Below, one piece after another: positions 1-64,000 of a DNA stretch of 64,000 nt. Under the pieces are notes generated by a model. That model was not told where the DNA came from. It made no database searches and worked only from the letters and a program-made list of their open reading frames with translations. The translations under genes and the position numbers were made by a program. Each line of letters opens with the position of its first letter. Position 1 is the stretch's first letter. This stretch comes from Geosiphon pyriformis uo1 (lineage: Eukaryota; Fungi; Glomeromycota), in NCBI GenBank assembly GCA_016748015.1, contig JAAOMT010000512.1:1684893-1748892 (forward strand), written 5' to 3'.

Positions 1-2575
1 CTGCATAAGATATTTGAGACTTGATCAGCCAGCAATTCCAAGGAATGTTTCAGCAAAGCCAAGCAATTATTAATTAAGAAGTCATTCTGAGCAACTAGTG
101 TGTTATCCTTATCAGTTGAGGTATCAGAAAAAGGAGAGCCAGACCCAGAACCAAAGTTGAAATAAAAACCACCAGAAAAAGAAGCAAGCAAAACCACTTG
201 CACCCAAGATTTGCTACCAAAGACAACAGGACAGGAAATAAGAATACTTTTTTTTGCATACAACTTGGCCAGCTGAAGATGACATTCCTCTGAACAGATC
301 TTCATAACAGGATATGAGGGCCTGGAAGTAGACATAGTTGGCACGTTACATTTCAAAGCAGAATGACCAAAGCATCCACATGGTTTACAACAAACCAAAT
401 TCATTTTAGCCCAAAAAAGCTTAACACCACCAAATATTGGCTCAATGTAATATGCAGATTCCAATTCCTTTTCAGATTCAAAACCAACCACAGCACAGTG
501 AACTCAGTTGTTAGAATCTATTGATCAATTAATAACACAAGTTTTCCCACCAGCTCTATCCAAAAGGATGCCCAAATTATAAGCAGTCATTCTTATAGGC
601 AAAGTAAACAACAAAGCCCTGAACTGATCTCTTGATGTCTATGTTTTACAATCTCTCACAGCTATAGCCATGCACACTAAATCTTTACCAATCAAAAGGG
701 ACCATTTAGCAGCCAATTGTTTAGTCTGATCTAGTTCAGCAAATTCTATCACAATTTTTTGCCACAATCCAATAAGTTGAATTTTGATCAACTTAATTTC
801 ACCAAACTCAGCTAGTGCAGTGACGATCATTTCTTTTGGCATATTCATGGGAATTTCTTTGACCACCACAGTCCGATCTGAATGGATTCCTTGTTTTTTG
901 AGATTGCTGTTTACATTAATCCCTTTTTCTCTGGCCAATGAAGCAGCCATATTCATGCTTTTTTTGGAAGTGAAAGTAGATCAGATGATCTCTTTAAATT
1001 TCGAGGGAGTAGTGGTCTTCTTAAAACCATTGACTAATGAAAAAATTTTTCTAATTAACTGAGTTTTTGTCATCACTGATTTATCTTCCACAGCTAAGAG
1101 ATTAATATTCAAAGTAAATGATTTTTTGACTGACACCTCTACTGAAATCTTGATGATTTTTGGGTCTATCCACTTCTTGTTTAAAAAAATAAGCAAGCGA
1201 GGAGGAAGCACAACTTCATCATCATCTATATTATAATTGGGGGAACTAAGAAGAGATCTAAGAACAACACTAGTGTTCACTCTCTTTGTCTTGGAGGTAT
1301 TAGTTGCTGAGCCCAAAAAAAACCCACTGTCAACATCTTCCATAATAATGTTGTCTTCTTTACTACTGAACTCACTTTCTAAATCCAAATACATGCCACC
1401 AGAACCAGATTTGTGCAAAAAAACATCTCTCTCATTATCTGAGTGCTTAATATTACCTAGAACTACTCTTTTTTTCTGGTGTTATGGTTTAAGAATTTAG
1501 CAAAAAAAAAAAGAATCATAAAAATAATACAAACTATTCAATCATAATATAGCACAGTAATAATCTTAGAAAGGTAATGATTAACATAGTAGCAAACACC
1601 ATCTCGCAATAGTGGCAAGCACCAGTTCACAATAGCAGCCAACACCAACTGGTAATAGCAGCAAACACCAGGTTGAAATATCAAAAAGAAAGTATTACAA
1701 TGTGTTTTCTCGTAGAACTACAAACATGTATATATACAGTAGTTTTAATATTGGGAAATAATCAATCAAGTAATAAAAATCATAACTTATCAAGTAATAG
1801 ATCCAATTTTATCCAAACAAACTTCACTTTAAATCATATTTTCAAATTAAATATCCCAAAAAACCTTTAAAATCAAAAAGAAATGAAAAAGAATATTTAA
1901 AACTGAACTATCACAACCCAAAGTATTAAGAAACTTATTTGTATTATTTATTGAATGAAACTATCATTCATCAACTGAATCCCTTGGAAGAATAATCCTT
2001 GATCAAGATTATTCACGTTGTTACTAATTGATAAAAGCTTTATTGTAAGAATTAGAAAAGTGCTAAAGACCATTAACATTCTGTGTTTTTAGATTAGAGA
2101 AATACATCAGGCAATTGCAAGAATAGCCTCAGAGAAGACCCCAAACAGTGGATAGATTTCAGTTCAGCCTCTGAAAAAGAGTACATAAACACACACAACA
2201 ATCAAGAATTGAAGAATAACTTATATCGCAACAGTAAAAAGAAAGCCTTCAGTGTAACAGTGACATTATCACACAAATAGAATTGAGGAACTCACAAAAG
2301 ACTGATTGCAATTAAAGCGGGATATCAGCAATTAAATATAACAAAAAAACCATCCCGTAACACTGGAAAAAAGAGCCGCCAATAGGACTATAGAAAGCAC
2401 TCTTGGGCATCTTCTTTTTAAACATATCACCGCTTAAAGCAGTCTTTAAATCCATGATAAAAAAGTTATTATTTAAAGAAATATTGAAAAAACTAATAAG
2501 AAAAAACAAAAAAACTTTTTTTTCAGAAAATACACTTATTGAGGATTTTTGAAGGTAAGAAAAAAAGAAGTTTTT
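1..2575 (-). mobile_element. LINE copy A, 5' part (5' UTR + decayed ORF1), truncated by window start, interrupted by a solo LTR
   Basis: Minus-strand ORF fragments 639-956, 981-1418 and 2312-2509 are collinear with ORF1 of the intact copies (VVKEIPMNMPKEMIVTALAEFGEIK..QLIGLWQK; TPSKF). ATG at 2455. The 5' UTR resembles 61853-61920. Confidence 0.88.
1480..2362. mobile_element. Solo LTR (family S), copy 1
   Basis: TGTTA...TAACA termini, perfect 4-bp TSD CTGG (1476-1479 / 2363-2366), interrupts LINE ORF1, highly similar to 41396-42268. Confidence 0.93.
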
Positions 2576-2784
2576 TATATTTTATAATTAGTGTTTTTAT
2601 AAATAATATAATTTAAATTTGTTTTTTATTTAATATATTTTAAACATAATAAATAAATTTTTTAAGATTAATAATATTTTAATTAATACAAACAAAACAA
2701 TAATTATTTTATTTAATTAGTATATATAAAATCTTATTTTATTTATTAATGAGTTGCCAATTTTAATAACAAAAAATAAAAATA

Positions 2785-5700
2785 CAAAAAAACTTTTTTC
2801 TCTTTTATGTTCCAAATTTCCAGAGAGCATAATTTTAATAAAGAAGTTTTTTGTTTTTTTTATTGTTTTTATCAATATTTTTTAACTTAATAACTTTTTT
2901 GTTGTGAACTTAAAAGCTGTTTTAAGCAGCAATATGTTTAAAAAAAAAGCACCCAAAAGAATTTTTTATGGTTCTGCTGGTGGTTTTTTTTCTCAAAAAA
3001 AAGTAGTTCTTGGTAATATTAAATACTTTGGTAATAAAAGAAACATTTTTTTAGTCAAATCTGGTTTTAACAATAATATGTTTTCAAATATAGATGGTAA
3101 TTCTAGTAATGGTAAATATAGTGGCTTTGTAACTAGTATTGATGGTAATTTTTTTTTTGGTTTGGCTGTTATCACTCTCAAGACTAAAAAAATAATTCCT
3201 ATTATAGTTTTTGGCTCTTTACTTGAATTTTTTGATTTTGATATAAATAAAAAAGTTGAATTTTTCTTACTTTTCCTTAGTATTTTATTAGAGAAAATAA
3301 ATCAACCCTAAAATTACCAAAACTTAAGTAAAAATACCTGTTAAAAAATTTTTTATATTGAACATTAATCTTTTGACTATAAAAAAAAATCAGTAATAAC
3401 AAAACTTAGTTTATTAGAAAAATTTTTTTATTAGTCAATGGATTTGAAGAGATCACTACTCTCTTAAAATTTGAAAAAATTATTTTATATTTAAAGAAAA
3501 TATAAAGAAAGCCATGTTATTGGCTGAAAATAAGAGAATTATTATAAACAATAATATTAAAAAACAAAAAATTTGTTTAGATTGGGCCATAGTTATTAAA
3601 AAAAATTTTATAAATATGCCAAAAAAAATAATTGTTGTAGCTTTTTTTGAGTTTGGTCAAGTAATGTTAATTCAATTACAATTAATTAAGCTGTAACAAA
3701 AGCCTGTAATAAAATTTGCCAAATTTAATCAGACTAATTAATTGGTAGCAAAGTGGTTATTTCTTATCAGAAAAAATTTAGTGCATATAGCAAAGATTAT
3801 AGAAGATCAGGATGTTTGAATGTCTAAGAATTAATTCAGGACACTTTTATTTATCTTGCTAGTAAAAACAACTGCTTATAATCTTGGTATTCTTGTTAAA
3901 AAGACTGGTAAAAAAATATATATTATTTATTGATTATTTAAAAATAACAATAGGATTTGCTGTAATGTTATTGGTTTTAAATCAGATAAAACATTGGAAT
4001 TTGTCTTTTATACAGAGCCTATTTTTAGTGGTATTAAGCTTTTTTGAATCAAATTGGATTTGGTTTATTGTAAAAAGTATGGACATTTTGGATATTCTTT
4101 TTTAAAATCTAACACTTTTGGTTTTTTTATTTCTTTATCTACAAAAGTATTTAAAAAAGTTACTTTAAATAAAATTTTTTTTCAGTTAACCAAATTGTAT
4201 GCCAAAAAAAACATTTTTATTTTTTGTTTTGCTGCTTTTGGTGGCAAATTATAAGTTTAAATAGTCTTAGTGGCTTTAGTTTTTAGCACTTTGTTATCTG
4301 GTTTTGATTTTGGTACTTTTTTTCCAGATGTTTTGGGTTTTAATAGAAAAGCTTTATTCACTTTATTGAATGATTTTTCTGTGTATGCTTGTTTGGCTTC
4401 TTTGAAATGTTTTTTAGAATTGCTGGCTAATTAGGTCTTTAGTGTTATACATAAACTCAGTAATATGATTTCAGTCCTAATGGCTTCTCCTCCTTCTTTT
4501 TATGTTCTCATAAACTTACCAACATTTGGTCTTAATATAGATTCAAGCATAATATTAAACAACTTATAAGTTTTACCTTTTTTGTTTTTTCTAACTTTTG
4601 CTAAAACTTTAGTATTGGGTCTAAGCAGCTCAAAAGTTTTAACCACCAAGATGAGCAGTCTGGAATCAAAATTAATAGTTTTCAAGATTTTTGTTAATTC
4701 AGTTTTAATGAAATTGGATCTATTGTGTGTTGGCTTAAGTTTTTTGGCATTTCTTTTATTTCAATAAATGATTTAATTTGGAAAATTGTGACTTGTAATG
4801 TTAAAGGTATAAATAATTTAGCTAAACAGGAGAACATTGTCAAATAGCACAAGGATTCTGGCAATTTGATCTTTATTGTTACTGAGACAAAGCTTAAAAA
4901 CTAAACTGGGCCTTGGATTAAAAACAGGTTTTCTGGTTTGAAAGTTTTTAGCTCTGAATTAAACAATAAACATTTGGGTTCAAAGATAACAATTGTGTTA
5001 AATAAGGATCTTGCTTATTATGTGTGCAAAATTTCTAAGATTTTTGGCCATTTTTTTTCTATTTGTTTTCTTTTTGCTAATAAAATTTTAGTAACAATTT
5101 TGGATTTATATACTGGTGCTTTAATTAATGTGAGATTTAACCAGACTTGTGAGATAAATTTATTTATTGTCAAGACTGTTAATTCAAGTTTATATATGAT
5201 ATTCAGTAATAATTTCAATAAAAATAGGGCAAAATGCAGTGTAAATTTCAAAAAGTGTTTAAATATAAAATTGTACAACACACTTTTGGACAGTTTTTTT
5301 TCTAAAAGTCTAACATAGATCAATTATAAGAGAGTAAAAAAAACTATTAACTATATTTTTGTCAGTAAGCATTTTTTAATGGCTATAATAGAATAAAATG
5401 TCAACAGTATATCTGATTTTTTTAATACTGACTATTTAGCTGTCTTTGTTTTTTTAAGTCTGAGTAGTTTTTTAAACAAGTATTTAAATACAATATAAAA
5501 ACAAGCTAACAAAAATTGATGAAAATTCAAATTCAAAGATTCAAATATTGTCAAATAGACTTATTTTATAAATTGCTTTTCTGCTAAGATGTTATTAATA
5601 GTAAATAAGTTTTTGAATGCTAAGAAGCTTGGCAGTTTGAATTCTATATAAAAAATTCTAAGCAAAATAATAACAGACTTAACAGATTTGATTTTCTCTA

Positions 5701-8700
5701 AACAATAGTTTAATATTTTTAATTGTTTTAGAAACAAATATTTTTTTAGGTTTTACAGATTTGAATTGTTAATTGCTAAGATAATTAAAACTTTTAACTC
5801 AAGTAATGATTTAGAATTTGCTTATTTAATTAAAGTTTGGTCAGTTTTTAATAAGATAGAAACTTTTAAAGTTAATAGCATGCTTAATATAAATACCAGT
5901 TCCTTAGATATCATTAAATAATTATTAATGATTAAAAAAAATTATCATAAGTCCAAGTATTGTGAATTAAAACTGGTTAAGAGTGCATTCATCAACAGAG
6001 CAATTAAAAAACATATGGAAAATTTTAGTTTAGATAAGAAAAGTATAATTAAAAATGTTTTAGAACAATATTTTTGTAAAATAATACTAGATTATTTAAT
6101 AGTTGAAGAAGAAATAATTTTAAAGCCAATTAATATAAAACTTAAGGTTGATAAAATTATAGTGAATTAGACAAGAAAATAAAAGATACTTGCAGTAATA
6201 CCAAAATTATGGTTTTATTAATACAAACTTTTAAGCAACATAAAAAAAAGTGTTTTCTTTGATGTTATAGATAAAATCAACATAAATAATTTGGCTTTGT
6301 TATTAAGAATCTACTTGATGACAAAGTTGTTGGCCTTTTAGATATCTCAAATAAACTCTAAAAATACTATAAAAATATAGTATTATAATGCTTTTTAGAT
6401 CTGTTAAACTCTTGTTTATTATATAGTAATGTTCTGGCTTCTTAAAAAAATACTTGGGTTTTAATGATTTCTAAGTTTTATGATTGGAATGGAAATTTTA
6501 TAAACACATGACTAATTGTTTTGATTAAAATAACTCAAAAAATTTTGTTAAAGATTTTATCAGACTATATATCTTTAGCATGTAATAAATTTAATAAGAT
6601 AATATCATTTAAAAGCTAGTTTAAAACAAATTAAAATGTGTAATAAGTTTATTAAGTTTTTTGGAAATATTTACTTAAACAGAATTAACAAAATAATAAC
6701 TGATTTTGGTTTCTTAAATAGTTACAAGATAGTAAATAGTCTTAATCAGAATGAAGTTTTTTTATCTTTTTTTTGAAGAATCTTCTATGATCTATTTTTA
6801 TGTAAAGTCAAAAGACATGAACATTTATGTAGTTACAAAATTAATTTAAAGTTTGTAGCAAAATCTGGCAAAGTAAAGACTTAGACTAGAATAATTACTT
6901 ACCTTGCCACTAAAGTATTTATGAATAATACAATTTGAATAAACAATAACTAGACTACTATACAGTATATTTTAAACATAACCAGTAAATTTTTTGCAAT
7001 TAATAATATTTTTATAAACACTAAAAAAACTGTTGTTATTATTATTAATCAAAGAATTAGAGATGTTTTCTTGTTTATTAGTAACTTATTGATTGTAGTA
7101 GTTAAGAAGAGCAAATTTTATTAATATTTGGATATATTTTTATTAACAGAAAGACTATTAAAGTCTAATTTAGTCAAAACATAATCAGATGTACAGTTTT
7201 TTTCAAACACAGTTTTGTGCAAAGCTATTTCTAATAAACAATTCTGTTATTTGGTTTCCTTAGTTCTGTAGTTTGTTATTAATTACAAAATGCAATTTAG
7301 TTTTATTCCTAAAAGCATTTACATTAAACAAGATACTATAATCAAAAAGACATAAAGCTTAAATCAGATCTTTTATGTAATTTTTTTATAGATGCTTTGC
7401 TATATCTATCTCTTTATGATGTAAAAACTTTTAGCCAAGTACAAGTTAAAAGTAAGTTTTCTTCTATTATGAGTTTTGTGAATGCTCCTAATGTCTTAGA
7501 GCAGCTTTTTATCTATTAATGTTTAGATTTGCAAATTTACAGTTGATTACCAGTACATCTCTTGTGTTATTTTATTAGATTAAAAGTTAGTCTTAAGGAT
7601 AATTTTTTAACCAGAATTGTAAAAAAAAATTTATTTTATGATTTGTTTTTTTTGCAGTTTTGCCAAGTGTTTTTTATTTTTTTGGTGAGATGTCAATGTT
7701 TGAAATTCTTAAAAGTACAAGCTTCTTTAAAATAATTCATTCTCTAAGACACTATAGTATAGTGTTTGTAAAACAGTTGCTAAACAAAAGAGAAAATTGT
7801 TTTAATTAAAAGTGTTTTAGACATTAGAAATATTTGGATTTGTAGAATTCTGTTTCTGTTTGATTTAGCTTAACTGCTCAGTTTTTAAAAAACAAATTAG
7901 CTATAGCTTACAGTATGTCTCAATTTTCTGGTATAAGTTCCTTTGATCTCAATACAGCAGATCCAATTAACTTTATTAGAAACAAATTGCTAAGATTTGA
8001 TTTAAGTTTTTTTAATATATACATAAATAGTTTTGTCAAAAGTTTTAGTTTGGCTTTGGTTAATGGAAGAGCTATAACATTTTTTTTTGATATTAATTTT
8101 GGTGTTAGGATTAAGATCTATAATATTATGTTATTAACTTTAACTAAGCTTAAGACTATTTTTATTATACTTGTTTGTATGTCTGTGAGTTGCAGTATAA
8201 CTGTAAATTCAGACAGCCAGACTGTTATTTACACTTGTATTGATGAATTAAAATTGTTTTTATCTGATTTCAAAAAGTGCTAATAGATAAAATAACATCA
8301 AATTATCAATTTTATTAAAGAAAAAGCACTTATAATATTTTGAATTAAGATTAAAAGACATATTAGTGTTGTGAAAAATGTGCTTGTTAATAAGCTAACC
8401 TTTGATATTTGCTTTTTTAATTTATTTTTTTCTACTATAGTTCATAAGCTTTTTATGCTTTCAAGTAATATGACATTGTTTTACAATATTTGTTATTATA
8501 TTAGAGATTTTTACAGAACTTTATATTGTGCTAAATGAGAAAATAGGTTCAGATTTATGGTGGAAAGTATTTGTAATGTCTATAAAATAGACTGGAAAAA
8601 AACTTTTAAGATTTGGCATCCTAGTAAACATATGGCTTTTGGCTTTACAAACTGCTTATTGGCTGTTTTGTAAATTTATCTTATAAAGACTTTGGATGAG

Positions 8701-9442
8701 CATCTGCTAATAACTATTCAGAAATATCTGTACAATACATCATATTCAAGCATAAGATGCATATTTTGTGAAGAAATTAATATTTTTGATCATGTTTTTA
8801 AATGTTTTTATAATTATGCTATTTGTAACAAGATACTATTTAAGTTTAGAAAGTAGTGAACATTTTTATTAAATGTTATAGTATTATCTTCTGTGGTCAT
8901 CTAGAATTTATCTTTTTGTAAATATAACATTGGTTTGTATTTTGCTCTAATAAAAAGTTTCATGCTTAAAAGTTGATATTATAAAGCTTTGGCTTTTTTA
9001 AATAATCTTGAATTGGCTAAAATAAGAGTTGTTTTATTTATAAGTAACTTGATATTAATTTACAGATTTGAAATATGATATTACAAAACTGAGTACAAAG
9101 CCAATAAGAAAAAAAATAGATTAATATTATTCAATAACAATGTTTTATCTAAAGTTATCAATAATATAAGCAAATTAAATAATAGAGTAATTATATTGCT
9201 TAATGTAAAAGAAAATAAGAGTGTTTATTCTAACATGTATTCTAAATGCTTATTTTTTTTAGGTTTGGATAATAATATAGTAACTTTGGCAGATTTGTAA
9301 TATAGTTTTAATTAACTCAAGTAACTAATTACATGTAACAAATACATAAATTGTATTTAGTTTATAATATATATATGTTGTATATTTCTAGATAGCTATT
9401 AAATTACACTTGTTAAATCAAATAAAAATAAAAATAAAAAAT
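2785..9442 (+). mobile_element. LINE copy B, full length, heavily decayed
   Basis: Collinear remnants of ORF1 (2904-4767), APE (about 4768, LIWKIVTCNVKGIN), RT, RNase H (7915-8283) and C-terminal CxxC, followed by the family 3' UTR and an A-rich tail. Many stops; internal RT deletion near 6595. Confidence 0.88.
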
Positions 9443-9991
9443 TTACAAATAGTATTGTATATTTTTAATGTTTATATTATATATATAGTATATATAAACA
9501 TATTAAAATATTATTTAATATTTATATTTATTATTTATCTGAAAATTAGATTGTTATTAAACAATATTTATGTTTCCAATATTTTTATTAATAGAATCTT
9601 ATATTTAAATATTTTTTTTTAAAAAAATATTAATAATATTGTTATTATTCATATTATTAAAACAAAAAAATTAATTAAAATAATTTATTACAAAACATAT
9701 ATTAAAATATTAAGCCAAAATAAAAAAAATTCAGCATCTAAAAAATGTGTATATTTTATTAAAAAAACAACACTAAAACAAAGAATTAAGTATATATTTA
9801 AAAAAAAATTTATAAAATTATATATAATTTTTTATTATTAGTTCTAAATTTGTTATATAATACTGTATTTATATTTTTAAATTTTTAACTCACAAAGTTA
9901 TTATACAATTTTTTTATGAACTTAATAATTATATTATTAATTTTTATTATATTATAATAATAATGATTACATATTAATTATTATTATTTTT
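9443..9991. other. Extremely AT-rich low-complexity spacer
   Basis: Almost only A/T; no credible ORF. Confidence 0.7.
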
Positions 9992-10084
9992 CTTAGAGCA
10001 AAGTTATTCTGCCAAAGAAATACATTTCCTTTATACCTTTTCCCTTTTGTTTTCGTCGCTATTTCTCTGGACACACCTATATTT

Positions 10085-12043
10085 ATGGCTATGGATCTGG
10101 CTGGCTCTTCTGCTGGTGTTTCGGGCTCGATTTCGACTGGGTTGGGGTCCTGGTCAGGCTCTAAGAAGAAGGCTCGCGTTGAGAGTGTTTACTCTCGTGG
10201 TGCCTCCTTCAAGAAAGTGAGGAAATCTGTCATTTCTGGTACTGTGGTAGATTCTCCAGCTGGACTTTTGTATGCAGACCCGTTGCTGGCTAATGGCGGT
10301 GAACGTAAGGCATCTTGGGGTAGTGAAGTGGAGAACGAGAGTAACAACGTCAGAGAGGTGTCTGACTTGGAGGATATGGAAAACTTGGTTGCCGAAGAAA
10401 CTAGTTACATCAATTCCAACACCTCTGGAAACGACGACTTGATGGATGACGTTACTCCGAGGAAGACGAGGACGTATGTCTTAGACAAGCCGCCAAAACA
10501 ACCTTCTTTCAACCTGGAAAACGACGACAATAGTGTTTTGGAGCTCCCTCCTCGCATGTTTGTTGGGTCCAATCAGTTGCCGCCGCCCAAGTCATGTGGT
10601 TTAGAGTGTTATCATTTCGAGCCAGTAAAATCTTTCGCTTTAGATGTGGAGTTGTCAGCTGTGCCTGGAAAGTCAAATAGTAATAAGTTGTTTAAGGTCA
10701 AAAAGATTTTTTATAAAATTGACAGTTTTGGGGGTGCTTTGACTCCCTCAAAATTTCCTGAAGTCATTAGGTCAACTTTCACAAGTGAGTCTAGTTTGGT
10801 TAAGGCCAGAGAGTTGGCGATCTGTGAAAAAATATTGGTAAATAATGATCTAAGAAAAGTAAACAGCCATTCAGATCGGGAGGTGATTGTCAAAGAAATC
10901 CCAGTAGATCTTCCCAAATCGGCAATTGAGGCAGTGTTCTTCAGGTTTGGCAAAATTGTTTCTATCAAAGTGCAGCTTATTGGTCTTTGACAAAAGGCCC
11001 TGGTAGAATATGAATCATCTAAGATGGCTGATTTGGTCGCCGCTAGATGGTCTGTGCTCATGGGAAAGGATTCAGTCCGAGTGGCAAAAGCAAGTATTGA
11101 TAAACAAATGTGGGTATCGAGGGATCAGCATCAGGCTTTACTTTATACTCTTCCAGTTGGCACTAATGCTCATGACCTCTCCAATTTGTTGGAATCATAT
11201 GGTGGAAAGACTTGTTATATCGGCCGTAACCCTAGTTCATATGTTCGTGATAGATGTGCTGTAATTTGTTTTGGTGATGAGGCATCCAAATTGGCTGCTA
11301 TTGGTACTGTTCCAGTTTTCAGGAATGTGAGTTTGCGTTGGGCTGGTCTTTCTTTGGCCAGTTGTGCTCATTGTAAACAATTTGGTCATGTTTCGGTCAA
11401 TTGTTCCTTGGGTGTATATTCTGGTGTTCGAAGAAGAAAGATGGTTTCTGAGCAAGATCGGGTTCGTCTAGCTGGGATATATAAGAAGAAGTCGGCCCCT
11501 GTTGCTCGTTCAGTTTCTTTTGGTGGGAAAACGTGGGCCCAAGTGGCAGGCAGTTCCCCCTCTCGCATTGTCTTTTCAGGTGCTTCTGGTGTCAGTTTGG
11601 TCTCTGGTTCGATGGCCTTCTCAATGGATTCCTTCTCGTCTGGTGTCGCTGATCTAGGTGGTCGCCTAGCTGTGCTGGAACACTCCGTAAAAATTCTCTC
11701 AGACCAAGTCTCACTCATTTTAAAGAAGTTAAGTTTCGTTGACTTGATGCCATTGGCGTCTTCTCCCTCAGCTCTTCCTTTGGTGTCTCCAACTGCCGTT
11801 GTTTCAGATATGAACCCAGGTTTGGAGTTGGATGGCACGTTGTTGTCGTCTGTCTCTTCTTCTCCCAATGTTGGTGGGTCAGTTGTTGATTTCAGTCCGA
11901 GCAGTTCTAAGGTTTTGACTGCCAAGATTGGTGGTTTGGAATCGAATATGATGGCTTTTAAGGCTTCAGTTCACTCGGTCTTGGATAGATTGGATCATCT
12001 GCGTTCTGGATCAGGTTCATTGGCTTTTTCTCCATCTCAATGA
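10085..12043 (+). pseudogene. LINE ORF1 (RRM-like domains + CCHC zinc knuckle + coiled coil), one premature stop
   Basis: ORFs 10085-10990 and 11024-12043 are in the same frame. TGA at 10988 replaces the conserved Trp of QLIGLWQKA. Knuckle CAHCKQFGHVSVNC. Confidence 0.9.
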
Positions 12044-15000
12044 GTAGTTTGGTTTGGAAATTTGCTACGTGTAATGTTCGGGGTATCAATGTTCCTGCGA
12101 AACAAGCGGATGTTGTTTGTTGGCATGTGTACTCAGGAAATATGGTTTCCTTTATCACTGAGACTAAGTTGAGGTCTTCTTCTGGGCCGTGGATAAAGGA
12201 TAAGTTTGATGGAGTGCGAGTATTTTCTTCTGGCTTGGATAAGAGTTTCATGGGTGCTGGGGTTGCGATTGTTATGAACACTTCTTTGGCCCGTCATGTA
12301 TCTAAGGTGGAGAAGATTCCTGGTCGGGTTATTTCTGTTCGGCTCCTGTTTAAGGGCAAGCTCTCGGTTACTGTTTTGGGGTTGTATGCTGGTGCCTCCT
12401 CTGGGGCTAGATTTGGTCAGGCTTCTGAAGTTAACACCCTCATTGCAAAGGCAGTCAATTCCAGCAATTTTGTTGTCTTAGGTAGGGACCTTAATGAGAA
12501 TGGATCTGATAGAAGTGCTAGTTTCAAGTTTTGTTTGAGTTTGGGTTTGGTCAATTCATTTGTTGGTCATTATTTAGCTAATTCTTATATGTGGAGCAAT
12601 TCGAAAGGGGTTGGGAAAACGATTGATTACATTTTTGTTGGTGGTAACTTGTCTTCTGCTGTTGCTGGTCATCAAGTTGTCTCTGTTTCGGATTTCTTTG
12701 ACACCGGTCACAAGGCAGTTGTGGTTTCAGTCGGTTTGGGTGGGCTTCTAGATGTACAATTGAACAGTTTGCGCAAGCAGGCAAATAAGGATCGTTGGAA
12801 GTTCAAAATCAGGAATGCTGACTGTGTTGGATGGGCTAAGTTTAAGGATCTCTCGTCAGCTAAACTTTTGTCTTTGGTGAGGTGTTCTCTGGTGCCGAAA
12901 TACGTGGTGATGTGGATGCTATGTGGGCAGTTCTGGTGGGAGCTGTGGTAGATTCTGCTAATGTGACATTTTTGAGGCATTGGTTTAGTGAATTCAAGTG
13001 TTCAAGAAACCAACATTCTTCTAGGTTTTTTGGTCTGGAATTGTTGGTGGCCAAGATTGTCAAGAAATTTTGCTCTGGTGACTTGCTGGGCACTGATTGT
13101 CTTGTGAGTAAATGGTCAACTCTGGATGATGCGAAGGCTCATGCTTTCAAAGATTTGGTTGGCTCAGGTATTAAATCTGATGTTGTTGTTAGGCATTTGT
13201 CATTGGTTCGTAGAGATTACAGGAGGTTGAAGATGTTTGAGTCAAAGTTGACTGAGGAAGCTTCGGTTAGGAAGGCAATTGAGAAGCGCATGGATAATTT
13301 CTGTTCGGATAAGGGTAGTATGATCAGGAGTGTGTTGGAAAAGCCTTTTTGCAAGGTTGTGTTGGATCACTTAATAGTTGATGATGATCTGGTTTTGTTG
13401 CCTGAAGAGGTGAAGTCCAGTGTGGATGGAATAATGGAGGGGTGGATGAGAAAATGCTCTGTGCAATCAGTGCTTTCTGATCTTTGGGCTCATCAGTACG
13501 CGTCTTTGGCCTATGTTAGAGATGATGCTTTTTCAGGTGTTATGAGTGCGATCAGTATGGGCGAGTTACTTTCTGTTGTTGGTGGTCTTCCTGATGGCAA
13601 GGCTGCTGGTTTGTCTAGTGTTCCTAATGAATTATGGAAACATGGTGGTGAAGTAGTTTTGGGGTGCCTGCTGGCACTGTTTAATAAATGTTTGTCGGGT
13701 GGTGTGGTGCCTGTTTTGTGGAAGAGGGCTTGGGTGTCTATGATTCCTAAGCCTTATGACTGGGATGGAGTTCTTACGAACACTCGGCCCATTGCTTTGA
13801 TTGAGACTGCCAGGAAGATTCTTTCCAAGATTCTGTCTGACTGTATTTCAATGGCTTGTAGCAAGTTCAATGTTTTTCAGGGTGACAACTTTTTGGTGCT
13901 GAAGGGTATGTCAACACAATCTCCGGTGTTTGCTGTCGGTTTGGTAATTGAGGATGCTATTGAGAAGGATAGGGAGTTATGGTTGGTCTTGCAAGATATA
14001 CGGAAAGCTTACGATTCAGTTGGGTGGCATCATTTAAAAACTAGTTTGCGGCATGTCAAGATGTGTGAGAGGTTCATAAGGTTTTTTGGTGGTATTCATG
14101 AGGATAGAGTTAATAGGGTGATGACTGATTTTGGTTTGTCTGGTGGTTATAAGGTGCATGATGGGCTGGACCAGGGTGAGGTCTTTTCGCCACTTTTTTG
14201 GAGGATTTTTTACGATCCGCTTTTGTGTGAGGTTAAAAGGCACGAACAATTGTGTGGGTACCGGATTGATACTAAGTTTGTTTCGAAATCTGGCAGAATT
14301 GAGGGCAGTAGTGGTTTGACATCATATTTTTTGGCTGGTGCGTTTGTTGATGATACAATCTGGGTTGGAAATTGTCAAGCTTCTACTCAATATGCTCTGA
14401 ACATTGCCAGTGAATTTTTTGTGATCAATGACATTTCTATCAATAGTGAAAAGACGGTGGCTATTCCCATCAATCAGGACGTTAAAGTTGCTTCACTGAA
14501 CATTTGTGGTCAGCCAATCTCTATTGCCAAGAAGGGGGAAGCACATCGGTATCTGGGTATTTTTCTGTCGACTGAAGGGCTCTCCAAGCCAAATGTTGCC
14601 AAGACTCATGCGGATGTACGTTTCTTCGTCAATGTTGTGCTTAAAAAGGCTATTACGGACAAACAATTCTCGTATCTGGTGTCAGCTGTTTTGCAGCCTA
14701 TTGTTAGCTATCATACTCAGTTCAGTTTTGTCTCATCTAATGTTTGTCGCAAGTGGGATGTCTTGGTTAGAAAGGGTCTTAGGTCCAAGGCTTGTCTCCC
14801 CCATGATTTTCTTGACGCTGCTTTGCATCATCCCTCATTGTATGACCTAAAGCCTTTTGAGCAGGTGCAGTCTAAAGGGAAGGTTGCTGCTTTGATGGCA
14901 TTCTCTAATGCTTTTGACATTCTTGGGCATTTGTTTAGACATAGGTTTTTGGACCTACAGGTTCTTGGTTGGGCTCCTTTGGATCCTTTACAGTTTCCGG

Positions 15001-16721
15001 TCAGGTTGCGTGTTAGTCTGGTGAACAATTTTTTGGCTGGGATGGTGAAGATCTTTCTGGGCAATGAGCTTACTTTGGTAAACAACCTCCCCACTGTATT
15101 TCATAGTCCTGGTCGGTTCCCGTTGTCCTCTGTTCTTGGAAAGTCTCTGTATTTTGATTCGGTCAAATCTCTTAAACGTTTTGATGTCGCTTTTGGTGAT
15201 CGGCTTTTTGATAAGAAAGGTGTTTTGTTGGATTGGAAAACTTTTCGTCGTTGGAAGAGGTTGGATCCGCGTGGCCTTGTGCCTCACTGGTTCATGATTT
15301 CTTCTGAGTTTTTGAAAGGTCAGAGTTACTCATTTTCTGGTTCTGTTGGCTCAGCAGAGAAGCTTGGTTTGGACATTTTGGGGTCTGGGGAATTTTCTGC
15401 GGTTAAAGATGGATTGCATGACATTTGGTCAGACTCTTTTGAAGTTTTCACGGATGGGTCTTTGAGGAATGCAGGCTCTGCTGAGGTCACCTGTGGTGCT
15501 GCTGCGTACTTTCCGGTCTTGGATATGAGCATTGGTGTCGCTGTTCATGATCTTTTGTCATCTATTATGGCCGAGTTACAGGCTGTCGCTTTGGCTTTGG
15601 AGTGTGTTCTTTCTTCAAGTACTGTGGTGTTGCGTCTTAACAGCCAGGCTGCCATTGACGCATGTGTGTCTGAGATGTCTTTGGTTGCTCTTGATTTCCG
15701 TAATCAATGCTGGCTGGAAAAGTGTCATATTTTCAATTTGGTCAGGGACAAGGATCTTAGTGTAAGTTGGGTTAAGGTAAAAAGACACTCTGGAATTCCT
15801 AGTAATATGAAAGCTGACTTGGCTGCTGGGGCTGCCTCTGGGTCTCCCTTTTCCCTTTGTGCTGATGTGCGTGAACATTTTCTGGTTGCTGAGGGTGTTG
15901 CTGTTTCTGGTAATGCCCGTCATTTTGTCAGAAATATTTTTCGATCGATTCATTGTGCTCATTGGGAAGCTGGGCCTGGTTGTGATGTAGTTCCAGATGC
16001 GATGATTGGTTGCATAGACTGGGTTGTCACGGCGAAGGTGTGGCATCCTGATTCTCATATGCTTGCTGAGTTCACTAGCCGCACATCCTCATCACTTTGC
16101 ACTTATGTTATGAAGGCTGTGCACAGGAGGTTGCCGGTGGCCATTAGGAAGAGGTTGTATGATAAATGCTACCCTAGTGTGTTGTGTTTGTTTTGCGGTG
16201 AGGTGGAGTTCTCTGACCACGTTTTTACTTGTGTTCATGAATCTGGCATTCATGGTGAGATTTTGGTGGAGACTTCTGCTCGTTGGTCAGCTTTGGCTAG
16301 TGGTTCCTCTGCTTCTGCTGTGTTGCGGGTTTTGTCTCAATATTCCATTGATGTTGGGCTGTACACTTTGGTGTGCAAAGGGTTTGTGCTGGAGGAATGG
16401 TATGAGGAGGCTTGCGATGTTTTTGAGGATAGAAAGGTGGCCACTGCTAGGATTGTTGATTATGTCAGGTTCGTTGTTGGTTTACATCGTGCTAAGGTAT
16501 GGTTGGCTAGAGCCAGCCACCGGGTGGTGATGGAGAAGGCTGATCTGGTCTGTGATGTTGGTGTTGTTTCTGGGCTCCCTTGTGGTGTGTCTTCGGTTTT
16601 GTCTGATGGTGTTGTGAAATTGCTTGGTTTGGCCGATTCCTTTGCTGTTAGCTTTGGTCGTCAGAAGCCTTTTTTCTTTTCTGGTCTGGGTGGCAGTGTG
16701 CAAGTAGTTATAGATGTGTAG
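12040..16721 (+). pseudogene. LINE ORF2: AP endonuclease - reverse transcriptase - RNase H - CCHC finger; one frameshift near 12875
   Basis: APE: TCNVRGIN, TETKL, TIDYIF. RT: RPIALIE, QDIRKAYDSV, GLDQGEVFSP, AFVDD, YLGI. RNase H: VFTDGS, AELQAV, KVKRHSGI. Finger: CLFCGEVEFSDHVFTC. Confidence 0.95.
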
Positions 16722-17078
16722 TGTTGCCTTGTCTGGCCTGAGTGGCTAGCCACATGTAGAAAGTGCATAAGTCGCGTTTAGTTTGAGCCTCTTAGTTTGG
16801 TTCTATGTACTAGATAGCGATTGGGCTACACTCGTTAAATGCGTTAAAATTAAAAAAAAATAATAATAATAATAAATTTAAAGTTTTTTTATTAAGATTA
16901 ATAGTATTTTGTAAATAAGCTTTATATTAAGTTAATATATATATATTTTTTTTTATTATTGCTTAACGAGTGAGGTCCAAACACAACCTAGCACTATACA
17001 TCAAGGAATTAATCTAAACTAGGCGTGAATCATGGACTTTCTACACGTGACCAGCCACTCGGGCCGATCAGAACAATA

Positions 17079-20000
17079 CTACGCAGCTATATGAACTGAC
17101 ACTGATTCACCTATACCTGAAAAGAACAAGCAAGCCTTGTGAAAACCAAAATGAACACCTAAAGCACTAGTAATGCCAAGTAATCTAACCACCCCTGCAG
17201 AGAACCTCGAAGCCAAACCATGAACTGAGACGACGGCTGAACCATCTAGTGGGATCAGTCTATTCTTCTCTATATACGCACAATGCTTAGCACGAATCAA
17301 CCAGACATCCTTCCTGAAAGCAAAACCAAGAGAGTGCACAAACTTGACAATCTCCAAAACAGCAATTTTGGGGTCATGAAAGACGGAAACAGCCTCGCTA
17401 AACCATCCATTGAAAACAAAGCCCTTAAAAAGAGCCATAGACACAGAGGAATCAAAAACACTGGATGACAACAGCTGCAATATATCTGAGGAGGAGTAAG
17501 ATGAGCCAGAAAGCGCCTTTCAGGACCCTACATGAGAATTCAGCAACTGGCACCGAACAGACTTGTCAACCTTGCAAGAGAACACATAATCCGACACCTC
17601 CATCTCACCACAATACAAGCACAACACACTAGGATAACGTTTATCATAGAGGCGCTTCCGAACAGCAACCGGCAGCCGATGGTACAAAGACTTTATAAAA
17701 TAAGTACGCACACTGGATGAATACCTGCTGGTGAATCCTGCAGCCATGTGCAAATCAGGATGCCACACCAATGACGAACGGGGCCAATCAACCTCGGAAG
17801 ACAAGCTGCCAACCAAAACCCCAGAACCGGAACCAACCTCCCATCGCGCATGACAAATAGAACAATAAATATCACGAACAAAATGCCTCAAATTTCCAGA
17901 AACAACATCACCATCAGCTGCCAAGAAGTGCTCACTCAAGCAAGGGGGAAGATACCAATTGGAGAGAGAAGCGGCATCAGCAATCGTATCGGCATGCTCG
18001 TTTCCCGAAACACCAGAATAACTCTTCATCTTGCGAAAGCTAACCCTTAACTTCTTACTGCAAATTATATTGACAATATGACAACGTTCAACCCAACACT
18101 GATTACAAAAATCAGGACACACCAGATCTAACTCTAACCTGCAAGCATTCAACGCCGATTGACTATCTGAGAACAAACAAACAGAGCTTGACGGGGGAAC
18201 ACACTCCAGAGCTAAAGCAACAGCCTGCAATTCTGCCAAAGTAGACAACATCAAACCCAATACCCTTACTCCCAAACCCAAACCAATGTCCTCAAAAAAA
18301 ACAGCAGCTCTACAGCCAACTGTGCCAAGACCACTAAGAGATCCATCCGTATACACTGACAGGCTGCTAGCACCGGTCACCAAGAGATGATCACGAATAG
18401 ACACAAATCCACCGGACTCAAGAATGTTCAAAGGACTACCATCCCTCAAAACTAGAGACTGATCGCAAGAAGATCTCACACTATTGAGAAACAAAACAGA
18501 ATGCTTGAACCACTCAGGAACTGGGCCATGGGAGTCCAATTTCTTCCACTGCTTGAAAGTGTACCAATCATAGACAGCACCATAACGGTCACGAAGTTGA
18601 TTCACAAAGACAATACCATACCACCGAAGGGAAGGGAGAAACTTGAGAAACCTTGACTCGCCCAGAACCTCAGACATAGGCACTCTACCATAAGACCAAA
18701 AGGAACTAACCAAAGAGCCACCCAGAGACACATTGCAATTGACAAGAACACGAACCATGCCTGCCAGAAAGTTATTAGAAGCACTGACACAAATACAAAC
18801 AGGAGAACACAACGGATGAACAGGGTGCCAACACAGAACTTGCAAGTCATGAGACCTGTGGGAAAACAAATGACCCAAGATACCACCAGAGTTCGCAAAA
18901 CCGACAAGAGAAGCGATCTTGTTTTCAAATTGAACTTGAGAAAATGACTTCAAACCATAAAACAAAGGGTGGTAAACCACATCATTGGGGAAATTGAGTG
19001 GCAAACCGGACTTGAGCTTCAAACCTTTATGAATTAGAGCATCCCACTTTCCGCACACACCAATGGGAATAAAACTGAACTGAGTTCTATAGCTGACTAT
19101 TGGATGCAGAACTGCCAACACCAAATACAAAAACTGCTTATCTGAGACCACCTTCTTCAACACCAGATTGGTGAAAAAGCGAATGTCCGAATGCGCCTTA
19201 GCCAAGCTAGGCTTCGAAAGACCCTCAGTCGATAGAAAAATGCCCAGATATTGGTAAGATTCTCCCTTTTTGGCAATAGAAATGGGTGAACTGCTGATAG
19301 ACAGAGAGGGACTGCTGACTCTGCTATTGATAGGAATGGCTACTGTTTTGTTGTTGTTAATAGAAATGTCATTGATAAAAAAAAATTCACTAGCAACATC
19401 GAGAATATGTTGAGTAGCCATCTGACTGCTACCAACCCAAATCGTATCATCAACAAAAGCACCAGTGGCAAAAAAAGAAGAAAACCCAGCCTGGGATTCG
19501 GAATGACCATTCTTGGAAACAAAGTGAGAGTTCAACCTATACCCACATACACTCTCCTGTCTCTTGACTTCGCACAAAAGAGGATCATAAAATATGTGCC
19601 AGAGAAGAGGAGAGAAGACCTCTCCCTGGTCCAAACCATCGTGCACATGGTAACTGCTTGTCAGTCCAAAATCAGTTATGACTCGGTTGGTACAATTTCT
19701 ATGAATACCACCAAAAAACCGAATAAATTTACTACACATCTTAATTTTGACCAAACTTTTCTCAAGATGTTCCCAGTCAACCAAGTCATACGCCTTCCGC
19801 ATGTCCTGCAGAACCAGCCATAGCTCTCTGTTTTTTTCCAAAGCATCTTTAACCACCAAACCAGTTGCAAAAATAGGGGACTGGGTTGTCGTACCCTTCA
19901 AAACTGAGAAATTAGCCCCTCAAAGCATGTCAAAAGTACTGCACGCCAAAGAAATCCTGTCCGAGAGTATCTTAGAAAGAACCTTGTGAGCCGTTTTGAT

Positions 20001-21761
20001 CAAGACAATAGGACGTGTGTTCGTTAAAACACCTTCCTACTCATAAGGTTTCGGAATCATCGAGACCCATGCTTCTTTCCAAAGGCCGGGCACTGATTTA
20101 CTAGACAAACAAGAGTTCAAGAGCACCAACAACATATCCAAAACTGACCTATCACAATGTTTCCAAAGCTCATTTGAAATACCCAACAAACCAGCCGCTT
20201 TACCCTCCGGAAGATCAGAAATCACCCCAAGGAACTCATCATACTCAATTGAACACATAACACCAGAAAAAGCTTCGTCAAAAACATACTCCAATGGCTG
20301 ATATTGGAGGCACCAATCCTCCGAGACATAATTGACCACCCGACACTTCCTAGTCCAATCTTCCATGATTGCATCAACCTTGGACTTGACCTGCTCAGGT
20401 TCCAAAATCAATTTGTCATCAACTACCAAATGATCCAGCACAATCTTATGAAACGAGCGCTCCAACACACTTCTTATTGTATGATCTTTATTTACCTCAA
20501 AGCTTTCCATCCTCTTGTCTATCGCAGATCTGATGCATGCTTCTTTAGCACTCTGAAATTCAATGAGATTGGACTTTCGATAAGATTTCCTGGCACCAAA
20601 AAGAGCAGAACAAACACGACCAGATTCCACACCAGAGTCCACCAGATCCTGAACGACCGAAGCCTTGACACTGTCCAGAGTAGCCCAACACCTTATGAGA
20701 GAAGCAAAATCTACAGCACACCCCACATGAAATGCCTTAATAATTTTTGAAACCAAAAGCTCCAACTTGTGGAACCTTGACGACTCTTTGGTAAAGACAC
20801 CATCAAATTCCTTGAACCACTTTTTCTTGAACACTTCATTAGCCGAAAGAATCATTATTCTGCGAACAACATCCCACATTGTGTCCAAATCCAAAAACTT
20901 CACAGAAACAGCAAACTCATCTGAGAACATTGTTGCATTAGCCAATGTGGCACACTTAAAATCGATCCATTTACTCTCATTAGCACTCTTGAAATCAAAC
21001 TTCCATCTGTCTCTGTTTGCTTGCTTGCGAAAAGAGCTCAATTGCGTATTCAGAAGCCCACTCAGACCCAAAGACACTGAAACAGCTTGATGATCCGTGT
21101 CAAAGTGCTCACTGACACCCAAAACATTACGATGTACTATTGCATTGACCAGATTTGGAGAGACAAACACGTAATCAATTGTTTTTTTGACACCCCTAAA
21201 ATTCTCCCAAGTGGGCATTTTCACAGTTGGGCTCCCGACCAAAGAGTTAATCAATCCCAAATCAAGGCACTTCTTGAAACTTGCACACTTATGAGAGCCG
21301 TTTTCATTAAAATTGCCACCAAGGATAACAAAGGAGGACTCGTTAACAGCCTTTGCGACAATAGAGTTGATTTCGCCTGTCTGAAAAAACTGGACCACCG
21401 AAGAAGCACCAGCGTACAGTCCCAAAATTGACACAGAGAGCCTGTTCTTGAAAAGTAACTTGATAGACAACAACTGACCTGGGACCTTAGACACCTTGCA
21501 CACATGTCTCGCCAAAGAAGTGTTCATAACTACTGCCATACCAGCACCCAGATACCCAGAATCCAAACCAGTAGTAAACACCCGAACCCCATCAAACTTG
21601 TTAATGATCCAAGGCTGAACCTTACCTTTTAACTTAGTTTCAGTAAAAATTGAAATTGAATTGTCCATGTCCTTATGCCAACAAATGACATCACTCTGCT
21701 TCACAGTGTTGTTCATTTCTCTAACATTGCATGTAACAACTTTCCATACTAATTCACTCAT
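17079..21761 (-). pseudogene. LINE ORF2 (APE-RT-RNase H-CCHC), about 1560 codons with three in-frame stops and no frameshift
   Basis: ORFs 20037-21761, 17520-19901 and 17079-17480 share one frame. Stops at 20037 (TAG), about 19920 (TGA) and 17520 (TGA). Motifs AFVDD, VYTDGS, SDSQSA, CLYC. Confidence 0.95.
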
Positions 21762-23548
21762 TGGAAGGAGAATTGGAAGTTCGCACCACCAGCCAAAGCC
21801 AGACTATCGAAATGAGCGGACAAGATCAACACAGATTTGGAGAGGCCTTCCAACATATTTTCTAACTTGACAACATGGGGGGATGTAGATGAGTCCACAA
21901 TCGTGGCAGACTCATGGCCATCAACCATACTCAAGTCCATATCCAATGTCACATTACTTTCCGAATTCTGTGGTGTGGCAACTACTGGCAGCCGGCATCC
22001 GTAACTAGGCTGGGGAACCACCAACACAAGCAAATCTAACCTCTTGGCCAATCTATCAATTTGTTTTGCAAGACTAACAAGACCATCCTCGATACTGACC
22101 AGTCTTTTTTCCAGATCTTTTGCAACAGGAGGGGTAGGTTTACCATCGACGACGGAACCAGAACTTGCCTTACCACCAGAGAGAGAGGGAGCAGAGGGAG
22201 CGCTAACCACCGATGCCCAAGTTTTACCACCAAAAGCCAAAGGACGAGAGATAGGCGCAGATCTCCTTGCATAAATTTTCGCCAATCTGGATTGGTCCTG
22301 AACCAAAAGGGGAGCCTTTCTGCCTCCTGCAATTCCAGCACCCTTGATTGTTCTGCAACCATGACCAAATTTCTCACAAACTGCACATGAAGCTAAAAAA
22401 AGACGGGACCAACGGAGACCAAAGCTCTTTATAACTGAAGTCGTTGCCATTGCATTAACTAATTCCACTTCTGAGCTAAAACACACAGTGGCACAGCGGG
22501 CACAAGAATAACTGACAGGATTGTGATCGATGAAGCAGGTTTTCCCACCAATAGAACCAATAAAATCCCACAAATCATGAGCAATAGTTCCTATGAGAAG
22601 AGTATATAGCAAAGCCCTAAACTTATTCCTGGCATCCCACGATTGTTTGTCGATATTAGCCCTGGTCACCCGAATCATGTCCTTCCCAATAAGGATAGAC
22701 CACTTAGAGGCCAGAAAATCAGCCTGGTCTTGATCTTCTAATTCGATGATCGCCTTTTGCCATAAACCCACTAGCTGCATTTTGATCGACTTAATGATGC
22801 CAAATTCAGCTACAGCCGCATGCACAGCCTCCAAAGAAGTTCCCACAGGAATTTCTTTCAGCACAATTGCCCGATTTGTACGATTGTTGACAGGGCGCTT
22901 GAGATCGGTGTTTACCATAACACCACGGTCATTAGCCAGATTAGCTGCAGTCATCATCGCCTCTTCAGAAGTAAAAGTAGTCTGAATGATTCCACCAAAT
23001 TTTGAGGGGGTAGAGGCCCCCCCAAAACCATTTACACCTGAAAAGATTTTTCTGACAAAATTGACTTTTTCCTGAGAGGATTTACCCACCACCGCCACCA
23101 GATCAATATCCAAAGTGAAAGACTTGTGAACAGGCACCTGAACGGATGGCTTAACTGGAAAAGAAGGCGGTAGAAGAAGAGACTTATCCAACACATCACC
23201 ATCTGCATCGACAGTACCATAATCAATCACACCCAAAGGCTTCCCTAACACCTTCTTGGTCTTTACACGCAAACTTTTAGGTGTTTGATCAAGATCCTCT
23301 CCTGTGAAAGCACCATTCTCACCATAGTCAACACTGGTTTCCTTAACCAAGCACTCCTCCTCTATGTCAATACTCTCAGATTCAGTAGTATCACCCACCT
23401 CAGAACCCCATGAACAATTACCAAGAGCTTTATCAGCAACCTTACTATTATCAACACTCTCTGCTAATACACCATCTTTTCTCTTCTTCCTCGATACAAC
23501 CATCTTAAAACCACCCTCAGAACCAGAAACTTTGGTAGCCTTCTTCAT
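21758..23548 (-). CDS. LINE ORF1 nucleic-acid-binding protein (596 aa)
   Basis: Open frame homologous to copy C ORF1 (SWGSEV, TPSKF, KEIPVG, LVGLWQKA, FGGKTWA). Its stop overlaps the ORF2 ATG. Confidence 0.9.
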   Translation of the reverse strand: MKKATKVSGSEGGFKMVVSRKKRKDGVLAESVDNSKVADKALGNCSWGSEVGDTTESESIDIEEECLVKETSVDYGENGAFTGEDLDQTPKSLRVKTKKVLGKPLGVIDYGTVDADGDVLDKSLLLPPSFPVKPSVQVPVHKSFTLDIDLVAVVGKSSQEKVNFVRKIFSGVNGFGGASTPSKFGGIIQTTFTSEEAMMTAANLANDRGVMVNTDLKRPVNNRTNRAIVLKEIPVGTSLEAVHAAVAEFGIIKSIKMQLVGLWQKAIIELEDQDQADFLASKWSILIGKDMIRVTRANIDKQSWDARNKFRALLYTLLIGTIAHDLWDFIGSIGGKTCFIDHNPVSYSCARCATVCFSSEVELVNAMATTSVIKSFGLRWSRLFLASCAVCEKFGHGCRTIKGAGIAGGRKAPLLVQDQSRLAKIYARRSAPISRPLAFGGKTWASVVSAPSAPSLSGGKASSGSVVDGKPTPPVAKDLEKRLVSIEDGLVSLAKQIDRLAKRLDLLVLVVPQPSYGCRLPVVATPQNSESNVTLDMDLSMVDGHESATIVDSSTSPHVVKLENMLEGLSKSVLILSAHFDSLALAGGANFQFSFQ

Positions 23549-23699
23549 AACAGCAATAACAGAGCCAACAGTGGCCTTGTAATCGAAAAACGGTTTTGAT
23601 TTATCGTACTGAATGGTAAAAAACTTCTTTCAAAAAAACTTTTGACTCTTTTTTGGGAATTTTGGACGAAGAAAAGAAAGAAGTTTTTTTCCTTAATAT

Positions 23700-26600
23700 A
23701 TTTAAGATAAAAAACTCTTTAAATTTTTGAATTTTTATTTTAAATTTTCAGATTATTAAATTCTTAATAAACAAATTTTAAAAGCAGTTATTTTTTAAAA
23801 AATAAAGCAATATAAAAAACATTTTATAAAAATTCAATTAATATAATTCTAAGATTTAAATAAACAAATATAAAAAATAAAAAATATTAAGAGTAATAAT
23901 TAATATTTTAAAAAAAAACTATATATATAAAAACAATAAATATTATTATAAAAAAAATTTTATATAAAGTAATAAAAAAACAATAATCATAATTGATAAG
24001 CTAAAAAATATAGATATACAGATTTTTATAATTATAACAGATAATACCAACTTATATACAACATTTAAATATTTTTGTTTGATTTTTTATTTATTGTAAT
24101 TTATTTATTTAAGTAAAACTTAAAATTAATTTACAAAAATATTGTATTTTTATTATATTTTATTTATTAATTTAATTTATGTATTAAAAAAGTATTCAAA
24201 AAATTAACAAATTTAAAAACTACAATAAATTAAGCAAATTGATTAATTTTTATTTTAAAAACATTGTTACAGAAGTGTTTTTTTGGTATATTTTAATTGT
24301 TGATATCCCATTTTAATTGCAATCAGTTTTTTGTGAGTTTCTCTATTTTATATATTGGATATTAATGATAATGTACTAAAGATTTTCTCTTAATGTTGTA
24401 ATGTAAGTCTTCTTTTTAATTCTAGTTGTCTTTGTATGTTGTGTATTCCTTCTTAAAGGCTAATCTGAAATCTACTTGCTGTCTAGGGTCTTCTCTGAAG
24501 CTATCTTTATAATTGCCTAATGTGTTTCTTTAATTTAAAAACATAGAATGTTAATGGCCTTTTTGTAATTTCCTTAAGTATATAATAAAGCTTTTTTTCA
24601 ATTTAATTAGTAACCACATGAATAATTTTGATTAAGAATTATTCTTCCAAAGGGTTCAAAAATGGAATGATGGTTTTATTTGCTAGAGAAAGTATGTGAA
24701 TTCTATTGTTAATTTCATAATTGTAATGTTTATTCAATTTATTATTTTTTTTATTAATTCTTTTTGAATAAAATTTTATTTAGATATTTGTTGTTTCGAG
24801 TTGAAGCTGTTTTTTTTCATCATTAAAAACTATTGTATATATATATAATTATTGTTTTACAAAATAATATCTTATAATACTCTATTTCTATTATTTCTAA
24901 ATAGTGCTTGCTGCTTTTGCATAATAGTGCTTGCTGTTATTTGTAAATCATTTCTTTTTATAAATTGTTGCTGTGCTATTTTATAATTGGCTAATTTATA
25001 TTATTTATAATTCCTATTAAATTCTTAAACTGTAACAACACAAATAACAAATACTTTATTGTAAAACTATAAAATTAACAAAAAATAACATATAATAAGT
25101 ATTATAAAATAGCAGTTTTAGCAGAAACTTAGTGAAATAACTATTATATAAAAATAATAAATCTATTATAAACTTAATAAATATTACAAATATGTATATA
25201 TTTAATTTTTTATATTACTTATAAATTTAAATTTTAATTAATTTTATTCTCAAATTTTGACAATTAATTTTTAATTACTATATATTTAAAGTTAATAATT
25301 AAAAAAAACTTAAACATATTACTATATAATAATATAAAATTAATACAAATTATATATAATTTTATATATTTAGTTTAATTTTAAAATAATTATATAAACT
25401 TATAACTTGTCAAAAAATTTTTGGTCTAATTAAACAAAAAATAAAATAATTAAAAGCAGTTTTTTTTAATTTTAGCAAACTTATTTCAAAGACAAATTAG
25501 TAATTAATTATATAAAATTAGGTAAATACTTAAATTATTATTATAAAGTTTAATTAGAAAAAAACTTATTTGTATTTTGTATAAATTTAATGATTTTTTT
25601 ATAAATATTTACTTATTTAACAATAATATTTAAAAGTATTAAAATTATACAAAAAGTTTAACAAATAAATTAAAATTAATAATTTGTTAATTATATAAAA
25701 TTTGTATTAATACAATTATAGTTAAATATTTTTGAAATTATATGAATTTTTTACAAATAAATTTAAAAAATCGGCCAATAGTAAGTATTTTTTTCATTTA
25801 AATTATATAAATTCTTTATTAAACATTAATTTTATTTTTATAGTTATTAAAAGCTCTTAATATAAGCAAAATAAAAACAATTATTACATAAAATTATTGA
25901 CAAAAATCAGACTTTTTTAAATTATTTTCATAAAATTTTTTAAAAAATAATAAAAATTAAATAAATATTAATAATAATAAAAATAAAAAACCCAAAAAAA
26001 TTAAAAAATTTGGTAAAATTAAATAAAAACCTGAAAAAATTATAGATTTTACTATAAATAAAGACTATTATAATAATAATAATAATAATAATAATAAATT
26101 ACCAAATTTAAGTTTTTTAAAAACAGATTTTGGCCAATTTTTGAATATATAAGTCGAAATATTGATAAAAAAAACTAAGAAATTTATGAATATAGAGAAA
26201 AAAAAATAGTAAATGTTTTTTTTAAAAATCAAAAATATTATTTATTTAATAATAGATTCTAATTTTAAATAGAATTCAAATAAGTTTTTTTAATAAATTA
26301 CAATTATTTTAGGTTTTTTTATTTTTATAACAAATAAAAATTAGATTAAAATAAGTAATATAAAAGTAAAAAAAACATTTTTATTAACTAGTATATACTT
26401 AAATAACTTGTTTTAATATTTAAATAATATAAAAATAAATAATATAAAGACAGAAATATTTTTTTTTAGCCAATATATTTAGTTTTAATAATATATTAAA
26501 CATGTAAAAAAACCAATTTTATGATTAATAAATAATTATATTTATAATATAATATAATATCTATATTTGCCAAATTTTTAAATTTAAACACAGATAATTT

Positions 26601-26960
26601 ATTTAATTTTGTATTTAGTCTGGTTTAATTTACATAATAACACTAATAATAATACCAATAGTAATAAAAATAATACTAAAATTAATCTTAATATATCTTT
26701 TAAAAAAAACTTTAACTAGAAAAAATATATTAATTAAAAGCAAAAAAATGCTTTAAAATTTATTAAAAACAGTTTTTTGTAATCAATATTTAAAAAAAAC
26801 ACTTTTAAGATATTTTATTTAACTGCTTTTATAATATAAAAAAAATAATGTTTAAATCTTTTTTATTTTTTGTTCTAATTATTATTATAAAATTAAAAAA
26901 AAAAAGTTTTTTTTATTATAATAAATAATTTAATTATTATAATAATTTAATAAAAAATAA
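23700..26960. other. Long extremely AT-rich spacer containing a solo LTR and a (TAA)n run near 26070-26097
   Basis: Composition; no credible ORFs. Confidence 0.7.
24265..25037. mobile_element. Solo LTR (family S), copy 2, opposite orientation and more diverged
   Basis: Reverse complement of 1480-2362. TGTTAC...TGTAACA termini; TSD ACAT/ACAC. Confidence 0.88.
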
Positions 26961-26991
26961 AAATTAATAAACTTTTTGTCTTTTTAATTTC

Positions 26992-28965
26992 ATGATCATA
27001 ATTAAAACAAAGAGTAAAAAAGCTATACCTAATATTTTTTCTAAGATATTTAATAAAATTTCAATTAAGAAAGTTTTTTTTGTTGTAAAAACAGTTAAAC
27101 AAAACGTTTTAGAAGCTTTTTTCTTAAATAATAATAGTAAAAAGCTGTTTTTAGTAACTGTTAAAACATTTTTTTCATTTTTGGTTGGTTTTTTACCAGT
27201 CAAAATTCTCTTAAAAAAACATACTTGGATTAGTTCTAGTATTGTCTTTACTTTTATTAAGAACCCAAAGTTTTTAATAATAAGCCAGTTAACAAGTTGG
27301 TTTTTTTAATTATTGCTATTATATTTGGTACTACTAATACTATTTCTATAAAAATAACCAAAAAAACCAAAAATTCCAAGAAGCAAAAGCAGTTGTTTGC
27401 TTTTGCTATTGTTACATTAAACTTTTTTGTGATTTTAGATAAAATTTTAAATAAAATCTCTATTATATTATTTAGTATATTATCTAAGATAAGTCAAGAT
27501 TAATCACTGATTATATTATCAAATATAGTATCTTTTGGCAAATTTTTACTAGTTTTAAAAACAAAACAACAGTCTTTTGTTAGATTATTTGTTCTTAAAA
27601 ACAGAACTAATAAAATAGAAACTGATTTATTATTTTTTTTTGGTTTTTAATATTATACTGATAATACTTGAAAAATTATTCTAATTATCAAAAATTTATT
27701 AAATAGATAGTTTCTATTTTGATGTTTAATACAATTTTTAAGATTAAATTGGCTTATGTTAAGACTGTTTTTCAGTTTGTACATGGTTTTTTAAGTACAA
27801 AATTAGTATCAAAAGACAATATAAAGCTTTTTTATATGGAATTTGCTTTTCAAAATCTTTAAAAACTGTTTTTTTGGTTGAGCTTATAAGCTTTGTTTAT
27901 CTGGTTACTCTTAAATTGCCAAATTTTTGGTGGTTTTTGAAACTGGTTCTTTTTTTATTACTATTATACTATATAATATGCTTTTAAATATATCTGTTGC
28001 TAATATTAAAACAACACTTAGTGAGTTTAATAAGATTACTTGTGTTATGCTGAAGCCTGTTAGTGTTTAATAATATGTTGTTGTTTATTTTAAAGAGTTA
28101 AATACTGTTGTGTTTGCTTTAAATTATTAGTTAATATTAATAAATAAGAATAATAATAGAATTTTCTTTTTAGTAAATTAAAATAAAACTATTTTGTCTT
28201 GTAATAAATTTAAGACCAAGTTAGTTAACTTTTTTTCTGATTGTATTGTCTTTGAAATTAGTAATAAATCTTTTAAATTAATGATTAAATATGTTTTATT
28301 CTTCACTTTTCTGATTTTAATTATTGTTTCTAGTTTGTTTTGATTATATTTGAATTTCAAACCAATTTAAATGTTATAATAATTAAGACTAATAATCCAA
28401 AAAAGTGTCATATCTAATAGAAAACTTTTAGTTGTTAAAATTATTTTAAGTATTAAAAAATAGGTTATCTAATTGTAAACTATAAAGTGTTTTCATCTTT
28501 TTTTTTTAAGATTTTCAAAATATTTATATTTTATTTTATAAATGCTAAGTTTTATGTCAAAACTTCTGCTTTTTTAAGCTCTTTTGAATTTTTATCTTTA
28601 ATAATTCTTGTTTTTTCTTTTGTAATTGTTGATAATTTTTTGGTTTTCTTATGATTAATTATTTTAAAAGCTGATTTAACCAAATTGACTATATTAATTA
28701 AATATATTATTAAGCCTATTGGTTTTTTGGTTATTGTATTTAAATAATTCATTAAAAATAATCTTGTTTCAAGCAATGTTTTTAGTCTTAAAGTTAATAA
28801 GATTCTAGTACATATAAGTGTTTTTAGTAAAGTTGTTAATAAGTTAAAAGAGATAATAGTTGTATTAAAAGCTAAATATGGCTTTAAAAATATTGATATG
28901 ACTGATTTCTATGTAAATTTGTCTGTTGTTGAGAATAATATATTTTTTAATTTGTTGTTTTAAAA
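26992..28965 (+). pseudogene. Decayed ORF1 of a second, divergent LINE-like family (no ORF2 visible)
   Basis: N-terminus matches 62843-63469. RRM-like segment near 27975 (NMLLNISVANIKTTLSEFNKITCVMLKPVSV) aligns with the ORF1 motif EIPVG..EFGII..LVGLWQ. Knuckle remnant near 28460. Confidence 0.7.
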
Positions 28966-30029
28966 ACATAAGTCTGTTAGTATTAATATTTTTTATTATT
29001 ATGAATTTAATGAGTAAAGTCCAACTATTATTTAGTACATAAAATCAAATTAAGTAGATCAAACTAAATGGAGCTTACACACTTGCTACATATGGCCAGC
29101 CACTTGGGTTGGACAAGATTACACTACATGTTTATGCAAACATATATATTATCACCTAAACCAGAAAAAAAATGACACAATTTGCACCTGTTAAAATTAA
29201 CCATAAAAGATTTTAACACACCAAGCATACAAACCACTCTATCAGACAACAGAGACATTAAGCAGTGAGACAAGCCCAAAATTAAACCATCATCCTTGAC
29301 CAAGCCGGCTCTTTTTATATTCACTCTATGCTTAGACCTAAGAAGTTATATTTTAATATGATGCAGTTCTACCACAAACTTAACATAATTAACAAGAGCC
29401 AAAATAGCATTTCTTTTCTCTTCAAAGCTCAAAACAGCCTTAGCATGCCAATTGCATAAAACAAAATTTTTACAAATCACAGTATATAAGCCCATGTCTG
29501 AGAAACATGAGGAAAAAGAGTGCAAAATGGCCAATGTAAATAAGCAAAAAAGACTTATCAATAATACCCACTTTTTGGCAGCTTTAGTCAAAATGTCTCC
29601 ATGAAGACCAGTATTATTCAAGCATATAAAAGCATAATCAGACAACTTTACCTCATCACACAATAAGCACAATATCTCAGGATACCTTTTATTATACAAT
29701 CTTTTCCTAATTATTATAGATAACTGTCTATGTACTGCTTTTATCAAATACATCTACAAATTAACTGACTTTCGATTAGTAAAACCAGAGAGCATATACA
29801 AATCCAGATGCCAAACCCTTGTAGTAGTATTTCAATCTATATTCTCAATCATAATACTTGAAATCATATTACAACCAGAACCAGTCTCCTAATGAGCATG
29901 GCAAATTGACTAGTATATGTTATAAACAAAATAACAAGTATTACCAGACACAGTAGTATTCTCAACTACCAAAAATTGTTTCTGAATTTCAACTGGCAAA
30001 GAAAAAAAAGAGAAAGTGGCTTTACCTAC

Positions 30030-30914
30030 TGTTACAGATGATTATTTGGGGTCTTAAATCAAATAACAAACTCATAATTTGGTATTTAATAACTGATATG
30101 ATTGCTAATATCTGAAAATTGTAGTGATCTGAAAGTTTTGGTTGAGTTTTTTGTATAATAAATAGAGATTCAAGTGTTGTAATTCATAACTTTCTAGAAT
30201 TACAATTCCATCAAATTTTTTTCTCAGTGTGATGATTATAAATTAGCCAATTAAAATAGAAAAAGAGAAAAAAAGGATTTTTCAGGAAATCCAGGATTAT
30301 TCAGGAAATCTAAGATATTTCAGAAAAGTTGAGGATTTTTCAGGAAATCTAGCAAAAAAAAAGGATTTCTTGTGTAAAGAGAATTATGTATATATAGTGA
30401 TAGCATTAGAAGGAAGAAAAGTATCTATTTCAGAATAAAAACCTCCATTCCTATCTATTCATTAATCACTTCAAGGATAATTATTATCAACAAAAGTGAA
30501 AGCATTAATTATCAAATAAAAATACACTTGTTATCATCCAACTGATGTTATTGTCATTTGTTTGAAAATCTAATCCCTCTTCAATTTATCAACACTTTAT
30601 GTTGATAAAATCCAACACTTAACTATACTGAAACAATAGCTCTTGATCACGGCTATTGATGGAATACTAACTTAATTGCCTTGGCTTAATTTTTTCATTT
30701 TCTTTTATTTTTTTTCTTTTCTTTTGTTTGTTTCTTGTTGTTTACTAATTGATTAAGAATTAATGTGCAGAGTTATCAATGTCAAAGTAACTGGTAAAAG
30801 ATCCAGAAATAAGGGTAGAACATTCGATTGAAAATAGCTTACCAGAAAGATTACCAGCCATGTATTTTTCTCTTTTTCGATTATGTATTATTTTTCTCTT
30901 TTCTAAGTGTAACA
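30030..30914 (-). repeat. 3' LTR of virus-carrying element, with internal inversion 30235-30858
   Basis: Both ends match 34196-35137 directly; the middle matches 34401-35081 as the reverse complement. TGTTACA...TGTAACA termini. Confidence 0.92.
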
Positions 30915-30931
30915 TTATCTCCTCCTTTTTA
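30915..30931 (-). promoter_or_regulatory. Polypurine tract
   Basis: Minus strand reads (GGAGCTCAATATT)AAAAAGGAGGAGATAA directly before the 3' LTR; near-identical to 59941-59970. Confidence 0.88.
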
Positions 30932-30959
30932 ATATTGAGCTCCGTCGAAATCTCCTAAA

Positions 30960-31290
30960 TTTCTCTTTTGTATCAATGTTGTTGCTGTAATTTCTATTGC
31001 TATTTTTAAATCTAATTTTTATACGTGACTGGGGTTTTTAACTATAGTGCATGTTCAGACATAATGCCCTCATTATTATCACTGAATTGAATTAATTCCT
31101 GCTCCATTGTAAGATCTAGAAGCGTGATATCTTGTTCGGTGTTCGAAGCGGAGTTTGAATTGTTGTTGGCGGAGTTTAAATCGTCGTTGTCATCAGCGGA
31201 GTTTGAATCGGGATTAAGTTCTGATTCCGATTCCCATTTGTTCTCGCTGATTGGCTCTTCTTCGAATATATGACGCATGGGAGTGGATTG
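30960..31290 (-). pseudogene. Residual Gypsy pol fragment (pre-dUTPase acidic linker + dUTPase N-terminus)
   Basis: EEEPISENKWESESELNPDSNS..ITLLDLTMEQEL..DNNEGIMSEH and DLKIAIEITATTLIQ align with 45490-45870 of Gypsy-1. Confidence 0.82.
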
Positions 31291-31487
31291 TGACTACGTC
31301 CCAATATTCTGACTCAGGGCCGTCAGGTGAGTTTTGCTGATTTATTGGTACTGTGGGAATTAGGTTTTATTGGGCTATCGGAGGTAAGTTTCCTTGTATG
31401 ATAGCGGGGTTTGGAATTTATCGGACTTCGAATGTTCGGGTTTTTGAATAATTCCCGGAGTTTGAATTGCTAGAGGTTTAACGAGTT

Positions 31488-31910
31488 TTATCGACGGTAA
31501 GTTTCTTTGTACGATAGCGGGGTTGGAATTATCGGGTTTCGAATGTTTGGGTTTTCTGAAACATATTTATCGAATAATTGATCAATAATTTGGAAGAGTT
31601 CCTTATGATGTACTGACATTAATTTATAAGCAGCAAATTTTTGAATAAAGTCTGTTTCGGTTGGTTTACTTTTTTTGAATTTATCAAATTTTTGAACGAC
31701 TTTATTATAATTATGACGGATACCATATTTAAATGAGGAACCGAAATGAGAACTAAGAATTTTTGATTCTTCCTCATTTAGGGGAAAAATAGATTTAGAA
31801 AGAAATTCACAATCATAGATTGTTCCCTCACTTTCTATTTTAAGGAATGAGGTGCCATTATATTTTAACTCAGTTAATTTAACTATATCGTATATTGTGT
31901 TTTGTTTCAT
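31488..31910 (-). pseudogene. Frameshifted C-terminal continuation of the viral RdRp (motif E and thumb region)
   Basis: Overlaps the end of the 458-aa ORF in another frame. LKIESEG..CEFLSK lies at the expected distance after GDD, then YGIRHNYNK and AYKLMSVHHKELF. Confidence 0.8.
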
Positions 31911-33255
31911 CCAGGGTCATATAGGAATTTGTTCTACAACCTAGGATATTATCATCCCCATAATTTGATAAGTCATAAATTTCAAAAAATTTATCATAAG
32001 ACAAACCGGTAGATTCATGAAATAGGTGGCTTAATATTATTCCAAGAGCTAAACAATTAGTCTGACTAGTTGAGACGCAGCCAGTAGCATTACCTCGCAA
32101 TTTTTCAAGTATCTCACTAGTTGAACCATTAAACATTGGATCGGAATAGTTCTGCTTGTAAGATAATCGAATTAGATTTGAAATGTTTTCATACTGTGTA
32201 TGATTCCTGTAACCCCACTCCCTTAATTCAGCAATTGAATCCATTACTTGCTTGTTAAAGGTTGAGTCAAAAGCACTCATATCCAGGCCAAAAACATACT
32301 GGTAATTAAGATAACGTTTGAATAATGGTAAAAGTCCGAAACCAGTGAGCGGACGCCCAACTTGTGCTGGGGTGTTGTTATATGTGAACCGATGATCAGG
32401 CTCATAAGCAAAAAGTTGTTGTGTGAAGTAAGTAAAAAAAGGAGCTCCTACTATTGATCTCAACTTTTTGAATTTTTCCCCAAACAAATACTCCATTTTT
32501 GGAAAAGTGTGTGGTACTGCGGCAATTTTATTTAGGTTCGATAGCAAGTACTTTGTGAAAGATGTTATTTCAGAACGAGGTATTTTGTTGAACATTGCCC
32601 TCCTCTTTTGGAACCTATTGTTTTTAATAGATCCGAACCCAGCAGAGAAACCAAGCTTCCACTTTCTAAAAAACTTCTTGGGATGTGTTAATCTGGAATT
32701 ATCTAACATCGGAGCATAAACCCTTGACATTGTATCAAGCATAGCACTTGAATCATAGTCTTCAAACTCAAACTCAGGTTGGCCATATCTTGAATTTGAT
32801 GTTAATAACCTCTCAGTTGTGAAATGATTTCCGGTCCACTCGGCACTGGGGGCATTGATATCTTTTAAGTTATTATTAATGACTAATTCATTATACTCAT
32901 CAGAAAGTTTTTTATACTCTTTTGATTGAATAATAGGGTATGACTGGTTCCCACAGGAGAACGTTGTGGTGTACAACCTATTAATTGAAGTTGATTGCAA
33001 CTTAAGTGGTAAGATTATATTTGGGTTATTTGAACTAAAAACATGTGTTGTGCGGTTAACCTCGATCTCACCCTGTTTACCAAATATTTTCTCCATTTCT
33101 CTCAATGTCCATTCTACCCGGTATTGCTGGTCGAACAAATCAGTTGGGATCTGTGGGAGGTCAAAATAATCATCATACTCACCAAGTTTGAATAAGAAAG
33201 GGAAAGGGGACTTGCTGGAAAAAAATTTTCCTTTTGGAAGTTTTTTATTAAACAA
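31879..33255 (-). CDS. Endogenous viral RNA-dependent RNA polymerase core (fusarivirus-like, Durnavirales)
   Basis: 458 open codons with ordered palm motifs: F (KLRSIVGAP), A (DMSAFDST, 32260-32283), B (GNATGCVSTSQTN, 32056-32094), C (NYGDDN, GDD 31951-31959). Upstream NSRLT..KW and downstream HRF...TP.QVG.PL.G blocks recall fusarivirus replicases. No RT YxDD context. Confidence 0.9.
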   Translation of the reverse strand: MFNKKLPKGKFFSSKSPFPFLFKLGEYDDYFDLPQIPTDLFDQQYRVEWTLREMEKIFGKQGEIEVNRTTHVFSSNNPNIILPLKLQSTSINRLYTTTFSCGNQSYPIIQSKEYKKLSDEYNELVINNNLKDINAPSAEWTGNHFTTERLLTSNSRYGQPEFEFEDYDSSAMLDTMSRVYAPMLDNSRLTHPKKFFRKWKLGFSAGFGSIKNNRFQKRRAMFNKIPRSEITSFTKYLLSNLNKIAAVPHTFPKMEYLFGEKFKKLRSIVGAPFFTYFTQQLFAYEPDHRFTYNNTPAQVGRPLTGFGLLPLFKRYLNYQYVFGLDMSAFDSTFNKQVMDSIAELREWGYRNHTQYENISNLIRLSYKQNYSDPMFNGSTSEILEKLRGNATGCVSTSQTNCLALGIILSHLFHESTGLSYDKFFEIYDLSNYGDDNILGCRTNSYMTLDETKHNIRYS

Positions 33256-34106
33256 ATAAAAATTTTTTTAAAAATGTACTTTTGTTTAGGCGATAGGAAA
33301 ATAAACCAATAATAATAAAGAGATAAATAGAATAAAAATTGGAAAAAAGTTATTACACAGATCAAGTGGTAATTATATCTGATATTAAATTTATATAATT
33401 GGATTTGGTAATAATTAGTTATTAAATACATATATATACCTTTACCGATAATAATAATATATACAATTAATAATCTAGAATTAAAGAACCTTATATATCT
33501 ATGTATTAATGCAAATATGGCAAATAAACAATATAATTGGAAATCTAATTTAATTTTGTATAGATACCAATATTGTTTTCTTTCTCAATAAGTATTATAA
33601 ATTAATGTTGGTAGGTACAATGAAAGTAATAGTGATAATATTAAGAGGTTTTTAACCAATAATATACTGATTAATTGAATAAGACTGGATATTAAGTATA
33701 ATAATAATTTAATTATTAAAAAGAAAAAAGTAAATAATAGGCCTAATATGTAATTAATGATTCTTTTAAAATGTGAAATAAAATTTGTATTAAGGTAAAT
33801 TAATAAGAAACTAAATAAAATAAGGTACTCAAGTAATAATAAAGAGAATTTTTTTGCACAAAAGACACAAAATAATATTTAGTGAAAATTCTGTAAGTAT
33901 GTTAAATTACTTAAAGAACCTGGGTTTTTTTTTACATTACCAAACAAAATTAATTTCTGGTTTTAATAATCTGATCACAAGTTTTTTGTAATCTCTAATT
34001 AAATAGTTCTTGGGAAAATTAGAGAAAAAATTGAGGTAAAAAGATATAAAGACTTTAAAAATGTGATTGAATAATTAAACAAATTGGTTGAGAGTGGTAA
34101 ATTCAT
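33256..34106 (-). pseudogene. Hydrophobic multi-TM N-terminal part of the viral replicase ORF
   Basis: Manual translation from ATG 34106 stays in frame with ORF 33114-33431 for about 280 codons with only 5 stops despite very high AT (FSLLLLEYLILFSFLLIYL..ILGLLFTFFFLIIKLLLYLISSLIQLISILLV..). A frameshift in an A/T run near 33260 joins it to the RdRp frame. Confidence 0.7.
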
Positions 34107-34175
34107 AATATTATGACATATATCTAGATGGTTGCTAACATAATTGTTGTTGGTACTGGTTCTTTATAGAATTAT

Positions 34176-34193
34176 ACCTTACAAAAAGCACTA
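34176..34193 (-). promoter_or_regulatory. Decayed primer-binding site
   Basis: Minus strand reads tt-TAGTGCTTTTTGTAAG right after the 5' LTR, matching tt-TGGTGCTTTTTGTAAG at 40785. Confidence 0.8.
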
Positions 34194-34195
34194 AA

Positions 34196-35137
34196 TATTA
34201 CAAGTAATTATTTGAGGTCTTGAATCAAATAACAAATCTGTAACTTGGTACTTAATAATTGATATAATTGGTAATATCTAAAGATTGTAGTAATCTAAAA
34301 GTTTTGGTTGAGTTTTTTGTATAATGGATAGAGATTTAAGTGTTGTAATTCATAGCTTCTCAGAATTGCAATTCTGTCAAATTTTTTTCTCAGTGTGATG
34401 GCCAGTAATCTTCCTGGTAAGCTATCCTTAATTAAGTGTTCTACTCTTATTTCTGGGTCTTTTACCAGTCACTTTAATGTCAATAACTCCATACATTAAT
34501 TTTTAATCAATTAGTAAACAACAAGAAACAAACAAAAGAAAAGAAAAGAAATAAAAGAAAATAAAGAAATTAAGCCAAGATAATTAAGTTAGTATTCTGT
34601 CAATAACTGTAATCAAGAACTATTGTTTCAGTATGATTAAGTGTTGGATTTTATCAACATAAAATGTTGATAAATTAAAGAGTAATTAGATTTTCAAACA
34701 AATGACAATAACATTAATTAGATAATAACAAGTGTATTTTTATTTAATAATTAATGCTTTTACTTCTGTTAATAGTAATTATTCTTGAAATAATTAATAA
34801 ATAGATAAGAATAGAGATTTTTATCCTAGAATAGATGCTTTTTTTGCTTCTAATACTATCACTATATATACATAATTTTCTTTACATGAAAAATTTTTTT
34901 TCTTTGCTAGATTTCTTGCAAATTCCTTGATTTCTTGAAACATCTAGGATTTTCTGAAAAATCTTCAACTTTTTTAAAATATTTTAGATTTCCTAAATAA
35001 TTCTGGATTTCTTAAAACATTTAGGATTTCTTGAAAAATCTTTTTTTTCTCTTCTTTTATTCTAATCAGCTAATTTATAATTATGTATTTTTTTCTTTTT
35101 CAATTATGTATTATTTTTTTCTTTTCTAAGTATAACA
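34196..35137 (-). repeat. 5' LTR of virus-carrying element (native orientation)
   Basis: Block order (short repeats, TATATATAG, CTGGTAAAAGACCCAGAAATAAG, end) equals that of LTR 39865-40784; followed by the PBS. Confidence 0.92.
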
Positions 35138-38100
35138 CTACCATTATATTAGCCTTAATATTGTTTGACACCCCTGAATGTCCTTTAACTTTCACTTATT
35201 TCACCAAAATGTTTTTATTTCTAAGAAGATTGACTATATGCAATTGTTCAATCCAACAATAATTACAGAAGTCAGACACAACCAATGAAGTATCAGACAC
35301 ACAAGCATTAATAGCAGATTGACTGTCTAAGTAAAAAACCACAGAACACAAAGATGAAACACACTCCAAAGCCAAGGCAACAGCTTGCAACTCAGCCATA
35401 ATGGAAGACAGAAGCCTATTTACTATCACTCCAATACTCTTTTCTATCACTAAAAAGTAAGCAGCCACCCCACTTACTACTTTAGCCAACCTAGCATCCT
35501 TCAAAAACCCATTAGTATAAATTTCTATAAAATCAGACAAATCTCTAACAAACTATTATGCACATCAAAAAACACCTCAGACTTTAAAACATCCACTACA
35601 GACAATCTAAGAACTACAGCAGATCTGACTTCTAAAGAAACATCTCTACTTAAAAACTTAAATATCAACACAAACCAACAAGATGCAAGGCCTCTTGAAT
35701 CCAATTTCTTCTACTATTGAAATGTCTTTTAGTTTATCATCTTCTCTTTTTTGTCCAAGAGTTTGTCACCAAAAACAATATCAAACTACTTTAAAGACAA
35801 AACCAAATTATAGTACAAGAGCTATTCTAAGATATAAAACATTGAAAATCTACTAGACCCATAAAAAGCATTAGGTAAATTATTTGCCAAAGACAATTCA
35901 TTTTTCAAAAAAATTTTCCCCACTCCAGCCAAAAAATTGTTCACTGGGCTAATATGTAGCCTAATAGAAAATTGCAAAGAATTTAGAGAGAACCACCTTA
36001 GAACTTGCAAATCCAAAAACCTATGCTCAAATAAACGACCTAAAACACCATAGACATTGGAAAAAAAAATCAAAGCAGCCAGCTTTCTTTCAAACTGCAC
36101 TTATTCAAAAGGTTTCAAACCATATAAAGATAGATAATATAAAATCTTATTGGAAAAGTCACATAGTAAACTGGTCTTGGTTCTAAGATCTCTTCTGACT
36201 ATTACATCCCATTTGTGACACATATCTGAAGAAACAAAACTAAACTAAGTTTTGTAGCTGACAATTGGCTGTAAGACAGTCAAAACCAAGTATGAAAATT
36301 GTTTATCCATAATAGCCTTTTTTAACACAACATTAAAAAAAATCTGACATCCACATAAGCTTAAGCCAAGCTAAGCTTAGAAAAGCCTTCAGTAGACAAA
36401 AAAATGCCCAAGTATCTGTGCACCTCACCTCTTTTAGCAACCAAAATTGGCGAATCATTAATCAACAGAAAAGCAAACTTAATACTTTGATTGATTGGAA
36501 TGACTACTGTCTTATTATTATTGATTAAAATGTTATTGATTTTAAAGAACTCACTAACAATATTCAAAATATACTGTGTAAAAATTTGACAACTTCTAAC
36601 CCATATTGTATTATTAACAAAAACATTAGCAGCCAAAAAAAAAGTTTTCTCTTTAATAGCTTTAACTCTGCCAGACTTTGTCACAAATCTAGTATCAATT
36701 TTGTATCTGTACAAGTGTTTATGTCTTTTTATCTCATACAAAAGTGGATTATAGAAGATTCTCCAAAAAAGTGAAGAAAAAACCTCATCCTGATCTAAAT
36801 TATTATGTACTCTATAATCATTTGAAAGACCAAAATCTGTTATTACTCTATTAACCCAATTTTCATGAATGTTGTTAAAAAACTTGATAAACTGACTACA
36901 CATTTTGATGCAAAGCAAGTTAGCCTTTAAATGATGCCAGCTCATTGAGTCATAAGCTTTGTATATGTTTTGAAGCACTAACCAAAGCTTTTTATTTTTT
37001 TTTAGAGCATCTTTAATAACCAATCCAATAACAAAGATAGGAGATTGAGTTGAAATATCTTTCAACACTAAAAAATTATCACTGCAAAGAACATTAAATT
37101 TGCTGCAAGCCAATGAAATCTGATTAAAAAAAATTTTAGACAAAATTTTCTGAACTGTATCAACTAATATGATAGATCTAATATTTATCAAAATGCTATT
37201 CCAATCATAAAGTTTTGGGATCATCAAAGCTTATACTCTTTTCCAAAGAGTTAGAATCTTATCCAAAGTCAAACACAAATTCAACAGCTTCAAAAGATAA
37301 GCCAACATCCTATTACCACAATGTTTCCAAAGTTTGTTGAGTATTTCTGACAATTTAGCAGCTTTATTATTTAGCAGACTATTAACAACTAAAGACAATT
37401 CTCCCATATCAATTTCTTTTATCATGCCAGAGAAAGTGGTATTATCCATATAATCCAGAGGCATATACTGACAAGACCAAAGATCAAGCATCTTTGGAAG
37501 CACCAAATATTTTCTTGTTCACTCTTTCATGATCTTATCAACTTTGAGTTTCACTTCATCAGGATCTATCACCAGCTTATTATCTACTACCAAATAGTCC
37601 AACACAACTTTATGAAATAGATGTTTCAGAATGCTTTTTATCATATGCTCTTTGTTAGAACTGAAATTTTCCATATGATGATTGATAGCCTTCCTAATGG
37701 CTGTATTTTCAGCAACTTTTAATTCATAATATTTAGACCTTTAATACACTTTTTGTACTAACAACAGATGCCTAATTAAATTCATTAAACTTGCATCATC
37801 TGAAATCATGACAATAAACTTGAATGCCTCTATCTCATTAATAGATGACCAAACTTTAACAAGACAGTCAAAATTTAGAAAATTTTCAGAATTTCAACTC
37901 TTTACAATCTTTGCAATGAGCCACTCTAATTTAAAAAATTTTGAAGATTGTTTATTCCTCAAACAATCATATTTACTATACCAAATCTTAAAAAACACTG
38001 CATCAGCAGCTTGTACTACAGTCTTTTCTAATATTTTCCATATTGTATCTAAGTTTATATTGTTCTTTGCTTTTTCAAACATATTTGATCTAACCAACAA

Positions 38101-39864
38101 CTTGGCAGAAGATTGGTCTTTAAAACTCAACCATTGGACCTTATCCATATTACCCAACTTGAACTTCCACCAGTTTCAATTGGTCTGTTTACAAGTGCTA
38201 ATAAGATGAATATCCAGAAGTCTATCCAAACTGATTAAAATTGAAACTACCTTATGATTTGTATCAAAAAACTCTGAAATATCATTGACTTTATATGATA
38301 CAATTACAGATGACAGGTTCTTACTTACAAAAACATAATTTAGCACCTTCTTAACTCCTTTAAAATTGCTCTAAGTAGAAGTTTTGGCCATTAAATATCC
38401 ATTAAAAGTATTAACTAGTCCTAGATCCAAACAGAAATTGAAACTTGTACTCTTACTAGATCTATTCTTATTAAAGTTATCACTCAGCACCATAAAAAAA
38501 CTAGAATTGACTCCTTTGGATATCATGAAGTTGATATCAACAGCTTGGCTAAAATGCACACCAGTAAAAGCACCAGTATACAGATCTAAAATTGTAACTG
38601 AAAGCTTGTTTTTAAACAAAAAACATACAAAAACCAGCTAACCAGGAATCTTCTCCACTTTAGACACATGATAAGCCAAAGAAATATCCATAATAACAAC
38701 AACTTTAGCATCAAAAAAACTCACATCCAGACCAGAGATAAAAATCCATTAAACTTATTTATGATTCACAGCCTAATATTAGACCACAATTTCATCTTGT
38801 AATAATAAAAACCAAGTTACTTGAATTCTTATGCCAATAAGCAATGCCTTTCTGTTTTGCAGAAACATTAATGTCTTTAACATTACATGTAGCAAACTTC
38901 CAGACTAAATCTGTCATTGAAATAAAAAAACAGCTGAAAAACCCATACCAGAGCACAACTGATCTAACTTCTTCAAAACTGAGTTAACTAATACCTCCAG
39001 AGCCATTATTTTTAATTCCAAACCACTTATCTTAGTAGTAAAGACTTTTGAGCTACTTGAACCAAGATTAAAAATAACATTATTAACAATAAAAAAAGAG
39101 AAAGTAGGAGCCAACAATACATCATTCATAACTATATCTAAATCCAACATCAATGATGTTGGAGCAGGAATAATTGGGACTGTGAAATTGAAAACTGGCA
39201 CCAAAGGCACCAGTTCTACATCATTCAACCTATGCACTATACTTGACACTTGGTCAGCCAAGAGTTCCAATAAGCACTTCAAGAAAGCCAGACAATCAAC
39301 AATAGAAGAATTATTCTAAACAACCAATAGAGATTTCTTAATACTTCAAGAACTAGAAGACTAAAAGCCAGAACCAAAAACCAAATAAAAATTATCACCA
39401 GAAAAGGCAGCAAATGAGACCACCTGGGCCCAAGATTTGCTGCCAAAGACAGCAAGACAAGAAATAGAAACATACTTTTTAGCATACAATTTGGCCAGTT
39501 GAAGACAATTCACTTCAGAAATAGATTTTTTAATTGTTTTTGAGATTTTAAGATTAGACATAATTGTTGTATTACATTCCAAAGCAGTATGACCAAATTT
39601 TCTATATTTTTTGTACTGGACCAGATTTATTCTTGTTCAAGAAAGTTTTTTTCTACCAAATATTAGCTTAGTGCAATATACAGAATCCAAATCCTTATCA
39701 GATTCAAAACCAATTACAGCACAGCAAACCCAATTGCCAATATTAAGTGAGTAATTGATAATGCATGTTTTACCACCAAACTCTTCCAAAAGAGTGCTCA
39801 AATTATGAACAGTTATTTCCATAGACAAAGTAAACAACAGAGCCCTAAATTGATTTCTAGATGC

Positions 39865-40784
39865 TGTTACTCATAAAAAGAAAACAGATATAGGGAAATA
39901 GTAGACCAATAAGCAAATAGTATGTAGCACATGAGCACATTGCTCAGCAATGTAGAGCAATGACAGAAAACATGACACATTGCTCAGCAATGTAAAGCAA
40001 TGTCAAAAAACATGGCACATTGCTCAGCAATGTAAAGCGATATTAAAAAATTAGGACACATTGTTCAGCAATGTGAGCATTGCTTAAGAAATCATAGCAC
40101 ATTGCTCGAGAATGTAAGTGATCTTATAGAACATCAATTATATATATATAGCAGTAGTATTAGAAGTAGAAAAGAACAGAATCTTTCCATTAGAAACCTC
40201 TCAGTTTAGATTTTATCCAAGCAACTTTCTATTCACAAATATTAATAAATAATTATTCACCATTTTAATCTACTCTTTGCTATTAATGCTTCATGTTGAT
40301 AGTAAATAATACTTAATCACACTGGAATAATAGCTCTTAATTATGGCTATTGACAGATACTAACTTGCACATTGCCTTAGCTCATTTCTTATTTTCTTTT
40401 ATTTTCTTTTATTTTCTTTTATTTTCTTGATTTTATTGTTGTATACTAACTGATTAAAGATTAAAAGTGCTGAGTAATTAACATCACAGATAGCCTGGTA
40501 AAAAACCCAGAAATAAGGGTAAAATTATATATATATTAACAACTAGTTTACTAAAAGGATATGACTGCCAGAATAAACTGGTGACCAAGCTGAAGACAGA
40601 AATTGGGAACACAACTTACCAACCAACTACATCATCATTGAATCTCTGTTTATTATACAAAAGACTCAACTCTAAAACCTTCAAAAATAACCAACATACC
40701 AATATTATTAGTATTATTAAGATATTGAGCACCAAGTTACAGATTTGTTATTTGATTTGAGACTTCAAATAATCATCTGTAACA
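39865..40784 (+). repeat. 5' LTR of Gypsy-1
   Basis: TGTTAC...TGTAACA; direct repeat of 59971-60865. Confidence 0.95.
39935..40118 (+). repeat. U3 tandem array, about 5 x 40-41 bp, with palindromic core ACATTGCT-C-AGCAATGT
   Basis: Units start at 39935, 39975, 40015, 40056 and 40097; repeated in the 3' LTR near 60040-60220. Confidence 0.9.
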
Positions 40785-40786
40785 TT

Positions 40787-40804
40787 TGGTGCTTTTTGTA
40801 AGAT
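40787..40804 (+). promoter_or_regulatory. Primer-binding site (possibly tRNA-Thr type)
   Basis: TGGTGCTTT.. 2 nt after the LTR. The tRNA identity is an inference. Confidence 0.75.
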
Positions 40805-41395
40805 ATAATCCTACAGAGAACCAGCACCAACAACACCCATCCAAATAGTGGCAGAATCCAAAGAAACAGGGACAAACCATTTAGGATTTACGAAATCTTT
40901 ATTCCAATACTACTGTTAACATTTAGAATTAACTAACAACCACTTATCAGCAGAATCAGCTTTCAATTTTTACATCCACAAAAGAATCTCATATTTACTA
41001 GGAGTACCAGCAGAAACTGATTCAGCCAGAGAAAACTTCTACAACAAATTAATTCAAAATACCAGCCTACCAACAAATTACAATTTCACAGCAATTCTTA
41101 CTGAAATCAATAAAGAAATTGAAATTCACACTCAACAAAAATATCCAATTATCTATGCAAACAAAGACAAAGGAAAATTACAAACACCAGCAGTAACACC
41201 TCAAAGAATACAACCACCCACTTGGAAGAAAACAAGAGTTAAATTACCAACTAATCCATCATACCATTATATACCCAGAAGTGCCATCAATATTACATCA
41301 ACAGGCGCATTCACATCAAACACAACATCAATCTTTGGATGATTTCTATTTCAGAGTAAACAAAAGAAAAAAGATCTTCTAGGACCATATGGTGC

Positions 41396-42268
41396 TGTTA
41401 TGGTTTAAGAATTTAGCAAAAGAAGCATAAAATAATATAAACTATTCAATCATAATATAGTGCAGTAATAATCTTAGAAAGGTAATGATTAACATAGTAG
41501 CAAACACCATCTCGTGATAGTGGCAAGCACCAGTTCACAATAGCAGCCAACACCAACTGGTGATAACAGCAAACACCAGGTTGAAATATTAAAAAGAAAG
41601 TATTACAATGTGTTTTTTCGTAGAACTACAAACATGTATATATACAGTAGCTTTAATATTAAGAAAAGAAAATCAAGTAATAAAAATCGTAACTTATCAA
41701 ACAATAGATCCAATTTATCCAACAAACTCCACTTTAAATTGTACCTTTAAACTAAATATCCCAAGAAATCTTTAAATCAAAAAGAAATGAAAAAATATAT
41801 TTAAAACTGAATTATCACAACCCCAAAGTAGTAAGAAACTTACTTGTGTTAATTATTAAATGAAACTATCATTTATCAGTTGAATTTCTTAGAAGAATAA
41901 TCCCTGATCAAGATTATTTACATTGTTACTAATTAATAAAAACTTTATTGTGAGAATTAGGAAAAGCACTAAAGATCATTAATATTTCGTGTTTCTAGAT
42001 TAGTAAAACACATTAGGCAATTGCAAAAATAGCCTCAGAAAAGATCCCAAACAGCGGGTAGATTTCAGTTCAGCCTCTGAGAAGGAGTACATAAACACAC
42101 ACAACAATCAAGAATTGAGAAATAACTTACATCGTGACATTAAAAAGAAAGCCTTCAGTATAATAGTGATATTATCACACAAATAGAATTGAGAAACTCA
42201 CGAGAAACTGATTGCAATTAAAACAGGATATTAGCAATTAAATATATCAAGAAAACCATTCTGTAACA
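41396..42268. mobile_element. Solo LTR (family S), copy 3, inserted in the Gypsy-1 gag region
   Basis: Direct repeat of 1480-2362; TSD GTGC/GTAC. Confidence 0.93.
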
Positions 42269-42699
42269 GTACGTATTTCAAAGAATTTAAGTCTTAATTG
42301 CCTACACCATCAGGACTCCAATCTCTGCTACCCCAACCAGATTTTGGAACCGCAAGTTCCTGAAAAGTAATGGAATCAGAAGAAAACCAAGAAAAAGAGG
42401 AAGAAGAATCTGAAAATCAAGAATTTACTTACCAGAACCTGATTACTGAAAATTCAGAAATTGAAATCCCGAACTTTCAGACTTAGCAAAATCTAAATTT
42501 AGAAAATCTGGAAATTGAAACTCCAAATTTTCAAATACAGCACAATCAGAACAATCAAAATCCTGACATTAATAATCAATAACACTTACCTCTAGTAATT
42601 GTGATCAATCCAGCCTCAGCTCTACCAATTAATGAACAGCAATAACAGCCATTTTAATCACCTCAACTACCACAGCAGCCACTTCCACAGCCACAACAA

Positions 42700-43520
42700 C
42701 AACTTCCACAACCAAACTTGGATCTAATGACCTATACTTCAATAGTAAAACTCGAGAAATTCACCAGTAAAAAGGACGACACCCAAGTATGACTTAATAA
42801 TGTAAAAAAAACCATAGCGGCTAATGGATAGAATGACACCAGAGCCATGCGAGCCATCCCATATTTTCTCCAGAATACCACCAATTCATGGTATCAAAGT
42901 CTAGTCAACAAACTCCAAGATTTTAATGCATTTAAAATTGAGTTTTTAAGATACTTTAGCAACAATAACAGCATTAACAGGCTGGCAAACACCTTTACTA
43001 CCATCAAACAAGGAGAAAATGAAGCAGTCACTACTTACTTAGGATACTTCCACAGGAATCTGTGCCAGATCCAAGTCATTGATGCCAATTATTTCACAGT
43101 AGTCCAGATCCTAAATCAGTTTATTCATGGACTACACAGTAGCATCCTGCAACATATATGTCCAATGCATTCTATCGATCTACAAGCAGCCATCACAAAT
43201 GCCCAAAATTTTGAAGCTGCTGAACTCAAAGCTAACCACGTTCAAGCTGTTAATCTAGTAATAAATAAATTATCTGAATTGGATTCCAAATTGAAACAAT
43301 TTAGTGATTCCATCAATCAGATATTAAAGGAATATTTAGTTGACAATTGTGCAATTTATCAACCATCACAATGACACAATAAATCTGGAAATGCAAATCA
43401 TTTTCAGAATCAGTCATATCTATTATCATTGACCAATCAACAATGGCAACAGGAAATGTGTGTTTGCCACTATTGTAATAAGCAAAAACACCTACAAATT
43501 AATTGCCATCATTGTTTAAA
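42700..43520 (+). pseudogene. Gypsy-1 gag capsid domain + CCHC knuckle remnant
   Basis: AIPYFLQ..FKIEFLRYF..IKQGENEAVTTYL..QFIHGL; CHYCNKQKHLQINC near 43465. Confidence 0.85.
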
Positions 43521-44139
43521 TAACCAATGATCAGGAAATCAATATTGAAACTCCGATTGCTGGTTTCAAATTCCGAATAACCCACCAAACTCAGAGCCAT
43601 ATCATCAGAATTATTTACCTATGATGCAGCAGCTACCTTATCAACCATTAATATATCAAATACTAATTTATCAACCAATGACACCAGCAATTTATCAGTC
43701 GCAGCCACAACCCATTTATCAGCTACAGCCTCAGGTAATCTATCAGCCCCAACAAATTCAAACACTGTCACAGAACTTACCTCAAAATAGAAACCAAAGA
43801 CTAAGATTAATCCAACAAAGCTGAAGATCATCAATAATAGTCTACTAACCAATCCTCAGTTCTTCTACACAACTAGCAGGATCTTGACAATAGAATTCGG
43901 GCACTGGATATGCCCAAAACCCAAATTTCCAGAACTATTTAAGTCTACTAGTTACCTCAGAAAACACTCAACCTAATAACCTGGAAATCAACCAACACCC
44001 AATACTTACCAGCAACATTCCGCCAGCTACTATTACCGAAAACAAATTACTAGACACCATTTTCCCATTTGAACTCAAAAAACCATCAACTATACCGTTA
44101 TTTAGTGGAGCTGCTCTGGAAAAAAAACCTATTACTGTC

Positions 44140-47100
44140 ATGTACACTGATGTCAAAGTTGATGGCCATTCCATTAAACTGATTCTAGACAATAGATTAG
44201 TTGGCAGCATCATTACAAAACAACTCATAGACCAATTAGGTTGCCGAGTTGATCACACTGCCCACACCAGAATCATAACTGCTGATGAAACAACCAAAAC
44301 TCTCATTGGTGAGATTGATAACTTCCCTTTTGAAGTCAATGGCATCATTATTCTCATCAAAGTCCTAGTGATAGAAGCAACCCAATATCAGGCATTAGTA
44401 GGGAATGACTGATTATCTAAAACCAATGCCATACTGAACTGGATGATGCAAGAGCTTCAACTGAGCCAAAACAGTCAACACACACGTGTACCAGCCATGT
44501 GCAGCCATTTCAAGACCACTAACTCGATAACACCACTCATTGAATTTGAGAAAGAAGAAAAGAAACCTACCTGGGAAGCTTACCAAGTTTTCTGGGCCGA
44601 CACAGAACACAATGAGCTGCTGCCAGTACCTTTGTGAGATGACAACAGCAAAAGAAAGCAGAGAAAAGAACTTACCTGGAATGCCAACCAAAACTGGGAA
44701 ACCAACCATGATTCAGAAGAACCAGCTTGGGAATAAGAAGAAAAGACAAAAAAAAGGAAAAAGGAAGGAAGAAAGATTAATATCCACCAGCACCACCACA
44801 TATAATTCTTATACTACACCACAACAATCTGTTTATTGTCACCCAAAACTGGTGTGTGTCAATTGTGACAAAAAATTGTCATCAATGGGTGCTTACTGTA
44901 GTGACAATAAAGAGTATACTTTGGCAACCAAATTCTATTGTTATCCATGTGTCCTTGAACGTTTTGGAAGACCAAAACAAATAGAAAAATGGGATAACAA
45001 ACTCTGCTTGGCTTGTGGAGAAACTTTTCTGGACAAAGAAATATGGAACAACATTCCTAGATGAGGAGAAACATGCAATGAATTGTGTCAATACATGATT
45101 CTCATAAGCGACTGGATAAAAAAAAACACCCATAGACACTGCTTAGAGACAAGCCATCAAACATCTGGATGGGTGTCCACATGATAATGACAAAATTTGG
45201 TGAATAGCACTCACCAAAATTGAAGAAGCGACCCTAAAAAAATAAAAATGATTAAAAATAACCCACCTGAACCTATAAAACTTGACTAGAACTCAGAACC
45301 AGTTATAAATCTCCTAGATCCAGAACAATTCTATGAACATTATTAAGAGCTAGCACCTATTAAAGAAAAACAAGAGCAGTGTTTGGAGCAATTGAATACT
45401 TGGTTATGTCAACATTGCTTAATTTTCTGTGACTTTCAATATTGTAATGAGTGTGACCTTATTTACAATCCACCATTATGCATGATCTACATGATCCCAG
45501 AAAAAGAACCAATCAGCAACTGCATATTAGAATTGGAATCAGTTTTCAATCTCAATTCAAACTCCAACAACAATGATGACAAAAACACCAGTTCCAGCTT
45601 CACATAATATGGCAACAAAAATATCAATGATTTAGACTCCAATTCAAACTTCGAAATATACATTGCACTTCTTGATCTCTCTAAGAAGCAGGAACTCAAA
45701 TAGTATAATAATAATAATAAAGATATCATGCCAGAATGTGTGCATGATACCAATGCAGAGTTTGATTTGAGATATCTGGGAAAAAAAGCCATCAAATTGG
45801 AACCAAATTCGCGCACATGTATTGATCTCAAAATAGCTCTGGAAATTTCAGCAACAATTATGGTTCAATTAGCATCTAGGAATAGTTTAGCGAAAAAAGG
45901 AATCAACATCAGAGAAGGAATAATTGATGTGAGATACATAAGAAATATCATTGCCATGCTACAAAATAACTCAGAAAAGGCCTATATTATAGAGCCAAAT
46001 GAAAAGATAGCACAGGCAATATTTTTACCTCTGGTAAAAATAGCTCAGTTAGTTTCAATGAGAAAGAGAGAAGAACTAAGTATAATAGCAAGAGGAATAT
46101 AGGGATTTGGATTAACAGGTAGAATAGATATACCAATAAATATAGCAAAGAAAGAAATTGCTAACAAAGGAGAAATTATCTCAACCTGTCAATCAATTTC
46201 TATTCCACCATATGACCAGTATATGTTAGCCATAAAAAGGAAAGTAAAGAATCAACCTCAGTTGTTTGAAGCAGAGGCCACTATTTGTGAATCAGAAGAA
46301 ATTGGACTCACTAATCTCTATATATCAGCCAAAAGCCCCAAAAATATCAAAATTCCCATCTACAACACAATGGGAAGTGTTATTGAAATACCAAAAGGAA
46401 CCATTATTGGATATTTAACCACCAAAGTTAAGGATCAACCACCAAACCACATTCCAGATTTTTCACAGCTTTGTGAATATGTGAACATCACATCACAAAC
46501 CATTTATGGACAAAGCGAATGTTATCTGCTCTAACTAAAACAATTGAAACAGATAAATATAGGAAATCTAGACCCACTCCAACAGATGCAACTAAAAATG
46601 TTACTCAACAAATTCAATAACATCTTTGCCAGTGAAAATGAATTTGGCAGAACCAACATAATTCAGCATTAGATTAAAACTGGAGAGACAATGCCAATTA
46701 ACAAAAAGCATACAGAGTACTACCAGCTAGCCATGATATTATTTGTCAAGAAATTAACCGAATGCTTAACAATGAGCTAATTCAGCCATCAATGAGCTCA
46801 TAGTCATTACCAGTGGTATTAGTCCAGAAAAAGAATAGAAAGATCCATTTCTGTGTGGATTATTGGAAACTGAATGGAGTGACTAAAAATGATAGCTATT
46901 CAACTCCAAAGATCCAAGAACTATTCAATGCTTTTGGAGAAAATAAATGGTTCTCAACACTAGATTTAGATAGTGGTTACTGGCAAGTAGCCATGGATCC
47001 AGCCAACAAAGAAAAAACAGCATTTACCACAAGAGAAGAGAATTTTGAGTTTGAAGTCATGCCATTTGGTTTGATGAATATTCCAGCAACATTCCAACGG

Positions 47101-49358
47101 CTCATGAAAATTGTCTATACTGGATTACTATGGAAATCAGTAGTCATATACTTAGATGACACAAATGTATTCTCCAAGACATTTAATGACCATTTACATC
47201 ATCTCCAACAAGTATTTGAAAGACTCAGATGAGCAAGATTGAAACTAAATGCCAACAAATGATTCTTTGACAAAACCAAGCTCAAGTTTTTGGGACATAT
47301 GATGAGCAAAGATGGTATTAAAATGGATCCAGATAAGATTGCAATAGTAAAAAACTTTTCAGTACCAACAAACTTGCCAGAATTAAGAGCATTTTTGGGA
47401 TTCACAGGCTATTATTGCCACTTTATTAAGGACTTTTTTAAACTAGCCCAGCCACTTCACCATCTACAAACCAAGAATGTGAAATATGAATAGACTGAAG
47501 CTTAACAAGAGGCATTCGACACACTGAGAAGAAAGCTTATTCAAGCTCCAGTATTAATGTATCCAGATTACAGCAAACCATTCATCATTACTACAGATAC
47601 ATCAGGTCAAATATTGGGAGCAGTACTATCACAGAAAAGACCAGATGGAAGAGAACATCCAATAGCCTATGCCAGTAGAAGCTTAAGTCCAGCCAAAAAG
47701 AACTATAGAACACCAGCACTGGAACACTTAGCAATCTATTGGGCAGTCATGAAATGGAGAGAATACTTGAGCCAAAAGTTTGAAATATATACGGATTACA
47801 AGGGATTGACTTCAATCCAAAAACAAAAATTTGCAGATAATTGTCATGTCAGATAGAAAATAAAACTTTCACTATTCAATTATACAGTATATTATAAAAA
47901 AAGAAAAGACAATGGAAATGCCAATGGATTGTCACAAATGAGACAAATTTAAAAACATTTCAATCCAAAAATATAACAAAAAATAAACACACAAAAATAC
48001 CAACAACTCCAGCAGTATATAAATACTCAATTGTTTAAGGAGAAATTATCTCATAAAGAACAAAACAACATAAAACAGCAATCAAAATATTTCATCAATC
48101 ACCAAAATATACTTTACCAAAAAAACAGAAGAAATTCAGACCAATTAATCAGAGTAATTACAGAATCAGAAAAAGAAACAATATTGTTCAACATGCATTC
48201 AAATCCAACAGTAGGATATTTTCACAAAGAAGCAACCATGGAAAGAACCAGAAAAAGATACTATTGGCCATCAATGTATCCAGATATTATCCAGTATGTT
48301 TAAAACTGTGATGCTTGTCAAAGAAGAGAAGAAACAAAACCCAGTAAACCATTGAGACCAATCAAAATGGGACAACTATTTGATCACATTGGAATTGACT
48401 TAGTTAAACCATTAACAATCACCAACAAAGGCAACAGATATATCACAGTAGCCATAGACTATCTCACTAAATAGTCAGAAGCAAAAGCCATTCAAAGAGC
48501 AGATGCAGAATCCATTGCCAAATTCATTTATCAAGATTTGATTTGTCAACATGAATGTCCAAAAAAACTATTATCAGATCAAAGAACTCACTTTGTGAAC
48601 AGAACATTAGCAGAATTAAGTCAGAGCTTTGGAATCAAAAGACCATTATCATCATCATACCATCCACAAACAAATAGGTTAATTGAGAGATTTAACAGAA
48701 TATTGTGTGAAGCAATTGCCAAGATCAGTTAAAAAACCAAGATGAATGAAATTTGTTTATATTATCAGTATTATTTGCTTATTGGACAATGAGACAAGAT
48801 ACTACACAAGCAACACCATTTGAATTAGTATATAGTAGAATAGCAACATTACCAGTTGAGATAGAAGTCACCACTTATCCAACAAAACCAATAACTGAAG
48901 ACAATTTTCAGAAAACATTGCTAAAAAGAACATATGACTTAATAAAAACATTAGAAAATAAACACTGAAGAGCAGCTGATAACATCCAGAAATCATAAGA
49001 AAAACAAAAAGAAAGACATGATAATCAATTACCAGACAAACCAATTAAATTTAAAATTAAAGACAAAGTATTTTTACATTGTACCAAAATGAAAAAACAA
49101 TGGAGTGGAAAATTTGACCCCAAATGGGATGAACCATTTCACATAGAAAAAATTCTTGAAAATGGAGCTTATAAATTAAAATGGGACAACAAAATCTTAG
49201 CCAAAGCAGCACATAGTAATTAACTGAAACCATATTACCAAATAGCATCATCATTTACCAATAATATTTTATAATTAGGAGTACAATGAATACTAGTCCA
49301 ACCAGATGAAATTCCACAAGATCTGGAACCAATCATAATCATTGAACCAAACACATAA
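44140..49358 (+). pseudogene. Gypsy-1 pol: protease, Cys-rich insert, dUTPase (45728-46120), RT (46700-47480), RNase H (47557-47950), integrase (47983-49358)
   Basis: LILDN(SG)..GSII; LASRNSLAKKGI..GIID..Y..KIAQAIF; LDLDSGYWQV, MPFGL, YLDD; TTDTS..AYASR; HHCC, LLSDQ..F, YHPQTN..ERFN. Many TGA/TAA stops. Confidence 0.92.
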
Positions 49359-49469
49359 AATCAAACAATAAAAGAGTATATAAAAACACAGTACATGTGA
49401 CAAAAGCAACCAAGAAAATGGAAATACCAGATCATATTCACACCATAGCTCAACAATTATTTTAGGCAT

Positions 49470-50437
49470 TGTTACCAGTAAAATTTTAGCTAGTAATTAG
49501 CATAAAATTACTCTTATAATCTCTATAATTAATTAGTATATTAATATCATTTCAAATTATCATTTATTATTTAATCAATTATCACATATTACAATTCAAT
49601 TAAAATAATCTAATTAGTATAACAGAAAGTAGGATGATCAAATTACACAATACTCTGAACTTTGTAACATTCTAAAATTCGCCGAAATTTACAGAAATTC
49701 GCCGAAATTATGAATAGTTCACCCAAATTCATCAATAGTTCAGCAAAATAACTTGTAGTTCATCAAAATGTATCTTTAGTTTGCCGAAATTTGAGCAAAG
49801 AGAAAAAGTGCAAGTTCATAGACTAGTACTATAACAAGTTGTATAAAAAAAGAGCTTTTCTCTTCAAGAAAATGTATCTTACTTTAGATTTTATCACTAG
49901 AACTATTCCTATACACACAAAAAAAAATAAATATCAAATAATTTGAAAAACCAAATTTTTTAATTATTGCACTTGGAAAATCCCCAAAACCCAACTAACG
50001 TTTTGAAATTGATTAGTTACTAATTTTAGTAAACTGTTAGTGACTCCAGGCCTGGATAGAAAACGTTTCCCTTGACAGAATGCAATTTCTTTTACATTTC
50101 TTTTATTTTTTTTATTTTCTTACTGTAATCATTAGGGTAGCCTACAGACAAGATTTCTGTAGAAGAGTTGACTTTCACAGCAAAGTAACTACACATTTTA
50201 GTAAGCTTCCAAATGAGCAATTCCTGGAAAAGAGTTGGCATTTACTACAACATAACTATACAAAGTAACTGGCATGGAATTGGCTATTCCACTTATAAGC
50301 CCAGCAGTTCAAATTATAGGAGATAATTTGAAGATAAATTCAGTTATTGGAGGTTCAACTACTTTTAGAAAACGTGAATTTGCAACCAACAGACATTTAC
50401 AATATTCAAGAAAAGAGACCAAAAACCTCTGGTAATA
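49470..50437 (+). repeat. 5' LTR of Gypsy-2
   Basis: Direct repeat of 58359-59368. Confidence 0.95.
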
Positions 50438-50680
50438 TTTGGTGCTCTCCCACAGAAATAACACAGCAACAACAAATTCAAAGTAACAACCACACCAGAC
50501 ACAACAACTCTAAAGTATCATCAGTCAATTTACACCCACTGCAAGCAAAGATTTAACATCCCAGACGGAATTGAAGTTGTCAAGAAATCAGTATACCAAT
50601 ATATTAAAAATTGCATCAACAATTATTTTTTTGGAAATTACAACATTTTAGAAATTAGAAGCAACCTCTACAATAATCTA

Positions 50681-51960
50681 GTGCACTATTCACAATTGGG
50701 AACTGAAAACCTTAACAGTGAAACACTTGCCACCTACTTTCAAGAACTCAATTACAACATTATCAAATATTGTGAAGAAAAATACCCAGTACAGTCTAAA
50801 TATTCTCTTAACTTTAAATTAGAAACAGAGACAAGAAACAAAGGCAAACAAAAAGTGAAACAATACTCAAGAACTACTTCAAACACTCCAATACTACCAA
50901 AGACAACTGCCAAACACTTGCAAACATCTAAACAAGGAACTAGTGTCAAATTGCCACTTTTTATTACACCATTTCCAATTTCACTTGTTCAATCACAAAC
51001 ACCAAATTCACCACTTAACTGTTTCTCCAGACCAGAAGATTTTCAGTCACCTAGAAATCCTACTCAACAACAGGAACCAATATTAACAAGTGCCAATATC
51101 ATTGATTACTTACAGGAAAACAAAAGTAATCATTCAGAAAGCTTGAAAAGTAAAAAAACTGAATTAGAACCAGAAGAAGCCACAAAAAATGAAGAAGAAA
51201 TGACAACTGCTTATATTGCAAAGATTCCAGAATTCACTGGTAAAGATAATGATACCAGTCTTCAAGAATGGCTTGACAAAGTTCAAAAAGCAGAAGATGC
51301 AAATGGTTGGAATGCAGCAAGAATGCTCAAAGCAATTCCATACTTTCTCCAAGGAACTGTAGGAAAATGGTTTGAAAATTTAAAAGAACCATTTGAAAAC
51401 TGGCAAGCATTCAAAGATGCTTTTCTACAACAATTTACTGACAACAATACCTCTATCACTCTCAGAAACTGCTTTCACAATATCAAACAAGAAACATCTG
51501 AAACTGTTATGACCTATCTTGGAAGATTTAACAAACTTCTCAGACAAATCCGACAATTGGAAACCAATAACTACTATTTTGATGCTCAAATTCTGGATAA
51601 GTTTATAGCAGAGTTAAAAGACAAACTGATTAAGAAAGTTCATCTACATGCTCCAGCAGACTTAGCAACTGCTATTAGACATGTAAAAAGCTATGAAATG
51701 GCAATAGAAAAAGCAAATCACACCAAGTTTGTAAATTTTGTAATTGGAGAAACCAGCTCAGCAGCTGAAAAAAAAATAGACCAACTCACAAAAAAGGTTG
51801 AAAGCTACTTCACAAACCAACAACAACAGCAACAACAACCACAAAGATATCAACCCCCACAATAATGCAACCAAAACAATTTTGGATCACCATCCAACAA
51901 TCAATCTTAAAATTGTTATTATTGTGGAATTTCAGAATACTGAAAACGAGATTGTAGGAA
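50681..51960 (+). pseudogene. Gypsy-2 gag (capsid + decayed CCHC knuckle)
   Basis: 394-aa ORF with KIPEFTG, AIPYFLQG, FKDAFLQQF, IKQETSETVMTYL; CYYCG..KRDC near 51912. Confidence 0.88.
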
Positions 51961-52529
51961 ATTACAAAGAGACTAACAAAACAGGAGTAATCAACATTAT
52001 TCTTTATCACAACAATCTTATTACCAATCTCCACCACCAATCTATTATTTACCAAGACCACAAAATCAAAACAGTTACTATCCACCAGCTTTACAACCAA
52101 TATAGCAACAATATCAGCAACCTTTACCAATTCAGCTATATCAAACACCACCCACTTAACAATATTAAGTACCAGCAAGAAAATTGGTTCAACATAACCA
52201 ATTTACACACCAAAATCAATTACAGAGTAACAACAACAGAATCAATCCAAATAACCAGTTGGTTCCCCAAAATTCTGGTCAGCAAAAACCCAATCACTAT
52301 CACACTCAACCCAGTTATCTTACAATACCAGAGGAATCGGATTTTCAACAAACTGCACTTTCTGAAGGTAAAGTTGCAGCACCAAAATCAAACCCTTCCA
52401 ACCACACTATTCCACCAGCTCAAATTGCCCAAAATGCCAATCTGTCAGATATATTTCCATTTGAATTTGAAGTAAATGAATCACCATTTCTGCTTAGTAA
52501 TGCAGCAGTCAATGAACAGAAAACAATTA

Positions 52530-55500
52530 CTGCTATATATACAGAAGCTATAGTAGAAGAAAAACCCATTCGCTTAATCTTAGATAGTGGATCAGCTGGA
52601 AGTATCATTACTTACCAGCTGATGGAACAACTCAAATGAAACGTAGACAGACCAGCTCAAACAATTATTGTCACAGCTAATGGTATGAAAAAAACTTCAG
52701 TAGGAGAAATTGATGATTTCTTCTTTACAATTGATAGAATCACCATTCCAGTTAAAGTTCTTGTTATGGATGCACTCCAATACCAAGCTCTAGTCAGAAA
52801 TGATTGGCTTCTCAAGGCCAATGCAAACCTGAACTGAAAAACTCAAGAACTTAAAATCTTATACTAAAGACAATATACCATAGTACTTGCAATCTGTGGT
52901 ACTTTTAACAAACAATCAGAAAAAGTTCTAGTATTTGAATTTGAAAAAGAGAAGGAAATGCCACTCACTGAAACCTACATGGCTCTTGGATCACCATTCA
53001 ATTGGGCTGAGGAAACAAAACAAGAGATTTTTGAAGAATCAAGAAGATAGAAGAAAGTTAGATATTCCACACCAGAACCATGAAAAGAACCACCATATAT
53101 TCCACTAAAATGCAAAGATTGCAAAAAGAAGCTTTCATCTATGGGAGTCTGTATTTCTCCAGAAGAGAAATACAAAATTCGCACTTGTTACTTTTGCAAA
53201 GCATGCCATAGAGAACGATTTGGATCTCCAAAAAGAAGTGAAAAATGGGACAAAACTCTTTGTCTTACTTGTGGAGAAAGACTACCAGAAGAATGCAATT
53301 GGATTGATGTAGCAATGAGAGAAGGAGTATGTGGTCAGACCTGTCAATATGCTCTATCAATTTCGGAAAAAGTCAGAAGAGGAACACCATTTGATGCAGC
53401 ATACAACAGTGCTTTCAATAAACTTTACCACTACCCTCATGATACTGAAATGATTTTTGACTTAGCAATAGCATTGATCAATAGAACCACCCAAGAAGAT
53501 GTTCACCAAATGAAAGAAGTTGAATACATTGAGTATACCATGGAATTAGCTGGATTTGATTATAAAGATAAAGTAAAAATCTACTACCAAATTGCAAACC
53601 ATACATATCCGACCAAAGAAGCTCAAATTCAATGATTAGAGCAAATGAACATTTAATTGTGTGAAGAATGTGTTATGTCTTGTGATGACCAATGGTGTTT
53701 AGAATGTTATGCTCTTAGCATTCCTCCGCCAGATGAGAATAATGAAAATGAAATCGAATTTGGAGTATCTGAACTAGTAGAAAAACTACCAACCACTCCC
53801 ATTTATCTTCTTGAAAAGCAACCACCTCTACAACTTAAATATTTTGACAACCATGGCCAAGGAATCAGACCAGAAAAAGCACACGAAATTGATGCTGGAT
53901 ATGTCCTAAGATACCCAGAAAAAGATACTTTGGTTCTTTAACCAAAGTCTTTGACAAAAATCAATCTCAAAATTGCTCTTGAAATTCTACCAGGAGCAAT
54001 GATTCAAATTGCCTTCAGATCATCATTGGCAAGCAAAAGAATCAATATTAGAGAAGGAGTTATAGATGCAGGATACACTAGAGACATTACCATTATGTTA
54101 CAGAATGAGACAGACAAACCATTCAAAATTGAACATGCTGAAAAAATTGCTTAAGCAATTTACTTACTCTTAATCAACATTTCGGGTTTACAATCAGTAA
54201 ACAACAAAGAACAATTGGAAAAAAGTGAAAAAGAAACTCAAGGTTTTGGTTCAACTAGATGATTTACAGTTCCAGTAAACATAGCTCTTAATACACAAAA
54301 TGAATCTTACCAGATTCTTCAACTTCCCCAGCCAATTACCATTTCACCTTTTGGAGAACATCACGAAATTTACACTTGCTCAAAACCCACCACTACACAA
54401 CAAATCTTTGAATCCAATGAACAAATCTGTTTGAAGCATGAAATCTTAATTCCAAATGTTTATATTCCCAAGAGAATAAAAAAATTTCGAGTTACATTCT
54501 ACAACCCCAATAATTACCCTATTGTCTTATTAAACAAACTAGAGATTGGAATCATACACAGCAATATTTTTCAAGATGAAAACCCTCAAATTGTTTCTAA
54601 TTTTATCGAAATTGTAAGGCACACTCTACTTCCAAATTCAAATATTATTCCCACTACTAAAAACTACCACTTTTTGAAAGAAAAACTCTCTCAAATCAAC
54701 ATGAGTCCCTTAGAACCTCAACAACAAAGACAATTGAAACAATTGATAGCTGAATTTGCAGATACATTTGCAAAAGACAACAATGACCTGGAAAAAACGG
54801 ATATTGTTCAACATTAGATCCTTACAGAAAATACTCCCCCAAAACGTCAGCAAGCTTACAGAGTGCCACCTGCCAGCCACCAATTCATCAGAAAAGAAGT
54901 CCAGAGAATGCTTAATAACGGATTGATTCAACCATCAAGAAGTTCTTGGGCCTTACCAGTAGTCCTTGTCAAAAAGAAAAATGGAAAAATCAGATTTTGT
55001 GTTAACTATTGCCAATTGAACAGTGTAATAATTGGAGATGCCTACCCTCTTCCAAGAATTGATGACATGCTAGATGCTCTAGGAAAAGCCAAGATTTTCT
55101 CAACTTTAGACTTGGAAAGTGGATACTGGCAAGTCGAAATGAACCCAAAAAACCAACTCAAAACAGCATTCACCACCCAAGAAGGAAACTATGAGTTCAA
55201 TATTATGCCTTTTGGACTCTGCAATGCACCAGCAACATTCCAATGACTCATGGATGTTGTATATAAAAAACTCTTATGGCAATCAGTAGTTGTTTACCTT
55301 GATGACACTGATATGTACTTACCAAGCTTTGAAGCCCATCTTATTCACCTGCGAGAAGTTTTTCAACGATTATGGAAAGCAGGATTAAAATTAAACATTG
55401 AGAAATGTCACTTTGGAAAAACAAGCTTAATCTTTCTTGAACACATTGTAAGCAAAGATGGAGTCAAACCAAACCCTGGAACATTTAGTGCTGTCAAAAA

Positions 55501-57532
55501 CTTCCAAACTCCCAAAAATACTACAGAGCTATGAAAATTTGTAGGATTAGCCTCCTACTATCAGAAATTCATCAAAGGATTCTCAGAAATTGCCAAACCA
55601 CTCAATTATCTTACCAACAAAAATGTGTCATACAAATGGACAGAAGAACAACAGAAAGCTTTTGAAACTCTCAAAACAAGATTGACAACAGTCCCAGTTC
55701 TTGCATACTCAAACTTCAACAAACAATTTCAACTAGCCACTGATGCTTCACACATAGCATTCAGTGCCACCTTATCACAATTGGATGAAAATGGGCAAGA
55801 ACAAGTCATTGCCTATGCTAGTAAAACACTCAAACCAACAGAACTAAAATACAGTTCAACTAAATTAGAAGCTGCCACAATTATTTGGGCTCTTAAACAT
55901 TTTCAACAATATTTGAAGAATGAAAAAGAATTTGACATAATAACAAACAACATTGGCCTCAAATGGCTCAATAAAAAGAAAACTGAACAAAGTGCCAAAC
56001 AGTCTCAATGGAATGACTTTCTAGCAGACTACAAATATATTATACATCACAAATCAAGAAAACTACATACCAATATTGATAGTCTCTCAAGAATGAGACA
56101 AGATTAATACCAACAACAAATTCTATCACAATTTATCAATCTACCAACAAAATAACCAAACAAGAATAGATCCCAGAAATTACAGCAATCTTAAAAATTA
56201 TTTGGAGACTCTTACCATGCCAGAAAACTGGTCTCCAAGTAAAAAACATCGTTTACAACACTAATTAAAACAATATTTCATACACCAGAACAAAATCTAT
56301 TATAAAAATCACAGAAATCCAAACCAACCACTCAGATTAGTACAAGAGAATGAAAAAGAAACAATTTTATACAACATGCACACAGATCTGTCTTCAGCAC
56401 ACTTGGGAAGAGATGGAACAATTCAAAGAACCCTTGAATATTATTTTTGGCCTCACATGCAAAAAGACATTTGACAATATGTAGAATCTTGTGATAGTTG
56501 TTAAAGAAGAAGAGAAACTTGTCCCACAAAACTTTTAAATCCAATCAAAGTTGGACAATCTTTTGACAGAGTTGGAATTGATTTAGTCAGACCATTACCT
56601 ATCACAACCCAAGAAAATTGCTATATTGCAGTAGCAGTAGATTATCTTACCAAATGGTCAGAAGCTAGAACCATCCAAAGAACAGATGCAAAATCAGTAA
56701 CAAATTTCATCTATGAAGACATTATTTGTAGACATGGATGCCCAATTGAACTTTTATCTAATCAAGAAACACATTTTGTGAACAACTTGATACAAAAAAT
56801 TTGTGAATGGTTCAATGTCAAAAGACCTCTATCATCACATTATCACCCTCAAACAAATGGACTTGTAGAACGTTTTAACAGAACATTATGTGAATCTCTA
56901 GCCAAAGTTTCAACAAACTTTGAACAGGAATAGGATATCTTTATTCCATCAGTGTTACTAGTATACAGAACACTAAAACAAGATACTATAAAACACACAC
57001 CATTTGATCTTATTTATGGAAGGACAGCAATATTACCAATTAATTTCACAGTGGAAACATATCCAGTACAACCAATCAATGAAAAAAACTTTCAAAAAAC
57101 ACTCCAAAGAAGGGCCTACACTCTTCTTAGTACACTGGAAGAAAAAAGAAGAATAGCAGCAACTCATATTGAACATTCCCAAGCTCAACAAAAAGAAAGA
57201 CATGACAACAAATTACCACCTATTACCAACGAATTTAAAGTTGGAAATAAAGTTTTCTTACACAGAACTAAGGTGGAAAAACAATGGAGTGGAAAATTTG
57301 AAAACAAATAGGATGGACCATTTTATATTCACGAAATTCTAGACAATAAATCATACAAATTAAGACTTAATGATAAAATACTAACAAAAGTTGCACATGG
57401 AGACAGATTAAAACACTGTTATTTCAGAAACAATCCTGAAACATTAATTTCACAAATTGGTACACATTCCCCTTTAATTAATTCTGAAAATATTCCCCAA
57501 AATTTAAAACCAATAATTATAATAGAACAATA
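52530..57532 (+). pseudogene. Gypsy-2 pol: protease, Cys-rich insert (53100-53710), dUTPase (53830-54260), RT (54863-55534), RNase H (to 56107), integrase (56166-57532)
   Basis: LILDSGSAGSII; RSSLASK..GVIDAGY..KIA..QGFGST; YPLPRIDD, LDLESGYWQV, MPFGLCNAPATF, YLDD; LATDAS; HHCC, YHPQTNGLVERFNRTL, GPF. Confidence 0.93.
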
Positions 57533-57692
57533 ACCAAACTTAAACACTTAAATTTTACAATAATTCTTTAATAAAAACACAAAGACAAAAATAGTAAATA
57601 ATTACAAAACACCCAAACCCAAAAACAAATAAAAACCCCATATTCAAAAATAATTTTCTTTATTCTCTCTTTTCATAATTAGTCAATTTTAT

Positions 57693-58345
57693 CATGATTA
57701 TTCCCTGAAATATTCAACAAATATCTCAAAAGTTAATGTTAGCCTTGAAAACACTTTCTGACTTATCCATAATAATTAATGGAAGTCAAATTAATTACAT
57801 TCAGAAAAAAACCACAGTCCCATCACCTCTATAGAAAAAAAACAAGAAGTCACTCTGAAAATAGGTTACCAAAACTTTTGAAGCAAGCACTAGAAGAAAA
57901 TCTTTTAATTGTCCCTATTGACATTCCACCAAATGCTACAATGCAACAAAAACTTCTACTACTTTTCAATAAACAGAACAATGGATACACCCCTATCTAT
58001 AAATACTTTCACATTGAAAAGACATTTTATGAACGAAAACTGGAACTTGAAGCAACAAATCTCACTCCTGAAACTATACAAAAACAAATCCACAATGAAT
58101 TCAAAACAGCAGCTGAACCAACAAACACTCGCTACAAACTTAGAGCAGCTTTTAGACTCTATAATTTGTTTAATACTTGTGAAAATGTTCTACAAAATCC
58201 AATACTGTAACCAATGAAAGTCCAATACATTGACAAACTTACAGAACTGAAATTTCAACAATTTTCAGACCAGATTACTTCAATTATTTTGGATCACTAT
58301 CTCAATATTACAGATAGTGCTTGGACTTCAACAGAGCTCAGTCTT
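57693..58345 (+). pseudogene. Gypsy-2 accessory ORF3 of unknown function between integrase and PPT
   Basis: ATG 57693; includes ORF 57779-58210 (YKYFHIEKTF, YKLRAAFRLYNLF); homologous pattern in Gypsy-1. Confidence 0.68.
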
Positions 58346-58358
58346 GAGGAGGAGATTA

Positions 58359-59368
58359 TGTTACCAGTAGAATTTTAGCTAGTAATTAGCATGAAATTAC
58401 CCTTATAATCTCTATAATTAATTAGTATATTAATATCATTTCAAATTATCATTTATTATTTAATCAATTATCACATATTACGATTCAATTAAAATAATCT
58501 AATTAGTATAACAGAAAGTAGGATGATCAAATTACACAATATTCTGAACTTTGTAACATTCTAAAATTCGCCGAAATTTACAGAAATTTGCCAAAATTTA
58601 TAAGAAATTCGCCGAAATTTACAGAAATTCGCCGAAATTATGAATATTTCATCCAAATTAATCAATAGTTTGGCGAAATAACTTGTAGTTTATTAAAATG
58701 TATCTTTAGTTTGCCGAAATTTGAACAAAGAGAAAAAGTGCAAGTTTATAGACTAGTACTACAACAAGTTATATAAAAGAAGAGCTTTTCTCTTCAGGAA
58801 AATGTATCTTACTTTAGATTTATTACTTAAAACCATTCCTACACACACAAAAAGAAATAAATATTAAATAATTCGAAAAACCAAATTTTTTAATTATTGC
58901 ACTTGGAAAATCCCCAAAACCCAACTAACATTTTGAAATTGATTAGCTACTAATTTCAGTAAACTGTTAGTGACTCCAGGCCTGGATAGAAAACGTTTCC
59001 TTTGACAAAATTCAATTTCTTTTACATTTCTTTTATTTTCTTTTATTTTCTTACTGTAATCATTAGAGTAGCCTACAGATAAGATTTCTGTAGAAGGGTT
59101 GACTTTCACAGCAAAGTAACTACACATTTTAGTAAGCTTCCAGATGAGCAATTCCTGAAAAAGAGTTGGCATTTACTACAACATAACTATACAAAGTAAC
59201 TGGCATGGAATTGGCTATTTCACTTATAAGCTCAGCAGTTCAAATTATAGGAGATAATTTGAAGATAAATTCAGTTATTGGAGGTTCAACTACTTTTAGA
59301 AAACATGAATTTGCAACCAACAGACATTTACAATATTCAAGAAAAGAGACCAAAAATTTCCGGTAATA
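58359..59368 (+). repeat. 3' LTR of Gypsy-2
   Basis: Direct repeat of 49470-50437, with two extra units of a roughly 20-bp repeat (AAATTCGCCGAAATTTACAG) near 58563-58640. Confidence 0.95.
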
Positions 59369-59970
59369 GCATTAAGTTAACAACCATTAGACATAGAAAT
59401 TATTATTAACAACCAAACAATTTGCTATCAAAACACCAAAAGAAAGACAAAGAATACACCATATCAACGAGTACCAAAGAGTGATAAAAACTGGTCAAAT
59501 AACATAATAGAAAAAGTAAAGAACACTTTTGAGAAAATACCTATTATGGCACCAACAAAAGAACTTACAAAAGAGAATTGAAAGCAATGGACAGAACAAC
59601 TTCCAATATCATACTGTTACTACCAGCTAGGTCGAAAGTTGAATATTCAGGAGTTGTATATTGACAAATCCAAGAGAATATTTAACCAAAACATAATACA
59701 GCAAATTGAAGAATTTATTAGAAAAAAGACAAACTCAATATTACATGTGAGAACAATTTATTGACTACACAACATATTTCAGAACTATTCAGAAATACTG
59801 TTACACTCTGACATAGAAATCATAACCATTAACCAATGGAGAAAAATGAACAATATACAAGTAGAAGACTGAAAAATAAAGTCAAACAAACAATACTAGA
59901 AAAAGAAGTATTAGAGCTAATTCAGAATAAAAATTTCAATGGAGCTCAATATTAAAAAAGAAGGAGATAA

Positions 59971-60865
59971 TATTACTCATTAAAAAAAACAAATATAGGG
60001 AAATAGTAGACCAATAAGCAAATAGTATGTAGCATGTAAACACATTGCTTAGCAATATAGAGCAATGACAGAAAACATGGCACATTGCTTAGCAATGTAG
60101 AGCAATATCAAAAAACACGGCACATTGCTTAGCAATATAAAGCAATATTAAAAAATTAGAGCACATTGCTTAGCAATATAAGCATTGCTCAAGAAATCAT
60201 AGCACATTACTCAGGAATATGATCTCATAGAACATCAATTATGTATATATAGTGGTAGTGTTAGAAGTAGAAAAGAACAGAATTCTTCCATTAGAAATCT
60301 TTCAGTTTAGATTTCATCTAAGCAACTTTCCATTCACAAATATTAATAAATAATTATTCACCATTTCAATCTACTCTTCACTATCAATGCTTCATGTTGA
60401 TAGTAAATAATACTTAATCATATTGGAACAATAGCTCTTGATCATGGCTATTGATGGATACTAACTTGCACATTGTCTTGGCTCATTTTTTATTTTCTTT
60501 TATTTTCTTGATTTTATTGTTGTATACTAACTGATTAGGGATTAAAAGTGCTGAGTAATTGACATTACGGATAGCCTGGTAAAAGACCCAGAAATAAGGG
60601 TAAAATTATATATATATTAACAGCTAGCTTACCAGAAAGGTACAACTGCCAGAATAAACCAGCCACCAAGCTGAAGACAGAAATTGGGAACACAACTCAC
60701 CAACTAACTACATTATTATTAAATCTTTGTCCATTATACAAAGAACTCAACTTTAAAATCTTCAGAAATAACCAATGTACCAGTATTACTAGCATTATTA
60801 AGATATTGAGCACCAAGTTATGGATTTGTTATTTGATTTGAGACCCCAAATAATCATTTGTAACA
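59971..60865 (+). repeat. 3' LTR of Gypsy-1
   Basis: Direct repeat of 39865-40784; the 5' TG has decayed to TA. Confidence 0.95.
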
Positions 60866-61959
60866 ATGCCCAGATATTGTGATCTCTTACAGCCATAGCC
60901 ACATACACCAAATCTTTTTCAATCAAGAAGAACTATTTAGTAGCCAACTGTTTAGTCTAACCCAATTCAGTAAATTCTACCACAGCTTTTTGTCACATTC
61001 CAATTAATTGAATTTTAATTGACTTAATTTTACCAAAATTGGATACTACAACGACAATCATTTCTTTTGGCATGTTCATGGGAATTTCTTTAATGACCAT
61101 AATCTGATCTGAATACATTCCTTGTTTCTTAATATTGATGTTTGCAATAATCTTATTCTTTTTGACCAATAAAATGGCTTTTTCCATGCTGATTTCTGAA
61201 GTGAAGGTAGATTTGATGATCCCTTCAAATTTTGAGGGGATAGTGACCCTCTCAAAACCATTGATAAAAAAAAATAATTTTCTAATAAACTAAGTTTTTG
61301 CCATCACTAATTTTTCTTTTATAGATAAGAGATTAATATCCAAAGCAAATAACTTCTTAATCAATATCTCTACTGAAGTTTTGACAATCTTTAAGTTAAT
61401 CTACTTCTTGTCTAGAAAGATAAGCAAGCAAAGAGGAAGAACAACTTCATTATTATCTATATTAAAATTAGGAGAGCCAAAAAAAGAACTAAAAACAGCA
61501 TTAGTATTAATATGCTTTGTCTTGAATGTAGTAGCAGCTAAGCCCAGAAAAGATCCACTATTTATATGATACATGCTAACATTTTTATTATTATTAGATA
61601 GACTCTCCACATCAGAATATATGTTATTACCAGACTCAGATTTACTCAAGAAGATATCCTTCTTATCATCAAAGTGTTTGATATTTCCAAAAATAATTTT
61701 CTTCTTCTGAGAAAAAGAACCATTAGCAAGACCATGAAAAGCACTCTTGGGAGCCTTTTTTTAGACATGCTGTTACTTGTAGTAGTCTCCAAATCCACAA
61801 AAAATAGATTATTAGGTAAAGAAATAATGATATAAACTAACAAGAAAAAATTAAAAAACTTCTTTTCAAAAAATACACTTATTGAGGATTTTTGGAGATA
61901 AGAGAAAAAGAAGTTTTTTTGTTAATATTAATACCTTAAAAACTGTTAAATAGCTAATT

Positions 61960-62190
61960 AGATTAATTAGTAATAGTATTATATTATTTGAAATTATTCA
62001 AAGAATGTCTTTTTTAAATAAGTTTTTTTAAGATATTAATATAGTATAGTCTGAACTAATTTAAGTAGTTGGTTATATGTAAAAAGCACATAAACTATAT
62101 TTAGCACTAGAATACTTAATTTGTTTCTAATTTCTAAATAATAGTTAGATCATACTCATTAAATATATAATAAATAAAAATAAAAAATAT
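61960..62190 (+). mobile_element. Short 5'-truncated, decayed LINE 3' end
   Basis: 62040-62165 aligns with the family 3' UTR (AAGTAGTTGGTTATATGTAAAAAG..TACTCATTAAA), followed by an A-rich tail. Confidence 0.6.
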
Positions 62191-62842
62191 CTTTTATTAA
62201 TTTTAATTAACAAAAAACAGATTAAATTTACAGTTTTACAAACTAGTAATATTATTATTTTTAATATTAAAATAATTTTTAATTTTAATTTAAAATATAT
62301 TAAAATAATTTTTTTAATTAAGTTAATCATTTAATAATTATTAATTTAATATCTATTTTAAATTTTTGTTTTTAATATCTAATTTATACATATTTTAAAT
62401 AATTTAAATAATTTAATTATTAAATACAATAATAATTTTATGTATATTAATATTTATTTTTAAACCAATATTTTTAAAAAAAACAATAATACTATATTTT
62501 ATAGTTAATATATTTAAATTTATTATTAAATTATTAGTAAATACTTTAATATTTAAATTAATAAAACTGTTTAAATATATATTAATTTTAAAAAACTTTT
62601 CAATATAATAAATATTATGGCTAATTAATTCAAAAATTTAATTTAAATTACAAAAATTCTTTATTTTTCAAAAAAAAAACCAAAAAAAAATTTAATTATT
62701 ATAATATTAAAAAAAATAATTTTTACTAATTAACTAATTTGCAAAAACAATTTTATATTTTTTAATTAAAGCAAAAAAAATTATAATACAGATTATTTAA
62801 AATATTTAATACAAAAACAAAACTCTTTGTCTTCTTAATTTT

Positions 62843-63566
62843 ATGACTATAACCAGAGCAAAGAGTAAAAAAGCTGCATCTAATATCTGTTCTGAGATAT
62901 CTAATAAAATTTCAACCAGAGGAGCTTTTTTTGTTGTAGAAGCAACTAAGCAGAATGTTTTAAAAGCCTTTTTTTTACTCAGTAATCGTAAAAAGCTGTT
63001 TTTGGTAGCTATTGAAGCAACTTTCTCATCTTTGGCTGGTTTTTTACCAGTTAAAGTTCCTTTAAAGAGACACACTTGGGTTAATCTCAGTGTTGTCTCT
63101 ACTTTTACTAAGAATCCAAAAGTGTTTAATAATAAACCAGTTAACAAACTGGTATTCCCTTTCATAGCTTCAATATCTGGTGCTTCTAATATCTCTTCAT
63201 CAAAAAAAATGGTCAAAAAGACCAAAAGTTCAAAAAAGTGGAGACAATTGCTTGCTTCTACTATTGTTATACCGAACCCCTTTGTGGTTCCCAATGAGAT
63301 TTTAGATGAAATCTCCATAGCATCATCCAGCACATTATTCAAGATGGGCCAAGATCAATCACTGGCTGTGTTGCCAAATGTGGTGTCTTCCAGTAGATCT
63401 TTGTCAGTTCTGGAAGCAAAACAATCTCCTCCTGTTGGGTCATCTGTTTTTGAAAACTGGGCTGATTAAATGGAAACTGAATCATCTCCTCTTCCAGTTT
63501 CTGGTATTATTTCTGATGATGCCTAGGAAACTATTTCTAGTTGTCAAAGATTTGCTGAGTGGGTGG
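62843..63566 (+). pseudogene. ORF1 N-terminus of the second LINE-like family, interrupted by an LTR
   Basis: 208-aa ORF collinear with 26992-27710; homology stops abruptly at TGTTA 63567. Confidence 0.72.
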
Positions 63567-64000
63567 TGTTATAGATAATTCTTTGGAATGTCGAGTGAAT
63601 AACAAACCCGTAACTTAGTGTGCAAAGCAATTGATGATGATGATAATCTGAAGGTCTTTTATCTGAAAGTTTTCCAATTGAGTTCTTTGTATAATGGACA
63701 GAGATTCAATGGTAACAGTTTATCAGTAGTTTCTTGAAACCATAGTTTTGTCAATTGCTTGCTCAGCTTGATGGTTGATAATTCTTCTGGTATAATATCC
63801 TCTGTAAGTGTATACCAATGCTGTTTTCTGACATCAGTTCTTCCATAAGTCCTCTAAGAGTAAGTATTGTTTAAGCAAGTTTATTCTTTCATAAGTCCTC
63901 CAAGAGTAAGTATTGTTTAAGCAAGTTTATTCCTCCATAAGTCCTCCAAGAGTAAGTATTTTTTAAGTAAGTTTTATTCCTCCATAAGTTCTCCAAGAGT
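63567..64000 (-). mobile_element. Partial LTR related to the Gypsy-1 / virus-carrier LTR 3' end, truncated by the window
   Basis: TGTTATAGATAATT..AATAACAAACCCGTAACTTAGTG..TTTGTATAATGGACAGAGATTCAA parallels 30030-30175. Confidence 0.75.
63840..64000. repeat. 46-bp tandem repeat, at least 3.5 copies
   Basis: CATAAG anchors at 63844, 63890, 63936 and 63983. Confidence 0.92.

Follow-up and report, generated by a model that had tools for sequence, protein, structure and literature searches.

A Durnavirales replicase fragment inside a Gypsy-type LTR element of Geosiphon pyriformis, with a mutation-free and probably transcribed polymerase region

Introduction

The closest described counterpart of the locus analyzed here is eBxnv-1 of Bursaphelenchus xylophilus, a nodavirus RdRp carried within a Bel/Pao element, for which the accessible text of the original report proposes copy-choice capture (PMC5177903). 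A second precedent is Anakin, a Pao-chuvirus hybrid of mosquitoes in which a glycoprotein gene occupies an LTR element; the accessible part of that report describes many copies amplified by retrotransposition, some of them complete (PMC7642597). Integrated RNA-virus genes are also known from fungi, including totivirus-like genes in yeasts (PMC2805616) and durna-like RdRp genes in Mucoromycota (PMC7482067; PMC12548735). In the accessible portions of these reports such genes are old, with some transcribed and some under purifying selection, and paired LTRs are undescribed; the term 'LTR' has no occurrences in the text available for PMC2805616, and two supplementary files of PMC12548735 hold no match to KAG9293952, 'Geosiphon' or 'G9A89'.

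In this work we analyze a Gypsy-type element within a 64,000-nucleotide stretch of Geosiphon pyriformis DNA (hereafter the window, whose positions are used throughout), documenting its chimeric structure, the viral identity of its insert, both virus junctions in DNA contigs and the inversion of part of one LTR. Like eBxnv-1 in the accessible description (PMC5177903), the locus holds the RdRp of a (+)RNA virus between LTRs with a primer-binding site (PBS) and polypurine tract (PPT), without gag and apparently as a single copy. It is probably transcribed, and the nematode locus is likewise weakly expressed. The nematode locus combines a Bel/Pao element retaining pol remnants with a nodavirus RdRp that keeps its catalytic sites; the fungal one combines a Gypsy element with a Durnavirales sequence in a broken frame. 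Unlike eBxnv-1 as there described, it also offers junctions mapped against free relatives, an LTR inversion, a sharply bounded mutation-free zone and cryptic splicing. Anakin shares the presence of a non-retroviral viral gene in an LTR element, but the accessible text (PMC7642597) concerns an amplified glycoprotein, whereas Geosiphon has a lone defective copy with a piece of a replicase. The integrated fungal genes, as far as the available text describes them (PMC2805616, PMC7482067, PMC12548735), are likewise RdRp-derived fungal DNA that is transcribed in some instances; in Geosiphon, by contrast, the vehicle is visible and the protection extends beyond coding sites. A literature search brought up neither the Geosiphon locus nor any fungal RdRp flanked by paired LTRs; it also missed eBxnv-1, however, and is therefore weak evidence of absence.

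The locus constitutes an unusually legible natural record of an RNA virus without a DNA stage entering a genome, as both crossovers can be mapped against living relatives. Through it, an environmental virus lineage without a name gains a likely host group in the Glomeromycota, among which are the mycorrhizal fungi. Members of this lineage appear to pair a fusari/hypo-type replicase with a TMV-like coat gene, which bears on the origin of capsidless fungal viruses, and the sharply bounded mutation-free zone provides one locus for asking whether captured viral DNA is maintained in an active state by fungi for defence.

Results

Structure of the element

The element lies on the minus strand (30030-35137), inserted into a LINE, with TG...CA termini at 30030 and 35137. 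Direct comparison of the flanks identifies the target-site duplication CTAC (plus strand) at 35138-35141 beside the 5′ LTR and at 30026-30029 beside the 3′ LTR, and over the empty site the flanks join into one LINE RNase H frame. The 5′ LTR (34196-35137, minus strand, 942 bp) shows heavy C>T/G>A decay that extends to its final bases, with no CpG remaining. Comparison with this LTR and with those of a neighboring Gypsy element delimits the 3′ LTR (30030-30914, minus strand, 885 bp), the middle of which, about 625 bp (30235-30859, plus strand), is inverted relative to both; a TATA-like box at 30389 in the inverted segment now faces the element interior. The inversion joint (30235/30859, 'opposite strands') is present in one contig from sample X1, with three letters fitting both sides. 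The decayed PBS and retroelement leader (34140-34195, minus strand), 3′ of the 5′ LTR, and the PPT (30915-30930, minus strand), 5′ of the 3′ LTR, both match the neighboring element, and at 34140 other family copies diverge, with 19 X1 contigs showing loose ends there. Paired LTRs with TG...CA ends, a short duplication, a PBS and a PPT together agree with a Gypsy element. A sequence-only reading had described a complete LTR-PBS-PPT-LTR unit with CTAC; its ends, duplication, leader and purine tract stand, but its LTRs form no plain direct repeat. That reading had also passed over the inversion, the mutation-protected zone and the spliced forms.

The presence of a virus at integration does not follow from a duplication and paired LTRs, and the element has seen later rearrangement in the form of the inversion. 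Once the inverted segment is flipped the LTRs are 87% identical; dating was rejected because their differences comprise 109 transitions and 5 transversions, so that a standard LTR clock would mislead.

A profile search of the element itself detected no gag, protease, RT, RNase H or integrase. What remains of the retroelement interior consists of pol-linker and dUTPase scraps with internal deletions and CpG kept (30960-31300, minus strand), followed by repeat-family sequence with a 74-bp direct repeat (31376-31448 / 31489-31560) at 31310-31560 (minus strand), where many X1 contigs differ in letters. These dUTPase and pol-linker scraps match the neighbor at 45500-45736 (tblastx, E 9e-9) and at 45824-45857 (blastn), the ORF there being assigned to PF00692. 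The gag scraps also proposed earlier fared worse: at the protein level, 31300-31560 scored at the shuffle mean against the region upstream of the neighbor's gag (97 of 200 shuffles as high), and a comparison of nucleotides gave a marginal result in one of the four regions tried, with a score of 72.5 where the highest of 100 shuffles reached 71.5. Since the dUTPase scraps lie 3′ of the virus, the virus did not simply replace gag-pol, as had been supposed, and the loss of RT, RNase H and integrase is best put down to a separate deletion. Searches gave no Rfam match and no tRNA, and the rest of the window holds no remnant of a coat protein or helicase.

The neighbor (39865-60865, plus strand) consists of two nested, decayed Gypsy elements, the outer with LTRs at 39865-40784 and 59971-60865 and the inner at about 49470-59368. 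The order gag-protease-RT-RNase H-integrase is present in the related neighbors, with dUTPase preceding RT in the outer one. As the outer LTR is only 74% identical to that of the chimeric element, the neighbor is a decayed sister subfamily, and its proposed role as helper, taken literally, is not supported.

The viral insert and its junctions

Viral similarity spans about 2.6 kb on the minus strand, from about 34139 to about 31546, collinear with nucleotides ~2010-4703 of a free relative (contig L002, 7426 nt) and 71% identical to it at the nucleotide level across 1.7 kb. The insert has the sense orientation of the element, as first read, starts about 55 nt past the LTR and ends before the helicase. 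Judged by this alignment it is an internal piece of a viral genome and not the 5′ part.

Four portions, all on the minus strand, can be distinguished. The first (33894-34124) aligns with L002 2030-2260 at 36% over 77 aa (tblastx) and represents the terminal part, now decayed, of an upstream coding region of the virus; it includes the ATG at 34106 once proposed as the viral start and, at about 33915-33941, a degenerate motif that we take to be 2A/StopGo-like, DxExNPGP having been found in relatives by motif scan. The second (33270-33890) is a decayed hydrophobic, predicted membrane region of the replicase. The third is an open RdRp frame (31882-33267) of 462 codons stop to stop, with its first Met at 33096, which matches Pfam RdRP_1 (PF00680, E 6e-14) and carries motifs F, A, B and C, the GDD of motif C lying at 31959. 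The fourth (31548-31904) is the post-GDD continuation of the RdRp, 74% identical over 125 aa to residues 689-813 of P0003, a free environmental virus. Instead of the single decayed frame first drawn from 34106 to about 31490, the reading frame shifts near 33250 and near 31900, and the best frame over 34139-33250 contains 5 stops in 296 codons. The second break falls just past GDD and is unchanged in X1 and X2 contigs. Motifs A to E are thus not in one frame with the C-terminal part: of the motifs earlier listed, F, A, B and C share the open frame, and only a motif-E-like stretch lies in the next.

At the 3′ junction (31546-31560, minus strand) a 10-15 nt overlap is similar to virus and repeat family alike, and one X1 family contig matches up to 31555; at the 5′ junction the overlap is a few letters. 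Both are short and were judged against relatives 30% diverged. Viral, non-retroviral sequence is joined to host DNA in genomic DNA: a 2731-bp X1 contig spans 31482-34212 with no differences, reaching 60-70 letters past each junction, at a depth of 86.6 compared with 88.4 and 91.5 for the adjoining flank contigs, although X1 may be the sample from which the window was assembled and hence not independent. At 80% likeness this contig stands alone over nearly all of 31586-34138, which is consistent with a single chimera copy, though it is not a copy-number measure. No poly(A) and no second duplication flank the insert, and none of 350 candidates was a shorter homologue of the kind expected of other EVE fragments.

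Viral relatives

In agreement with the first reading, the nearest proteins to the insert are not RTs or cellular proteins but viral RdRp-helicase polyproteins, at 77, 61 and 44% identity, the first being P0003. The predicted RdRp structure (pLDDT 86.7) has fusarivirus RdRps as its five best fold matches. Like Fusariviridae (PMC11094367), the free relatives (P0003-P0005) combine RdRp and helicase in one large protein, in genomes of about 7.4-8.9 kb. Sequence comparison nevertheless argues against the proposed membership of that family, from which they are set apart by an identity of only about 20-35%, a separate clade and, in some, a TMV-like coat ORF and 2A-like motifs. In a quick tree of 46 rows the insert's clade (SH-aLRT 99) falls outside the 28-row clade (98) in which the two fusarivirus anchors, the only ones named, are found, and a FastTree of 142 rows agrees. 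Relative to the split between fusariviruses and hypoviruses, the insert's clade is on the side of the former, and it does not group with named hypoviruses. We therefore assign the insert, on this sequence evidence, to an apparently distinct and, as earlier suspected, unnamed lineage of Durnavirales RNA viruses related to fusariviruses and hypoviruses.

In bicistronic Fusariviridae genomes the replicase ORF is 5′-proximal and the second ORF has an SMC-like motif, whereas the relatives have small ORFs 5′ of the replicase (contigs L001, L002 and L003); the family profile allows up to four ORFs, so ORF order is a soft criterion (PMC11094367). The family is thought capsidless (PMC11094367), as the captured virus had been called, but two of the three long relative contigs carry a predicted TMV-like coat domain (PF00721; L002:109-699, E 9.5e-21; L003:172-693, E 2.2e-8), which was not found in the three upstream ORFs of L001. 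Between the two coat ORFs there is only weak similarity, its alignment score being matched or exceeded by 6 of 300 shuffles. A single-sequence fold of the coat ORF reached pLDDT 39.5, and its best match among PDB sequences was a tobamovirus coat at only E 0.2, with no usable match in the Atlas. Coat-bearing relatives of capsidless fungal viruses have a parallel in f.0066-f.0069, basal to Hypoviridae, whose coats are, in the accessible text, flexible-helical or jelly-roll, the TMV-like coats there concerning other orders (10.1101/2022.02.15.480533). Searches with P0005 and the L002 coat ORF returned no further viral contigs; the relatives' contigs are present in IMG/VR and may already bear a group label.

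One-way decay and its absence over the polymerase region

The 5′ part of the insert has decayed in one direction. Over 33894-34124, G/C>A/T changes outnumber the reverse 43 to 9 (p 2e-6), about 30% of G/C sites are lost from the adjoining 5′ LTR, and 33271-34145 has a GC content of 0.20 and a CpG observed/expected ratio (o/e) of 0.24; this shared one-way depletion places the 5′ insert part and the 5′ LTR in the same age class. From about 30800 to 33270 the C-to-T decay of the surroundings is lacking, silent sites included, with a fairly sharp edge near 33270. In the RdRp block G/C>A/T changes number 92 against 95 reverse, and at third positions 59 against 68 and 55 against 61 with respect to two relatives. 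The block departs from 156 invariant columns at 5, compared with 4/155 and 9/160 in free viruses, and none of the 33 at-risk sites of the RdRp frame has become a stop, an outcome with P 0.002 to 6e-6 if LTR rates applied. The non-coding scraps at 30915-31545 have a CpG o/e of 1.33, against 0.04-0.17 in flanking old repeats, and at their CpGs other family copies carry C>T or G>A. Between the LTRs the asymmetry is 72 to 37 (p 0.001), with no clear protection gradient along the 3′ LTR (inverted versus non-inverted part, p 0.06). Younger LINEs in the window also retain CpG (o/e about 0.5), so age as well as protection can raise it.

Transcription and splicing

Matching contigs numbered 7 in run X2, 2927 (95%) and 1926 (80%) in X1, none in X3, and 1 and 2 short ones in X4. 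Locus-identical X2 contigs cover 30989-31358 and 31827-33291, with none on the LTRs or 33292-34230, gaps that prove nothing. Two of them skip cryptic GT-AG introns on the minus strand (32978-33071, 94 nt; 32978-33080, 103 nt) with alternative donors and one acceptor, neither length being a multiple of three. These contigs are 57 letters long, at a depth of about 5, strandless and from one sample, and the library is labelled 'DNA?'. Because of the spliced joints, and not of the thin X2 pattern, the RdRp zone is probably transcribed. Since the frame breaks just past GDD and both spliced forms shift frame, the locus most likely makes no working polymerase.

Discussion

Template switching, already proposed on first reading, is still the best mechanism for the chimera. 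We consider it probable that an internal 2.6-kb viral piece was captured by an RT jump between co-packaged retroelement and viral RNAs, its polymerase part being now a mutation-protected, probably transcribed relic. Retrotransposition as one unit is favored by the TG...CA termini, the CTAC duplication and the LINE frame restored over the empty site, together with an insert in element sense, a 5′ junction about 55 nt past the LTR and the overlap at the 3′ junction. Minus-strand synthesis would have departed from the retroelement RNA where the 10-15 nt microhomology lies (31546-31560), continued along viral (+)RNA over about 2.6 kb and come back to the retroelement leader at 34140. Further jumps or later deletions would have cost the copy its RT, RNase H and integrase, so that it was defective from the outset and was integrated by proteins supplied in trans, leaving the CTAC duplication. 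The 3′ LTR would have been inverted after reverse transcription, the decay of the 5′ LTR and of the insert's first 0.9 kb would reflect methylation-driven deamination, and the RdRp zone would have been kept unmethylated, probably through RNA polymerase II transcription.

It is somewhat unlikely, in our estimate, that the Gypsy element instead integrated first and viral cDNA made elsewhere was patched in later, in the course of microhomology-mediated repair of a DNA break that also removed the interior. The short junction overlaps fit end-joining equally well, a single copy is seen, and that copy bears further deletions as well as an inversion whose joint has a 3-letter microhomology; against this, the 5′ part of the insert is about as decayed as the adjoining LTR, and the insert lies in element sense and begins just past the leader, with no flanking poly(A) or second duplication.

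Compatible with either route is retention of the locus as a source of antiviral RNA, sense and inverted-LTR antisense transcripts forming dsRNA that would prime silencing. The equal protection of silent and non-coding sites, the spliced sense forms, the orientation of the inverted TATA-like box and the small-RNA silencing of repeats described for Rhizophagus irregularis in the accessible text of 10.1101/2021.03.30.436303 would fit such a role. However, AATAAA occurs at 30434 and 30515, just downstream of the inverted TATA, and protection needs no selection if the region is simply unmethylated; we regard such retention as unlikely. In the fullest version the locus would be a functioning antiviral memory. 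A retrotransposon would have written into a Glomeromycotan genome part of a Durnavirales virus that encodes a rod coat and had no host assigned before, the inversion in the LTR would have directed a promoter toward the interior, and the locus, kept unmethylated and transcribed on both strands, would feed RNA silencing of that lineage. This we hold to be decidedly doubtful.

The fresh look of the 3′ half could also be due to overwriting by gene conversion, with a younger copy of this chimera as donor, in line with the CpG-rich young LINEs of the window and the edge near 33270. No second copy of the viral part appears at 80% likeness, however, so the donor must have been lost or filtered out, and we judge this improbable.

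The public gene model G9A89_019290 treats the RdRp frame as a protein-coding gene, and 462 open codons, conserved motifs, a confident predicted fold and, in the accessible text of PMC2805616, fungal precedents of selected viral genes would suit domestication under purifying selection. Several observations make it very improbable: the post-GDD break recurs in the contigs of both X1 and X2, the two introns that the model places inside 31827-32978 remain unspliced in an X2 contig, both observed introns shift frame, and third positions and non-coding DNA are as protected as coding sites.

An assembly chimera or contaminating viral RNA, conceivable in a repeat-rich region for which X1 may be the source sample, is scarcely credible, as a contig from a separate assembly crosses the two junctions with no differences and the insert, unlike a replicating virus, bears stops, a broken frame and C>T decay in one direction.

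Results and discussion

Viral identity and extent of the insert

The open frame at 31882-33267 matches the Pfam RdRP_1 family (E 6e-14), and its nearest full-length relatives are three proteins combining RdRp and helicase (P0003, P0004 and P0005, at 77%, 61% and 44% identity). A library-wide search returned 218 matches at E 0.001; beyond these three proteins, identity does not exceed 37% among the 150 matches listed. The predicted RdRp structure (pLDDT 86.7) has fusarivirus RdRps as its five best fold matches, at 20-24% identity. Free contigs of relatives were found in metagenomes (4) and among viral contigs (7), three being common to both. One of them is L002 (7426 nt). It shares 71.5% identity with the insert across 33247-31546, and its nt 2030-2260 correspond at the protein level to 34124-33894. 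The insert is therefore an internal viral piece covering about nt 2010-4703 in L002 coordinates; it starts inside an upstream viral coding region and ends ~140 codons past the GDD, short of the helicase.

L002 contains two DxExNPGP motifs, which we take to be 2A/StopGo motifs, and the window retains a decayed copy of the second. In L002 (2216-2290) a stop lies ~10 codons after a 2A-like motif, the open long replicase frame being the minus-1 one; the window copy likewise carries a stop at a comparable position, and a second free contig, L003, reads through. The stop and shift in L002 might stem from programmed frameshifting or from a faulty assembly.

Virus lineage and coat gene

Phylogenies were obtained with FastTree on 142 RdRp cores (141 of 154 candidates were kept, 13 being dropped for length or lack of GDD) and as a quick IQ-TREE tree of 46 hand-picked rows. 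In both trees the insert belongs to a small clade with long branches (SH-aLRT 99) that otherwise consists of unnamed environmental viruses. It falls outside the clade of Sclerotinia sclerotiorum fusarivirus 1 and a sequence in the same 90% cluster as Penicillium roqueforti ssRNA mycovirus 1, and also outside the hypo-like side, though nearer the fusariviruses. In the free Durnavirales-like contigs L002 and L003, a 5'-proximal ORF matching the TMV-like coat family PF00721 (L002 109-699, E 9.5e-21; L003 172-693, E 2.2e-8) lies upstream of the fusari/hypo-type RdRp-helicase ORF; none of the three upstream ORFs of a third contig, L001, gave this match. Contigs of the L002/L003 type possibly represent a virus family that has yet to be described and that forms rod-shaped particles. 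The published profile of Fusariviridae treats its members as capsidless (PMC11094367), and an earlier study reports capsid-bearing groups basal to hypoviruses, with other coat types (10.1101/2022.02.15.480533). The source virus thus resembles Fusariviridae in its replicase but differs in tree position and coat gene, which places it outside that family; for the particular virus captured, a coat gene may be presumed from its relatives alone.

Architecture of the element and its junctions

The retrotransposon (30030-35137, minus strand) starts with TG, ends with CA and has CTAC on either flank. By sequence comparison it splits a LINE, the sequence of both flanks running on as the RNase H part of an intact LINE (12864-16721). 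Its 5' LTR (35137-34196) and 3' LTR (30914-30030), both on the minus strand, are alike in direct orientation over the initial 55 bp (51/55) and the final 205 bp (176/205), whereas the middle is identical at 543/624 positions when inverted against 357/598 directly. The neighbouring Gypsy LTRs share the arrangement of the 5' LTR, and the inverted segment is therefore 30235-30859 of the 3' LTR; its joint is present in one contig of sequencing run X1, with three letters fitting both sides. Since reverse transcription makes the LTRs of a pair identical, the inversion postdates it.

Both virus/retroelement junctions are bridged by a 2731 bp X1 contig spanning 31482-34212 without differences, although X1 may be the source sample; its depth is 86.6, and that of the flank contigs 88.4 and 91.5. 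At 80% likeness the viral part lies under this contig alone, save for a small rise at 33584-33694, and many different X1 contigs stack on the retroelement parts. That the locus is an assembly artefact is extremely improbable. At the 5' junction, 19 family contigs agree with the leader as far as 34140, beyond which their sequence differs. At the 3' junction, similarity to the virus extends to 31546 and the match of a family contig to 31555, the stretch being similar to L002 and also to the second unit of a 74-bp repeat; pol-linker and dUTPase scraps follow downstream. In other family copies the sequence departs from that of the element at 31047 (22 contigs) and 30960-30962 (39 contigs), and the element therefore bears deletions there. 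In the neighbour, dUTPase is followed by RT, RNase H and integrase, so the loss of these three genes was separate from the viral insertion.

The neighbour comprises a decayed outer Gypsy element (39865-60865, duplication ATGC), with dUTPase between protease and RT, and a decayed inner one nested in it (about 49470-59368). The 5' and 3' LTRs of 30030-35137 differ by 109 transitions and 5 transversions, the corresponding counts being 92:2 for 39865-60865 and 40:3 for 49470-59368. LTR differences in the window are not confined to CG contexts but also occur at CA, CT and CC, which, together with the near-absence of transversions, suggests a broad cytosine-deamination process in Geosiphon pyriformis.

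A zone spared from C-to-T decay

CpG observed/expected ratios are 0.04-0.17 in the surrounding old repeats, and the 5' LTR has no CpG; the ratio is 1.33 at 30915-31545 and 0.43-0.94 in the RdRp part, with 0.79 and 0.45 in free L002 and L001. Relative to L002, G/C-to-A/T transitions outnumber the reverse by 43 to 9 at 34124-33894 (p 2e-6), and the corresponding counts in the RdRp block are 92 and 95. RdRp third positions carry no excess (59 vs 68 against L002, 55 vs 61 against L001). Columns invariant in four relatives are changed at 5/156 in the insert and at 4/155 and 9/160 in two free viruses, and 0/33 stop-prone sites have turned to stops, LTR loss rates being ~17% and 30%. Silent and non-coding sites have escaped as well, and the simplest cause would therefore be an absence of methylation-driven deamination rather than selection on protein. 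In Rhizophagus irregularis, CG methylation of repeats has been reported to be bimodal (10.1101/2021.03.30.436303). Two younger LINEs, 9941-16721 (plus strand) and 17079-23629 (minus strand), lie tail to tail with RT and RNase H, at GC 0.43-0.44 and CpG observed/expected ~0.5; one has a 1285-codon open frame.

Origin and precedent

Copy-choice during reverse transcription, which would have joined a viral RNA piece and a Gypsy element, is the probable origin. It explains why the insert is in sense orientation, why it sits directly behind the leader and why the sequences overlap at the junction, and it also accounts for there being several deletions and for the similar decay of the LTR and the 5' part of the insert. 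That viral cDNA was patched later into an already resident element is rather unlikely.

The layout is already known from eBxnv-1 of a nematode, in which, as in the Geosiphon element, a viral RdRp lies between paired LTRs; the RdRp is that of a nodavirus and the LTRs are Bel/Pao. It is reported to be present in one copy and weakly expressed, and copy-choice has been proposed for it (PMC5177903). Anakin is a further LTR-virus hybrid (PMC7642597). Our literature search, which also overlooked eBxnv-1, returned no fungal paired-LTR case and no description of this locus. The new features here are that the host is a fungus, that the source lineage is unnamed and coat-bearing, that the crossovers could be mapped, and that an inverted LTR adjoins a protected, probably transcribed zone.

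Transcription and present function

Run X2 has the same sample code as X1 and its library is labelled 'DNA?'. Its contigs match 30989-31358 and 31827-33291 without any difference, and every one falls inside the protected zone or on its margin. In two of them, each 57 letters long, stretches of 94 and 103 nt are missing whose plus-strand ends read CT..AC. Read on the minus strand, both are GT-AG introns, which use different donors (GTGAGA and GTAAAC) and a single common acceptor. No intron joint is listed among X1 contigs. Because the missing sequence can be aligned with the free virus codon by codon, the introns are cryptic; they probably reflect sense transcription by RNA polymerase II, as judged from contigs of one sample at depth ~5. 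A full polymerase from the locus is unlikely because both introns shift the frame and a frame break near 31900 occurs in X1 and X2 contigs alike. A passive transcribed relic is the likelier present state; a source of antiviral RNA is a distinctly doubtful alternative, and a protein-coding gene a very unlikely one.

The sole named close match, P0001, is the spliced Geosiphon pyriformis model G9A89_019290, annotated as a hypothetical protein of 643 aa, with exons identical to the window letter for letter. It joins RdRp, retroelement scraps and a short leading piece resembling the flanking LINE into one protein, and two of the model's introns are retained in an X2 contig.
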